Translations under genes and position numbers: made by a program
In this document: piece after piece, positions 1 to 46,337 of the stretch
Layout of the letters: every line of letters starts with the position of its first letter
Position numbering within the stretch: position 1 is the first letter of the stretch
Source of the DNA: an uncultured Verrucomicrobiae bacterium
GTDB lineage: Bacteria; Verrucomicrobiota; Verrucomicrobiia; Limisphaerales; JAFGQR01
Direction: 5' to 3'
Length of the DNA stretch: 46,337 bases
Assembly: GCA_963788655.1 (NCBI GenBank)
Contig: CAWBHS010000093.1
Location: 1 to 46,337 of the forward strand
The notes under the pieces: generated by a model
The model's database searches: none
Seen by the model: the letters and a program-made list of their open reading frames with translations, nothing else
What the model was told of the DNA's origin: nothing

Positions 1-17
1 CTTTCGACGGCCCGCTT

Positions 18-671
18 GTGGACTGGGAAATAACCAGTTTTTACGATGGTCTCTCGGCGATGCTCGAAGTGTGGGAGGCAGAGCAGGAATTTAGAATGGG
101 TGGGGAGCAATCGGCGGAGAGTTCCGGGTATCAGTTCGAAAGCGATACTTGTATTACCAACGTGCCAGTATTCATTACGAACGTGATTTGCACGTTCAAT
201 ATCAATGACGGATGGACGGTAACGTTCGACATCCAAGGTGGCACGAATGGATTGTCTTACGATGTATTCACGACCAGTAATCTCGCTGGAAACAGCATCA
301 CCAATTCGCAGTGGACGTGGCTGGATCGAGGCCCAACCTGCAGCACCTATCAGTACACCAATCAAGCGAGCAGTTACGCGTTTTTCGCTTTGGGTACACC
401 GCTGGACAGCGACAGCGACGGATTGACCGACGCCTTCGAGCGGCTGGTGAGCAAGAGCGATCCCGCCAATGTGGATACTGACGGCGACGGGATTCCGGAC
501 GCCTGGGAGTTGGCCCTTGGGCTAAATCCCAATCAGAACGAGAGTGCCCAGTCCGGCTCACGAGCCAACTACACTTACGACGCTGCAGGCCGGCTGGATT
601 TGGTTTCCGGAACGCGCGGGGAGGATGTATCCGTTGATCCCGAGAGCAATGTCTTAAACGTATCGCAATAA
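18..671 (+). CDS. Secreted/surface protein fragment (probably 5'-truncated by window edge) with DxDxDG Ca-binding repeats and a terminal YD repeat
   Basis: DSDSDGLTD and DTDGDGIPDAWE motifs; ends YTYDAAGRL; lies 16 bp upstream of the rhs gene. Confidence 0.6.
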   Translation: MDWEITSFYDGLSAMLEVWEAEQEFRMGGEQSAESSGYQFESDTCITNVPVFITNVICTFNINDGWTVTFDIQGGTNGLSYDVFTTSNLAGNSITNSQWTWLDRGPTCSTYQYTNQASSYAFFALGTPLDSDSDGLTDAFERLVSKSDPANVDTDGDGIPDAWELALGLNPNQNESAQSGSRANYTYDAAGRLDLVSGTRGEDVSVDPESNVLNVSQ

Positions 672-687
672 TCTGAAGGAGGACACC

Positions 688-3600
688 ATGAACATCACAA
701 AACTTTTCGTTGGGGTTGCGCTTTTGATGACCGCGATGTGCGGCGCGCAAGAGCTGACCGAACCTGGGTGGATCAACACCTTGAAGTGGATCGAGGCCCA
801 GCCCGCAAGCGAAGGCAAGGCCACTTCGATTTCCGCCGAAGGCGCCGGCGGAGTGAGCATGATGGAGGGGGAAGGCGATTCGGCCATTGCCGAAGCGAGT
901 ACCCCGGAGATCGAAGCCTTGGCGCGGGGATTGGTCGCCGGACAAGGCGGACCGGACAATCCAACCGGCGCCAAGCGCATCTTCGATTTCGTGCATGATC
1001 ACATCCGGCATGTGTTCTATTTCGGCTCGAAGAAAGGCGCCCAACTGACGCTCCTGGAGCGGAGCGGCAATGACTTCGACCAGTGCGCGCTGCTCATGGC
1101 CTTGCTGCGGGCCGCCGGCTACCCTGACGCCAACTACCAGTTCGGCCTGCTTCAAATGCCGTATGACCGGGCCGACCACCAGGACCTCCGCCACTGGCTG
1201 CAACTGAGTGTGGTCAACACGAACTGGCCCGCTACGCGCAATTATTTTGGCTATCTCCTGGCCTCACGTGGCTATCCCAATGGCGCGTTCTATTATTTCG
1301 ATGCGACCAATACTCTCGGGTTCCACCGCGTATGGGTGAAACTACCCATTGGCGGGACGAATTACTTGCTCGATCCCGCTTTCAAAGTGAGTGAGCCGAT
1401 TGCGGGCGCCAATCTTCCTTCGGCGATGGGTTTGGACACCAACGCCCTGGTGAGTGTGGCCGGTGGCACCCACACCGCCGACTACGTCCAGAACCTCAAC
1501 GAGCCGGCCTTACGCAACACTCTGGGCAATTACACCAGCAACCTGCTGGTTTCGCTGCAAAACAACCTGCCGAACGCTCGCGTGGTGGAGGTCCTGGGTG
1601 GTTGGGAAATCCAGCCCAGCACGAACCCCGCGTTAAGCCAATCCCTGCTCTTCCCCGGCTACACCGGCAGTGGGTTTGCCTTGATTGAATGGGACCACCA
1701 GCCGACCAACCTGATGGCCCAGTTCACGGTTTCCTTGGCGGGCACCAATCACCACTGGTGGATGCCGGAATTGCAGGGTCAGAGGCTGGCGCTGACGTTT
1801 GATTCCAACGCGCTGGCCGAGCTGTCGCTGGAAGACCAAATGGTGGTGACGAACCAGACCACCGGCAGCAACACGTTGGAGGTCGTGCTCAGTGTGGATC
1901 ACCCGCACGGAACGTGGAGCACGGCAAACAACACGCTGGTGCATACCAATTGGCATGATCACACGCTGACCAATTCCTACGCACGCACCAATGCGAGCTA
2001 CGCGCTGGTCTATGCCTTTGAGCCCAGCCGGGAGGTGCTGCGATACCGGCAGGGCCGGCTCGACGCTTACAAGTCCGCGGGGTTTGATGACGCCTCGCGT
2101 GACGTAGTGACCGAAACTTTGAACGTCATGGGTTTGAGCTATCTGCTTCAGTTCGATCAAGCCGAATTGATGATCGAGCAGCAGCGAGATTTACTGCACC
2201 AAACCCACCACCGGTTTGGTCGCATGGGCCAGGAGAACGGCAAGGGATACTACGGGGACGTTTACATGTATCTCAGCGGGTCGCTGCCGGCCAGCGGGGC
2301 GGGGACCGCCGACTGGACGCGCTGGCAGCAAGGTTATGAGGTGAGCGCCTATTTTGGCAGCGCGCTGGAGCATGGCGTCATCGAGCAATTGCAGTCAAGC
2401 AACCTGCTGGCCGCTTCCACCATGAAAGTGCTCCAACTGGGCAACACCAACTCCCTGAAGACCTTCCTGGCAAGCAGCGCCAACTGGAGCAGTATCCATG
2501 ACCAATTGACGAACTATTATCTGCCCAGCTTGAATAATCTTATCAATGATCATTTCCTCCTCCTGTTGCCGCAAGACGGTTTGATCCGGCTCTCAGACGC
2601 GGGCAGTTGGACCGGTTACGGTATCCTGGGCCGACGCGACTTTCAGGGCGAATACAGCATGAGCATGCTGATTGGGGGCGCCTACTCTGGCGGCTATAGC
2701 GCGTATCCGAATGTCACGGTGAATCCTGATTACGTTCAACAAACCGCGGCCAGCCAGCCCACCTACTTCGATCCCAATGGGGCTTTCAATTCCACTTCCT
2801 CCAGCGCCGAACCCGTCCGGCTCAGCGACGGCGCGTTCGAAGTGGGGACCACCGACCTGGCGCTGGGCCAGGCCGAGCCGCGTGGCTTCAGCTTCCACCG
2901 CTATTACAACTCCGCCCGCCGTCAGCACAACCCGGCCGGCATGGCGGACGGTTGGACCCACAACTATGCGTTCCGGCTGGATGAACTCAGCGCGCCAGCC
3001 GCAGGCTTGGGGGATACCACTCCGGCGCAAATGGCGCCCATGCTCGTGGCCACACGCGCCGCCTTGGAACTCTACAGCACCAATGCCGATCCCAAGAACT
3101 GGCTCCTCACGGCGCTTATCGCCAAATGGGGCGTGGACCAACTTATTAACAACGCGGTGTCCATCACGCTGGGGCAGGATACGGTTCAGTTCATCCGGCA
3201 GCCCGATGGAGTGTTCACCCCGCCGGCCAACTGCACGATGACCCTGGGCCAAGCCGGGGCGAATTACAGCCTGTTCCAACGCCATGGCAACACCCTCCAG
3301 TTCGACGCCAACCAACGGCTCACCAACATCGTTGACCAATACGGCAAGGGCCTGGCGCTGACTTACAACGCCAGCAACTGGGTGGCGACGGCCACCGATT
3401 GGAAGAACCGCACCTTGACGTTGAATTACTCCGGCACGCCGTTGCGCTTGACCTCCATCTCCGATGGGACCCGGACGGTTTCCTACGGTTACAGCACCAC
3501 CTACAATTCCAGCGGCGACTTGACTTCGATAACCGACCCGGAAACCGAGACCAGCACGCTGGTCTATGACACCAACCACCAGATCATCGCCACTGGAGAT

Positions 3601-6600
3601 GCCTTGAGCCAGACGGTGGTCAGCAACCTTTACGACGGGTTTGGCCGGGTGATCGAGCAATATACCCAAGGCGATCCCAACAAAACGTGGCGCTTCTATT
3701 GGTCCGGCTTCGCGAATACCGAGGAAGATCCGACGGGCGCTCAGCGGAGGTTCTTCTATGATCGACAAGGGCCGGGAGATCGGCCAGGAAGACGCGCTGG
3801 GAAACGTTCGTTGGACTCACTACGACGGCCAGGATCACGTCGTTGCGACGGTTTCGCCGTTGAATGAAGAAACCGTCCTCGAATACGATGACCAGCACAA
3901 CCTCGTCAGTTCGACTGATCCGCTGCACCACACCACCACCTACAATTACGACTCCCAGGATCACTTGACGAGTATCGTGGATGCCAACGAGCACTCCACG
4001 CATTTCGCCTACAACGGCAGACATCAATTGACGGCCATCACCAACGCCCTGGGCGATTGGATCACCAATATCTACAACGCGAGCAACGGCACGCTCGAAG
4101 CTCGTCGCGATCCGGTCGGCGAAACCAGCTTTAACTATGACGGCAACGGTTACCTTTACCTCATCACCTATCCCAACAACCTTGGCAGCGAAGGATTCCT
4201 GAACAACGCGTATGGCGACGTGCTGAGCCACACCAACGGGCGCGGTTTCGTCACCAGTTACACCTACAACGATCGCCGTCAACTCACGGCCACCGTGGCG
4301 CCGACCAACCTCACCGTGTCGGTCACCTACGACCCCGTGGGCAACGTGCGGACCAGCACTGATGCACGCGAGTTCACCGCGACCAGTTACTGGAGTCCCA
4401 CGCGCAAGCCGCTGGGAACCGTGCTGCCGGCTACGCTCCAAGGCACGCCCGCCACCACCAACTTTTATGACCTGCGCGACTGGCTGGCACTTTCCAGAAA
4501 CCCGCTGCAATCAGCCATCAGCTACACCAACGATGCGGCTGGTCGGCTCATCGCCTTTACCGATCCAATCGAACGCACAACGCAGTTCGGCTATGATGCC
4601 GTCGGGCGGCAAACCGCCGCAACCAATGCTGCCTTGGAGCAGACGTACCAACAGTGGAGTCCCCGGAGTGAACTTACGCTGTTTACAGACGGGGCAGAGC
4701 ACACAGTCGGGCGAGGCTATGACGCAGCGGGCAATCAGGTTCTGCTGACCAATCGCAATGGCAAAGTCTGGCAGTTACAATTCGACGCCGCCAACCGGCT
4801 GACCCACACGACCAGCCCTTCGAACCGGACGACGATTCAGACGTGGAACAATCGGGGATTACTGCAATCGGTTATCGAGCCAAGCACGCAAACGGCCAAC
4901 TTGTACTATGACGCTCGCGGCCGGCTGACCAATCGCACGGACAGCGTGGGCACAACGTTTTACCGTTACGACGCCAACAATAACGTTACTGCCATCACCG
5001 AGGCGGGCATGACGAACAGTTGGGGCTTCGACGCCTATGACCGCGTGACCGGCTACACCAACGCGGACGGCTACGTGATCGGCTATCGGCACGATGCCAA
5101 TGGCAACCTGACGAGTTTGATCTATCCTGGCAACCGCACCGTCCACTATGCTTACGACAGCCTGAACCGCCTGACCAACGTCACCGATTGGGCGGACCGG
5201 CAAACATCCTTCGAATACGATCTGGCCAGTCGCCTGAAGAAAATCACCCGGCCTAACGGCACGATTCGCGAGATCAATTACGACGACGCCGGGCAAACGA
5301 CGAACATTGTCGAGAAGACCGGGCGCGGGCCTGCCCCTGGCGTACTTCAAGTTGAATTGGAACGACGCGGCCCGGGTGGAATGGGAATTCGCCGCGCCCT
5401 TGCCGCATGCCTACACGCCGCCGACGCGGACGATGACGTATGACGACGACAACCGCATCGCCACGTTCAACGGCAACAATGTGACGTATGACGCTGGATG
5501 GCAACCTGACCTCCGGGCCGGGTACAAACAACACGTTCATCAGCTACACCTACGACGCCCGCAATCGGTTGGTAGGGACGCTTTCCACAGCGTCCGTGAC
5601 TTACCGTTACGATCCGGCAGGGCACCGCACCGCGATCACCAATGGCGCCAGCGTCACCACATTCGTCATCAACCCGAACGCCGCGCTTTCCCAAGTGCTG
5701 ATGCGCATCAAGCCCGGCGTGACGAATTACTACATTTACGGATTGGGCTTGCTGTACGAAATCACCGAAACCGCCTCCAGCACCACGACACTGACGTATC
5801 ACTACGACTACCGCGGCTCGACCATTGCCTTGACCGACGGGACCGGCAACGTTACCGACCGCGCCGAGTATTCAGCCTACGGCAGCCTGACGTACCGGAG
5901 CGGCACTAGCGACACGCCCTTCTGGTTTAACGGGCGTTACGGCGTGCAGACCGATGCCAACGGCCTGCTCTGCATGCGGGCGCGGTATTACAATCCGTAC
6001 CTGTGCCGGTTCCTGAATCCGGACCCATTGGGCTTTGGCGGCGGGTTGAACTGGTACGCCTATGCGGATGGCAATCCCGTGAGTTGCTTGATCCCTTTGG
6101 ATTGGGAACGCAGGAAGCGAATCGGCTTGGTCGAGGGTGGATGTGTACCAATCGGTTGCCTCTTGGGTCGTGCCGGGACAAGTGGCATGGAACAACGCGT
6201 TAGGGTCGGTGCAGCAAGGCAACTATGGGATGGCCGCGGCATATACTGCGCAAATGGTCGGCGAACAATTGTTGTTTGTGGCAACGTTTGGTCAATCCGG
6301 CGCCGCGACGCCAGCGATGCGGACGACACAAATTGTCTCGAGCCGGCTTGAGAATGCCGCCGCAAAGACAGAAGCGACCGTTCTTGGACACTACCCAGCC
6401 TACACGGAAATGGCTGAACAACTCGGCGCACGGCGTTTCAACGTTCCGACCGAGTTTTGGAACAAGATGACGCCGGCTGAACAGTGGACGGCCAACCAAA
6501 AGTTTTTGGACCGAATGATTAGTCGTGGCGACAACGTCATTCTGGCTACGCCGTTGGACAAGGTCAGGCCCGGAAGTTTCTTCGACCGCGAGTTGCAGTA

Positions 6601-6667
6601 TCTGCAAAGCAAGGGCTTCAAACCGAGTGCCGACGGCACAAGGATGATACCGGGAGGAGGGAACTGA
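688..6667 (+). CDS. rhs: Rhs/YD-repeat polymorphic toxin: signal peptide, transglutaminase-like domain, DUF6531-like region, YD repeats, Rhs core, toxin CT1. Split by 4 frameshifts (~3765, ~5325, ~5492, ~6088)
   Basis: RBS GAAGGAGG before ATG 688; ORFs 688-3867, 3758-5443, 5307-, 5488-6351 and 6137-6667 join; GNDFDQCALLMALLRAAG, GWTHNY, many YD repeats, RARYYNP...DPLGFGGGLNWYAYADGNP(V)..DPFGL. Confidence 0.9.
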
Positions 6668-6669
6668 CC

Positions 6670-7089
6670 ATGAGCACGAGTATTCCTCTCAAACAAGAAG
6701 TGACCGAGCAACTGCCGTGGCTTTTTGAAGAGCTTGGCTTTCGCGTTGTCGAAGACCACTTCGACCCAAAGAGCTTCGGCAACTCGTTCGTAACGCTCGG
6801 ATCTCCGGGCTTGCAAGTCCGCTTCGTTCGCGACCGCGGACAAATCTCTGCCGAAGTTGCGTCACGCTCCGAGCCTGGAAAGTGGTGGAATCTGGAGCAC
6901 GTTTGCGAACTCATCGCGGGCCGAAGTATTGAACCCGGATTCGAGTTGTCATCGGTCGCTGCACTCCTGCGAAACAACATGCCTGCGCTCATGGAATCAC
7001 TTGGGCCGAAGTTCCCGGAGACGAAACGCGAGCTTGAGCGGAGAGCAGAGGAAAGGAAGCAGGCGTTTTTAAGGCGCTTCTCTCACTGA
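6670..7089 (+). CDS. Putative immunity protein for Rhs CT1
   Basis: 139 aa ORF starting 2 bp after the toxin stop, RBS GGAGG; standard toxin-immunity position. Confidence 0.7.
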   Translation: MSTSIPLKQEVTEQLPWLFEELGFRVVEDHFDPKSFGNSFVTLGSPGLQVRFVRDRGQISAEVASRSEPGKWWNLEHVCELIAGRSIEPGFELSSVAALLRNNMPALMESLGPKFPETKRELERRAEERKQAFLRRFSH

Positions 7090-7090
7090 A

Positions 7091-7726
7091 ATGAACGCAA
7101 CACTGAAAGTGCTCACGTTAATCTGGCTGGCGCTGGGCGGCGTCTTGGCCTCAGCCGCTCCAAGTGGCGTGTCGGCGACTTTCATTCAGCCCATTACAGA
7201 AGTTGCCACCTTCGACTACGACGCTCTGAATCAAACAAGGATCGTTTACGACGAGGTGTCATTGACCGAATCAATCGGCTACGACGGAGCGTTGATGCCT
7301 TCTACGGCTGCGCCAAGTGTTTGCCGGGAACTTATTGCCACTTTTGCGCCAACCAGCCGACTTCTAGCCGCAAAGAACGTAGTATACCGCGAACTTAGTG
7401 CGGCAGATCGCGCTGCGCTCGAAGCCGGACAGCCACTTGTTCCGAAAGGGACTGGAGGTACAATTCTGGACCACGTTCGAGGAGAAGCAACCGGCCATAT
7501 TTCAGCATCTCGAACCGTTGGGGGGACGGCTCGATTTAATGGCGGGAATGGCCTTGTTGAGATTGATGTAAATGCCGCAACCTCAGGAGGAACACGATTC
7601 ATTCCGCATTCGGAGGTCCTGGAAGGCGTTGGTGCGAGACCTAAACAGATTCAGAAGGTTCTGGAATCCGGTGAAGTCATGTTTGAAGGCCCGATTCCGC
7701 CTAATGCGGTAAGACCAGCCCGATGA
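7091..7726 (+). CDS. Signal-peptide-bearing orphan toxin, putative R-S-E ADP-ribosyltransferase
   Basis: Hydrophobic N-terminus (MNATLKVLTLIWLALGGVLASA); C-domain VYRE...HV...HISAS...ESGEVMFEGPIP matches the R / S-x-S / E layout of ARTs. Confidence 0.65.
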   Translation: MNATLKVLTLIWLALGGVLASAAPSGVSATFIQPITEVATFDYDALNQTRIVYDEVSLTESIGYDGALMPSTAAPSVCRELIATFAPTSRLLAAKNVVYRELSAADRAALEAGQPLVPKGTGGTILDHVRGEATGHISASRTVGGTARFNGGNGLVEIDVNAATSGGTRFIPHSEVLEGVGARPKQIQKVLESGEVMFEGPIPPNAVRPAR

Positions 7727-7734
7727 GGTGAATT

Positions 7735-7992
7735 ATGACGCAATTGAGTAGCTATCCAAATGTATTTAACACGTGCCTTGTGATATTACGGCGAGACGGC
7801 TTTGACTTGGCTTATGACAAGACCACGGATGCCTGGTCAGCGGAGAAAGAAGGATTCTCTTTCCGGGCAGACAATCCAATAGAGCTTCTCGGCCTCGCGG
7901 CCATTTACCAAAAACTACAACCTAAGGAGCAAAGAGAATACTGGTGGAAAATTGATAAACCCAATGTTCTCGCCGAACTCGACCCGAAATGA
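7735..7992 (+). CDS. Putative immunity protein for the 7091-7726 toxin
   Basis: 85 aa, RBS GAGGTG, directly downstream of the toxin. Confidence 0.65.
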   Translation: MTQLSSYPNVFNTCLVILRRDGFDLAYDKTTDAWSAEKEGFSFRADNPIELLGLAAIYQKLQPKEQREYWWKIDKPNVLAELDPK

Positions 7993-7997
7993 ACTTC

Positions 7998-8330
7998 ACA
8001 CGCCAACCATAGAAAGGCCCATGCCAAAAGAAGTAAACGCTGGATCAGCTTCTCAGCTACGAACCCTGCTCAGGCGCAAGAAAGCTCGCCTAGGTCAGAC
8101 TGAACATCCCAATGCCCAGCCGGCCTCGTGGCACTGTCCTGGTTCACCCCATGAGATGTCTTGGTCCCACGGTGAAGCTGTCGGTCAGGTCCTTCATAGT
8201 GGCCGGCCCGGAGACCACCAAAGCCCTGCTATCTCACGGGGTAAACCCAAGGACGTGGTTTTGCGAGTCTGTTTCACCTCAGCACGCCCGGTTCGCTTTC
8301 AGTCAGGGATGCGACCGTTCCAGCTATGTT
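7998..8330. repeat. Inter-cassette repeat: ~96 bp unit A plus ~87 bp block B
   Basis: Unit A 7998-8092 (ACACGCCAACCATAG...AGCTTCTCaGCTACGAAC...AAAGCTCGCCTA); block B 8244-8330; both recur at 13534-13882. Confidence 0.8.
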
Positions 8331-8348
8331 GGCGCTTTGGATAAGCCC

Positions 8349-10451
8349 ATGAAGCGCCGGCTTCAATTCGCTTTGTTCCTGCTGCTGGCGGTGTCGGCCT
8401 TTGGCCATACGTCGGAGCGGACGTTGTTTCTTTATCTTGACGCCGCCAATCGGCTGACGAATATCACCACGCCACTGAGCCGGGTCACCTCCCAAGGCTG
8501 GAACAATCGCGGCCTGTTGCAGACCGTCATCGAACCCAGCACGAACACCGCCAATTTCTATTACGACGCCCGTGGCCGCCCGACCAACCGCACCGATGGG
8601 GTGGGCACAACATACTACCGCTACGACGCGAACAATAACCTCAGCACGGTCAGCGAGGGAACGCGGACCAACACCTGGGGCTTTGACGCCTACGACCGTG
8701 TGACGGCCTTTACCAACGCCGACGGTTCCGTGATCCGCTACGGTTACGACGCCAATGGCAACGTGACCGGCCTGACCTATCCTGGCAACCGCACCGTCCA
8801 CTATGCTTACGACAGCCTCAACCGGCTTACGAACGTGACGGATTGGGCGGATCGGCAAACGTCCTTCGAGTATGACCTGGCCAGCCGCCTGAAGAAAATC
8901 ATCCGGCCCAACGGCACGGTTCGCGAAATCAACTACGACGACGCCGGGCAGACGACGAGCATTGTCGAGAAGACGGGCGGGGGCCTGCCCCTCGCGTACT
9001 TCAAGTTGAATTGGAATGACGCGGCCCGGGTGGAATGGGAATTCGCCGCGCCCTTGCCGCATGCCTATACCCCGCCAACGCGGACGATGACCTACGACGA
9101 CGACAACCGTATCGCCACGTTCAACGGCAACAATGTGACGTATGACCTGGATGGCAACCTGACCTCTGGGCCTGGGACAAACAACACGTTCATCAGCTAT
9201 ACCTACGACGCCCGCAATCGGTTGGTAGGGACGCTTTCCACAGCGTCCGTGACTTACGGATACGATCCAGCGGGCAATCGCGTCGGGTTGACCAATGGCG
9301 CCAACGTCACGCGCTTCGTCATCAATCCGAACGCCGCCCTTTCCCAGGTGCTGATGCGCATCAACACCGGCGTGACGAATTACTACATTTACGGACTGGG
9401 CCTGCTGTACGAAGTCACCGAAACCGCCTCCAGCACTACGACGCTGACGTATCACTACGACTACCGCGGCTCCACCATTGCCTTGACTGACGGCACCGGC
9501 AACGTGACCGACCGCATCGAATACAGCGCCTACGGCACGACCACGTATCGCATGGGCACCGCCGACACGCCCTTCCTGTTCAACGGGCGTTACGGCGTCA
9601 CGACGGATCCCAACGGCCTGCTTTACCTGCGGGCGAGATACTACAACCCGTATCTGTGCTGTTTCCTGAACCCCGACCCGATTGGCTTCTCCGGTGGATT
9701 AAACTTTTACGCCTACGCCGACGGGAATCCGATCAGCCTCATTGACCCGTTCGGGTTGTATGGAAATCCAGTTTCCGGATCTGATGGCCCGGTTGGACCG
9801 TCCAGTCCTTACGCGCCAGGGGGAGCGTTCTACGTTCCGACGCCGCTGCCGCCACCTGGACCGGTAGCCTATTTCGTTGGCGGCGCAGTTGTCGGTGCAG
9901 GCGTCGCTGCTGCGGTTGTTTTTGCTGCGCCAGTTGCGGTGTCGGGTTTGGTTGCAGTGGGAGTGCCGGCAACCACGGCGAGTGCAGCCGTTACGACAGG
10001 AGTCGGCGTTGCAGCAGTTGGTGGCGCTGTGGCGACGGGTGTGAACACTTACAATGCTGTGCAGGCAAACGACTGGAATGCAGTCGCCTTCAATGCCGGC
10101 GGCGTTGTCGGAGGCTTGGCAGTTGGAGTAGGCGGTGGCGGACGAGCAATGGCCGAAGGCATCATGGGGAGGCCGAGTCCCGCTCCCAACACATGGAATC
10201 CGATCACGGTTGCGCAATACGAATGGTCAGCCCGGCTTCGACTGGATTATCCCGATGGCAGCATCCCAGCGTGGATGGCGAGCGCACCAACTCCAGCCAG
10301 CGGAGGTGCATCTGCCGCGTTCACAGCGGGCGGTGTAGGCTCATTCCTCCCGACATTTGGAACGCCGAACAGCCAGCAATCGCAAGGCAGTTGGATTACT
10401 CCATCCTTTAGCTTTGGCTCATCCGGCCAGTCATCATCCACTGGGAAATAG
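8349..10451 (+). CDS. Orphan Rhs cassette 2: signal peptide, C-terminal Rhs core, hydrophobic Gly/Ala/Val-rich CT (possibly membrane-acting)
   Basis: MKRRLQFALFLLLAVSAFG then DAANRLT...DPFGL highly similar to main rhs 4781-6104; CT has long hydrophobic stretches. Confidence 0.85.
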   Translation: MKRRLQFALFLLLAVSAFGHTSERTLFLYLDAANRLTNITTPLSRVTSQGWNNRGLLQTVIEPSTNTANFYYDARGRPTNRTDGVGTTYYRYDANNNLSTVSEGTRTNTWGFDAYDRVTAFTNADGSVIRYGYDANGNVTGLTYPGNRTVHYAYDSLNRLTNVTDWADRQTSFEYDLASRLKKIIRPNGTVREINYDDAGQTTSIVEKTGGGLPLAYFKLNWNDAARVEWEFAAPLPHAYTPPTRTMTYDDDNRIATFNGNNVTYDLDGNLTSGPGTNNTFISYTYDARNRLVGTLSTASVTYGYDPAGNRVGLTNGANVTRFVINPNAALSQVLMRINTGVTNYYIYGLGLLYEVTETASSTTTLTYHYDYRGSTIALTDGTGNVTDRIEYSAYGTTTYRMGTADTPFLFNGRYGVTTDPNGLLYLRARYYNPYLCCFLNPDPIGFSGGLNFYAYADGNPISLIDPFGLYGNPVSGSDGPVGPSSPYAPGGAFYVPTPLPPPGPVAYFVGGAVVGAGVAAAVVFAAPVAVSGLVAVGVPATTASAAVTTGVGVAAVGGAVATGVNTYNAVQANDWNAVAFNAGGVVGGLAVGVGGGGRAMAEGIMGRPSPAPNTWNPITVAQYEWSARLRLDYPDGSIPAWMASAPTPASGGASAAFTAGGVGSFLPTFGTPNSQQSQGSWITPSFSFGSSGQSSSTGK

Positions 10452-10453
10452 GT

Positions 10454-10909
10454 ATGGAAAAGACCGAAGCCTTTCGCTTGATTACCCACCAGCTTCGCCG
10501 TGGTGTGATTCTGTTCAAACTTTTACAGTTTGCTTCAATGATAGGCGGTGGAGTGGCGTTGATTTTTCCCGTTGGACGACCTTGGGCACTTGCCGCTTTT
10601 GTGGGCGCTATCCTGTTCGGGGTCGCCTGGGTTCACATCCGGGCAATGTATCTTTCGGCTTGGAGGGCGTGCGAAAATCCGCAGATGGTTTACTGGGCAC
10701 ATCCGACAACCAGGGGCGGGCATGTTTTGGAACAGCCAACAGATGATTGCAGACGCCTCGTGCTGCACCTTCGGGATGGAACGCAGTTTGAGTTCGGCCT
10801 TCCCACGTCGGAGATGAGCAAGTTCATCGCTTGGTTGAACGAGCGAAACCCATCGGTGCGATGGGGGGCTTACGACAAAGTTGAAGCGAAACAAACTCAA
10901 GGGGCATGA
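10454..10909 (+). CDS. Putative membrane immunity protein (2 TM segments)
   Basis: Starts 2 bp after the toxin stop; hydrophobic segments FASMIGGGVALIF and WALAAFVGAILFGVAWV. Confidence 0.65.
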   Translation: MEKTEAFRLITHQLRRGVILFKLLQFASMIGGGVALIFPVGRPWALAAFVGAILFGVAWVHIRAMYLSAWRACENPQMVYWAHPTTRGGHVLEQPTDDCRRLVLHLRDGTQFEFGLPTSEMSKFIAWLNERNPSVRWGAYDKVEAKQTQGA

Positions 10910-11162
10910 CCCAACCCAACACCGCTTGTCCCGCAAAATCCCAACCCGCTCGCGCACTGAACGCCCTGACCGCTCGCAGCCCCGCGCCGTCAGGCCGGCT
11001 GCGAAAATCCAAGGCCAGCCGTTCTGCCGTCGCGGGCCTGCTCGCTCCAGGCAAAATGAGTCTGCCCGTGGCGTCGTCCGTCAACAGTATTGGCAAGTCG
11101 CTTGCCATCGGAATTAAGTTGGCATCACGGGACGTTGGTTGGACACTAGGCGGACTATTGGG

Positions 11163-13214
11163 ATGAAACCGCTGCTTCAATTGAGCTTGCTCTTACTGGC
11201 AGTGCCGGCTTTTGGCCATACGCCGCAACGGACGCTATTTCTCTATTTCGACGCCGCCAATCGGCTGACGAATACCACCACGCCGCTGAGCCGGGTCACC
11301 TCCCAAGGCTGGAACAATCGGGGCCGGTTGCAGACGGTCATCGAACCCAGCACGAACACTGCCAATTTCTATTACGACGCCCGCAGCCGCCTGACCAACC
11401 GCACCGATGGGGCGGGCACCACGTACTACCGCTACGACGCGAACAACAACCTCACCACCGTCAGCGAGGGGACGCAGACCAACACCTGGGGCTTTGACGC
11501 GTACGACCGCGTGACCGCTTTCACCAACGCCGATGGCTACGTGATCCGCTACGGCTACGACGCCAACGGCAACGTGACCGGCCTGACCTATCCTGGCAAC
11601 CGCACCGTCCACTATGCTTACGACAGCCTGAACCGCCTGACCAACGTGACCGATTGGGCGGATCGGCAAACATCCTTCGAATACGATCTGGCGAGCCGCC
11701 TGAAGAAAATCATCCGGCCCAACGGCACGGTTCGCGAAATCAACTACGACGACGCCGGGCAGACGACGAGCATTGTCGAGAAGACGGGCGGGGGCCTGCC
11801 CCTCGCGTACTTCAAGTTGAATTGGAATGACGCGGCGCGGGTGCAATGGGAATTCGCCGCGCCTTTTCCCCACACCTACACCCCGCCGAGGCGGACCATG
11901 ACCTACGACGACGACAACCGCATCGCCACGTTCAATGGCAACAATGTGACGTACGACGCGGATGGCAACCTGACCTCCGGGCCTGGGACAAACAACACGT
12001 TCATCAGCTATACCTACGACGCCCGCAATCGGCTGGTAGGGACGCTTTCCACAGCGTCCGTGACTTACGGATACGATCCAGCGGGCAATCGCGTCGGGTT
12101 GACCAATGGCGCCAGCGTCACGACGTTCGTCGTCAATCCAAACGCCGGGCTCTCCCAGGTCTTCATGCGCATCAAGTCCGGGGTGACGAATTACTACGTT
12201 TACGGACTGGGCCTGCTGTACGAAGTCACCGAAACCGCCTCCAGCACTACGACGCTGACGTATCACTACGACTACCGCGGCTCGACCATCGCCTTAACTG
12301 ACGGCAGCGGCAACGTCACCGACCGCGCCGAATATTCGGCCTACGGCAGCCTGACGTACCGGAGCGGCACAAGCGAGACGCCCTTCTGGTTCAATGGGCG
12401 TTACGGCGTACAGACCGACCCCAACGGCCTGCTTCACATGCGGGCGCGGTATTACAATCCTTACCTGTGTCGCTTTATCAATCCAGACCCGTCCGGGTTC
12501 GCCGGTGGACTGAATTGGTACGCCTTTGCCGACGGGAATCCCATCAGCCTGATTGATCCGTTTGGCTTGGGCGCTGTGGAGTCAGGCGGCTACTCCTGGC
12601 TCATGACCCCCAGCAGTATTGGGGGTTGGGCGGCGGACCAATTGATCAACCTTGGGATTGGAACCGTGTCGATGGCGTCATGGGCACTGGGCGTAGGTTT
12701 TGAAATGATCGGAGCACCGCCAGGACATCTCTATCAGCAGGCGGACACGCTCAACGCGAGCATGTCGCCGTTTGGTCGAGCGGGCTATTACGACACCCAA
12801 AACTCGGTCAATCAAGCTGCTGCTGCGACGGTGGCCTTGGCAACCATGAGGCCCACCTCAGTCGCAAGAGGAGGAATGACTCCGTTGTATCGGGCCGTCG
12901 CTCCGGGAGAACTGGCTGACCTGAGCGCAAACGCTGGTGCGTTCAGGAATCCGCTGGGCATCGAACGAAAATACTTCTCCGAAACTGCCGAAGGCGCGGC
13001 GTCATATGCTCGGCAAGCCCACCAGGCGGGAGGAAGCTTGTATCAAGGGCCATACACCATCGTAAGAACCGAAATTCCAACGGACCTCATCACGCCGATC
13101 TTGCGGGCCACGCCGGACCGAGGAATCCCGACCGTCACTGTGCCGACAGAATTGCTCCCGCGCCTCACACCGGCCCAACAACTGTCAGCCACGCCATTGC
13201 CAAGGAAACCATGA
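11163..13214 (+). CDS. Orphan Rhs cassette 3: signal peptide, C-terminal Rhs core, putative ART-like toxin CT
   Basis: MKPLLQLSLLLLAVPAFG, FDAANRLT...DPFGL; CT LYRAVAPGEL...KYFSET...YTIVRTEIP. Confidence 0.85.
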   Translation: MKPLLQLSLLLLAVPAFGHTPQRTLFLYFDAANRLTNTTTPLSRVTSQGWNNRGRLQTVIEPSTNTANFYYDARSRLTNRTDGAGTTYYRYDANNNLTTVSEGTQTNTWGFDAYDRVTAFTNADGYVIRYGYDANGNVTGLTYPGNRTVHYAYDSLNRLTNVTDWADRQTSFEYDLASRLKKIIRPNGTVREINYDDAGQTTSIVEKTGGGLPLAYFKLNWNDAARVQWEFAAPFPHTYTPPRRTMTYDDDNRIATFNGNNVTYDADGNLTSGPGTNNTFISYTYDARNRLVGTLSTASVTYGYDPAGNRVGLTNGASVTTFVVNPNAGLSQVFMRIKSGVTNYYVYGLGLLYEVTETASSTTTLTYHYDYRGSTIALTDGSGNVTDRAEYSAYGSLTYRSGTSETPFWFNGRYGVQTDPNGLLHMRARYYNPYLCRFINPDPSGFAGGLNWYAFADGNPISLIDPFGLGAVESGGYSWLMTPSSIGGWAADQLINLGIGTVSMASWALGVGFEMIGAPPGHLYQQADTLNASMSPFGRAGYYDTQNSVNQAAAATVALATMRPTSVARGGMTPLYRAVAPGELADLSANAGAFRNPLGIERKYFSETAEGAASYARQAHQAGGSLYQGPYTIVRTEIPTDLITPILRATPDRGIPTVTVPTELLPRLTPAQQLSATPLPRKP

Positions 13215-13519
13215 CCATGAAAGGCCAACCCGACATCATCGCAAAAGTGCGGCTCTACGCGACCGAAGCCGGCGGCCGCAAAGGCGCAACCCCATCGGAA
13301 ACGTTCGGATGCCTATTCGAGTTTGAAGGTGAAAAGTTTGACTGTCGGTTGCTTCTGCAAGAAGTCGGGTTTCTTGCGCCAGGAGCGACCGCAAAAGTCC
13401 CAGTCGCGTTCCTTTATCCGGAGTTGATTAAGCCACGGCTGAAGGTCGGAAGTCGATTCACGCTTTGGGAAGCGCCGACGATTGGCGAAGGGGTTGTTGA
13501 AGAAATCGTGTCCGGCTGA
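13211..13519 (+). CDS. Putative immunity protein resembling EF-Tu domain III
   Basis: ATGA overlap with the toxin stop; AKVRLYATEAGGR...LAPG...YP...GSRFTLWEAPTIGEGVVEEI aligns by eye with EF-Tu EVYILSKDEGGR...VMPG...HP...[21 protein letters not shown]. Confidence 0.75.
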   Translation: MTMKGQPDIIAKVRLYATEAGGRKGATPSETFGCLFEFEGEKFDCRLLLQEVGFLAPGATAKVPVAFLYPELIKPRLKVGSRFTLWEAPTIGEGVVEEIVSG

Positions 13520-13533
13520 AGAAAATGAACTTT

Positions 13534-13882
13534 ACACGCCAACCATAGCACACAAATGGCCAATGGAATTTGAACGCTGGAAGAGCTTCTCGGCTACGAA
13601 CGCGCGCTCGACGCGAAGCAAAGCTCGCCTACATCAAACTAAACTCGACACGCCAACCATAGCACCCGCGTTGCCAATGCATTTTAGACGCCGGCCCAGC
13701 TTCTCGGCTACGAACACTTCTCGACGTGAAGCAAAGCTCGCCTACGTCTCACCGAACAGCCAAACGCCCTGCCCGCCTCGTGGCGCTGTCCCGGTCAACC
13801 CAAGAACGTGGTTTCGCGAGTCTGTTTCACCTCAGCACGCCCGGTTCGCTTTCGGTTATGGCTGCGACCATTCCGGCTATGT
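13534..13882. repeat. Second inter-cassette repeat: two tandem unit A (13534-13631, 13648-13744) plus block B (13797-13882)
   Basis: Direct sequence similarity to 7998-8330; 114 bp period between the tandem units. Confidence 0.8.
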
Positions 13883-14174
13883 CGAATGTTTCCTGCCAGG
13901 CATACGGTTCTCAGTCAATCCCGGCCCAACGCAAGCATTCGGTTCACGGCTCGGTATTCAACACACGGGCTACCCATATCCAGCGCTGTCCTCGCCGACC
14001 TCGGGAACTGATTGCCGACCCCAAGTCCTTCCTGCTGACGCCTCGGAGACAAGCACTCAAACAAAGAAGCAAATGTTGACGCTGGGTTGCAGGTTGCAGG
14101 GGCTTAAAAGTTTTTGCTTGGCAAATGACGGGTGGCTGATAATTAAGGGACAGTTCTTTGAGTTTGAGTTCAGT

Positions 14175-14325
14175 TGCAGCCAAATGACTGGGAACCCCGT
14201 GAGAATCGGGGACGGTTTGCGCCACTGTAACGGGTTACGAGCTCCCACCAGGCCACTGGCCGGGAAACCGCCGGGAAGGCGGGAGCAAGGATAAGCCCCA
14301 AGTCAGGATACCGGTTTGGCTGTGC
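14175..14325 (+). promoter_or_regulatory. Cobalamin (B12) riboswitch
   Basis: GGGAA-CCCCGTGAGAATCGGGG-ACGG...GCCACTGTAA...GCCACTGG...CCGGGAAGG...AAGTCAGGATACC; closing stem CAGCCAAA / TTTGGCTG. Confidence 0.9.
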
Positions 14326-14418
14326 TCGTCGCGGTCCCGCCCACGCGGGATCGGCTTCTCCGTCAAAGAGAAGGATGAGACCAGCCCGTCCTGCGGGTGC
14401 AGGATGGAACCGTTGATG

Positions 14419-14462
14419 GCCTTCATTCACCGCTTTGCCGGAGTCTGAAGGTTTTTTATTTT
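14419..14462 (+). terminator. Putative intrinsic terminator (riboswitch expression platform)
   Basis: GCCTTCA...TGAAGGT stem followed by a T-rich tract, between the aptamer and ATG 14523. Confidence 0.55.
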
Positions 14463-14522
14463 CAGTCTCCGCCTGGTCTCGCAATCCCAAACGTTTGCTT
14501 GTCGAGAATAGAAAGACCAGAT

Positions 14523-15503
14523 ATGCGGCCCGTTATTTTACTTTGCCCCCTGTTGGCGTTTTGCCCATTGATCCCGGCGATTTGCGTTGGAGCAGCGACT
14601 TTCCAGTCGGATTTCTCCACCGATCCCACCCCGCAAGGTTGGCGTGCGCAGGGCGATCCTTCCCTGTTCCATTGGAATGCCACCGATCAGCTTTTGGAAG
14701 TCACCTGGGATTCCTCGCGCGGCAATACCTATTTTTACCATCCGCTGAGAACCATCCTTTCCCGGCAGGACGACTTCCGCCTGAGTTTCGACGTGCGCCT
14801 TGATGATCTTGCAATCGGCACCACGCCGGACAAACCATACACGTTTGAATTGGCCATTGGTTTTCTGAATTTTGACCAGGCCACCAACACTGGGTTTCTC
14901 CGCGGTTCCGGTACGGATTCGCCCAATTTGGTGGAGTTCGACTATTTTCCGGATTCGGGATTTGGCGCGACGATTTCGCCGACCATGATCTCGAGCAACA
15001 TGGAATTCGTTAGCAGTTTCAATTACCCGGTCGAGCTGACATTGCACGAGTGGTTTCATGTGGAGATGAGTTACGCGGCCAGCAACCAGACGTTGATGAG
15101 CAGGCTCACGCACAATGGGGAGGAATTCGCTTCGTTGGAAGACGCGGTGGTCGGAACCGACTTTTCCGATTTCCGTCTCGATACGGTCGCGGTGATCAGT
15201 TACAGCGACGGCGGACAGGATCCCATGTTTGCCGGTTCGGTGCTGGCCCACGGCGTGGTGGACAACTTCCAAGTGATGGTGCCCGAACCGCCCATAGCCA
15301 ATCTGACTGGCGGTATCGCCGATGATCGTTGGCAAGTGCAATTCGACAGCCAGACCAACTGGATCTACCACTTGGAAGCCACCACCAATTTCTTCGAATG
15401 GTCTTCCGTGAACACCGCATCGGGAACGGGCGGTCCTTTGACGATGCGGGACGATCAAACCGCCGGCGCGCACTTTTACCGGGTGCGGGCTGACAAACCA
15501 TGA
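14523..15503 (+). CDS. Secreted hypothetical protein with Verrucomicrobia-type C-terminal 'FYRV' domain; B12-regulated
   Basis: Signal peptide [13 protein letters not shown]...; beta-rich body; ends [12 protein letters not shown]...HFYRVRA. Confidence 0.75.
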
Positions 15504-16321
15504 CGGATCATTGGACAACCCGATCGCTGCTTCGCGCGGAACCGGCCCACGCACTTCCGTGTGTGACCGGCCGAGCATCGGGGACGCGACTCCAGACAAG
15601 TGCCTTCACGCTGATCGAACTATTGGTGGTGATCGCGATCCTGGCGATCCTGGCGGCGCTGCTGTTGCCCGCGCTGGCGCAGTGCAAGGCGGCGTCCCAG
15701 CGAGTCAAGTGCCTCAGCAATCTGCGCCAATTGTCGTTTGCGGCGCAAATGTATTGGGATGAAAACGAGAGCCGGGCATTTCGATACCGCGGCGCGTACA
15801 CCAATGGCGGCGATGTTTTCTGGTTCGGTTGGCTGGAACGTTGGCATTCGGGTAATGAAGGCCGGCGCGCGTTTGATGCCGCGGCCGGGCCGCTTTATCC
15901 CTACTTGCGCGGACGGGGCATCGAGCTGTGCCCAGCGCTCAATTATTCGCAGCCTGAGTTCAAGGCCAAAGCCAACGCGGCGGCGTACGGGTACGGGATC
16001 AATTTGCACCTCACCGCACCGTCGTTGGCCAGCCTCAATCGGGTGCGGCAACCGTCGGGCGTGGTGGCGTTCGCGGACGCGGCCCAGGTGAACACGTTCC
16101 AAGCACCCGCCTCGCCCGCGCATCCGATGCTCGAAGAATTCTACTACGTCAGCACCAACTCCTACGAAGCCACCGCGCATTTCCGGCATCAGCATCAAGC
16201 CAACACGGTGTTTGTGGATGGCCACGTGGACCGGGAACCGCCGGCGCCGGGTTCGCTTGACGCGCGCATGCCTCAAGTATGGGTGGGCCGGTTGCCACCG
16301 GAACTCTTGCACATTCCGTGA
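15500..16321 (+). CDS. Prepilin-type N-terminal cleavage/methylation protein with H-X9-DG motif (DUF1559-like)
   Basis: [54 protein letters not shown] overlap with the upstream gene. Confidence 0.9.
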
Positions 16322-16404
16322 ACGTCTACGCACCGTCTTGTAGGATGGGCGTCCCGCCCGTCCCGAACATCCCCACAACGTTCATTTTCCGCAGCCCACT
16401 CGTT

Positions 16405-16474
16405 GTAGCCGCCGACGTAAGGAGGCGGACCTGATATGTCTTCCGGTGCTCCACCTTCCCGCGTCGGCGGCTAC
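16405..16474. repeat. REP-like GTAG inverted palindrome pair
   Basis: GTAGCCGCCGACGTAAGGAGGCGGA ... CGTCGGCGGCTAC; relatives at 27543-27627 and 39357-39430. Confidence 0.7.
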
Positions 16475-16540
16475 AGGCTGTCCGTGTTTTAAGCCCGAGG
16501 TGAAATATCCGGGTTAATCATTGGACCCGAAAAGCCAAAA

Positions 16541-16572
16541 CAGTTTCGCGAATCCCAGGATTCGCGAAACTG
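16541..16572 (-). terminator. Perfect 15 bp inverted repeat, possible terminator
   Basis: CAGTTTCGCGAATCC-CA-GGATTCGCGAAACTG, followed by TTTTGGCTTTT on the minus strand. Confidence 0.5.
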
Positions 16573-16721
16573 AAATATGGCGCTGCCATCACCTTAAGCT
16601 TGAACCCGCAAGCACCTGGTTCATGCTGCTGCGGAAGCAATCACGGACTTTCGGTTCGGTTAGAAAACGGAACCAACATAAGTAAATGACAGCCGACTGA
16701 AGTTATTGTCCGGACTGCTTA

Positions 16722-16748
16722 GGCCGAGGTGGGTGCCTCGGCTTTTTT
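16722..16748 (+). terminator. Intrinsic terminator
   Basis: GCCGAGG-TGGGTG-CCTCGGC followed by TTTTTT. Confidence 0.65.
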
Positions 16749-17289
16749 GTTGATCACCGGGGGTTGGGGAGAGATTGGCTCGCAGCGGGCGAAAGACTGC
16801 CTTGTTTCGGGTGGCCGCGGCTCAGCGCGTTTTCAAGGGCTGCAACTCGTGCCTAAAGAAACCGACAATCCAAAAGAACACGGTAAACAAAGCGACCACC
16901 CCAGCCAGGAAGGCCAGCGCAGCGAGCGTGAATAGAAGGTCCCGATTCAACTTATCAGAGTTGTTATTTTCGCCACCGTCAATTGGGCATCGGAAGACCA
17001 GGCTGAAACTTGAACGGCAGTTGCCATGTTGCCCGGCACGATTGCGAGGGACAACCGGAAGCGGGTATCCGGCCGGTGCCGAGCTTCCGAGGTGCGTTGA
17101 TCGTTTTGGCGGGACGGGCCTGGACACAGGAACGGTTTTTGGATGCTCGGGCCAACCGGGATGGCTGTCCCGCGTGGTGGCGTGGCTGGCGTGATTCAAT
17201 GACATCTGCGGAAAACCTGGCTTGCTCCGGGCATTCCGGTTAATTAGGTTCTTCACGACTTACTCAAATGTTGCCCGTACGCAGTGCTT

Positions 17290-17838
17290 ATGGAACAGAC
17301 GCCTTCGCCCGCGCCACCCAACCGGCGCCATTTTCTGGCTGGCACGGCCATAGTCGCCTTGGGCGCGGCTATCGAGTTGATGCCGGTCGTCAGTGGCTTG
17401 GCCGTGTTGCTCAATCCACTCCGCCGCCGATCATCGCGGCGCGACTTTCTCCCGGTCACTTCGCTCAAGACGCTGCCGGCGGACGGACTGCCCCGCAAAT
17501 TCCCGGTGATCGCGGATCGCGTGAACGCCTGGACGCGGATTCCGCACGTTGCCATCGGCGCCGTTTTCCTGCGGCGGGGGCGCGATGATTCGGTGCAGGC
17601 GTTTAATGTCTTGTGCCCGCATGCCGGGTGCCACGTGAATCTCAGTCCGGATCAAGACGCCTTTCTCTGTCCGTGTCATGCCAGCCATTTTGAACTGAGT
17701 GGCCGCCGCGCCGATGACCGAAGTCCCAGTCCGCGCGGGTTGGACGAACTGGACGTCGAGGTCAAACCGTCCGGGCAGATTCTGGTCAAGTTTCAAAACT
17801 TCCTTCCCGGCGTGGCCGAAAAAATACCCGTGTCATGA
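17290..17838 (+). CDS. Rieske 2Fe-2S subunit of a cytochrome bc-type complex
   Basis: Tat-like NRRHFL plus TM segment; CPHAGC and CPCHASHF boxes. Confidence 0.92.
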   Translation: MEQTPSPAPPNRRHFLAGTAIVALGAAIELMPVVSGLAVLLNPLRRRSSRRDFLPVTSLKTLPADGLPRKFPVIADRVNAWTRIPHVAIGAVFLRRGRDDSVQAFNVLCPHAGCHVNLSPDQDAFLCPCHASHFELSGRRADDRSPSPRGLDELDVEVKPSGQILVKFQNFLPGVAEKIPVS

Positions 17839-19652
17839 AGGGCTGGATGACTTGGCTGGAGCAACGCACCGGCATCGTTACCCTCGGGCGCAAATATCTG
17901 TATGAGCCGCTGCCGGGCGGTACGCGTTGGCGTTACACCTGGCTGTCCGTGTTGCTGTTCGCTTTCTTCGTGCAGGCGGTCACCGGTTTCTTTCTGCTCA
18001 CGCAATACAGCGCCAGCACCCAAACAGCTTGGGAAAGTGTTTTCTTCCTCCAAACCCAAGTGCCCGGTGGCAGTTTCCTGCGCGGCCTGCACAGCATTTC
18101 CGCGCAATGTTTTGTGATGCTGGTGGTCGTGCATTTGTTCCAAACCATTTTCCATCGCGCCCATTTGCCGCCGCGGGAACTCAATTATTGGTTGCTGCTT
18201 TTGCTGGTGCCGTTGGCGATTGGCAGCTCGGTGACGGGGTGGCTGCTGCCATTTGACCAAAAAGGATATTGGGCCGCTCGAGTGCCGCTCAATATCCTGA
18301 GTGTCGTGCCGCTCGTGGGGCCACCGTTGCAACGGGTCCTCATGGGGGGCGCGGAAATTGGACATCTCACGCTGACGCGCTTCGCGGCGCTGCACACCGT
18401 GTTCCTGCCGTTGTTGATTGGCACCATGTTGGGACTGCATTGGGGACTGACGCGCAAGCACGGACTTGCCTCTGGGGCATCCGGCGTGAGGTCAACGCAG
18501 ACCTATTGGCCGCATCAGGCGCTCAAAGATGTGCTCGTTTGTCTGGCGCTGACCGTGGTCGTCGTCTTGATCGTGTTTTGGCCTTGGTTGACGCGTCGAG
18601 GTGCTCCTGGCGTGGAACTGTTGGCGCCGGCCGATCCGGCCGAACCATACGCGGCGGCCCGGCCTGAATGGTTCATGCTTTGGCTGTTTCAATTCTTGAA
18701 ACTCTTTCCCGGTGGCACGGAAGTATGGGGAGCCGTGGTGATTCCCGTGCTGGTGTTGGGCGGGTTCGCATTGTTGCCGTGGCTGGGACGGTGGCGGCGC
18801 GCGGGAGCAATCACGGGCGTATTCCTCGTGGCCTTGACGTTTGGGATTTTGGTGCTGACAGCCATTGCCTGGAACGCTGACCGGCGTGATCCAAGTTTCC
18901 AATCCGCCCGTGATGAGGCGCGGGAACAAGCCGAACGCATCCAGTCATTGGCCCTGGCGCCCACGGGCATTCCCGCGGCAGGAGCCCTGACGTTACTGGA
19001 GCATGATCCACTGACCCAAGGGCCCATTTTGTTTGCCCGCCATTGCGCCCAATGCCATCGGTTTAACGGGCGCGATGGCCGGGGGATTGTGCTGACGGCC
19101 CCGCAGTCCGCTTCGGATCTCAAAGGATTTGCCTCCCGGGAATGGCTGACGGGATTCCTCGACCCAGCACACATTGTTACCACCAATTATTTCGGAGGCA
19201 CCAAATTCGCCGAGGGCAAGATGGTTCGCTTCGTCAAAAAGAAGCTGACTGACCTGACGCCCGAGGAACAAACCCAATTGCAGAAAATGATCATGGCTGT
19301 GTCCGCGGAGGCCAGCCTGCCGGCGCAAACCGAAGCCGACGAACGTGACGCGGCGTTGATCGCCGAAGGCCGCCAACTCATGACCGACGCGGATTTTACC
19401 TGCCGGGATTGCCATCAGTTCCGCGAACCCGATCCCGACGCCACGGCGCCGGACTTGACCGGTTATGGTTCCCGTGAATGGCTGGTGCAATTCATCACCA
19501 ATCCTGGCCACGCGCGTTTTTATGGCAAGAAGAACGACCGCATGCCGGCCTACGGAACGGAACACATCCTGGATGACGAAGCCATCGGGCTGGTGGCGGA
19601 CTGGTTGCGTGGCGATTGGTACGAACCGAAGCTGGTGGGAGATGCCCCGTAA
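17835..19652 (+). CDS. Cytochrome b/b6 (with subunit IV region) fused to a di-haem cytochrome c domain
   Basis: RGLH...VVHL and RFAALH...GLHW haem-b His pairs, GWLLPFDQKGYWA, PEWF; CAQCH and CRDCH. Confidence 0.92.
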   Translation: MKGWMTWLEQRTGIVTLGRKYLYEPLPGGTRWRYTWLSVLLFAFFVQAVTGFFLLTQYSASTQTAWESVFFLQTQVPGGSFLRGLHSISAQCFVMLVVVHLFQTIFHRAHLPPRELNYWLLLLLVPLAIGSSVTGWLLPFDQKGYWAARVPLNILSVVPLVGPPLQRVLMGGAEIGHLTLTRFAALHTVFLPLLIGTMLGLHWGLTRKHGLASGASGVRSTQTYWPHQALKDVLVCLALTVVVVLIVFWPWLTRRGAPGVELLAPADPAEPYAAARPEWFMLWLFQFLKLFPGGTEVWGAVVIPVLVLGGFALLPWLGRWRRAGAITGVFLVALTFGILVLTAIAWNADRRDPSFQSARDEAREQAERIQSLALAPTGIPAAGALTLLEHDPLTQGPILFARHCAQCHRFNGRDGRGIVLTAPQSASDLKGFASREWLTGFLDPAHIVTTNYFGGTKFAEGKMVRFVKKKLTDLTPEEQTQLQKMIMAVSAEASLPAQTEADERDAALIAEGRQLMTDADFTCRDCHQFREPDPDATAPDLTGYGSREWLVQFITNPGHARFYGKKNDRMPAYGTEHILDDEAIGLVADWLRGDWYEPKLVGDAP

Positions 19653-19660
19653 TCGGCAAC

Positions 19661-19760
19661 GTGCTGCCGGCGTCCCGCCGGCAGAATCGAATGCGCCGGC
19701 TCCCACGTAATTTGAGGCGACTGTTTCCGTTCAATCTGCCGGCAAGATGCCTGCAGCACA
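19661..19760. repeat. REP-like inverted palindrome pair
   Basis: GTGCTGCCGGCGTCCCGCCGGCAG ... CTGCCGGCAAGATGCCTGCAGCAC. Confidence 0.55.
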
Positions 19761-19951
19761 ACTGCGTGCGACCGCTGACGGAAGGCGGTCGTTGACCTCT
19801 GCTCTGAACGGGCAACGCAATCATCCTGAATGCAACCGCGGACACCTTGGTGGGGGAATCAGGTGAACAGCAGCAGCTATCCCCCGGTAGCGGCTACGTA
19901 TGGCGAGGCGCATCGGCGTTCAGCCGCCGGAGCAGCAGGACCGGCCGAATG

Positions 19952-20296
19952 CTACAAGGTGTGCTCCGAAATGCTGCAGGTGGGATTGGCGCTTACGGCG
20001 CCGTAATTGTAGGTGCCGCCAGCGGGGCAGACCGGCTTATCCTTGATGTATTTTTCCGGGCCACACAGGTCGGCGTCCGTGGGCACATCGCTGTCTGCTT
20101 TGCGCATTTCCAGCGCCCAAGTCGCTTTGGCGCCTTCGATGGTCTTAAGATTCGAAATGCAGGCTGCTTTCTGGGCGCTCTTGCGGGCTTTGACCAGGTT
20201 TGGAATGGCGACCGCCGCCAACAAACCGATGATCGCCACCACGATCATGATTTCGACCAGTGTAAATCCCGCTCGGAGTGATTTCTTAATGCTCAT
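19952..20296 (-). CDS. Type IV pilin-like / pseudopilin protein
   Basis: G|FTLVEIMIVVAIIGLLAAVAIP, CISNLKTI, C-terminal CPAGGTY...C. Confidence 0.9.
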   Translation of the reverse strand: MSIKKSLRAGFTLVEIMIVVAIIGLLAAVAIPNLVKARKSAQKAACISNLKTIEGAKATWALEMRKADSDVPTDADLCGPEKYIKDKPVCPAGGTYNYGAVSANPTCSISEHTL

Positions 20297-20521
20297 AATG
20301 CCAATTAGACGTTTCTTCGTTTACGCGAATTCTCTCAATAAACTGCAAAATCGATTGTGCTCACCATACAGGTTCTTTGCCTGAACACAATTGCAAAACG
20401 CTTGCTGTGAATGCGCTTTCTTAAGTTTAAACACCGTTTCGGGGAAAAGTTGCATCGCGAAACAGGAATAACGGCTTGTTGAACGAATCCAGTTTGTTAG
20501 CCTCACTTTGTTCACAGTTTT

Positions 20522-20632
20522 CGGACGCTCAAAGAGTTGCTCGGGCACAAGAGTGTGGAAACCACGATAATTTACACGCACCCGAGGCGCAGGCCGGCCC
20601 TGGGCGTGCGCAGCCCATTGGATCAGGAGTAA
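20522..20632 (+). pseudogene. intI: C-terminal remnant of an integron-type tyrosine integrase
   Basis: Translates as [36 protein letters not shown], matching the IntI end (QELLGH..V.TT.IYTH...GVRSPLD); no upstream coding continuation. Confidence 0.75.
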
Positions 20633-20830
20633 AGGGTTGAGGGTTGTCGGTTGAGGGACCCACCAGTCAGCCGTATCAATGCGGTTAAAGAACCGCCAAT
20701 GATTCCAATGCGGCAGGCCGCAAGCGAAGTTGAAGTGGTGAAAGGTTGAAGGTTTGAAGCGTTAACGCGTTGCCAAGGCGAACGGGGCCGGCAGAGGTGA
20801 AGCTTGATAATGGCTACCAACCGTTTCGGC

Positions 20831-21625
20831 CTACCGCTGGCAAATCAGGTGGAAGCGGCTGGCATCGACCCAGCCGGCAGCGTCACTCGAGAGGCGGATG
20901 TAAAAGTAGTTTCCACGCTGCCGTTCCATGCGTCCCATTTCGCCCGCCGGCAGACGGGTGAGGACTTGCGCGTCTTGAGTGGGCGTGAGGCGCAGGCGAG
21001 TTTCCTTTGCGAGCACGACGCCCAAGTTCGACCGCGCCTGCACGCCGAAGAGGGCGGGAATCGTCAGCAGGAACACGGTGAATCCGGCCGCGGCCAATCC
21101 CTGGTGCCAGTCGGCTTTGCGCCAGTGAAAGATGCCCGGCAACAGGACCATCGCCACCGCCAGCCACAGACTGCCCCAGGCAATCCACGGCCAGACGTTG
21201 ACCGGCAGCCAAGTTGAACAAATCTCGTACCACGCCAAGTTGGGATCGTCGAGTTGGGCCTGCTTGCGCGCGAACCGGAGATTGGCCTTGGTGTTCGCAA
21301 AATACGGGTTCAACCAATGCGCCTGTTCCCACGCCAGGATGGCCGGGCCGACGTGACCGGCCATGTATTCGGCGTTGCCCAGGTTGTGCAAGACGCCCGA
21401 AGTTGGTTTGAGAGCAGCCGCCTGCTGGAAAACTTCCATCGCCTGCGAATACCCACCGGCCACATACATTTGGTTCCCTTGCTCAAACAACTGGTGGAAC
21501 TCAGCCGCCGCTCCGACGTGCAGGCACGGGGTGAAGGCCAGCACCAAGCCCAGGCAAATCGGCGCCAGCATACTCGGAGTCGCGGCCAGGTTGGCAAACG
21601 GTTGGCACATTGCCGTCCTCCTCAT
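20831..21625 (-). CDS. batE: TPR + SH3-like membrane protein (BatE-like)
   Basis: FEQGNQMY...HNLGNAEY TPR, 2 TM segments, C-terminal GWV SH3-like domain; last gene of the bat operon. Confidence 0.75.
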   Translation of the reverse strand: MRRTAMCQPFANLAATPSMLAPICLGLVLAFTPCLHVGAAAEFHQLFEQGNQMYVAGGYSQAMEVFQQAAALKPTSGVLHNLGNAEYMAGHVGPAILAWEQAHWLNPYFANTKANLRFARKQAQLDDPNLAWYEICSTWLPVNVWPWIAWGSLWLAVAMVLLPGIFHWRKADWHQGLAAAGFTVFLLTIPALFGVQARSNLGVVLAKETRLRLTPTQDAQVLTRLPAGEMGRMERQRGNYFYIRLSSDAAGWVDASRFHLICQR

Positions 21626-23655
21626 AACTGCGCCCTCATCTGCGCGAGCAACCGTTCCAGTTCGGGGCGTAGTCCCAACAATTGGCTGCCTTCCGGCAAC
21701 GTCCCGCCAAAGTGGAGCACGTCCGCCGCGGTGAAAAAGCGCTGGACGAGTTCACCGTTCTTGCCGTGGCGATCCGAGGCCGGAATGGCGCGCAACACGT
21801 CGCCGCAAACCAGCGCTTCCGGATTGGCTGCCCCGTGTGGCGCCGCGGCCTCGCGCATGGCATTGACGGCGGCCTTGACGAAATTGCGCGCGTCCTGGGC
21901 CATGGCGGCATGACGCAATTGACGCCGATAGTGTCGCAGTCCCTGGCGCGCGCGGGTTTTCAAAATGACCTCCGGATGTTCGGCCAGGAAGCGCCGTCGT
22001 CGATCCCAGAACCACAGTCCCGCCAGGGCCAGCGCCGGGAGGAATTGCAGCACCACGAACCAGGGCCGGTGTTGCAACGGCGTCAGGCTCGACGCCATCA
22101 CGCCCGGCGTTTCGGACAACCCGTTCATCACCAAGTCGCGTTCGCCCGTTGTTCGCGAGTCATCGCCACCACCCGCCAGGGAAGCGGCTCCCGGCGGCAG
22201 CAGTTTCGCGCCACCTGCAGCCGGCGATACCTCGAGGGGCACCGGGGGAATCGTGAGGTCCACATACGCTTTTCTAGCGGGATCAAAATAGCTGAACGGA
22301 ATTCGCGGGGTCGCCTTGATCTGGTCCGACAAGGGAATCAGCGTGTAATTGTAGGTGCAGTAACCGCGCTGTTGGACGAGTTGCGGCTGGGCGGCCTCGG
22401 ACGTGGGCTCGAACGTCTGCCATTCCCAAAGTCCTTCCAGCTTGGGCGGGATCATGCGGGCGAGGTTTCCCTGGCCCTTGATGGTAACGGTCAAGGTCAG
22501 CGGTTCGCCGGCGCGGATTTTGTTACTGGAGAGGTGTGGCTGGGTGAGGGTGAAAGTGCCGATGGCGCCGGTGAAGCCCGGCAGTTCGCCTTCTTTCGGC
22601 AACTGTTTTACCGTAATGGTCACCGGATCGGTGTCCAACAACGGATAGTACCCCGGCAGTTGCGCCGGCACCCCGGGAGTGGTCCGGGCCAGGAGCGCCT
22701 GCGCCTGCGCCTGCAATTTCAATTCGCCGGACTTGATGGGCGTGACATACATCTCCTGCACAATGGCGGCGACCGGTTTGCCTTCGACGGTCACAACCTT
22801 GCGGCTCTGCCGATAAAACATCGGGTCCAACAGGATGCCCTCGGTGGGAATCTCCACTCGGGTCAGTCCGCGAACCGTCTTGCCGTCCGGGTCGGTCAAC
22901 ACCACTTGAATGGGCACCGTTTGGCCCACGTAAATATCGCCCTCGGGAATCTCGACGGACAAGCGGGGAGGCTGCTCAACGCCGGTGGCGCCGGCGGGAA
23001 CGACCTGGAGACGGGCTGCGGGCACTTGCATGAACCGGCCGGAAACCGACACTGAAAATGGCGGAATGGTGTATGTGCCGGGTGCTTTGGCGCTGATATG
23101 GTAATTGAGCGTACTGCGCGGCTGCAACGTATTGGTCACGGTGGCATAGGATTCACTGCGTCCCCCCGCCACCACCTCCAACCCGGGCGGGGCCGGCAGA
23201 CTTTCCGGTGGCTGAATGACCCTCATCAACGCGGTGATGATGATGCGATAGGTGGCGCGCCCGCCTGCCGTAATGACCGGCGGATCGAACTGCGCGTAGG
23301 CTCGCGCCGGGGTGTCGATATCGATCGGCGGTTGCTGCATCATGAGGTTCAGCAGCGGATCGATGGCCGGGGCGGGTGCGGCTTGAGATTGGGTGATAGG
23401 CCGCCCGGACTGAGTATCCCAGATAATGGTGGCCTTGCCGGAACCCGAAGTGATTATCCGCGGTTGGCCAATGCGAGGCTGGAGTTGCGGTGGAGTCGAG
23501 GTCCGATTGAACTGGATCGGGGGTTGGGGCGAAGTGGGCCGCTTCAAAAGATTGGTCAACCCATTGTTAGCCTGGCCGGACGCGACGCCAATCCACCCGG
23601 CTGGCCACGCCATCAGCAAGACCCCGAAAACGATTCGATTTCCAATCATCCTCAT
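21622..23655 (-). CDS. batD: BatD-family protein
   Basis: Signal peptide, PGTYTIPP, YVGQ, FTGAIGTF, GEPLTLTVTIKGQGNL, FSYFDP, C-terminal TM. Confidence 0.85.
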   Translation of the reverse strand: MRMIGNRIVFGVLLMAWPAGWIGVASGQANNGLTNLLKRPTSPQPPIQFNRTSTPPQLQPRIGQPRIITSGSGKATIIWDTQSGRPITQSQAAPAPAIDPLLNLMMQQPPIDIDTPARAYAQFDPPVITAGGRATYRIIITALMRVIQPPESLPAPPGLEVVAGGRSESYATVTNTLQPRSTLNYHISAKAPGTYTIPPFSVSVSGRFMQVPAARLQVVPAGATGVEQPPRLSVEIPEGDIYVGQTVPIQVVLTDPDGKTVRGLTRVEIPTEGILLDPMFYRQSRKVVTVEGKPVAAIVQEMYVTPIKSGELKLQAQAQALLARTTPGVPAQLPGYYPLLDTDPVTITVKQLPKEGELPGFTGAIGTFTLTQPHLSSNKIRAGEPLTLTVTIKGQGNLARMIPPKLEGLWEWQTFEPTSEAAQPQLVQQRGYCTYNYTLIPLSDQIKATPRIPFSYFDPARKAYVDLTIPPVPLEVSPAAGGAKLLPPGAASLAGGGDDSRTTGERDLVMNGLSETPGVMASSLTPLQHRPWFVVLQFLPALALAGLWFWDRRRRFLAEHPEVILKTRARQGLRHYRRQLRHAAMAQDARNFVKAAVNAMREAAAPHGAANPEALVCGDVLRAIPASDRHGKNGELVQRFFTAADVLHFGGTLPEGSQLLGLRPELERLLAQMRAQL

Positions 23656-23662
23656 GCGGCGC

Positions 23663-24649
23663 TCACCACACCCGTCCGGAACGGTCCTGCGGCGGACGGG
23701 ATTCTTTGAAGCCCATGGGCAACTTGCGATTGCCGTCCAACATCATGGCCTCCAGCAACCGCGCGGCTTCCTCGGGCGTCAGCCACAATTTGCGGCCATC
23801 GCGGGGCTTGGCCTCTTTCTCGCCGGGCTTTGGCTCCTTGGGTTCGTCGGCGTCCTCGTCCTCTTCGTCGCCTTCACATTGTTGCTTGAGACTTTCGGGC
23901 AGAAGATCCTTCAATTGCTTCATCTTCTTCTTCAGATCGCTTTTCTTTTCGCCCATGGATTGCATGCACATTTGCAGCGCCTCCTGCCGGTCAATCAACT
24001 TGGCCAGGTTGCGATCCACTACTTCAGCATTGAATTGCGCGTCGTCGTATTTCCCGCGCAATTCCTGGGCGCTCTTAAAATCACCCGAGGCCCGTTGCCA
24101 TCGGCTGATCACCGCCCCGTAGGATTCGAGGGCCTGCTTGACGGCTTCCATGGCGGTCTTGAGTTGCTTGCGCGCGCCGCGCCCATGCATGTAGGCCGCG
24201 ACGATGGCATTGAGATCGTAGCCCGCCAGCGCCTCGTCCGCGGCTTGTAAGGCCGAATCCGCCGCGGCGTCGGCCATGGCCCCGTGCGCGTTCGCCGCCG
24301 TTCCGTCGGGCGCATCCTTGAGCACTTCCGCGCCTTGCTGAAAACGCACCTGCCCCAGGTTGTAGAGGGCAACAGGTTGCACGGTCTCGCGGTTGCGGGC
24401 GACGGCGGTCTGGAGGGCCAGTTCGGCGTCGCGCAATTTTCCCTCCCGCAACTTCTGAGTGCCTTCATTGTAAAGGGCACGGGAACTCTGGGAATCATCC
24501 TCGTCCCATAAGGCCGCCGAAGCGCTGACTCCGACCAGCAAGGCCATGGCCATTCCGATCCAACTGCCGCGCCCGCGCCGCACGGTCCATCCGGTGGGCG
24601 CCGGCACCGTCCCGGCGTTCCTGACATGATTTCGTTGCGTCGTTTGCAT
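23663..24649 (-). CDS. batC: TPR protein (BatC-like)
   Basis: ALYNEG/ALYNLG TPR motifs, DAQFN, acidic linker, LTPEEAARLLEA, terminal W. Confidence 0.7.
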   Translation of the reverse strand: MQTTQRNHVRNAGTVPAPTGWTVRRGRGSWIGMAMALLVGVSASAALWDEDDSQSSRALYNEGTQKLREGKLRDAELALQTAVARNRETVQPVALYNLGQVRFQQGAEVLKDAPDGTAANAHGAMADAAADSALQAADEALAGYDLNAIVAAYMHGRGARKQLKTAMEAVKQALESYGAVISRWQRASGDFKSAQELRGKYDDAQFNAEVVDRNLAKLIDRQEALQMCMQSMGEKKSDLKKKMKQLKDLLPESLKQQCEGDEEDEDADEPKEPKPGEKEAKPRDGRKLWLTPEEAARLLEAMMLDGNRKLPMGFKESRPPQDRSGRVW

Positions 24650-24652
24650 AAG

Positions 24653-25684
24653 TTACGTCTGCCTACTTTCGCTCACTCTCCGCCGCGTGCCAATCAAAGA
24701 TTCCAACACCAGCAGCAGGATCACCGCCGCAATGGGCAAATGGAAGCGGTCCACGCCCAATTTGCGCACTTTCGCGCCGCCCGGCAAATCGGTGGACGTC
24801 TCCACCAACAGCCGCACCCGGCTCATGCCTTCCCCGAGCGCGCCGAGCGGAAGATACTTTCCGTGGGTGGTATCGGCAATCTTGCGCAAAGTCGTTTCGT
24901 CCAGGCGGCTGACCACCACCTGGCCTTTGGCATCGCGTAACGGGGCACTGAGCCCCTGCGGCGTCCTATAAGTCACCACGCTGCCCGCCGGGGTGCCGAC
25001 GCCGACTGTAAATACCACCACGCCCTTTTCCGCCAGCTTGTTCGCGGTTTCGACCCCGGCTTTTTCCAAGTCTTCGCCGTCGGTCAGGAGCACCATGATT
25101 TTGCGGCGGTCATTCTTTTGCATCGCACCGAAACCTTCGTCCAGCGCGCGGCCAATGTCCGTGCCGAGGACCGGGATGGTCCGCTGATCGACGGCCATCA
25201 AGGCTTCGCGAAAGGCATCGTAGTCAAACGTCAGCGGGCACTGCAAAAAGGCGTCGCCGGAAAAGGCGACCAAGCCGACGCGTCCGCGTCCGTAGCGCTG
25301 CACGAAATCCAGAATGGCGAGTTGGGCCCGGCTCAATCGATTCGGCCGCACGTCCGTGGCGGTCATGCTGCGCGAACAATCCAGCAGGAACAGAATGTCA
25401 TCGCCGAGGGCCCGGGAAACCTCCGCCCGTTGACCCCATTGCGGCCGGGCCAACGCGAGGGACAATCCCGTTACCGCCAGCAACAACAAGCCCAGCTTCA
25501 CCAATCGCCGCGCCGGACTGTGCGAACGCAGCAGGTCGCCCAGCAGCTCGGGCGCGGCAAACTGCGCGATCTGCTTCCGCCGGGCCCACCGGGCGAAGGC
25601 GAACAGCGCCACCACCCCCAACGGCGCCAGCGCCGCCAGCCAGAGCCATTCGGGTTCCGCAAAATGGGGATGGGAAAAGTCCAT
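24653..25684 (-). CDS. batB: VWA-domain membrane protein BatB
   Basis: LARPQWG, MIDAS DCSRSM, PLTFD, LTDGED. Confidence 0.88.
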   Translation of the reverse strand: MDFSHPHFAEPEWLWLAALAPLGVVALFAFARWARRKQIAQFAAPELLGDLLRSHSPARRLVKLGLLLLAVTGLSLALARPQWGQRAEVSRALGDDILFLLDCSRSMTATDVRPNRLSRAQLAILDFVQRYGRGRVGLVAFSGDAFLQCPLTFDYDAFREALMAVDQRTIPVLGTDIGRALDEGFGAMQKNDRRKIMVLLTDGEDLEKAGVETANKLAEKGVVVFTVGVGTPAGSVVTYRTPQGLSAPLRDAKGQVVVSRLDETTLRKIADTTHGKYLPLGALGEGMSRVRLLVETSTDLPGGAKVRKLGVDRFHLPIAAVILLLVLESLIGTRRRVSESRQT

Positions 25685-25691
25685 TACATTC

Positions 25692-26732
25692 TCAAGGCAC
25701 GCGGCGATAGCGGGTGTTGCTCAACACCAGTTCCAATCCCAACAAGGCCAGCGCCGCCAGCAGCGGCCATTGGAACAGGGGCGTGTAAGTGGTGAACCGG
25801 CGCATCTTCACTTCGGTTTTCTCCAGCCGGTCAATCTCGTTGTAAATGCCCTCCAACTCCCGGCGGTTCGTGGCGCGATAAAACTTGCCGAACGAAATGC
25901 GCGCCATCCGGCCGAGAACATCATAGTTGGCCGGCTGCAAGGAAATCGTGGGAACCACATTGCCGGCCGGATCGAGTATGAGTTTGCCCGTGCTCGGCTC
26001 GAACCGCGGCAAATGACACGGTTCCTCGCGGCCAATGCCGATGGTGTAGAGCTTGCAGTGCAGCGCGGCGGACAATTCCGCCGCTGGAATGGGATCAATT
26101 TCACCGTGATTGTTGTCCCCGTCGGTCAGCAGAATAATGATCCGGCTCTTGCTGTTCTTGAGCGCCTGCAACCGCTTGACGGCGGTGGCCGCAGCGTCGC
26201 CGATGGCGGTGCCTAATTCGCGAATCATGCCGACGTGCAACCGCTGCAAATTCTGGATCAACCAATCGTGATTGAGGGTGAGCGGACTGGCCAGATACGG
26301 CACCGCCGAAAAGACCACGAGCCCAATGCGGTCGCTGGGACGACGGCGAATAAAATCCCCCAGCACGTCCTGGGCAATGTCCATGCGGGAGACGCGTTCG
26401 GAAGGCCGGCCCATATCGAGCGCCATCATGGACCACGACAAATCCAGCACCAGGACGATGTCCACGCCGCTGGCTTCGGTCTCGGTGCGATCATGGGCGA
26501 ACCGCGGACCGGCCAGCGCCACCAGGCACAGTGCCACCGTCAACAAGCGCAGAAAAATGAGCAACCGTCCAATCGCCGATCGGGCCGCTCCGCCCGCCGC
26601 TCGCGCCAGGTCGGCGCTGGGGAACCGCAAGGCCGAGAACTTGCCGATGCGCCCGCGCAGAAACGCATAGACCGGCAGCAAGGCCAGCAGACCCAGAATC
26701 CACGGGTATTGAAATTGGAAGTGCGGACTCAT
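25692..26732 (-). CDS. batA: VWA-domain membrane protein BatA
   Basis: MIDAS DLSWSM, DRIGLVVF, GTAIGDA, LLTDGDNN, IDRLEK. Confidence 0.9.
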   Translation of the reverse strand: MSPHFQFQYPWILGLLALLPVYAFLRGRIGKFSALRFPSADLARAAGGAARSAIGRLLIFLRLLTVALCLVALAGPRFAHDRTETEASGVDIVLVLDLSWSMMALDMGRPSERVSRMDIAQDVLGDFIRRRPSDRIGLVVFSAVPYLASPLTLNHDWLIQNLQRLHVGMIRELGTAIGDAAATAVKRLQALKNSKSRIIILLTDGDNNHGEIDPIPAAELSAALHCKLYTIGIGREEPCHLPRFEPSTGKLILDPAGNVVPTISLQPANYDVLGRMARISFGKFYRATNRRELEGIYNEIDRLEKTEVKMRRFTTYTPLFQWPLLAALALLGLELVLSNTRYRRVP

Positions 26733-27655
26733 GCGACGCTGGGGGTTGCCGGGGCGGCAGCGGCTTGCGCCTGTACCCGTTGCGCCGCCGCCCGCCGACG
26801 CGCCTCGACTTGATCAACGAACGTCAATGCTTTGGCGACAGCGCCCAGCAGAATTGGAGGTGGGGTCGGAGCAAACTTCTTCGTGTCGCAGTTCCGGAAA
26901 AATTCAATCAGCGCGACGGGCAGTTCCGTTCCGAGCAGGGGGTGGTTGGCCAGTTGGTTGTCCAATTCCTCGGGCGTCAGTTCTTCGGATCGCAAATCGA
27001 GCGCGCGCGCCAGGTAATGGCGGACAATGCGCGAAACTTCACTGAGCAGCGGGAAATCCTCCGGGCGATCCCGCAACGCGGCCAGGGCCTGGCGGGCGAC
27101 TGCCTCGGGCGGAATGACCACGACCGGTTTCGGCCGGAGCCACCACCAGACCAACAAGGCCACGCCGAGGACGATGCACGTGACCGCCAGCACCACGCCC
27201 CACGCATGCTGTTCCCACCACGTCGGCAACAGCAAGTCTTCCGGCGGACGCAATTCGGGAATTTCTTCCGCCGCCCACACTGGAACCACTGCTGCCGGAA
27301 GCCAGAAAAGAACTCCGAGGACTTGTCTAAGTCGGAACGATTCAGTTGGAGTAGCTGCGTTCGTGAGAACGCGGCTGACTGGCGCAGTGAAACGCCGGCT
27401 CCAGGCGGAGGTAATCCGGTCACTTTTCAATGACCAGTGGGACGCAGCCGTTGGCGCAGTGTTGCCCTTTAAAATTAGCCGTGTTCTCACGAACGCAGCC
27501 ACCGTCACTGCATACATCCGGATAAGAGATCCAGCCCCGCGGGAGCAGCCAACGTAAGGCAGCTCCTTCTTGCCGCGAACAGATCGGCATCCCGAAATAA
27601 TTTGAGCCTCCTTACGTCGGCTGCTACGGATTTTCACCATGCTCAGTCTGCTCAT
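26729..27655 (-). CDS. DUF4381-like membrane protein of the bat operon; N-terminus interrupted in frame by REP-like palindromes
   Basis: ATG 27655 overlaps the DUF58 stop (ATGA); EIPELRPP, TM segment, SEVSRIVRHYL, CDTKKFA. Confidence 0.65.
   Translation of the reverse strand: MSRLSMVKIRSSRRKEAQIISGCRSVRGKKELPYVGCSRGAGSLIRMYAVTVAAFVRTRLILKGNTAPTAASHWSLKSDRITSAWSRRFTAPVSRVLTNAATPTESFRLRQVLGVLFWLPAAVVPVWAAEEIPELRPPEDLLLPTWWEQHAWGVVLAVTCIVLGVALLVWWWLRPKPVVVIPPEAVARQALAALRDRPEDFPLLSEVSRIVRHYLARALDLRSEELTPEELDNQLANHPLLGTELPVALIEFFRNCDTKKFAPTPPPILLGAVAKALTFVDQVEARRRAAAQRVQAQAAAAPATPSVA
27351..27627. repeat. Two REP-like inverted pairs (27351-27376/27477-27502 and 27543-27565/27604-27627)
   Basis: GTAGCTGCGTTCGTGAGAACGCGGCT / AGCCGTGTTCTCACGAACGCAGCCAC; GAGCAGCCAACGTAAGG / CCTTACGTCGGCTGCTAC. 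Confidence 0.75.
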
Positions 27656-28566
27656 GCCCGCCGCCACCGCCGCTTCTCGAAGAACCGCTGCAAGGTGTGG
27701 GCAAACGGTTCCGCCGTGCTGAGGCGGACGGTGTCCACGCCCGTGCGTCGCAGCGTCTCGTCCAAGTACGCCACGCGCTGCTGATTGGTGGCGGCGTAGG
27801 TTTCCCGCACCGACGACCGCGCCGAGTCCACTTCCAGCATTTCCCCCGTCTCCGCGTCCTCGACGGTCAGCAAACCGGCGTTGGGCAATTGGCCTTCCCG
27901 CGGATCGTGCAAGTGAACGCAAATCAGATCGTGCCGCGCATTGGTCAAGCCCAGTTCCTGCACGATGTCGCGTCCCGATTCCGGGTGGGTGGCGTCCGTG
28001 CCGAAGCTGTGGAGGAAATCCGTCAGCAGAAAAATGATCGAGCGCCGGTGCAGCAAGTGATTCAGGTAAGTCAGCGCCGCGGGGATGTTGGTGCCGCGAT
28101 GTTGGGGCTCGAAAAACAACATCTCCCGGATGACCCGGAGAATGTGCCGCCGCCCTTTGCGCGGGGGAAGAAACAGTTCCACCCGGTCCGTGAACAGGAG
28201 CAATCCGATCTTGTCACTGCTGCGCGCGGCCGAGAACGCGAGTGTGCTGGCCACTTCGGCGGCGAATTGCCGTTTACTGCGCTGCACTGAGCCGAACGCC
28301 CCGGAGGCCGAAACGTCCACGGCCAGGATGATCCCCAGTTCGCGTTCCTCGCGGTATTTCTTCACGAACGGCCGCCCCATGCGATAGGTGACGTTCCAGT
28401 CGATATCGCGCACGTCGTCGCCCGGCATGTAATCGCGCAACTCCTCGAAATCCATGCCGCGCCCCTTGAAATGGCTCAGGTAGGCGCCCACCATGGTATC
28501 GTTGACGAGCCGGTTGGTGATCATCTCCACCCGGCGAACCGTCTTGAGCATTTCGGCGAGGGTCAT
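27652..28566 (-). CDS. DUF58 (VWA-like) protein
   Basis: FKGRGMDFEELRDYMPGDDVRDIDWNVT, EEREL, DVSASG. Confidence 0.92.
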   Translation of the reverse strand: MTLAEMLKTVRRVEMITNRLVNDTMVGAYLSHFKGRGMDFEELRDYMPGDDVRDIDWNVTYRMGRPFVKKYREERELGIILAVDVSASGAFGSVQRSKRQFAAEVASTLAFSAARSSDKIGLLLFTDRVELFLPPRKGRRHILRVIREMLFFEPQHRGTNIPAALTYLNHLLHRRSIIFLLTDFLHSFGTDATHPESGRDIVQELGLTNARHDLICVHLHDPREGQLPNAGLLTVEDAETGEMLEVDSARSSVRETYAATNQQRVAYLDETLRRTGVDTVRLSTAEPFAHTLQRFFEKRRWRRA

Positions 28567-28569
28567 GGC

Positions 28570-29559
<990 letters not shown>

Positions 29560-29699
29560 GGAAAACCGAGATTACAACCACAATTGACCCGTTCACTCAA
29601 GGGTGAAAAGCACGCCGCGATCCCTGCCGCCCCCTTAACTGGGCGGCCGATCGACGTTCGTAACGTTGCTAAACACAATGCTAGGAGTAGAACACCGAT

Positions 29700-30541
29700 C
29701 CCCTTTGGTCAATTGCAGACGCTCATTTTTCCACCGGCACCACGCCGCCAACGCGGGCGCGCTGCAGGATCTGGCACAGAACCCCCAGCGCCTCGGCGCC
29801 ACGCTGGGCATGCTGGGCGTGCTGCACACCTGGAGCCGCACCTTGATCCATCATCCGCACGTCCACTTCCTGGTGCCGGGCGGCGGGTTGAGTTTGGACC
29901 AACGCACCTGGGTGCCCGCCCGCAAAAAGTTCCTGTTGCCGGTCCAGGCCCTGAGCGACCACGGCCGCACCTTGTTCCGCCGCCACCTCGCGCGCCATCA
30001 CCCCGCGGCGATGAAGAACATCCCGGCGCCGGTGCTGAGCGCCGCCGAACAAGCCGCGTGGCAGCCGCCCGCCGCTCTGGAGGCCGAGCGCCACGAACCC
30101 GCGGACCCGGACGTGCAACCCGCAACGAGCGTTCCGCAACGCTCCCAGTGTCCGCACTGTGGCGGGGAGTTGGTGCGCGTGGCGCGGTGGCGCGCCGGGC
30201 ATCCCTTACCGCGGCCGCCGCCGGGCCGCGCCCCGCCCGCCCCATGAAAGCGCCCGCGCCCGGCAACCCTTCAAGTCGGAGACTGACGAAGCTCCCCCGG
30301 CGCGGTGTGCTCGCGTCCGGTCCCGAGGTGGTGCCCGCCGGGCGCCCGCGCCGCCAAGCCGCGTTTCGGTCCAGGGCCACGGGGGGATTCCGGAGTCGTG
30401 CGACCCCAGCCGCCGGCTGGGGAGCAAACGGTTGGGGGACGATGGGACCGTGCGGCCGGCGAACCCGCGACACTTTCCGCAAAGGGTTCACCAGGTTACG
30501 CCGGGGCGGGCCGCTGAACCTTCGACGCGGCTTCGTTCAAC
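29700..30541 (+). mobile_element. IS91-family (Y2/HUH) transposase remnant with internal deletion, plus 3' end
   Basis: GMLGVLHTWSRTLIHHPHVHFLVPGGG HUH motif and C-terminal CPHCGG; N-terminus and Y-xxx-Y region missing; ends GCGGCTTCGTTCAAC. Confidence 0.8.
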
Positions 30542-30657
30542 CCTGGAATGCAGAGAACCCGGGGGCGAAGCGCTCCGACTTCAAACCTTGATCCTGTTCC
30601 TCCAACCCCCCAGTCTTCGCGCCCCCGCGTTCTCTACATTCCTTTCTTCTGTTCGGC
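30535..30657. other. attC-like integron recombination site (orientation ambiguous)
   Basis: GTTCAAC-CCTGGAATGCAGAGAAC...GGGGGCG...CGCCCCC...GTTCTCTACATTCC...GTTCGGC imperfect hairpin bounded by AAC and GTT. Confidence 0.6.
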
Positions 30658-31082
30658 GGCTTGCGATACAACTCAACACGCTTGATGAGGCGGAACGCTG
30701 GACGCTGCCGACGGTCATCGAACGTCCGGTGGTAAACACGCAACTCGCTTCCGCTGCGCGTCACATACAACTGATCGCGCTGATGCTTCACAACTCCGGC
30801 AAATACAGAAATCACCGTCTTGGGAATACCCTCGGCCTGATACTGGTCAGGCAAAATGGAGGTCGAAACCCACTCCGCCGACCGAAACAACATGACCCGC
30901 TGCCCATCGACCGTGAGATGCACAGTGCCAGCCGGTGTGGAATTAGCATCCGGCTCAAGCTGGACAAACCACGAAACCGAAACCTTCGATGGAGACTTCA
31001 CGCCAAGTGAAACACTCGACTTGTCTGCTCCTGCGAACGCTGTCATCGCTGCAACGGCAAATAGAAAAATGCAGGTTTTCAT
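30537..31082 (-). CDS. Integron-cassette-like secreted hypothetical protein (181 aa)
   Basis: MKTCIFLFAVAAMTAFA signal peptide; ATG a few bases after the reconstituted GTTAGGC; ORF reads into the attC-like hairpin. Confidence 0.6.
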   Translation of the reverse strand: MKTCIFLFAVAAMTAFAGADKSSVSLGVKSPSKVSVSWFVQLEPDANSTPAGTVHLTVDGQRVMLFRSAEWVSTSILPDQYQAEGIPKTVISVFAGVVKHQRDQLYVTRSGSELRVYHRTFDDRRQRPAFRLIKRVELYRKPPNRRKECRERGGAKTGGLEEQDQGLKSERFAPGFSAFQG

Positions 31083-31094
31083 GGTGTGTGACGC

Positions 31095-31911
31095 ACCGGG
31101 TAGGCGTAGGCGGTCACCCGCCCACGCCCCCCTAAGAACCGGACTTGAAAGTTTCCCTTCATCACGGCTCAAGCCTCTCCAAGGCCACCCCGGATGCGGG
31201 GGACCCGCGTAACCAGGAGGCCGGTGACACCCAAAGGCGTCATGGACCTTCCCAATCCCACTTGGCAATACCGGTCGGCGGCCATATCGCGCTCGGCTCC
31301 TTTGGGCCGCAGCACCGAGAGGCACCAAGCGACGGGCGTCGCTCGTCCTATGCTTCTCTCGCTTGAAGGGGTTCCGCTGATTTTCTTGCCAGGAGACACC
31401 AGATCGACGTGGGCCTATCCGGTCCATTACCGACCGGCCTTGGCTTGTTCGATCCTCTTCATGCTGCCTCCCCTGGGCCTGCCTTGCGGTCGGCTTGCCT
31501 GGATACTCTCCAGGCGGGAACTGGCAGCTTTTCCATGTTCCGCATTCTCCACAGGATGGGTTAGGTCCACTCTGTACACCGGCGGTGCGCCATTCGCGTC
31601 GGGCTACGTTAGACAGCCCGAACTTGACCGCTGGCCTTCTTTTGGCCGGAGCCTTAAAACAGCCTCGTCTGGCTCGTTCCTCTGACGATGCTTGCGAGTG
31701 TTCACGTGGGTTGACCCTACCATCCAATTCTAGCGCCGCACCCGGATTGAGGCTCCCAGGCTGGCTACATTGTCGGGAAGGCTTCACACCCTGGACAGTA
31801 GCCTTGCGGCCGCCCGCCCAACGCATGCTTCCCTGGAATACCTGCCGCGAAAGGCAGGACTGAGTCAGGTTGCCCATGCTCAGCAGTGATGAATGCGACT
31901 TCATGTCACAA
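31095..31911 (-). ncRNA. ORF-less group II intron (IIB-like), 817 nt
   Basis: 5' TTGTGACATGAAGTCGC; domain V GAGCCGTGATGAAGGGAAACTTTCAAGTCCGGTTC; domain VI GGGGGCGTGGGCGG...CCGCCTACGCCTACCCGGT; no RT ORF. Confidence 0.85.
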
Positions 31912-32035
31912 CTAACGATAGAAGTGAGCCACAGGTGCTGGCAGTAAACTCCCGACGAAGAAGAGGATCGTCAGATTACCCGTGACGCCCTGACTGCTGT
32001 GACGGGCACCTGTTGCCTCCACTGGCTGGTTGAAC
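31912..32035 (-). other. attC site with its R' box split by the intron
   Basis: GTTCAAC-CAGCC-AGTGGAG-GCAACAGGTGC...GCACCTGTGG-CTCACT-TCTATC-GTTAG|GC. Confidence 0.8.
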
Positions 32036-32291
32036 GAAGCCGCTGCGCGGCGGGAGAGGGAGGAGGCGGGCTCGCCTGCGGCTCGGAGGGTTAGGCTGCC
32101 GGTGGTTGGGGCTTTCATTGGGACTCCGGTTGGGTTTACGCTGGGGCGTCCGGACGGCATTTTCGGGTCGCTCCGGACGTTGCCAATGTTAACTCAAATA
32201 GCATGTACCATGATTAAAAAAAGACTTCCCCGTACGCAATCCTAAAGCGCTTCGTCATTGGAATCCGGGATGGGTCAGCCTGGAATGGCGC

Positions 32292-32630
32292 TTAGTTAAG
32301 GCCTAAAACTTTCTTGGACAGACGTTTACGGCGACGGGTATCGGGGAGGGTTCCGAAGATGAATTGACGGCTCAGCTGCTGCATCCGGTCCAGAATGCGC
32401 TCGACCTCTCGCCAGTTCTGGATGGCCTCCGCCAAGGCCTCGTACTGCTCTCGTGACAAAGCCACCGACACGGTCTTGCCACGCTCCTTGCGCGTCCATT
32501 GATAGTGCGGGCCGCCGGCCCCGGGCCCGCGGTCTTGGACGTAGCCTTGGCTGATCCAGCCCGGCCGGGCCAGTTGGGTCTGCAAACGGGCGTATTCCGC
32601 CTCCAGCGCAATGCGATTGACTTTCATGAA
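32292..32630 (-). CDS. IS-associated small protein (DUF6788-like); start codon uncertain
   Basis: GPHYQWTRKERGKTVSVALS motif; lies inside the IS, divergent from the transposase. Confidence 0.65.
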   Translation of the reverse strand, partial: FMKVNRIALEAEYARLQTQLARPGWISQGYVQDRGPGAGGPHYQWTRKERGKTVSVALSREQYEALAEAIQNWREVERILDRMQQLSRQFIFGTLPDTRRRKRLSKKVLGLN

Positions 32631-32677
32631 TAGAGAGGATAGCACGTTCGTCAATAGGGCGGTATATATACCGCCCT

Positions 32678-34091
32678 ATGCATACGCCCTTCTTCCCCCA
32701 GTTCCGCCCCCGCCTGGCCCCCTGCCGCCGGCGCCTCACCCAAACTGTCCGCCACGCCTCCTTGGCCCAGCTCGAACACTACTTGGAAGGGATCTTCCCA
32801 CCGCACCTCCTGGCCCAAGAGGACGAAGGCCTCAACAGCCGGGACCGGATCTTTAGCCTGCGGCTCACTTTCCAGTGTTTCCTGTGGCAACTCCTCAAAC
32901 CCAAGACCGCCTGCCGCGAGGTCGTGCGCCAAGTGCAGGCCCTCTTCCGCCTCAAGGGCCGGGGTCCGGTCGACGAGGATACCGGCGCCTATTGCCAAGC
33001 CCGCCAGCGCCTGCCCAAAACGCGCCTGGAACAGATCGTGGCCGCCACGGCCGCCACGGCCGATCAAAGTCGTCGACGCCTCCTCCGCTCAGATGCCCGA
33101 TACCCCACTGAACCAGCAACGGTATCCCCAGCCCGCCGGGCAGAAGCCAGGCTGCGGCTTTCCCGTGATCAAGTTCCTGCTGCTCTTCTCGTTAAACAGT
33201 GGCTCAGTGCTCAACGCCGTCATGGGTAACCTCAGCCAGCACGATCTGCGGTTGGTGCGCCAACTGCAGGGCCAACTCCGGAAGGGGGACATCCTCTTGG
33301 GTGACCGGGCCTACGGTGAGTACGGCACCTTGGCGTCCTGGCCGCTGGCCGGCGTCGATGTGGTGGCGCGCCTGCACCAAGCCCGCAAAGTCGATTTCCG
33401 CAAAGCCCGCCGTTTGGCCAAAAACGACGCCCTCTTTGTCTGGCGCAAAGGTCCGTCGCAAACGGATATTTTCTCCCGCAAGCAATGGGATCAGTTGCCC
33501 GACCAGATCACCGGGCGGATCGTGCGCTTCACCGCCGTCATTCGCGGCCATCGCGGCCGCCGCATCACGTTGGTCACCTCGCTGCTGGACCCCAAACGCT
33601 ATCCGGCCGAGCAACTCATCGGCCTCTATGCTCGCCGCTGGCGACTGGAACTGTGCCTGCGCGACCTCAAGACGACGATGGGCATGGAACTGTTGCGCGG
33701 TCAGTCGCCCGACCTGGTCGAGAAGGAACTGTTGATGTACCTCATCGGGCACAATGTCATCCGCTGCCTCATGGCCCAGGCTGTCGCTCGCCACCAAGTC
33801 GACTTGGAGCGCGTCAGCTTCCGGGGGACCGTCGATGCCGCGCGTCAGTTCACGGCCGCGATCCTGCAAGCCCGCAGCCGCAAAATGCGCGATCAACTCT
33901 GGGAGGATCTCCTGTTGAGTTTGGCGCGAGACTTGGTCCCTTACCGCCTCAACCGATCCGAGCCGCGCACACGCAAACGTCGGCCCAAGCCCTTCCCGTT
34001 ACTAACCAAACCACGGCGGCAGTTTAAAGAAGTCTCACACCCCAACTACTACTGGAAAGCCAAGCCCCGCAATTACCGCGCCCTTAACTAA
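32678..34091 (+). pseudogene. IS4-family DDE transposase, frameshifted/short deletion near 33060
   Basis: N-part RDRIFS...AYCQARQRLP; second frame IKVVDASSAQMPDT...GDRAY...LYARRWRLELCLRDLK. Confidence 0.85.
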
Positions 34092-34997
34092 GCGCCATTC
34101 GGGTCCGACCCAATTATCCACTGCCGGACCGCCCGTCGGGGCGTCCTGGGCGTCCCATTCCGGTTCGTGGGTTTCGGCGCTCCAACCACAGAGGGTGCCA
34201 TAGGAGGGTAACGCGGCACCCCAGTGGATGAGGGCACTCACCAACAGGGTGGACCAAAGGCCCCGTCGGGAAGAGGTTGGCGGTTGCCTGGCCTCGAGGG
34301 TTTTCAGACGGTTCCGCTTGCCTCTTGTTTTGAAGTGCCGCCCACCGGCCATACCCACCATCCCAAGGCCAAAGAAAACCAACGCCACATTTACTGGCTC
34401 GGGCACCGCGGTGATGTTCACTGAGAAGCCGTTCAGGGTGGACACGCTTCCCCCGGAAACGTCGGCAAGGAAAAACGTCCAGTCACCGTTGGGATCGGTC
34501 CCGTTGAACACGCTCAATCCCGCGTCGCGTGAAGCATTGTCGAAGACGATCACGGAAGCCAAGGGAGAGATGTCACGCCCATCAGCGTTGTAGGTGGCCG
34601 TGACGGTTGCACCGCTGTGGCCGCCGTAGAGGTGGATGTCGGTGAGAATCGAACTATCCGTGAGGGTGATTGCCAATCCGGCATCGCCATAGCCGAACTC
34701 GTTGCCGGAGCTCCGGCCCACGCGGTTGAGCAGCACCGCCAAACCGGAACCATGCGAGAGGTAACCGTACAAATCCCCGTTCCATCCACCGGAAATATTC
34801 AGGCTAACGCTGACGTCGGCAATTTGCGTGGCGGGATCACTCAGGTTGAAGTTGAAGGCGACACCGGCGCCGTCGTTGTCCGGGATCGCCTGGCTGCCGC
34901 TCCAGTTATAGACCAGTGCGGCGCGGCTGGCGGGATTGGCGAAGAGCAGCAGATTGAGGGTCGCGACCGTGGTGAGCAGAGTTGATTTCGCGTTCAT
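34035..34997 (-). CDS. PEP-CTERM protein with proprotein-convertase P-like domain; ORF runs on into the IS end
   Basis: Signal peptide; IPDND, GDLYGYLSH, NGDWTFFLAD; VPEP + TM + basic cluster. Confidence 0.8.
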   Translation of the reverse strand: MNAKSTLLTTVATLNLLLFANPASRAALVYNWSGSQAIPDNDGAGVAFNFNLSDPATQIADVSVSLNISGGWNGDLYGYLSHGSGLAVLLNRVGRSSGNEFGYGDAGLAITLTDSSILTDIHLYGGHSGATVTATYNADGRDISPLASVIVFDNASRDAGLSVFNGTDPNGDWTFFLADVSGGSVSTLNGFSVNITAVPEPVNVALVFFGLGMVGMAGGRHFKTRGKRNRLKTLEARQPPTSSRRGLWSTLLVSALIHWGAALPSYGTLCGWSAETHEPEWDAQDAPTGGPAVDNWVGPEWRLVKGAVIAGLGFPVVVGV

Positions 34998-35233
34998 GGT
35001 TGAGGTTGGTTAGCTGGTGGGGGGGTAAACAGTTCATCCAAATGTTTCGACATATTCATTTAATCCCCTGTGGTTGCCGACGGGAGTCGGCGCTGACTTG
35101 AAGCAGACGAAATGCACGTTCCGGCACATGACGAAAGCCTGCCACTTGCTGCCTGGGACATTCCGGTGGAATCCAGACATTGTCAGTCGAGATACAGCGC
35201 GGACGGACGTCCACGGCTACAATTATTGAATGA

Positions 35234-36103
35234 CTAAGGCCCGCTGACATAACGAATGCGGTAGAAAGCGCTGGCTGGCGCACCGGTTCGCACGACAGTC
35301 GCGACGCCCGTTGTGGAGGCCGTAGCATCTCCTATGTCCGTCCAGTTCGCCGGGTTTAGGCTGGTGGCTTCCTCGATATCGTAAAGCGCGCCGGGAATGC
35401 CGGCGAAAACGAGGGTTACGTCGCCGGCGGCGGGAGAGTTGGGCGTGACGGAAATGATACTCAGTCCGTTGCCCTCGGGCGGAGTGACCGTCACGCTGAC
35501 GGCGCCGGCTACGCCGAAGCCGAGCAAATCAGTGACGACATAGACGAAGCTGTCCGGGCCATCGTAATCGGCATCAGGCGTGTAAGTGATGACTCCGTCA
35601 ATGATGGCGGTGATGCCGTGGGCGGCGTTGCCGACAGTGACCGTGAATGGGTCGCCGTCCGGATCGCTGGCATATTTCGTCACGACAAAACTGTTGGGAA
35701 CGTTTTCCCACGTCTGCAGCGCTATGTCCGGAGCGATGACCGGTGCCATGCCCGACCACAAACCGTGCATGAATCCATGGTGGAGCTCGTAGTCGGTGCC
35801 AGTCGAGGTGGCGATGGTGACGGGTTCGGCGGAGGCCACGGACGAATAGGTCGCGCTGGCGGCTGCCTGCCCGCCGCCGTCCTGCGTCTCGGCGGCCATC
35901 GCGTAGTTCTCGCTGGTGCGGGTGGCGGCGTGGCCAAAGTTGGCGGCAAATGCCAGCACCGCGAAGAGGCAGCCCCACGCTTTCCAGTGAGGCGGGAGGA
36001 TGTGAATCGGGCTGCGGCATTCGGGTTTCGTTCGGCTTTCGGGTTTCGGACCTTGGATTTCAGGATGAATGCTCCTAATGAAAATTGAATCACGGTCGTT
36101 CAT
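35234..36103 (-). CDS. Secreted protein with Ig/cadherin-like domain and C-terminal 'FYRI' domain
   Basis: DGGGQ..SATY, SDPDGDP, YTPDADYDGPDSFVYVVTD, YDIEEATSL..W...FYRIR. Confidence 0.75.
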   Translation of the reverse strand: MNDRDSIFIRSIHPEIQGPKPESRTKPECRSPIHILPPHWKAWGCLFAVLAFAANFGHAATRTSENYAMAAETQDGGGQAAASATYSSVASAEPVTIATSTGTDYELHHGFMHGLWSGMAPVIAPDIALQTWENVPNSFVVTKYASDPDGDPFTVTVGNAAHGITAIIDGVITYTPDADYDGPDSFVYVVTDLLGFGVAGAVSVTVTPPEGNGLSIISVTPNSPAAGDVTLVFAGIPGALYDIEEATSLNPANWTDIGDATASTTGVATVVRTGAPASAFYRIRYVSGP

Positions 36104-38799
36104 CGCATTCCTCCAATCAGCCGGTGGTTCAGGAGGGTTTCGATCTTCTCCAACCGTGCTTTCAACTCTGCGTTCTCCGCTTCCAATTTCTGAATTCTGA
36201 CCTCTGCCTTCTGACTTGTGCCTTGGACCTTGTCATTAAGCCCCTGGATCGCCGCCAGCGCCACGCCGTCGGCGTCCACCATGGAGATATGTTTGTCGTC
36301 CATGCCCACCTGGAACGCGCCGTAGAAATCCTGCGCCATCGGGCCGACATGGCGCACGCCGGGGTTGTCCGCGATGTATTGCCAGGTGCTGATGGGCAGG
36401 GCGGCCACTTTGTCCAGCACCGCCCGCGGATCCACAGGCGCAAAGTCCTCCTTCACGTTCCGGTCGCTCGAACCCGTCACGGTGCCGCTGGCGAGAATGT
36501 TGCCGATGACCTGCAGCTTTTCCGAGGGGCTGGTGGTGCCGATGCCGACGTTGCCGTCGCCTCGCAGGGTCAGGGTGGTTGTCCCATTGACCACGAATTG
36601 CATATTTTGAGCCGAGGGCGGATCAACCCCCAAGGCGGAGACCAGCGTGTTGCGAATGGCGGAAGTGCGATTTCCGTTGCTGCCCGTGTCGTCCAGGAAA
36701 ACAATTTCCGGATCGTTGGCAGTGAGTTGGGTGTTGCCCGCTACGTCCAGCGCTTCGGACGGTGTGGTTTGGCCGATGCCAACGTGGCCGCTGCCATCCA
36801 CAAAGACCCCTTCGCTGTTGCCGTCGCCGGAAAGCCAGTGGCCGTTGAGGTTGATATTCTGCGTGGCGGTGTGGTTGCCCAGGTTGTCGCCGGGAACGCC
36901 CGTCAGGCCGGAGCCGTCGCCGGTGAACGTGCCGTCCAAGTTCACGCCGGTTTCGTTGTTCGTCACCACGGCGGAGGGCAGTTGCGCCAGTGGAACCGTG
37001 CCAGTCAAACTGGCTGCCGGCACCGAAGTAAGCGATGCGGCGGGCACGGACCCGGTTAAATTGCCCGCGTTCAACCCGGTCAACCCGCTGCCGTCGCCGG
37101 CGAAGACACCGGTGTAAGAAGTTGGGATGTTGAACAACACCGTCAGCGTGCTGGAACCATAGTTGGCACTGACCAAATCCGGGTGGCCATCCCCGTTCAA
37201 ATCCACCGCCGTGACCGAAGCCGGCCCGTAGCCGACGCCCGGTGAAAAAGCCAGGACAAAGCTGCCGTTCCCGTCGTTCGTCAGCACCGTCAGCGTGTCG
37301 ACACTCTCGCTCGTGCTGATCAAATCCGGGTGGCCGTCTCCATTGACATCCGCGGCCGTGACTGAATTGGGCCCGCCGCCCACGGTCGGGGTGGTGGCCG
37401 TCACGAAGCCGCCGCTGCCGTTGTTGGTCAACACCGTCAGCGTGCCGGCAGCATAGTTCGCGCTGATCAAATCCGGGTGGCCATCCCCGTTGATATCCGC
37501 CGACGTGACCGAGTAGGGAACGCTGCCGACGCCGGGCGAGGAGGCCAGGACAAACCCGCCGCTCCCGTCGTTGGTCAACACGGTCAGCGTATTGGGACCG
37601 CCATTCGCGCTGATCAAATCCGGATGGCCATCCCCGTTCACATCCGCTGAAGTCAGTGAAAGCGGCAGATTGCCCACGACCGGCGAGGCGGCCGTCACAA
37701 AACCGCCGCTGCCGTCGTTGGTCAGCACGGTCAGGGTGTGATCGGCGCGGTTCGCACTGATCAAGTCCGGGTGGCCATCGCCGTTCACATCCGCGGACGT
37801 GACCGCGTAGGGTTGGCTGCCGACGCCGGGCGAGGAGGCCACGACAAACCCGCCGCTCCCATCATTGGTTAACACCGTCAGCGTGTTGGCATTAAAGTTG
37901 GCACTGGCCAAATCCGGGTGGCCATCCCCGTTCACATCCGCTGACGTGACGGATAGAGGCCCATTCCCAACGGATGGCGAGGAGGCCAGAGCGAAGCCAC
38001 CGTTCCCGTCGTTGGTCAATACCGTCAGGGTCTTGGCGTTCTCGTTCGCACTGATCAAGTCCGGGTGGCCATCCCCGTTCACATCCGCTGACGTGACGGA
38101 TAGAGGCCCGTTGCCAACATGCGGCGAGGAGGCCAGGACGAAATTTTCGTAGTCGGTCGTGAACGAGATCGCGCCGTGGCTATTGACTTCAAGCAGATCC
38201 ACGCCACTCAGACCCGCGCCGTCGCCGGTAAACGTGCCTGAAATGTTCACGCCGCTCGCGCCATTGGTCACCAACACGGCGGTCGGCAATTGGGCCAGCC
38301 CTACCGTGCCCGTGATGTTCGCCGCCGCCACGCTGTCCGCGCTGTCCGCGGAGGTGGCGATGGCCGCGTTCAGGGCGTAGCCCACCGCGACCAACCGCTG
38401 GTCGGGTGAGAGGAGTTGAGAGCCGTTCGTGCCGTCGTCGAACCACACGCGCAACCGCACGTCGGCGTGGTCCGCAAAGACACTTGCCGGGATGGCGGCG
38501 GTCATGTTCGCGATGGTCGTGTCGCCCAGCGCCACCGAGTAGCGGCCGTTGTTCACGCTCAACGAAACGGCGGCGGTGGGTTCATCGCCCGTGGTGCTGG
38601 TGCCGTCGTTGGACCAGTAGGCGGTGGTGCCCGCCGCATCCACCAGGGCGAATTTGAACAGGCCCGTGCCGTTGAAGGGCAGGCCATCCGCGGTGATGAC
38701 GCCCTGGTAGTTGAGAATTCCCGGAGGCTGGACGGCCAGGCTGGAGGCGGTCAGCAGGGAGGTGCTCAGGAGGACCAGTATAGTATCGGTCGTTTTCAT
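36100..38799 (-). CDS. Secreted fibre/adhesin-like protein: 7 FG-GAP repeats plus C-terminal peptidase S74 chaperone domain
   Basis: Signal peptide, LNYQG, 7x DxNGDGHPDL, GNVGIGTTSP, SDRNVKED...W.Y...HVGPMAQDF, coiled-coil tail. Confidence 0.9.
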   Translation of the reverse strand: MKTTDTILVLLSTSLLTASSLAVQPPGILNYQGVITADGLPFNGTGLFKFALVDAAGTTAYWSNDGTSTTGDEPTAAVSLSVNNGRYSVALGDTTIANMTAAIPASVFADHADVRLRVWFDDGTNGSQLLSPDQRLVAVGYALNAAIATSADSADSVAAANITGTVGLAQLPTAVLVTNGASGVNISGTFTGDGAGLSGVDLLEVNSHGAISFTTDYENFVLASSPHVGNGPLSVTSADVNGDGHPDLISANENAKTLTVLTNDGNGGFALASSPSVGNGPLSVTSADVNGDGHPDLASANFNANTLTVLTNDGSGGFVVASSPGVGSQPYAVTSADVNGDGHPDLISANRADHTLTVLTNDGSGGFVTAASPVVGNLPLSLTSADVNGDGHPDLISANGGPNTLTVLTNDGSGGFVLASSPGVGSVPYSVTSADINGDGHPDLISANYAAGTLTVLTNNGSGGFVTATTPTVGGGPNSVTAADVNGDGHPDLISTSESVDTLTVLTNDGNGSFVLAFSPGVGYGPASVTAVDLNGDGHPDLVSANYGSSTLTVLFNIPTSYTGVFAGDGSGLTGLNAGNLTGSVPAASLTSVPAASLTGTVPLAQLPSAVVTNNETGVNLDGTFTGDGSGLTGVPGDNLGNHTATQNINLNGHWLSGDGNSEGVFVDGSGHVGIGQTTPSEALDVAGNTQLTANDPEIVFLDDTGSNGNRTSAIRNTLVSALGVDPPSAQNMQFVVNGTTTLTLRGDGNVGIGTTSPSEKLQVIGNILASGTVTGSSDRNVKEDFAPVDPRAVLDKVAALPISTWQYIADNPGVRHVGPMAQDFYGAFQVGMDDKHISMVDADGVALAAIQGLNDKVQGTSQKAEVRIQKLEAENAELKARLEKIETLLNHRLIGGMR
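37130..38140 (-). repeat. Seven 147 bp (49 aa) tandem FG-GAP coding repeats
   Basis: Repeated SVTSADVNGDGHPDLISAN....TLTVLTNDGSGGF. Confidence 0.9.
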
Positions 38800-39170
38800 T
38801 TCGGTTCAGTGGTTTTCCAGTTCAGGTCAGAGATCAGGCGCTCCAGTTCGGACAGGTTTTCTTTCAGGACGAAAGCGCTGGCACCGGCGAGCGCGGCGGC
38901 GTCGCGCAATTGGCGGCTTTCGTATTGGCTCACGATGATGACACGGCTGCCAGCATCGATTTCACGAATCCGGCGGGTGGCGGTCAGGCCATCCAGCGGG
39001 CGCATTTCCAGATCCATGATCACGCAGTCCGGGCGCAGAGTTTGGTAGAGCTCCACGGCTTCCGCCCCATCCTGCGCTTCGGTGAATACGGCGTTCCCAT
39101 TCGCGAGCATGCCGCGAATCATCTGCCGCGCGCGCGGGTCGTCATCCACGATGAGGTATTGTTTCGTCAC
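38796..39170 (-). CDS. Single-domain response regulator (receiver)
   Basis: LIVDDD, PDCVIMDLEMRPLDG, GASAFVLK. Confidence 0.9.
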   Translation of the reverse strand: MTKQYLIVDDDPRARQMIRGMLANGNAVFTEAQDGAEAVELYQTLRPDCVIMDLEMRPLDGLTATRRIREIDAGSRVIIVSQYESRQLRDAAALAGASAFVLKENLSELERLISDLNWKTTEPK

Positions 39171-39356
39171 AGTTCGTTAGTTGCGGGTTCACTGTGCGCG
39201 TGAAGATCCAATCTGCCTATCGCGGGAAGCATCCAATTTGGGGTGGTTGAGCCCACGTATTCTGCCGTGCGTGGGATGTGGGAGTTGGGCTACGTGGGAA
39301 CACGGAGAGAGACGCAATGGATGAGGTAGGGCGAAAGCCTTACCAGATCTATTGCC

Positions 39357-39430
39357 GTAGCAGCGGACGTGAGTCCGCGCTAACTTCTCCGAAAAGGCCG
39401 ATATTTGAGCCGACTCACGTCGGCTGCTAC
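39357..39430. repeat. REP-like GTAG palindrome pair
   Basis: GTAGCAGCGGACGTGAGTC ... GACTCACGTCGGCTGCTAC. Confidence 0.7.
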
Positions 39431-39462
39431 GGAAGAAGAGTGGGCGCTGGGACAAGTTCTAG

Positions 39463-41315
39463 CTAGTATTTGTGGGAAAACGCCTTTGGCTCAATGGTAC
39501 TGGGCCTTTGGTAAGATCGAACGCCGTCGAATGTCGCGGAGCGCAATCGATGCCCCACCTCGAAATTCACGAAAATCTCCGGGTCCACCCCAAAGATTCG
39601 CTGGTCCTGAGGTCCTTCATCCGGTAACCTGCCGGTCCATGCGAAAACGATTCGAGGTCCAACTGGCCTTGGGCCAGACCCCCATCGAGAAAGTCCTCCT
39701 GCCCCTCAAAAGCCGCGATGAACTGCCGCCCATCCTCGCCGGGCTCCAATGGATGTTCCAGACCCCTGCGGTCAACGAGCAGGTCTTCGCGCTGCTGGAA
39801 ACAGAAACTCCTGGCCGGCAAGAAAGCCACCGGCCGCCCGGGCCTGGACCTGTGGCAGATTCTGGTGCTGGGCGTGGTGCGCTTGGGGTTGGATTGCGAT
39901 TACGACCGCCTCGAACACTCTGGCCAACTACGACAGTCTGCTGCGGCAGATTCTGGGCGTGCCGCCGGTGCGCTTGCCGGAGGAGAAACCCTTCCACTAC
40001 AAAACCCTGGCGGACAATGTCGGCCACGTGGACGACGAATTGTTGGCGCAGATCAATGCGGTGGTGGTGCAAGCGGGGCGCGGGGCGTTTAAAAAAAAAG
40101 AAGGCGGTCCCGCTGAGCCGATTCGGGCCAAGACCGACAGCTACGTGCTGGAAACCAACGTGCATTATCCAACCGATCTGAACCTGCTGTGGGATGCCCA
40201 ACGCAAGTGCCTCGATGTTGCTGGTGCCGCTGGTCGAGCGCTACCACGTGCCGGGCTGGCGCAAAGCCCCGGATTGGCGGCGCAAACTCAAAGGGAAAAT
40301 GATCGGCCTGCAGCGGTTGCTGGCCGGCGGCGGCGCCCACAAGGAGCAGCGGGCGCGGGCGGCGGCGCAGGCGTATGTGAGCGAAAGCTACCGGTTCGAG
40401 GCCAAAGTGTTGGCGAGCCGGCAAGCGCTGCCGCCGCCACAGGACCTGCTGGAAATGGCGCAACGCGCGCAATTGGATTACTTCCACACGATGCTGATCA
40501 AACAACTGGACCTGGTGGAGCGGCGGCTGCTGGCGGGCGAAAAGATCCCGCATGAAGAGAAGGTCTTCTCGCTGTTCGAGCCGCACACCCAATGGATCCA
40601 GAAGGGCAAACTCTTTCCGCCGGTGGAACTGGGGCACAAGCTGCTGCTGACGACCGACGAGCACGAATTGATTTTGGACTACCGGGTGATGGAACAGTTG
40701 AACGACGCCGACGAAGCGATTGGCGTCGCCGACCGGTTATTGCACCGCTATGGCGAGGGCAGCATTGCCAGTCTGAGTTTTGACAAGGGCTTTACGCGGG
40801 AGGCCGACCGGCAACTCCTGGAACTCTACATTCCGCAGGTGATCATGCCCAAGCGGGGTAAGCGCAATGCGGTGGAGTTGGAGCGGGAGAGCGGGCGGAG
40901 CTTTCGGGCGCTGCGCCACCAACATCATGCGGTCGAATCGGACATCCACTGTCTGGAGCACCACGGGTTGAATCGATGCCCGGACAAGGGTTACCACGGC
41001 TATAAACGCTACGTGGGGTTTGGGGTACTGGCCTACAACTTACACAAGATCGGGCGGCGGTTGTTGGATCGCCGACGATCAGCATCAGTAAATGGAGCCA
41101 TAAGCTCTTTTGCGGTCTGAAAAAGTGGGGTTTCGTAACAAGCAAGGCTGCCCAAACGGGTGAAGTGTCTCTTAAAAACTGCTTGGGGGTGGTCGGAAGG
41201 CCCAAAGGCGAGCTTGGCTGGCTGAAGTGAACCGTTGGAAGTCATTGCCCGGGCGGTGGATTGCCCCGCCGGCGGGTCGGCTGGGGAAAATGGTGAGTTT
41301 TCTCTCAGGCACTAG
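39463..41315 (+). mobile_element. ISNCY/IS5-like insertion sequence
   Basis: Imperfect IRs CTAGTATTTGTGGGAAAAC / GTTTTCTCTCAGGCACTAG; right end abuts the stop codon of the NarL-type regulator. Confidence 0.75.
39639..41120 (+). pseudogene. DDE transposase with three frameshifts (~39800, ~39915, ~40215)
   Basis: GRPGLDLWQILVLG, DSYVLETNVHYPTDLNLLWDA, EKVFSLFEPHT, SFDKGF, HHAVESDIHCLEHHGL. Confidence 0.85.
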
Positions 41316-41993
41316 CTATTCGGGCAAATTCATCAACGCCGACTTGTTTTCGAGCGCGAACTGAAGCAGCGGATGACTTCCGCGCAGGTTCAACTTGGCG
41401 CAGATGTTGGCCCGGTGCGTCTCTACCGTGCGATAGCTGATGAACAGCTCGGCGCCGATTTGACGGCTGGTTTTGTTTTCCGCGATGAGTTTCAGAACGG
41501 ACCGTTCCATGGGGGTCAAGGTTTCCAGGCCGGGTGTTTTCTCTTTTAGTTCGATCGTTTGCCGGCCGCGCCGCATTAGAAACGCGCTGAGCGATGGCGT
41601 CAGGTAGGTTTCACCGCGGGCAACGGTCTTGATGCCAGTCACAATTCCGGCTTCAGCTTCGTCCTTCAGAATGTAGGCGCCCACGCCGAGATCCAGGGCG
41701 CGATTCAAGATGCGCTCGGATTTGTGCATGGTGAGCAGGACGACCTTTAACGGAGGCTTGCGTTTAATCAGCTTCGCCGCCAATTCGAGGCCGTCCACCT
41801 CCGGCAAATCAATGTCCACCACGGCCACGTCGGTGCGGGCAGTCTTGAGCAACTCGATCGCTTCGGCTGCGTTGCCGGCCTGAGCGACAATGGTCAACAA
41901 CGGGTCTTCTTCAATGATCTCCGCCATCCCGCGGCGGAAGACCGGATGATCATCGACAATCAGGACTTTGATTGGTTCAGCTTGTTTTTTCAT
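41316..41993 (-). CDS. NarL/LuxR-family response regulator
   Basis: LIVDDHPVFRRG, VDIDLPEVDG, LTPME...IGAELFISYRTVETHRANICAKL. Confidence 0.95.
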   Translation of the reverse strand: MKKQAEPIKVLIVDDHPVFRRGMAEIIEEDPLLTIVAQAGNAAEAIELLKTARTDVAVVDIDLPEVDGLELAAKLIKRKPPLKVVLLTMHKSERILNRALDLGVGAYILKDEAEAGIVTGIKTVARGETYLTPSLSAFLMRRGRQTIELKEKTPGLETLTPMERSVLKLIAENKTSRQIGAELFISYRTVETHRANICAKLNLRGSHPLLQFALENKSALMNLPE

Positions 41994-44900
41994 GCGAATT
42001 GGGCAAGCGAATCTGCACCTGTGTGCCCGCGCCCGGCGCGGACTCAAACGTCACACTGCCTCCCAGGAAGCGAACGCGTTCGCGCACGCCCGCCAACCCG
42101 AGGCCCCGACCGGCTTGCGCAGGCGGCACGTGTTCCGGGGTAAATCCCCTGCCGTTGTCGGTGATACTTATATTCACCTTGAAATCCGAACGTTGCAGCC
42201 GCAATTCGATCCGGGTCGCTGCCGCGTGTTTGCTGGCGTTGTTCATGCATTCCTGGACGATCCGGTACACGTGAATTTCCTGATCGGGCGCCCAGAGATG
42301 ATCCGCCGGTTCGAGGTGTGATTCAATGCTCGCTTCCGTGCCCGCCCGCAGCGAATCCATCATGGCTTCGAGGGCATCGGTGAGACCGAGGCGATCCAGT
42401 TCCGGCGGGCGGAGATTGGACATGATGGCGCGCGTTTCGTTGATGGCCCGGCCGGCGAGGTCGGAGATTTCGTTCAAGCGCGCTTTGGCGGGCGATTGAT
42501 CCTCCATCTGTCGCCACGTTACTTTCGCGGTGTTCTTGATTAACATCAGATCCTGTCCCAAGCCGTCGTGTAATTCGCGGGCAATGCGCTGTCTTTCGGT
42601 TTCCTGTGACTCCATCACGCGCCGGGTAAATTGCGCTTGCCGGTCGTGTTCGCGACGCATCTGTCGCAACTTCAAATTTCGGCTGAACCCCAAGAAACCC
42701 AGCAGAGACAGTCCCACACTTAGGCGAAACCAGAGGGTCTGCCACCAGGCTGGCAGGACGACCAGAGCCTGCGAAATGCCTGCTTCGTTCCACCGGCCAA
42801 AGTTGTTCGCCGCCACGACATGAAAACGATAGGAGCCGGGAGGCAGGTGGGTGTAAACTGCCGAACGCCGGATGCCGGCCTCAACCCACTCCGAATCTAA
42901 ACCTTCCAGCCGGTAACGATAGCGGTTCTTTTCCGGGGCTTGCAAATGAATGGCGGCATAGCGGAATTCAATGCGTTGGTGGCCAGACCTCAGTTCGATG
43001 GCGGAGGGAGTTCCGGCATCGGTGACGTCACCGCGGCGGGAAGGGGTTATCTCTCGATCATTGATCAAAACGGCTTCGAGGTTCACAACCGGCGAACGCA
43101 AATCTTTTTGGCGCTGTTGCCATTGCGCCACGTCGATGACCGCGGCGCCTTTGGCGGTCCCCACCCAGATATTTCCCTCCCGCGTTTGACAGATGCCGGT
43201 GCGATAGGTACACGCGGCCGTTGGAAGTCCGTCCCCATGGTCGAACCAGGAGAATTGAACCTCCGGGCGGCCATCTTCGGCCCGGGCGTTCAGGCTGCGG
43301 CGGTCCAGGCGAAGGGCGCCCTGGTTGGGCGTGGCCAGCCACAAGCCGCCATAGGGATCCAGCGCAATCGCCAGCACCGTTCGCGGCAGAACGCGCCGGT
43401 CCGCGGGGAATTCGAACCATTGTCCGGCCTTCCATCGGCACAAGACCGGCCCTTCACCGGCAACCCAAAGGGTGTTCTCTTCGTCCACACAGAATCCAAT
43501 CGTGCGTTGGTTGGTGCGTTGAACGCCCCGCAGGAGTTCCCGCCACTGGCCGCTGTCCCGGCGAACAAAACCGCCATCGCGCTTGGCCGCATAGATCCGT
43601 CCTTGGTGGTCTTCCGCCAACGCCGCCACCGCGTCGGGGTATTCGCAGATGAACTCGTTTCCGTCCCAGCGAAACGCCCCGCCGGTCGTGGCAACCCAGA
43701 GTGCGCCGGAAGCGGTGGCCAGTAGGTTACGGATGGAGAGCGGCGAACCGTCGGGAGAATGGATTCCTCCCAATGGTGTTACTCCCGCGGCGCTGGCTTC
43801 GCCCACTCGGTTGCCCCCCGCCAACCAGACTGCGCCGTGGGACGCGCGGGCGGCGTATTGAACTGAAAATGGCACGTCAATTTCTTCCAAATCCCACGCC
43901 TGGTCTGGCAGATAATGGGTTTTACCCCGCGCCGTAATGAACCAAAGTCCGCGGGCATCATCCTGGACCAAAGCCGAAATTCGGTAGCCGAACAGTGCCG
44001 CGACCGCAGCCGGGACACAAAAAGCGGTCTGCCGAATCTGATAAAGCCCTCGCCGCCCGGCCACCCACACGTTGCCTTCAGCGTCGGTCAACAGGTCGCG
44101 AATAATGGATTCGTTGGCTTGCTGGGGCAAGGGAACCTGGCGGAGCCGCCCATCGGCCAGGCGGACAAACAATCCCCGGCTCATCGTGCCGATCCAGAAA
44201 TTGCCGTTCCGATCCCTGCACGCCATCCGAATCCTCACCTTATCGGATAGCCGGGGCGCGAACGCATACTTGAGGCTCCAGCTCGAACCATCGAATTCAT
44301 AAATTCCCTCACGCGCCGCCGCGGCCACGTTTCCGTTGGGCAGTTGGAACAGAATCCCCCAATTGCGGTGGTGGTTTTCCCTTCGCCGTCAGTATCTGTT
44401 CACTCTTCAATCCGGCGCTCGTCACTTTGACCAGCGAGCGATTATGAGCCCAGATGCCCCAAAGCTGGCCGGTTCGATCTGTGATCAGGCTGCTATAGAC
44501 GCCACGCGCTTCGTCCGGCAATCGATGTGGCGACGCAAGTTCAAAGCGCTCCTTGTTCCAGCGAAACAATTGACCGTTTTCATTACTCAGGAGCCAAATG
44601 TTGCCTTGCGGATCTTCCGTCATCGGGCCGAACAAATCCCCGGTCACTCCTGGCCCTTTCCCCACCCGATGGAATTGACCCTGGTCCAGGATGGTCTTCT
44701 GCCTGGATCTCAAAGTGATCCACAACCGTCCCTGGGAATCCGCCCACAGCTTACTGGTGTTGTCTCGTGGCAAACCTGGCGTATCCGACGCATAGAACAC
44801 CTTGAACTCATATCCGTTAAAGCGCACCAGCCCATTCTGAGTGCCAATCCACAGGTAACCGTCGCGGGTTTGCGCCAACGAAAAAATCGTTTCCGTCGGC

Positions 44901-45140
44901 AAACCTTCCTCCACGCCCCAGTGCTGAATCGCCAATCCCGCGTCGGCCAAGGAAAGCTCTGCAGGACTGGAGGCGGCGGTGGTATTCGCCGTTTGGCCGA
45001 AGGTGGCGAAGCAGAGCAGCAGCGTAATGGAAAGCCAGGAAATTCGCGGTTCGAATTCGTACGGTTGGTTGCCAGCTAATCCACGGACGCTCAGGATTTC
45101 ACCTGAGGCGCAATGGCCGATATTCCTAATCCAGAATCCC
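41977..45140 (-). CDS. Sensor histidine kinase: beta-propeller (Reg_prop) + Y_Y_Y + TM + HisKA_3/HATPase; frameshift ~44325, start uncertain
   Basis: GLP..TI.SLAQTRDGYLWIGTQNGLVRFNG, YRYRLEG...YTHLPPGSYRF, ERQRIARELHDGLGQ, DNGRGF, GLGLAG. Confidence 0.9.
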
Positions 45141-45167
45141 ATTCGCGAGATCACCGCAACATGCTGA

Positions 45168-46225
45168 ATGAATCGATCAATTGGCTCAAGCCTTACCAAC
45201 GTGGTCGGCAACGGATCCATGCGATCAGTGACCGACAACCTGGATGCATCGGCCCGCTTTTACCGCCTGGCAATCGTTCCTTGTGCTCCCCTGCGATTGG
45301 GCTCATGGAGTCAAACCATCAAGGTTTCGACGACCGACAACCTTTGGCACGACGACATGACGAATTATGTCCAGGCACTTCAGGAGACAGGGCAGAACTT
45401 CTGCATTTATTCCGCAAATGATGAAATAGATATGGAAGACCTGATCACGTTGCTCGAGACGCTTGAAGACGAAGGCAGCGACATTCAGGTCTTTGCCGCG
45501 GTGGGGGCGCCCCATTTGGGGGCGCGGACGACTGTCTGGCACACTAATTTTGTACCCGCCAATTGCGATTGTGACAACGCGGGCGATTTCGCCGCGATCT
45601 ATGACTGTGAGCAGGATTGCCTTTCCTCCTGGTTTCACGCCTGGACCAACGCGGCCACTGAACTCTCTGAATTGTCCCTTACCCATTCCAATTTGAAGGG
45701 GTACGTGATCAATGATTTCGATGGCTACGTGGAATCGGCGGACAGACCGGCGTGTGTTTATGGAAAAAGGCTGACTCGGGATCAGGTGATAGTCATCACC
45801 GAGGGGCTCATAGCAGGAATCCTGATTTTGAATTTTGGCCCGCGTGTTACTTCAGTAACTTTGGTAGAGTGATCGGGCAGGGATTCGTTCTCGGCGCCGA
45901 CTACGGCGTAAAGCTTTTCGACGAGGAGGAAATGCAGGTGGAACTCACCTTCGAACTTCCGGCGGCTCCTTTAAGTGCCTACTTTGACTTCTTCCATTGT
46001 GATACGGTCGACAGTTGCATTGCTCCGGAAGACAGTGGAGGTGTCCGGTACGGAAGCCTGTTCAAGAAGGTCTATGTCAATGGGACCAACGTTGAAGATC
46101 TCGTCTGGTCTGAATCAATCGCCGGCGACCAGGATGTTGAACACTTCCAGCAGGATATTGCGCCCGATCTCACCGAAGGCACGAATACCATCTATGCAGC
46201 TGGATTCGGAGGCGGTGGTGCTTAA
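45168..46225 (+). CDS. Acidic hypothetical protein, frameshifted (~45810), probably continues beyond the window
   Basis: ORFs 45168-45872 and 45752-46225 appear to be one gene; includes an 'ARFYRL' domain end; no function recognised. Confidence 0.45.
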
Positions 46226-46337
46226 CGGGTGTGAAATGGCGTTTTGGCGAATCTGGAAGGTATCCCTGCAGGGCTGGCTGATGAACCCGACAACTTCCGC
46301 CGTTGAACCATTCGCGAGAACTGATTTTCAGACCCGC

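Follow-up and report, generated by a model that had tools for sequence, protein, structure and literature searches.

Cassette 3 of an Rhs array, located in a 46,337-nucleotide stretch of DNA from an uncultured Verrucomicrobiae bacterium (contig CAWBHS010000093.1 of GenBank assembly GCA_963788655.1; hereafter, the window), ends in a variable C-terminal domain (CT) that is immediately followed by a small gene whose product is a free-standing homologue of domain III of bacterial EF-Tu. Rhs proteins are contact weapons of bacteria, and pairs of Rhs toxins and immunity proteins are common; what is unusual here is that the origin of the immunity protein can be traced, and that it leads to a domain of the essential EF-Tu. 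It appears probable that the cassette specifies an ART-type toxin released from an Rhs shell along with its cognate immunity protein derived from EF-Tu domain III. The most likely reason for this ancestry, which we propose tentatively, is that the toxin recognizes EF-Tu domain III and that the immunity protein serves as a decoy. Neither the CT family nor the immunity family is covered by a model in Pfam or NCBIfam. The locus forms a single cassette in an array of Rhs polymorphic toxins, and its features are collected in Table 1.

Table 1. Features of cassette 3 and its immediate surroundings, in window coordinates.
Feature	Position	Strand	Details
Rhs cassette 3 ORF	11139..13214	+	691 aa counted from TTG
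DPFGL, end of the Rhs-associated core (PxxxxDPxGL-type boundary)	12555..12569	+	translation …NPISLIDPFGLGAVESGG…; TIGR03696 match stops at residue 477
Variable linker, core to toxin domain	12570..12860	+	Gly/hydrophobic stretch (GGWAADQLINLGIGTVSMASWALGVGFEMIGAPPG)
CT (predicted toxin domain), ~110 aa, without Pfam model	12861..13211	+	conserved R11, E17, E35, K37, Y38, F39, D86, G88
Immunity gene (putative), stand-alone EF-Tu domain III homologue	13211..13519	+	102 aa (ATG 13211), more probably 100 aa (ATG 13217)
Repeated intergenic elements, 3' of the toxin-immunity pair	13522..13882	+	repeat families D5-D8, 73-90% identity

Used as a single query, the immunity protein matched nothing in Pfam, even at E ≤ 10, or in NCBIfam, and had no credible match in the PDB; an alanyl-tRNA synthetase at E = 0.51, the lone PDB match of the single-sequence searches with this protein and the CT, was discarded as a chance hit. 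A BLASTP comparison with E. coli K-12 TufB reproduces the motif pairs from which the preliminary description of this DNA had deduced a whole-length likeness to EF-Tu domain III, with 29 identities over 107 positions (27%), residues 2–101 of the query aligned to residues 298–394 of TufB, and an E-value of 4e-4 that applies to a single comparison. The signal is clear at the level of the family. When a profile built from 53 family members was searched against the PDB, all 54 distinct sequences retrieved at E ≤ 10 were EF-Tu (best E = 5.6e-4; 10 sequences below 0.01), and hhalign aligned the same profile with residues 304–394 of TufB at E = 4.7e-4. The profile scored 20.4 bits on TufB domain III, compared with −1.1 and 0.5 bits on domains I and II; the highest score among 3000 shuffles was 8.9, so that 0 of 3000 attained the real value. 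The Pfam model of this domain (GTP_EFTU_D3, PF03143) was matched by 24 of the 53 members at E ≤ 1, with a best E-value of 6.3e-6, although the window protein gave no match and the homologue from locus L009, at 21.8 bits, stayed below the gathering threshold of 27 bits. The AlphaFold2 model of the immunity protein (pLDDT 90.5, pTM 0.81) agrees with the profile comparisons: the top Foldseek matches listed from the PDB are all EF-Tu, over domain III, with TMq values of 0.75–0.82 and a best E-value of 3e-6, so that the structural match predicted in the preliminary description is borne out.

The immunity protein and EF-Tu domain III share the same β-barrel fold, with homology extending across the entire domain and including the GGR, PG and G-x-RF…E…T-x-G-x-G-V-V motifs. 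Unlike its relative within EF-Tu, the immunity protein stands alone, without domains I and II; the absence of a G domain, already pointed out from the sequence, follows from its length of 100–102 residues and extends to all 55 homologues, which measure 74–164 residues. A search for longer or fused forms found none, which is weak evidence. Further differences are a four-residue insertion (K74-P-R76-L77) that EF-Tu lacks and that forms a short helix, an invariant FDC motif and a second conserved cysteine, C34. Among the 34 columns conserved in at least 90% of the family, 13 are identical to E. coli EF-Tu and 21 differ; EF-Tu does not share the invariant residues D44, C45, K74, R76, L77 and L85, of which R76 and L77 fall within the insertion. 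R23 of the GGR motif (51 of 53 members) and a basic residue at position 24 (42 of 53) align with R318/H319 of EF-Tu, and E87 (49 of 53) and T90 (44 of 53) align with the E378...T382 loop. This loop contains the Doc phosphorylation site, Thr382, the residue with which T90 aligns. EF-Tu residues R318 and H319 contact the T-loop of tRNA (PMC9071432, partial text).

The immunity ORF had been reported as 102 codons coupled to the Rhs ORF through an ATGA overlap, and this is what the sequence contains, the ATG at 13211 overlapping the TGA at 13212–13214. A second ATG at 13217, only 2 nt past the Rhs stop codon, is preceded at a distance of 10 nt by AAGGAAA and corresponds to the start position of 42 of the 53 family members; on these grounds the real start is probably at 13217, a choice that keeps the coupling tight.

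Homologues of the immunity gene were expected to co-occur with this type of CT, an expectation supported by a comparison of 15 related loci, in six of which the CT lies directly upstream (full-length HMM matches at L001, L003, L005, L008 and L010, a fragment at L006). These CT-immunity loci span the Acidobacteriota and the Alpha-, Beta- and Gammaproteobacteria, and the spacing of the two genes remains between −4 and +13 nt across distant phyla. At L010, the CT is a free ORF of 108 codons with an ATGA overlap with the immunity gene, a toxin-antitoxin-like arrangement. Sequence identities of CT and immunity protein co-vary, with r = 0.95 over the 15 pairs of six loci, which are not phylogenetically independent. 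At L003, another protein of the CT family, more divergent in sequence (HMM E-value of 1.5e-9), is followed by a 98-residue protein of a different family, A3. In hhalign, A3 and the immunity family can be aligned over their full length (E = 3.7e-5, probability 71%); this distant sister family has no EF-Tu match in the PDB. From the gene order and sequence comparisons we infer that the CT and the EF-Tu-like protein form a cognate toxin-immunity pair. Eight of the 15 loci (L002, L004, L009, L011, L012, L013, L015 and L016) have no CT upstream, and the remaining one, L007, is too short for the presence of a CT to be judged. Searches of PADLOC and PHROGs with the CT, the immunity protein and the pairs from L010 and L003 yielded nothing below E = 0.039, and tblastn matched neither the CT nor the immunity protein in phages and no CT in plasmids.

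The LYRAV..E...KYFS segment noted earlier at the start of the CT is present and is the most conserved stretch of the CT family, R11 being found in 64, E17 in 63, K37 in 64, Y38 in 64 and F39 in all of 65 members. The widespread toxin domain defined by this family (471 cluster representatives at E ≤ 1e-3, 261 at E ≤ 1e-10) is amenable to simple tests in E. coli. It ends at most 15 residues from the C-terminus of the protein in 149 of the 150 matches listed; none of 35 carrier proteins scanned has a Pfam family over it, and Pfam RHS_repeat was found in 18 of 26 long proteins that carry it. The preliminary description saw an ART-like first strand in this segment, and a weak likeness of the CT to ARTs in fold and features does stand, while remaining below significance against solved structures. 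In a Foldseek search of the PDB with the predicted structure (pLDDT 88.4), 35 of the 42 rows listed are ART-type enzymes, the best E-value being 0.038 with TMq values of 0.37–0.57, and there were no matches at E ≤ 1e-3. A single match at E ≤ 1e-3 was obtained in BFVD (4.9e-4), where a phage 'ADP-ribosyltransferase' follows at 2.4e-3; Atlas look-alikes, which are leads only, include a Tox-ART-HYD1 cluster (0.90) and a TreTu_C cluster (0.88), and ART-PolyVal was weakly matched by three of 65 members, at a best E-value of 0.057. The Pfam ART models gave no match to the window CT at E ≤ 10, and the single CT sequence retrieved nothing from Pfam, NCBIfam or the PDB. The catalytic triad of ARTs is spread over strands 1, 2 and 5 of a split β-sheet, in the versions R-S/T-E, H-Y-E/D or H-H-h. 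Candidates for it in the CT, each conserved in at least 62 of 65 members, are R11 in strand 1, Y38/F39 in strand 2 and D86, which precedes the last strand, and the CT is predicted to adopt a minimal ART-like α/β fold. Two other candidate relatives were rejected: TrmBL2, the sole PDB-sequence match of the CT profile, is a chance hit at E ≥ 0.1, and the window ORF at 7091..7726 ('VVYRELS…') has no match to the CT HMM.

The characterized systems nearest to this one include the TreTu/TriTu pair of Salmonella Rhs1 (PDB 7ZHL and 7ZHM; Pfam TreTu_C PF24691 and TriTu PF24689). TreTu is likewise an Rhs C-terminal toxin of ~113 residues with a minimal ART fold; its R6 in strand 1 and essential E12 in helix 1 are six residues apart, as are R11 and E17 of the CT, and the TriTu gene lies directly downstream, as in the window pair, its product binding TreTu 1:1 (PMC9825190, partial text). 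In the Foldseek search TreTu (7zhm_A) was among the top matches to the CT (probability 0.94, E = 0.061, TMq 0.40, 10% identity); the TreTu_C model matched neither the window CT nor any of the 65 members scanned at E ≤ 10. The catalytic H31 and W68 of TreTu have no evident equivalents in the CT, which conserves K37-Y38-F39 and D86 instead, and TreTu modifies EF-Tu at D21, a P-loop residue of domain I, rather than in domain III (PMC9825190, partial text). A relationship of TriTu to the immunity protein was also considered and rejected, since the described fold of TriTu, a flat five-stranded sheet with two helices, differs from the EF-Tu-like barrel (PMC9825190, partial text) and only one of 53 members matched PF24689, at E = 0.18. 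The Tox-ART-HYD1 domain, paired with Imm-My6CBD, is another small ART-fold domain of polymorphic toxins on RHS proteins, and its H,[RK],[FY],[DE] signature resembles K37, Y38/F39 and D86 of the CT (Zhang et al. 2012, PMC3482391, partial text). It differs in that the first signature residue is histidine where the CT has arginine, and in its partner immunity family, My6CBD; PF15633 matched neither the window CT nor the 65 members scanned at E ≤ 10. EF-Tu is already known to be bound or modified by other antibacterial toxins, namely CdiA-CT EC869/NC101, Doc and Tse6, none of which is known to have an EF-Tu-derived immunity protein. Doc, which has a Fic fold and is countered by the antitoxin Phd, is a kinase of EF-Tu Thr382. 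The CdiA-CT toxins EC869 and NC101 are tRNases of the BECR fold that are activated by EF-Tu and bind its domain II, and their immunity proteins are described as unrelated to EF-Tu (PMC9071432, partial text).

In the mechanism that we propose, the CT would be a toxin with a minimal ART-type fold, with R11 in strand 1, E17 six residues further in helix 1, K37-Y38-F39 in strand 2 and the conserved D86. The Rhs shell would release it into a target cell, where it would probably use NAD+ to modify some component of the translation machinery; inside the producer cell, the EF-Tu-like protein would neutralize it through 1:1 binding. The EF-Tu ancestry of this protein hints at a toxin acting on EF-Tu. 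Should domain III be what the CT recognizes, either as its substrate or as a place to dock, a fragment arising by duplication of this domain would already have bound the toxin at the start; the FDC motif and the K74-P-R76-L77 helix insertion, both specific to the immunity protein, could then have turned it into a tight pseudo-substrate inhibitor. An analogy is offered by poxvirus K3L, which is homologous to the S1 domain of eIF2-alpha and serves as a pseudo-substrate of PKR: as would be the case here, one domain copied from a translation factor stands free and binds the very enzyme by which this factor is attacked. K3L, however, protects a virus from a host kinase and is not part of a bacterial toxin-immunity pair, and no homology is implied. 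The scenario in full, with the CT as an ART that docks on or modifies EF-Tu domain III and an immunity protein that is a domesticated fragment of the target, derived from a duplicated tuf 3' end and co-diversified with the toxin across phyla, is possible and is advanced with reserve. Retention of R23, K24, E87 and T90 speaks for a decoy; the 21 divergent conserved columns speak against a simple mimic, and the lack of detectable EF-Tu similarity in the sister family A3 speaks against the decoy step. Toxins known to be directed at EF-Tu either use its domain I or domain II or do not belong to the ARTs, which also counts against a decoy, as does the wide variety of targets of small Rhs ART domains, which reportedly include rRNA or NAD. 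Targets further include EF-Tu domain I and charged tRNA-Thr (PMC9825190 and PMC13617354, partial texts).

It is quite conceivable that the pair is a normal one in which the EF-Tu ancestry is uninformative as to the target of the toxin. A small, stable β-barrel would have been recruited, perhaps from an already free-standing family of domain III-like proteins, and would have evolved a new toxin-binding surface, with the toxin modifying some other target, e.g. RNA, NAD(P)+ or another protein. The six invariant residues without EF-Tu identity and the match of only 13 of the 34 conserved columns fit such recruitment, as do the pairing of family A3 with a related CT, yet with no EF-Tu signal in the PDB, and the differing targets of similar-sized ART-fold Rhs toxins (PMC13617354 and PMC9825190, partial texts). 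The same can be said of the immunity homologues at the eight loci without CT, which may be orphan immunity genes or indicate a family with other roles, and of the many unnamed Atlas clusters of look-alikes of 102–107 residues from several phyla (315, 76, 68 and 55 members), which are leads only. However, a fragment of an essential housekeeping factor would be far easier to recruit if it already bound the toxin, residues of the functional surface of EF-Tu domain III are often kept, and TreTu, the only Rhs toxin of solved structure that is known to target EF-Tu, is weakly among the nearest look-alikes of the CT.

The Rhs ORF of cassette 3 contains an internal ATG at 11163 from which the translation begins with a signal-peptide-like MKPLLQLSLLLLAVPAFG, and it matches RHS_repeat (PF05593, E = 3e-35, seven stretches) in Pfam and, in NCBIfam, YD_repeat_2x (TIGR01643, E = 8.5e-22) and Rhs_assc_core (TIGR03696, E = 2.2e-19, residues 399–477). 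Against RHS_core (NF041261) it reaches 108 bits where the cut-off is 2000, and only part of this 1261-position model is matched, which indicates a short, partial shell. About 1.1 kb of the core is duplicated in the main rhs gene and in cassette 2 at 85–95% identity; the core is common to all three cassettes and the sequence after it differs, the variable C-terminal region of cassette 3 starting after DPFGL. By analogy with what is generally known of Rhs proteins, cleavage would take place at this motif. The linker that follows lies outside the conserved domain, since homologues of the toxin domain align only from about residue 20–28 of the translation of 12801–13211. Copies of the repeats 3' of the pair are found upstream of cassette 2 at 7987–8329, and the duplicated cassettes are bounded by these elements. 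Pfam revealed no PAAR, FIX or other known N-terminal trafficking domain in the ORF, so that cassette 3, being also short, may be an unexpressed orphan module; its sequence suggests a short or orphan cassette whose start resembles a signal peptide. That it is silent or decaying in the source genome, and the small ORF a functionless relic there, seems unlikely. The shortness of the ORF and its low RHS_core score would fit such a state, as would the main rhs gene upstream, which is broken across several frames in the assembly, and the lack of a sigma-70-like promoter in 10800–14500, a weak test for the source organism. However, both ORFs are intact and keep their conserved residues, the cassette is equipped with a start codon and an N-terminus that resembles a signal peptide, and orphan cassettes are known to serve as a reservoir for recombination with the main rhs gene (PMC13617354, partial text); moreover, the nature of the pair is unaffected by its expression or silence. 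Very improbable is a protein that, instead of binding the toxin, shields or replaces a component on the target side, for example by binding the tRNA T-arm or EF-Ts, or by competing with damaged EF-Tu: the residues aligned to the tRNA T-loop contacts R318/H319 are indeed kept, but a 100-residue fragment that lacks domains I and II could hardly take over the function of EF-Tu, pair-specific co-divergence and translational coupling are the signature of a direct binder, and the immunity proteins of characterized ART Rhs toxins occlude the toxin (PMC9825190 and PMC13617354, partial texts).

In the open-access full texts searched, main text only, no description of an EF-Tu-like or EF-Tu-derived immunity protein was found, and neither 'EF-Tu' nor 'elongation factor' occurs in the first 300,000 of the 357,715 characters of the 2012 catalogue of polymorphic toxins. 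Should the CT be directed at domain III, the protein described here would be, within that literature, the first substrate-derived immunity protein of a polymorphic toxin, and its sequence would point straight to the binding site of the toxin on EF-Tu. If the ancestry does reflect the target, immunity proteins could by rule be used to predict what their toxins attack, pseudo-substrate immunity would have an example in bacteria, and a new way of attacking EF-Tu would be identified; if ancestry and target are not linked, the pair still documents a housekeeping domain turned inhibitor.

Immunity homologues also occur on plasmids, where tblastn located them, unannotated, 42–43% identical and without a CT upstream, on two Variovorax replicons. 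The homologue at L009, in a setting that suggests an immunity island, adjoins a SUKH/SMI1-like ORF and a HigBA-like pair, both named from their translations without a family search.

Judged by its domain matches, the large ORF of the third cassette is an Rhs protein, with seven RHS_repeat stretches (Pfam, 3e-35), YD_repeat_2x (NCBIfam) and, at residues 399-477, an Rhs-associated core (NCBIfam) that ends in DPFGL; it is short, scoring 108 bits with RHS_core against a cut-off of 2000. The ATG of the immunity gene at 13211 overlaps the TGA of the Rhs ORF (13212-13214), as the preliminary description had stated for the 102-aa reading, although a likelier start is the second ATG at 13217, 2 nt past the Rhs stop. 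AAGGAAA lies 10 nt upstream of this second ATG and the equivalent start position is used by 42 of the 53 aligned immunity family members, so the immunity protein probably comprises 100 aa. With either start, the gene is tightly coupled to the upstream Rhs gene.

As a single sequence, the immunity protein has no match in Pfam, NCBIfam or PDB. Among 59 candidates, 55 relatives were retained at E<=0.01 (74-164 aa, all unnamed or "hypothetical"), and the window protein was aligned with 52 relatives (alignment A1), with P0001 (the entry for the window protein itself) and the short rows P0017 and P0053 omitted. Searched against PDB, the A1 profile matched 54 distinct sequences at E<=10, all 54 of them EF-Tu, and the best match (E 5.6e-4) pairs EF-Tu residues 306-395 with profile positions 9-101. 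PF03143 is matched at E<=1 by 24 of the 53 A1 members (best 6.3e-6), the window protein not being among the 24. BLASTP of the immunity protein against E. coli K-12 EF-Tu (TufB, L014) aligned TufB 298-394 with 27% identity (E 4e-4), and hhalign of the A1 profile with TufB gave an E-value of 4.7e-4. On TufB domain III the profile scores 20.4 bits, compared with 8.9 bits for the best of 3000 shuffles used as chance control, -1.1 bits on domain I and 0.5 bits on domain II. Foldseek with the AlphaFold2 model of the immunity protein (pLDDT 90.5) returned EF-Tu in every row among the matches listed (TMq 0.75-0.82, best E 3e-6). The likeness to EF-Tu domain III, originally claimed from the sequence alone, is thus confirmed by profile, pairwise and structural comparison.

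Relative to EF-Tu domain III, the immunity family is clearly derived, as read from the alignment. Of 34 A1 columns conserved at 90% or more, 13 are identical to TufB (G21, G22 and R23, forming GGR, F38, L49, P57-G58, P70, G80, F83, E87, G94 and V96), and the invariant residues D44-C45, K74, R76 and L77 are specific to the immunity proteins. R76 and L77 fall within a four-residue insertion, where the AlphaFold2 model shows a short helix at 70-76. T90, a threonine in 44 of 53 members, pairs with T383 of TufB (Thr382 of the mature protein); the Fic kinase Doc has its site at Thr382 in domain III. R23/K24 align with EF-Tu R318/H319, which touch the tRNA T-loop (PMC9071432).

The C-terminal toxin domain (CT) of the Rhs protein belongs to a sizeable family: a search with window positions 12801-13211 against 1.84 billion cluster representatives gave 471 matching representatives at E<=1e-3, of which 261 also pass E<=1e-10. 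The domain is present once per protein in all 150 matches listed, in carriers of 87-3294 aa, and ends at most 15 residues from the C-terminus in 149 of them. A Pfam scan of 35 of the 150 found RHS_repeat in 18 of the 26 long carriers; none of the 35 has a Pfam family over its C-terminal domain. The window CT and 64 of the 150 listed matches, the shorter ones, were aligned (A2); the best-conserved residues are R11, E17, E35, K37, Y38, F39, D86 and G88. In the A2-based model (pLDDT 88.4), strand 1 carries R11 and helix 1 carries E17. Foldseek of this model against PDB gave no match at E<=1e-3 (best 0.038). By description, 35 of the 42 PDB rows listed, all above E 1e-3, are enzymes of ADP-ribosyltransferase (ART) type, including Tpt1/KptA, CC0527, TreTu, RES toxins, ParT, RhsP2, Tne2, diphtheria and cholera toxins, and TreX; RES toxins, Tne2 and APE0204 are here counted as ART superfamily members. 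In BFVD, one match reached E 4.9e-4 and a phage "ADP-ribosyltransferase" had E 2.4e-3. The Atlas look-alikes, which are leads only, are Tox-ART-HYD1 (0.90) and TreTu_C (0.88), and the commonest taxon in the Atlas listing for the toxin cluster is Planctomycetota; with the prepilin-type protein and the BatA/BatB-like operon tabulated below, this hints at a source resembling Planctomycetota or Verrucomicrobiota. A weak ART-PolyVal match occurs in three of 65 A2 members (best E 0.057). The matches, though weak, agree with one another, and the CT is probably a minimal ART.

Co-occurrence of the immunity homologues with this toxin family, a check proposed in the preliminary description, was found in part of the loci. 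One A1 profile scan of genome contigs provided 13 loci and plasmids another two, and in these 15 the CT was sought with an HMM run on every ORF of the six frames. In five of them (L001 Pyrinomonadaceae, L003 Solimonas, L005 Acetobacteraceae, L008 Dyella, L010 Duganella) the immunity homologue has a complete CT immediately upstream, and in L006 (Beijerinckiaceae) a CT fragment, making six of 15, with gene gaps of -4 to +13 nt. The HMM found no CT upstream in eight (L002, L004, L009, L011, L012, L013, L015, L016), and L007, with just 190 nt of upstream sequence, is too short to judge. The sequence identities of the CT and of the immunity protein rise and fall together (r=0.95; 15 non-independent comparisons among six complete pairs). 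In the Duganella MAG (L010 1772-2442) a free 108-aa CT ORF overlaps the immunity gene by ATGA; since it stands without an Rhs carrier, the pair is arranged like a toxin-antitoxin module. The L009 immunity homologue is located among ORFs that were read by eye from translations as SUKH-like and HigBA-like. In Dyella, the immunity profile has a further, short match some 200 nt past the immunity gene (L008 4491-4667, E 0.014, "…GGTLWEGRDVAKGEIV"), which may represent a decayed extra copy.

At L003 4528-5198 the Solimonas locus contains a second, divergent CT (HMM E 1.5e-9) and, downstream of it, a protein of 98-101 aa that belongs to a separate family, A3 (the 98-aa protein and 18 relatives). A3 aligns end to end with A1 at profile level only (hhalign E 3.7e-5, probability 71%), and its profile found no EF-Tu in PDB. 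This second pair suggests a wider toxin-immunity superfamily pairing.

The data support reading the CT and the EF-Tu-like protein as a toxin and its cognate immunity protein, the latter predicted to bind the former. The EF-Tu ancestry of the immunity protein is best explained by a putative prior affinity of the toxin for EF-Tu domain III. The known toxins provide several points of comparison. In TreTu, the essential R6 and E12 are spaced as R11 and E17 of the CT; TreTu acts on D21 in EF-Tu domain I, not domain III, and its immunity protein TriTu is not barrel-like, unlike the EF-Tu-like protein (PMC9825190). CdiA-CT EC869 and NC101 bind domain II rather than domain III (PMC9071432). TreThr, an Rhs ART similar in size to the CT, has charged tRNA-Thr as its substrate, and a helix of its immunity protein plugs the toxin cleft (PMC13617354). 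It is quite conceivable, at somewhat below an even chance, that EF-Tu merely supplied a scaffold and that this ancestry has no bearing on the toxin target. The reading of the immunity protein as a decoy or pseudo-substrate, with the CT recognising EF-Tu domain III, is tentative, and we would place it a little further short of even.

Rhs toxins with an immunity gene are a known kind of system. In this one, neither the CT nor the immunity protein is covered by a Pfam, NCBIfam, PADLOC or PHROG model, and the immunity family has an unusual origin. A full-text search of the accessible literature found no EF-Tu-like immunity protein, and the accessible part of the text of Zhang et al. 2012 contains no mention of one.

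Coordinates of the cassettes and of surrounding features in the window
Feature	Position	Strand	Source or detail
Cassette-3 Rhs ORF, 691 aa	11139..13214	+	ORF reading of window
Immunity ORF, 102 aa	13211..13519	+	ORF reading of window
Rhs core copies	5011-5795, 8376-9448, 11187-12259		~1.1 kb, 85-95% identity
Main rhs	688-6667	+	frames 688..3867, 3758..5443, 5307..5909, 5488..6351, 6137..6667
ORF after main rhs	6670..7089		no family
211-aa ORF	7091..7726	+	no family found
Small ORF after it	7735..7992		no family found
Cassette 2 (8112-10909), Rhs ORF	8112..10451	+
Cassette 2, 151-aa ORF	10454..10909	+	HdeD-like, weak, E 0.011
Repeats D5-D8, upstream of cassette 2	7987-8329		intergenic
Repeats D5-D8, downstream of cassette 3	13522-13882		73-90% identity
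114-nt tandem in downstream repeats	13522/13636
Cobalamin riboswitch RF00174	14149-14333	+	80.2 bits, E 4.1e-19, full-length model
368-aa ORF just downstream of riboswitch	14397..15503		no Pfam family
Prepilin-type N-terminal methylation motif protein	15500-16321	+	PF07963
BatA/BatB-like VWA operon	23663-26732	-

Each of the three Rhs core copies is followed by a different C-terminus and a different small ORF. The main rhs, in which a transglutaminase-like core is combined with DUF6531 and RHS repeats, is spread over overlapping frames, owing to assembly errors or, if it is a pseudogene, to frameshifts. No family covers its C-terminal domain, which lies in the last frame. The 211-aa ORF opens with a signal-peptide-like segment and contains a "VVYRELSAADRAALEAG…ISAS" stretch; the CT HMM excluded it from the cassette-3 toxin family. 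The Rhs ORF of cassette 2 has a long hydrophobic C-terminus rich in Gly/Ala/Val, and the 151-aa ORF of predicted membrane character starts 2 nt after it; the two look like a toxin-immunity pair of another kind, possibly one acting on membranes. Both short cassettes have their own signal-peptide-like leaders (MKRRLQFALFLLLAVSAFG at 8112 and MKPLLQLSLLLLAVPAFG at 11139), joined directly to mid-shell Rhs repeats, which is unusual for "orphan" rhs fragments. The D5-D8 repeats may mark the boundaries of a cassette duplication.

Follow-up and report, generated by a model that had tools for sequence, protein, structure and literature searches.

Several described systems bear on the element reported here. 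ISMno24, from plasmid pMNOD01 of Methylobacterium nodulans, and ISShvi3 are IS91-family insertion sequences with an upstream tyrosine recombinase gene, like the new elements. The recombinases of IS91 elements are described as the closest relatives of the integron integrase IntI and are placed in an 'integron-like' subgroup that lacks the insertion of IntI (10.1101/542381); the literature that we found does not state what their substrate is. Group IIC-attC introns are described as inserting at the R'' box of attC sites, opposite to cassette transcription (PMC7923331, PMC9229058). The ISCR elements, which are IS91-related rolling-circle elements located beside class 1 integrons, are credited in one account with moving adjacent genes (PMC7923331).

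The window analysed here is a stretch of 46,337 nucleotides from an uncultured Verrucomicrobiae bacterium (contig CAWBHS010000093.1). It contains two inverted copies of a 16-mer, GCGGCTTCGTTCAACC, which an earlier note on this DNA had interpreted as the end of an IS91-type element joined to attC-like hairpins.

The 16-mer and the element that it bounds

As the earlier note had reported, the two copies of the 16-mer are exact (0 mismatches), and they were the only matches in the window when up to two mismatches were allowed. Under the same tolerance, shuffled DNA gave on average 0.04 matches, and two matches were reached in 1 of 100 shuffles, a frequency that leaves a little room for a chance inverted repeat in GC-rich DNA. 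Self-BLAST of the window found no similarity between the flanks of the two copies outside the 16 nt. The decisive evidence is external: the 16-mer recurs outside the window, being found among the matches listed at the ends of recombinase and transposase elements in many phyla, so that a chance origin of the pair can be dismissed for all practical purposes.

The scan used one genome per species and gave at least 123 loci. These are an arbitrary subset, and all counts apply to the matches listed, that is, 127 distinct occurrences (125 in the loci and 2 in the window). The inner context CCGY-loop-GCGG was common to 49 of the 127 listed occurrences, and in 25 the inside held a gene for a recombinase or an IS91 transposase in the expected orientation. 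Twenty-three listed occurrences had the left-end signature together with an inner flank of at least 1.5 kb; int or tnpA pointed away from the 16-mer in 14 of these 23, and among the long-flank left-end-type occurrences listed, 8 had neither gene. At seven listed occurrences devoid of the left-end signature, tnpA pointed toward the 16-mer.

Intact copies of about 2.6 kb were found at loci L080, L021 and L004, with the 16-mer at both ends (one mismatch at the right end of L004) and a mutual identity of about 71% over 1.9 kb. The proposal that the 16-mer is an IS91-type end was correct: it forms the inverted repeats at the ends of an IS91-family element with two genes, one for an Xer/IntI-like tyrosine recombinase and one for a Y2 HUH transposase. 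The recombinase gene (int) lies upstream and is followed by the transposase gene (tnpA). Pfam matched the two proteins with Phage_int_SAM_4 plus Phage_integrase and with Zn_Tnp_IS91 plus Y2_Tnp, respectively, and the transposase scored 334.9 bits with the IS91 model NF033538. A recombinase gene upstream of tnpA within common inverted repeats was seen in L004, L008, L020/21, L033, L037, L041, L043, L051, L074, L076 and L079/80. The closest solved structure to the recombinase was an integron integrase (2A3V, E 3.6e-33), which ranked above XerA and XerD, and the top NCBIfam model for its N-terminal half was TIGR02249; the insertion, or extra domain, specific to IntI is absent. This IntI-like gene had no place in the earlier reading.

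On the tnpA-sense strand, the left side of the element reads target hairpin, G/TTGAAC (the slash marks the junction), GAAGCCGC and a mini-hairpin. Then come int, tnpA and a conserved box, in that order; after the box there are about 45 nt, GCGGCTTC-GTTCAAC-C, a long hairpin belonging to the element and 5-9 nt, up to a right junction of the form G/TT followed by the remainder of the target R'' box, complemented. At a distance of 11 nt from the left junction, the mini-hairpin (CCGC-loop-GCGG) has a constant stem and a variable loop. The box CACTTTCCGCAA occupies the same position in L080, L021, L004 and L071, and a related box, CCCATAG, is present in other lineages and in ISMno24. The 16-nt repeat itself is conserved across lineages whose recombinase and transposase proteins share only 30-45% identity.

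Two copies and a cassette in the window

The window holds two dead copies of this element, in the same orientation (tnpA on the + strand), one at the R'' box of each of two successive attC sites (Table 1). Copy 1 (~29650-30651) retains the right part only and copy 2 the left end only, and an IS4-like end adjoins the break of both.

Table 1. Positions of features at the two element copies in the window
Feature	Position	Strand	Remarks
IS4-like terminal-repeat remnant at the broken left side of copy 1	29627..29645	.	direct repeat D9 with 34076-34094, 84%
IS91 Y2 transposase remnant, copy 1	29666..30247	+	PF04986; lacks N-terminal zinc domain and ~100 internal residues
Conserved right-end box CACTTTCCGCAA	30471..30482	+	~45 nt before the 16-mer
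16-mer, right-end copy, of copy 1	30527..30542	+	GCGGCTTC is the family-wide terminal repeat; GTTCAAC is R-box-like
Cassette ORF	30537..31082	-	181 codons as read; native part to ~30652
Element's own end hairpin, hp2 family	30545..30642	+	fold and 6-relative alignment; symmetric, no extrahelical bases
Right junction GTTCGGC	30651..30657	+	G or GTT from the element; remainder complementary to the target R'' (GCCGAAC, - strand)
ORF-less group II intron	31095..31909	-	at cassette 5' end, same direction as ORF; 5' end placed by GTGAC
attC site	31910..32035	- (top strand)	R1 31.9 bits, E 1e-5, full length
attC, R' side	L' arm 31938-31923; R' 31916-31910	-	spacer TCTATC; R' GTTAGTT
attC, R'' side	R'' 32035-32029; L'' arm from 32023	-	R'' GTTCAAC; spacer CAGCC; two extra bases in L'' arm
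16-mer, left-end copy, of copy 2	32028..32043	-	sequence match and left-end context
Left end of copy 2	32029..32270	+	mini-hairpin, leader, first ~17 int codons; cut at 32270
Mini-hairpin CCGC-GCA-GCGG of copy 2	32040-32050		
int start in copy 2	ATG 32210; A7 run 32216-32222	+	A7 start region conserved
IS4-like insertion sequence truncating copy 2	32271..34112	+	31-nt inverted repeats 32271-32301 / 34082-34112; Pfam DDE_Tnp_1, DUF6788

The left 16-mer had been said to terminate an IS91 transposase remnant, and indeed the Y2_Tnp ORF ends 280 nt before it. This ORF matched PF04986 with 70.1 bits (cut-off 20.9), over profile positions 1-82 of 183 only; its NF033538 score of 90.3 bits is under the cut-off of 125 because it is a fragment. 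In a tblastn search with the intact 413-residue L080 protein, only residues 129-225 (29744-30034, 67% identity) and 326-393 (30008-30202) aligned; there was no Zn_Tnp_IS91 match, and neither the N-terminal zinc domain nor the catalytic tyrosine region is present. Judged from its sequence, copy 1 is dead. Its similarity to relatives ends at the right junction. For copy 2, blastn matched the left end of L004 (93% over 43 nt) and element positions ~380-420 of L080 and L004 (E 2e-5 and 5e-4). Beyond the IS4-like element, tblastn gave no recombinase or IS91 transposase match.

Both copies stand in a small cassette array transcribed on the - strand and are antisense to its cassettes. Between the 16-mers lies one ordinary cassette, made of the group II intron and the ORF, together with the attC of the upstream cassette. 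The last ~38 codons of the ORF run through the hairpin of the insertion sequence, with the stop codon inside the 16-mer; the ORF matched no Pfam or NCBIfam family, and the protein atlas gave no usable match. An integron integrase was found neither among the 46 window ORFs scanned by family nor, by tblastn with the recombinase of the insertion sequence, anywhere in the 46 kb. The window array is at best a remnant of an array without integrase.

In the intron, Rfam recognised RF02012 (D1D4-7) at 31734-31859 with 61.9 bits and RF00029 (D5/D6) at 31095-31172 with 49.6 bits, so that a group II ribozyme core is present; the frames of its 815 nt contained no reverse transcriptase or other ORF family. 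The rule given for group IIC-attC introns is a reverse transcriptase and insertion into the bottom strand of attC, at R'' (TTGT/T) and against the direction of the cassettes (PMC7923331). The window intron departs from this rule in both respects, the missing reverse transcriptase and the position, which is behind R' on the top strand and in the direction of the ORF.

The earlier note had proposed that two identical ends, each fused to an inverted target attC, bound a capture unit at 30527-32043. The two 16-mers are indeed identical, inverted and inward-facing, and a hairpin with an AAC box comes after each of them, but their inner contexts differ. The left one goes with the right-end box and tnpA and the right one with the mini-hairpin of a left end and the beginning of int; copy 1 contributes its right end and copy 2 its left end, both oriented with tnpA on the + strand. 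Moreover, the left hairpin travels with the element, 30527-32043 has no target duplication or common flank, and the at least 123 loci contained no relatives of the intron (blastn) or of the cassette protein (tblastn) except the window itself. We hold such a capture unit to be extremely unlikely. A foldback or MITE reading of the same segment was rejected, there being no target duplication and no second copy.

End hairpins and attC targets

Inward of each copy of the 16-mer the DNA folds into a hairpin. Both hairpins, with their AAC boxes, had been taken for attC-like sites; this held for the right one, whereas the left one is the element's own and not a target attC. The left hairpin has a 22-bp stem (-29.6 kcal/mol on the - strand, z = -3.3), and an alignment of 6 relatives gave 19 base pairs, 4 of them with compensatory changes. 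Among the matches listed, seven loci held a hairpin of this family, and in all seven it adjoined the 16-mer. No match between 30535 and 30657 was obtained with the attC covariance model described below (R1), on either strand and with E up to 10; of attC features, only the boxes GTTCAAC and GTTCGGC fit. It is this co-occurrence, the compensatory changes, the lack of extrahelical bases and the lack of an R1 match that assign the hairpin to the element. The spacers of this site are unequal (1-3 nt on one side, 5-9 nt on the other), and different hairpins occupy the same place in other lineages and in ISMno24.

In 17 of 19 cases, an end hairpin folded better on the tnpA-antisense strand (G.T pairs 31 versus 5); the sample includes related lineages and does not amount to 19 independent events. 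The same comparison was neutral for native attC sites (9 to 6; G.T pairs 12 versus 10), which had been intended as a positive control and were usable only as a composition control.

Sites on the target side were recognised with R1, a narrow, lineage-specific model trained on 9 native array attC sites. It was built on an alignment (A2) with one partly misaligned row; a MAFFT realignment without L010n (A3) was worse at the 5' arm. A rule-based attC scanner proved unspecific, with 105 matches in real and 73 in shuffled DNA, so only hand-checked sites were used, and then the covariance model. An Rfam scan of 29500-32400, with E up to 10, found no attC-like family.

In the window, the site at 31910-32035 was the sole R1 match below E 0.27. 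It folds between 31923 and 32023 into an imperfect hairpin with spacers of about 5 nt, its 5' (R''-side) arm carrying a G and an A as extra bases; canonical sites of the same family have C and A there. Its R'' box GTTCAAC fits RYYYAAC but is supplied by the insertion sequence, and its R' box GTTAGTT fits GTTRRRY in 6 of 7 positions. This is a genuine attC adjoining copy 2.

Among the matches listed, R1 recognised 13 sites next to the insertion sequence at other loci as well as the window's own, each beginning at the GTTCAAC of the 16-mer. These represent 14 of the 49 left-end-type flanks listed; one further flank, that of L115, gave a weak match (E 0.017). The IS91 subgroup thus adjoins attC hairpins far too often for chance, which supports attC targeting, as the earlier note had suggested. 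Within a locus, all attC sites share a strand, which is antisense to tnpA, and cassette arrays were found in L071 (with a HicB/HicA cassette), L004, L040, L042 and L051. Some complete elements (L080, L021, L043) stand beside other hairpins: in L080 a short one, in L021 a flank of no clear type, and in L043 inverted copies of a tRNA 3' end, in which ARAGORN found no tRNA and which fit none of the models. Either the target range of the element is wider than attC, or R1 is too narrow.

The right junction of L004, GTTCGGC, gives a rebuilt R'' of GCCGAAC. This is the exact complement (7/7) of the R' box of the left-junction attC, and the adjacent attC has the same sequence as its native R''. Put together, the flanks yield a single intact attC, and no base is duplicated. 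The corresponding figure for L051 is 6/7, and GTT starts 13 of the 14 right junctions (14 elements).

Two copies at the R'' boxes of successive attC sites, as in the window, were also seen in L071 and L004, giving an IS-cassette(s)-IS arrangement at all three places. Cassette capture, which the earlier note had raised as a possibility, may give such an arrangement, but two independent insertions into one array would produce the same picture. A fourth case, L057, was dropped because it has no hp2-family hairpin.

With a hairpin bounded by RYYYAAC-like and GTTRRRY-like boxes and a location inside cassette arrays, the element might be taken for an ordinary integron cassette, its hairpin serving as attC and a host integron integrase moving it. 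This is contradicted by the exchange at the target R'' rather than R', and by the junctions, where the element hairpin lies beside the target R'' half and the target hairpin beside GTTCAAC, the reverse of the canonical attC x attC product. In addition, the element invariably runs antisense to the cassettes, its hairpin is without extrahelical bases or an attC model match, and the L080 and L043 copies are outside recognisable arrays. We consider passive movement as a cassette very unlikely.

A possible mechanism and its relation to known systems

A two-gene element that inserts at attC R'' by way of an HUH-made circle and a recombinase exchange probably accounts for these observations, although we say so with moderate confidence. 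The HUH transposase, with the polarity of IS91 strand displacement, would peel off the tnpA-antisense strand as a single-stranded circle. In this circle the two 16-mers could pair into a 16-bp stem closing over the element's hairpin, which would form a folded, attC-like site free of extrahelical bases. The IntI-like recombinase, lacking the extra domain of IntI, would then exchange strands in the common AAC/GTT triplet, its partner being the folded top strand of the target attC, at R''. Insertion would leave two attC-like sites, so the array would remain formally intact and the element would look cassette-like. As to the enzyme making the insertion, recombinase or HUH transposase, we infer it, and the recombinase is the more natural candidate for attC specificity.

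Pure IS91-type rolling-circle transposition would assign the recombinase another role, or none, in target choice. On the tnpA-antisense strand, the HUH enzyme would make its origin cut after the ...AAC of the target R'' and its termination cut behind the GTTCAAC at the end of the element, ahead of which stands the mini-hairpin. The classical IS91 target rule is GTTC/CTTG, and to our knowledge classical IS91 relatives have no recombinase, which counts in favour of this scheme. The antisense junctions, target NAAC to element and element GTTCAAC to target spacer, fit such cut-and-join as well as they fit the two-enzyme model, and the mini-hairpin with its constant stem is in keeping with it. Insertion in one orientation beside a tetranucleotide, with no duplication of the target, is likewise described for IS91, and end hairpins for Rep transposons in general (PMC10288648). 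However, exact 16-nt inverted repeats are unneeded by a strand-specific nuclease, yet they have been kept while the proteins diverged. A four-base target also leaves the restriction, in one orientation, to the R'' boxes of folded attC sites unexplained, and the scheme does not account for the full R''-stem-R' architecture of the element's own site or for a co-encoded recombinase that is IntI's nearest relative. Transposition by the HUH enzyme alone is possible, if rather unlikely, and we retain the two-enzyme reaction as our preferred explanation.

For the window itself the significance is modest, since it has two dead copies and one cassette. More generally, these elements bear on the origin of the integron integrase and of attC, and they supply a concrete substrate and a testable reaction for their recombinases. 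They are a third kind of attC invader beside IS1111-attC and IIC-attC introns, and their insertions make pseudo-attC sites and bring recombinase genes into arrays, a possible source of error in integron annotation. A speculative, and in our opinion unlikely, extension is that the element would be a free-living, self-mobilising sister system of integrons, with an IntI-like recombinase, its own folded attC-like site and an HUH enzyme providing the single strand, and would parasitise arrays through the attC top strand. In that case IntI and attC recombination may have arisen by domestication of such an element, or the process may have run the other way, and cassettes could be moved from array to array by paired copies.

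ISMno24 has the same recombinase-then-Y2-transposase pair (NC_011892.1 annotation, Pfam), a left end with ..AAGCCGC-loop-GCGG, and at the right end GCGGCTTC, preceded by the CCCATAG-type box and followed by a hairpin. The GTTCAACC half of the 16-mer is missing from it (0 matches with up to 3 mismatches allowed). The subgroup described here is distinguished by its R-box-like GTTCAAC, by ends that close in the manner of attC and by its insertion at the R'' box of attC sites. The ISCR elements differ in lying beyond the 3' conserved segment rather than at attC and in lacking a gene for a recombinase; with the ISCR clade model the element scored only 30 bits, against a cut-off of 925. IS1111-attC elements (IS110 family) and group IIC-attC introns likewise insert into attC in a specific orientation, but by unrelated enzymes, namely a DEDD transposase with bridge RNA and a ribozyme with reverse transcriptase. 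The IntI/attC system shares with the element a recombinase of the integron-like subgroup, nearest in solved structure to 2A3V, a folded hairpin with RYYYAAC/GTTRRRY-type boxes, and exchange in the AAC/GTT triplet. It differs in that the element recombinase is without the IntI insertion and its own site is without extrahelical bases and has unequal spacers; the element targets R'' on the top strand, whereas IntI targets R' on the bottom strand, and the element supplies its own HUH enzyme.

Two decayed copies around a cassette

An earlier note had placed two identical IS91-like ends in inverted orientation around a cassette gene and an intron, each fused to the AAC of an attC-like site. The window search confirmed both copies of the 16-mer GCGGCTTCGTTCAACC, at 30527-30542 (+) and 32028-32043 (-). 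No third copy was found in the window at up to 2 mismatches, and shuffled sequences gave a mean of 0.04 matches, with two matches in 1 of 100 shuffles. The flanks of the two copies show no similarity past the 16 nt. The intron and the cassette ORF indeed lie between the inward-facing ends, and the left 16-mer belongs to an IS91-type remnant, a gutted tnpA (Y2 HUH transposase gene) in ORF 29666-30247, whose Pfam Y2_Tnp match covers only profile positions 1-82 of 183.

Layout of the IS91-integrase remnants (copy 1, left; copy 2, right) and neighbouring features
Feature	Position	Strand	Details
IS4-like IS, cutting the array	32271-34112		31-nt inverted repeats, DUF6788 ORF, DDE transposase over two overlapping ORFs
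Copy 2, left end	32270-32029		first ~17 recombinase codons and mini-hairpin
attC	32035-31910	-	
ORF-less group II intron, start of next cassette	31909-31095	-	Rfam
Cassette ORF	from 31082	-	12 nt past the intron
R'' remnant	30657-30651	-	GCCGAA/C
Copy 1: hairpin, 16-mer, box, gutted tnpA	down to ~29650		
IS4-like end remnant, broken side of copy 1	29627-29645		

A hairpin is present inward of either 16-mer. The attC covariance model, trained on 9 native (uninterrupted) sites alone, is specific to its lineage and gives rough E-values; with filters off, its sole significant match in the window was the right site (full length, 31.9 bits, E 1e-5; next best E 0.27), and the left hairpin went unmatched. 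By this model, the attC reading held on the right and failed on the left. Both copies are dead, and the remainder of the second attC is lost. Since the end remnant on the broken side of copy 1 is related to the IS4-like IS, both copies are broken beside an IS4-like end. A scan of 46 window ORFs gave no match to an integrase family. The same layout, with cassettes between two IS copies, recurs in L071 (three cassettes) and L004 (two cassettes), loci from the genome scan described below.

Rfam recognized two parts of the intron, both on the minus strand (31734-31859, 61.9 bits; 31095-31172, 49.6 bits). It lies directly after R' on the attC top strand and runs in the direction of the cassette ORF, whereas the IIC-attC introns described in PMC7923331 occupy R'' on the bottom strand and run counter to the cassettes. 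It had no relatives in the at least 123 loci of the scan.

Directly left of the IS debris ends a Bat/MoxR operon (20831-29559, minus strand: MoxR AAA_3, DUF58, two BatA-VWA genes, TPR, BatD), and the mobile DNA occupies its upstream region. Elsewhere in the window are a row of RHS-repeat genes (688-13214, plus strand), one with a transglutaminase core and DUF6531, which with the small family-less ORFs between them resembles an Rhs locus with spare tips; and a cobalamin riboswitch (14149-14333, plus strand, 80.2 bits), followed by a family-less ORF (14397-15503) and by another ORF (15500-16321), which carries a prepilin-type N-methylation motif.

Distribution and intact elements

Scanning one genome per species yielded at least 123 loci with the 16-mer (5-kb flanks for 80), or at least 127 distinct occurrences once overlapping loci were removed and the window's two included; MAG assemblies in this sample may carry frameshifts. 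Hosts among the matches listed were Verrucomicrobiota, 'delta-proteobacterial' MAGs, Acidobacteriota, Nitrotoga/Gallionella, Azonexus, Bradyrhizobium, a Bifidobacterium MAG and others. In 49 occurrences among these matches, the inner context is that of the window's right copy: a very small hairpin, CCGY-loop-GCGG, with whose second arm the 16-mer opens. Where the inner flank of these reached 1.5 kb or more (23 of those listed), a recombinase and/or IS91 transposase gene pointed away from the 16-mer in 14, tnpA pointed toward it in 1, and neither gene was present in 8. Among the 45 listed long-flank occurrences without this context, tnpA pointed toward the 16-mer in 7, as at the window's left copy; the remaining 38 had no such gene inside and look like chance matches in coding DNA.

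The search for intact copies proposed by the earlier note was successful. Elements of ~2.6 kb with inverted 16-mers at both ends were found in L080 (= L079), L021 (= L020) and L004 (1 mismatch at its right end), with ~71% identity over 1.9 kb. Their first gene encodes a tyrosine recombinase (Phage_int_SAM_4 and Phage_integrase), and the second an IS91 transposase of 405-413 aa (Zn_Tnp_IS91 and Y2_Tnp; NF033538, 334.9 bits). For the L004 recombinase, 293 residues by read-through, the best solved relative was 2A3V, an integron integrase matched in two stretches (E 3.6e-33), followed by XerA (1.2e-29) and XerD (2.2e-19). Among NCBIfam models, TIGR02249 fitted the N-terminal half of the recombinase best, with a score far under its cut-off.

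In the verrucomicrobial lineage, the recombinase gene starts with ATG, one or two codons and a run of seven A (window 32210-32223), in an A7-G form (L004, L057, L089, L080, L067, L112) or an A7-C form (L021, L040). The long frame is -1 relative to that ATG and opens directly after a stop codon. Its conservation between species makes this arrangement look like programmed slippage, not an assembly error.

Element ends and the attC target

Where one genome has several copies (L004 twice, L057, L089), these share one sequence inside the 16-mer and diverge directly outside it. Beyond the left end stands an attC-type hairpin: GTTCAAC in the role of R'', a 5-nt spacer, an arm carrying two additional bases, which are C and A where the site is clearest, a variable loop, a 5-nt spacer, then GTTCGGC, GTTCTGC or GTTAGGC. 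Uninterrupted sites of the same attC family, near the element, on the same strand and at cassette spacing (L071, L004, L040, L042, L051), have R'' boxes GGCCAAC, GCCGAAC or ATCGAAC. Among the listed loci, the model matched 13 IS-adjacent sites (L004 twice, L089, L042, L040, L071, L051, L057, L033, L031, L075, L106, L112), all beginning at the GTTCAAC of the 16-mer, one further site weakly (L115, E 0.017), and additional native sites on one strand per locus. The hairpins adjoining the complete elements in L080, L021 and L043 are no recognisable attC; the association with attC predicted in the earlier note is supported by the 13 sites and the window's right site.

Two loci have features of their own. 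L071 (120-6914, minus strand) holds at least nine attC matches on one strand over ~7 kb, with a decayed element copy mid-array and a HicB/HicA cassette; no integron integrase was seen in its 7-kb contig. In L043 (2300-2362 and 5090-5135), a 33-nt tRNA 3' end (T arm and acceptor) flanks the complete element as two inverted copies, and behind each copy stands a separate terminator-like hairpin. Joining the flanks would give a perfect palindrome around TGTTAACA; no tRNA was found there by ARAGORN.

At the right end, one hairpin family follows the 16-mer in the window, L080, L021, L004, L071, L087 and L120. It is symmetric, without bulged bases, and its six-member alignment has 19 pairs, 4 with compensatory changes. 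After 7-9 nt comes GTTCGGC, GTTGCGC, GTTAGGA or GTTAGGC, after which similarity between loci ends. The family was found in 7 distinct loci among the matches listed, beside the 16-mer in all 7, and other lineages have different hairpins at this position, followed by GTTATGC, GTTAGGC, GTTAGAG, GTTGGGC, GTCAGGC, GTTAACA or GTTTGTC. For these reasons, the right-end hairpin moves with the element. An IS256/Mutator-family IS sits in the loop of the L004 hairpin (7590-9068).

The array around the L004 element is continuous. On the cassette strand, the element's right junction (GTTCGGC) gives an R'' of GCCGAAC, which is the exact complement of R' (GTTCGGC) of the left-junction attC and also the box that the neighbouring attC has as its native R''. 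In L051, GCATAAC pairs with R' GTTAGGC at 6/7. Because of this complementarity, and with no duplicated bases at the junctions, the element sits at R'', always antisense to the cassettes, and the point of exchange falls within the AAC/GTT triplet common to both. With its ends joined, its own site is GCGGCTTC-GTTCAAC-hairpin-GTTGAAC-GAAGCCGC, where a 16-bp stem closes an attC-like fold.

Possible mechanism and known relatives

End hairpins were more stable on the tnpA-antisense strand in 17 of 19 cases (G.T pairs 31 vs 5), and in IS-occupied attCs the top strand had 20 G.T pairs and the bottom strand 3; native attCs were neutral for the same strand (9 to 6; G.T pairs 12 vs 10). All these counts include related lineages. 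This asymmetry suggests that the element would react as a folded single strand, the tnpA-antisense one, which we take to be the strand that the IS91 model displaces starting at the origin end, on the downstream side of tnpA. The junctions fit equally well with insertion by the HUH transposase alone, which would cut behind AAC. Recombinase-mediated exchange would be the most economical reading of the sequences, given that the 16-mer is exactly inverted, that the site is built as R''-stem-R' and that the recombinase is kin to IntI.

That kinship is already in print: in the preprint 10.1101/542381, the 'integron-like' subgroup includes recombinases 'found in IS91 and IS3 transposons', which lack IntI's insertion. 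We infer that a recombinase without this extra domain goes with a site of its own without extrahelical bases. Full-text searches turned up no account of the conserved end core, of a hairpin of attC type at the ends or of regular insertion at R''; one may exist in ISfinder, in subscription papers or in bioRxiv supplements.

IS91 elements with a recombinase gene are already known and have database names. One of them, ISMno24 from a Methylobacterium plasmid, carries the same gene pair, with a left end ..AAGCCGC-TCTC-GCGG.. and a right end ..GCGGCTTC followed by a hairpin; unlike the GTTCAAC subgroup, it is without GTTCAACC. On this comparison, GCGGCTTC is the terminal repeat of the whole family, and GTTCAAC(C) the mark of a subgroup.

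Follow-up and report, generated by a model that had tools for sequence, protein, structure and literature searches.

Mobile group II introns that habitually target the attC sites of integrons have been described as IIC-attC introns (S.ma.I2 and relatives), which insert into the bottom strand at the R″ end (TTGT/T), lie antisense to the cassettes, and combine a small class C ribozyme with an IBS1 of 3 to 4 bp located 3′ of the stem-loop (PMC3001079, PMC4424553, PMC7923331). Due to this antisense orientation, such introns cannot be spliced from cassette transcripts. Reviews present attC targeting as a class C trait and let all other lineages home to ordinary sites (PMC4424553). UHB.I2 is a group IIB1 intron with a CL1 intron protein (IEP), the ends UUGCG..GU, and cassette orientation, and it lies immediately after an attC site (Sonbol and Siam 2021, Mob DNA 12:8, PMC7923331). 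According to the title of supplementary Fig. S7 of that paper, the sequence upstream of the intron is the attC top strand; poor exon conservation among its homologues was reported (PMC7923331). The TeI3/TeI4 introns of Thermosynechococcus elongatus are CL/IIB1 relatives (Mohr et al. 2010, PMC2882425). Their ORF-less forms carry a domain IV deletion of roughly 1.5 kb, are present in more copies than the ORF-containing forms, and were demonstrated experimentally to be mobilized in trans by driver IEPs (PMC2882425).

The window analyzed here is a stretch of 46,337 nt on contig C93 of an uncultured Verrucomicrobiae bacterium, whose assembly comprises 8.96 Mb in 115 contigs with 59.6% G+C. A sequence-only reading of the window had proposed an ORF-less group II intron inserted precisely in the R′ box of an attC site, on the cassette strand. 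Two Rfam matches at gathering level bear out the intron, which is 817 nt long (Table 1). Domain I was matched by group-II-D1D4-7 (RF02012) at 31859-31734 on the minus strand with 61.9 bits, above the gathering score, and domains V and VI (D5-D6) by the full Intron_gpII model (RF00029, positions 1-77) with 49.6 bits against a cut-off of 40. No RT-type ORF was found inside the 817 nt. On the minus strand, the sequence across the intron reads ...ATCGTTAG/TTGTGACATGAAGTCGC...CCTACCCGGT/GCGTCACACACCATG (slashes mark the intron ends) or, in a second rendering of the same strand, ...CACTTCTATCGTTAG/TTGTGACATGAAGTCGC ... GCCTACCCGGT/GCGTCACACACCATGAAAACC. The termini are 5′ UUGUG and 3′ GU, as had been read, instead of the canonical GUGYG ... 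AY, and they recur in every copy within this genome except one, which ends in GC. Excision of the intron restores GTTAGGC (GTTAG/GC), the attC R′ core, and the ATG of a 181-amino-acid ORF is the 13th base of the 3′ exon, 12 nt after the intron. The Intron_gpII alignment places an AGC triad at 31167-31169 and puts the predicted branch A seven bases before the 3′ end, at 31101. RNAalifold with nine relatives yielded 166 pairs, 38 of them with compensatory changes on both sides, which supports the domain I-III fold.

Table 1. Features of the intron and its surroundings in the window
Feature	Position	Strand	Basis or remark
ORF-less group II intron, 817 nt	31095..31911	-	Rfam matches, 7-copy family, collinearity with RT-encoding relatives
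Domains I-III and start of domain IV (intron nt 1-570)	31342..31911	-	RNAalifold, group-II-D1D4-7 match
EBS1 CUAACG, loop of GGGCUGU-CUAACG-UAGCCC	31607..31612	-	Complementary to 5′ exon end CGUUAG; varies with target
Domain IV remnant after deletion of the IEP ORF (limits approximate)	31207..31341	-	Alignment to the long copy on C44
Domains V and VI	31095..31172	-	Rfam Intron_gpII
attC 5′ part: R″ GTTCAAC 32035-32029, L″/L′ arms, R′ start GTTAG 31916-31912	31912..32035	-	attC model R1
IBS1 CGTTAG	31917-31912	-	5′ exon end
Last two R′ core bases GC (GTTAG/GC), now start of the 3′ exon	31093..31094	-	Sequence; empty sites
Downstream cassette ORF, 181 aa	30537..31082	-	Signal-peptide-like N-terminus, no Pfam family
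Upstream ORF, DUF6788	32292..32654	-	Pfam PF20586, E 1.9e-10

Two frames around the insertion were rejected as genes. A 455-codon ATG frame at 30537-31904 (minus strand) starts at intron base 8 and runs through the intron into the 181-amino-acid ORF; it showed neither RT nor family matches and was put down to the high G+C content as an artefact, although automatic annotation is likely to report a single protein here. An 82-codon frame at 31912-32160, likewise lacking family matches, was treated as a non-gene.

The hairpin upstream of the intron was compared to a covariance model of attC (R1), for which 20 unoccupied sites of this genome had been used. The window hairpin passed this comparison with 47.4 bits (E 3e-9) and was the sole match in the 46-kb window; the match spans 31910-32035 on the minus strand, so that the final two model positions fall on the first two intron bases. 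When the 141-nt attC region was folded as DNA, a z-score of only -1.44 was obtained; thus, energy alone does not single out the attC, whereas the model-based test does. The site reads GTTCAAC ... GTTAG/GC, and its arms pair with one mismatch and two extra bases in the 5′ arm. These extra bases identify the intron strand as the attC top strand, running from R″ to R′. Within the genome, all 13 visible 5′ junctions, including those of RT-encoding relatives, follow GTT[A/G/C]G, and each is preceded by a similar imperfect hairpin composed of xxxxAAC, a short unpaired spacer, an arm, a variable center, the complementary arm, a spacer, and GTT[A/G/C]G. Model R1 matched 12 of these 13 occupied sites, the window's included, the exception being the site on C80, which keeps only the 3′ arm. 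Insertion in the R′ box, as had been proposed, is thus backed both by the restored core and by empty sites with the same kind of ending.

Intron and ORFs are read in the same direction, away from intI. The proposed cassette-sense orientation was confirmed in two arrays, since attC sites and introns share their orientation there and oppose intI. On contig C49, intI lies on the minus strand (288364-289293), and the attC sites extend on the plus strand from 290282 to 295284 with a plus-strand intron in the last attC; C59 shows the mirror image (intI plus, attC and intron minus). Three integron-integrase genes of the genome exceeded the TIGR02249 cut-off, two with a stop and one intact. About 80 attC-type sites, clustered on many contigs, were found by a home-made scan that also caught unrelated palindromic repeats, which were filtered by AAC[AC]A before counting, and counts of empty sites are therefore approximate. 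Near-perfect palindromic repeats of about 125-160 nt, which start with xAACGTGCTGCCGGC..., occur over many contigs of the genome on both strands and are not attC-like; examples are C4:70701-70861, C17:5225-5349, C22:184425-184552, and C72:42395-42522.

The attC of the window is solitary, and neither a second attC nor an intI was detected in the window. Upstream lies the DUF6788 ORF, probably the cassette that owns this attC, followed by an IS-type transposase at a distance of 1 kb and by ordinary chromosomal genes. This DDE_Tnp_1 transposase ORF (33093-34091, plus strand; upstream with respect to the cassette strand) could explain the detachment of the attC from any array. A short frame at 20519-20626 (plus strand; 43 amino acids open) matches the C-terminal end of TIGR02249 with an E of 5e-8, far below the cut-off, and could be the remnant of an integrase, at a distance of 11 kb from the solitary attC. 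The window further contains a cobalamin riboswitch (14149-14333, plus strand; RF00174, 80.2 bits) upstream of an ORF at 14397-15503.

The genome harbors seven ORF-less copies of the intron (816-817 nt, 98.5-100% identity), located on C93, C80, C49, C17, C59 (twice), and C9, together with four longer copies and four fragments. The flanks diverge exactly at the intron ends, every copy has different flanks, and the seven ORF-less copies show seven different 3′ flanks. The divergence of these seven flanks fixes the boundaries at 31911 and 31095, which had been placed correctly from the window alone; empty attC sites of the genome ending in GTTAGGC, GTTAGCC, or GTTGGCC also back them. An empty allele of the window site, sought via homologues of the 181-amino-acid ORF in 40 related genomes, was not obtained, as no homologue was found there. 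The only other match to this ORF was a 40-residue fragment in the same genome (C56:901-1020), 95% identical to its C-terminus; 450 nt further on follows an intron fragment from the 3′ part (nt 415-813, C56:1471-1868), and an attC is adjacent (C56:495-620).

The longer copies measure 2209-2220 nt and are located on C99, C44, C46, and C50. The first three are about 90% identical to the 817-nt form over nt 1-568 and 88% over nt 726-817, while the copy on C50 is 74% identical. Their RT/maturase (IEP) frame stays open for 505 codons on both C44 and C99, carries an interruption in C46, and is broken in C50. A search for RT-encoding relatives had been suggested, and these four copies answer it, with all visible 5′ junctions located in attC R′ boxes. 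Over nt 1-570 and 705-817, the 817-nt form aligns collinearly with the RT-encoding relatives of 2209 nt; between approximately 570 and 705, the ORF has been deleted. Global alignment of the domain IV remnant with the full-length copy on C44 revealed only short scattered matches, and the start-codon region is kept but mutated. Over the first 252 nt, the ORF-less form is 99% identical to the long copies, and the remainder shows 75-92% identity, a pattern that suggests exchange between the two forms.

An ORF deletion in domain IV alongside related intact IEP genes in the same genome corresponds to the TeI3 arrangement, and the presence of seven nearly identical copies in different sites points to mobility that would be driven by the sister IEPs. 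Around domain IV, the ORF-less form and the long copies share only about 80% identity, so that recognition by the IEPs of the latter is not assured. Alternatively, the copies could be inert relics that were spread by duplication or by IntI shuffling of an intron-bearing cassette instead of by retrohoming. The insertion lies 3′ of the G/TT crossover, so that the intron would travel with the downstream cassette, several copies are truncated, and both intI genes beside occupied arrays contain a stop. However, seven full copies with seven different downstream sequences and different upstream attC sites cannot be produced by cassette shuffling, the copies are 98.5-100% identical, and occupied sites fit EBS1 better than empty ones do (see below). 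We therefore regard inert relics as a very improbable explanation and retain retrohoming as the preferred one.

The window intron had been called IIB-like on the basis of its 5′ end, and this assignment held. The IEP of the long copies (P0001; 502-505 amino acids) contains RVT_N, RVT_1, and GIIM domains, and no HNH endonuclease domain was found by the domain search. Among PDB entries, T.el4h was by far the best match (E 1e-167; residues 6-483 aligned with residues 5-480 of 562), followed by LtrA (IIA) with 1.7e-38 and GsI-IIC with 7e-34. Judged by the IEP of these full-length sister copies, the lineage would be of the chloroplast-like/IIB1 (CL/IIB1) type, a placement that rests on the PDB matches with T.el4h as the best. 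Class C introns carry a CGC triad. With domains I-III of about 570 nt, an AGC triad, and an IEP far closer to T.el4h than to GsI-IIC, the intron belongs to class C neither by ribozyme nor by IEP.

Pairing of EBS1 with the 3′ end of attC had also been anticipated. Indeed, the loop of a domain I hairpin (Table 1) is complementary to the 5′ exon end over 6 bp, and the two vary together in relatives. In nine attC-type relatives from other assemblies, the loop is the exact complement of the exon end: it reads CGAACG where the exon ends in CGTTCG (a Limisphaerales MAG), AUAACG where it ends in CGTTAT (a Marinobacter genome and another gammaproteobacterium), and CUAACG where it ends in CGTTAG (six further relatives). 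In five sister introns located in ordinary non-attC sites, the same loop is exactly complementary to their own, quite different exon ends. This co-variation fixes EBS1, confirms the junctions, and shows that EBS1 has been retuned within the lineage to match each local R′ sequence. No intron position paired consistently with exon positions -15 to -7 across 19 relatives, so that EBS2 was not found, and two candidate loops that had been seen by eye in A1 were dropped. Similarly, TeI4h's EBS2 could not be assigned without ambiguity according to a figure legend (PMC2882425). An EBS3 partner was not found either, and the 3′ exon +1 base is G, C, or T behind near-identical introns.

Occupancy of the sites agreed with this pairing. 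The 13 occupied sites comprise GTTAG (10), GTTGG (2, forming a G-U pair), and GTTCG (1), while the empty sites (n = 75, approximate) comprise GTTCG (32), GTTAG (16), GTTGG (12), and others (15). The enrichment of GTTAG in occupied over empty sites (10/13 versus 16/75; Fisher p 1.8e-4) is as expected for EBS1 CUAACG. It is conceivable that the intron inserts at any CGTT[A/G]G by means of EBS1 alone and that purifying selection spares only those copies that lie in harmless, transcribed attC sites. This explanation fits the observation that EBS1 pairing alone could be demonstrated, without EBS2 or EBS3, that two targets (C80 and the metagenomic L148) do without a full hairpin, and that sister introns with another EBS1 home to ordinary sites. 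Yet the genome contains 12,412 CGTT[AG]G hexamers, of which only about 40 are part of attC-type sites, and all 13 junctions are attC-type; many intergenic hexamers should be just as harmless, and other phyla show the same restriction to attC. We thus consider a safe haven of this kind unlikely. Since all junctions lie at attC-type sites despite the large number of hexamers, six base pairs do not suffice for targeting, and under the preferred reading of directed attC targeting the extra specificity could come from IEP contacts with the L′ arm, from DNA structure, or from selection. IBS1 sits within the R-box stem, so a folded attC hairpin would compete with EBS1 pairing.

The same kind of site is used outside this genome. 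Of 16 UUGYG-type 5′ ends found elsewhere, 15 follow GTTNN, where the part from the sequence collection refers to the matches listed. A pattern scan of this collection with the first 16 bases of the intron returned at least 80 loci from at least 119 matches, of which 75 of the 80 listed were chance matches in unrelated sequence, and it is no census. The five true introns among the matches listed (two Limisphaerales MAGs, a Pyrinomonadaceae fragment, and two gammaproteobacteria) all lie behind GTTNN, as do UUGYG-type introns on seven metagenome contigs that were found via the IEP. The Limisphaerales relatives are in keeping with a verrucomicrobial host genome. In a same-order sample of 200 genomes, 18 matched, and three of the seven junctions seen were UUGYG-type behind GTTNN. 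The hairpin was evident in 12 of these 15 GTTNN cases, lost at the contig end in two, and not evident in one (L148). The remaining 5′ end, of the UUGCG type (L152, position 1598), does not follow GTTNN; it lies 300 nt upstream of the 5′ end of another intron and may be a fragment. Here and in L153, two intron 5′ ends (about 1598 and 1896) stand 300 nt apart upstream of one IEP gene, which may reflect a nested or tandem arrangement. Relatives starting with GUGCG or GCGCG occupy other kinds of sites, some inside conserved genes.

The termini had been read as co-varying, which holds only in part among the relatives: six of eight introns starting with U end in GGU (U1 with a penultimate G), and both introns starting with G end in GAU (G1 with a penultimate A). 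A quick IEP tree of 77 rows scatters the attC-type introns over three or more positions, separated by non-attC sisters; it leaves out L148 and L189 (<400 amino acids), eight rows had one stop read as X, and many of its 5′ ends are unknown. Because of this scatter, a single origin of attC targeting is not claimed. In another genus of the same order (L271/L266, G182:C5, about 89491-89728), an internally deleted copy with nt 1-147 joined to about 456-542 lies behind an attC ending in GTTCG. Around the R″ of that attC, 47 bases are 91% identical to window positions 32012-32057, while the interiors of the two attC sites differ. On one metagenome contig (L186), group II domains of another type, D1D4-3 and a second D5-D6 (2969-3040 and 4790-4970, both minus strand), lie on the opposite strand just downstream of the attC-type intron, so that several introns crowd one cassette region.

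With IIC-attC introns, the window intron shares habitual targeting of attC and an IEP without endonuclease. It differs by its IIB-like class, by a 6-bp IBS1 inside the R′ stem, and by its top-strand, sense insertion, where a IIC-attC intron would be found on the bottom strand at R″. The likeness to UHB.I2 is greater: that element shares the IIB1/CL1 type, nearly the same ends (UUGCG..GU), the sense orientation, and a position right after the hairpin of an attC top strand. The IEP printed for UHB.I2 shows visible homology to that of the present introns, and the homologous D1 loop in its printed sequence reads AGAACG. UHB.I2 occurs as one ORF-containing copy on a metagenome contig, whereas a copy burst and ORF-less forms are found here; the UHB.I2 paper (PMC7923331) describes neither of these, nor does it describe an insertion within R′ or a pairing between EBS1 and the R′ core. 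With TeI3/TeI4, the intron shares the ORF-less-plus-driver arrangement, T.el4h being the best structural relative of its IEP; those introns differ by canonical ends, varied non-attC homing sites, and a 562-amino-acid IEP with an En domain (502-505 amino acids here). Literature searches, whose coverage excluded subscription journals, returned no further report of a non-class-C intron at attC. The sequence-only reading had proposed a separate attC-targeting lineage, and class, strand, and position indeed set it apart from IIC-attC introns, but it is not wholly new, given the published UHB.I2 (PMC7923331). In the publications found, the lineage is known from this single element; what is new is the burst of copies, the form without an ORF, and the evidence from co-variation on how the site is read.

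Taken as a whole, the comparative data make it highly probable that the window carries a non-autonomous, ORF-deleted CL/IIB1-type intron of a lineage that retrohomes into the top strand of attC at R′ (GTTAG/GC) and reads this site mainly by EBS1-IBS1. The lineage would insert into the cassette-sense strand after the fifth and before the sixth base of the R′ core, reading its target mainly through the 6-bp pairing of the loop CUAACG with the conserved CGTTAG at the attC end. Besides domains I-III, V, and VI, the 817-nt RNA retains the basal part of domain IV. Splicing and mobilization are presumably carried out by the endonuclease-less RT/maturase of the 2.2-kb sister introns, in analogy to TeI3/TeI4. 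Because the intron lies in the sense strand, it could be spliced out of cassette transcripts, and because it lies 3′ of the G/TT crossover, it is physically part of the downstream cassette. Splicing, mobilization in trans, and effects on IntI recombination or cassette expression are inferred. Public sequencing runs were uninformative on splicing and expression: the best run contained a fraction of 0.23 of the words, a spliced joint was not listed, and no record bridged a junction by 31 letters. Portions of the intron or of close relatives did appear in contigs, from one DNA run and three RNA-library runs. In a promoter and terminator scan of 30400-32700, no terminators were found, and one promoter-like site outside the intron was not above chance.

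These findings indicate that a IIB/CL lineage targets attC by another route than class C, namely by full-length pairing of EBS1 with the R′ core, on the opposite strand and in a spliceable orientation. This would constitute a second, independent solution to living in integrons, accompanied by a burst of gene-less copies in one genome. Such introns give rise to extended ORFs that are spurious (455 codons here), and they interrupt attC sites, which may then be overlooked by cassette-finding software. We tentatively propose, as a possibility that we hold to be rather doubtful, that this IIB-type family uses the integron as a vehicle. Homing to R′ would make each copy the first element of the downstream cassette, to be carried along at excision and reintegration by IntI, which would account for the occurrence of the family at attC sites in Verrucomicrobiota, Acidobacteriota, and Gammaproteobacteria, where EBS1 is adjusted to the R′ sequence of each host. 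ORF-less riders would multiply at the expense of a few driver IEPs, and the replaced last two R-box pairs may alter recombination of an occupied attC. The family thus offers a natural system for how an intron RNP handles a hairpin-forming DNA target and a possible route for the joint spread of retroelements and cassettes.
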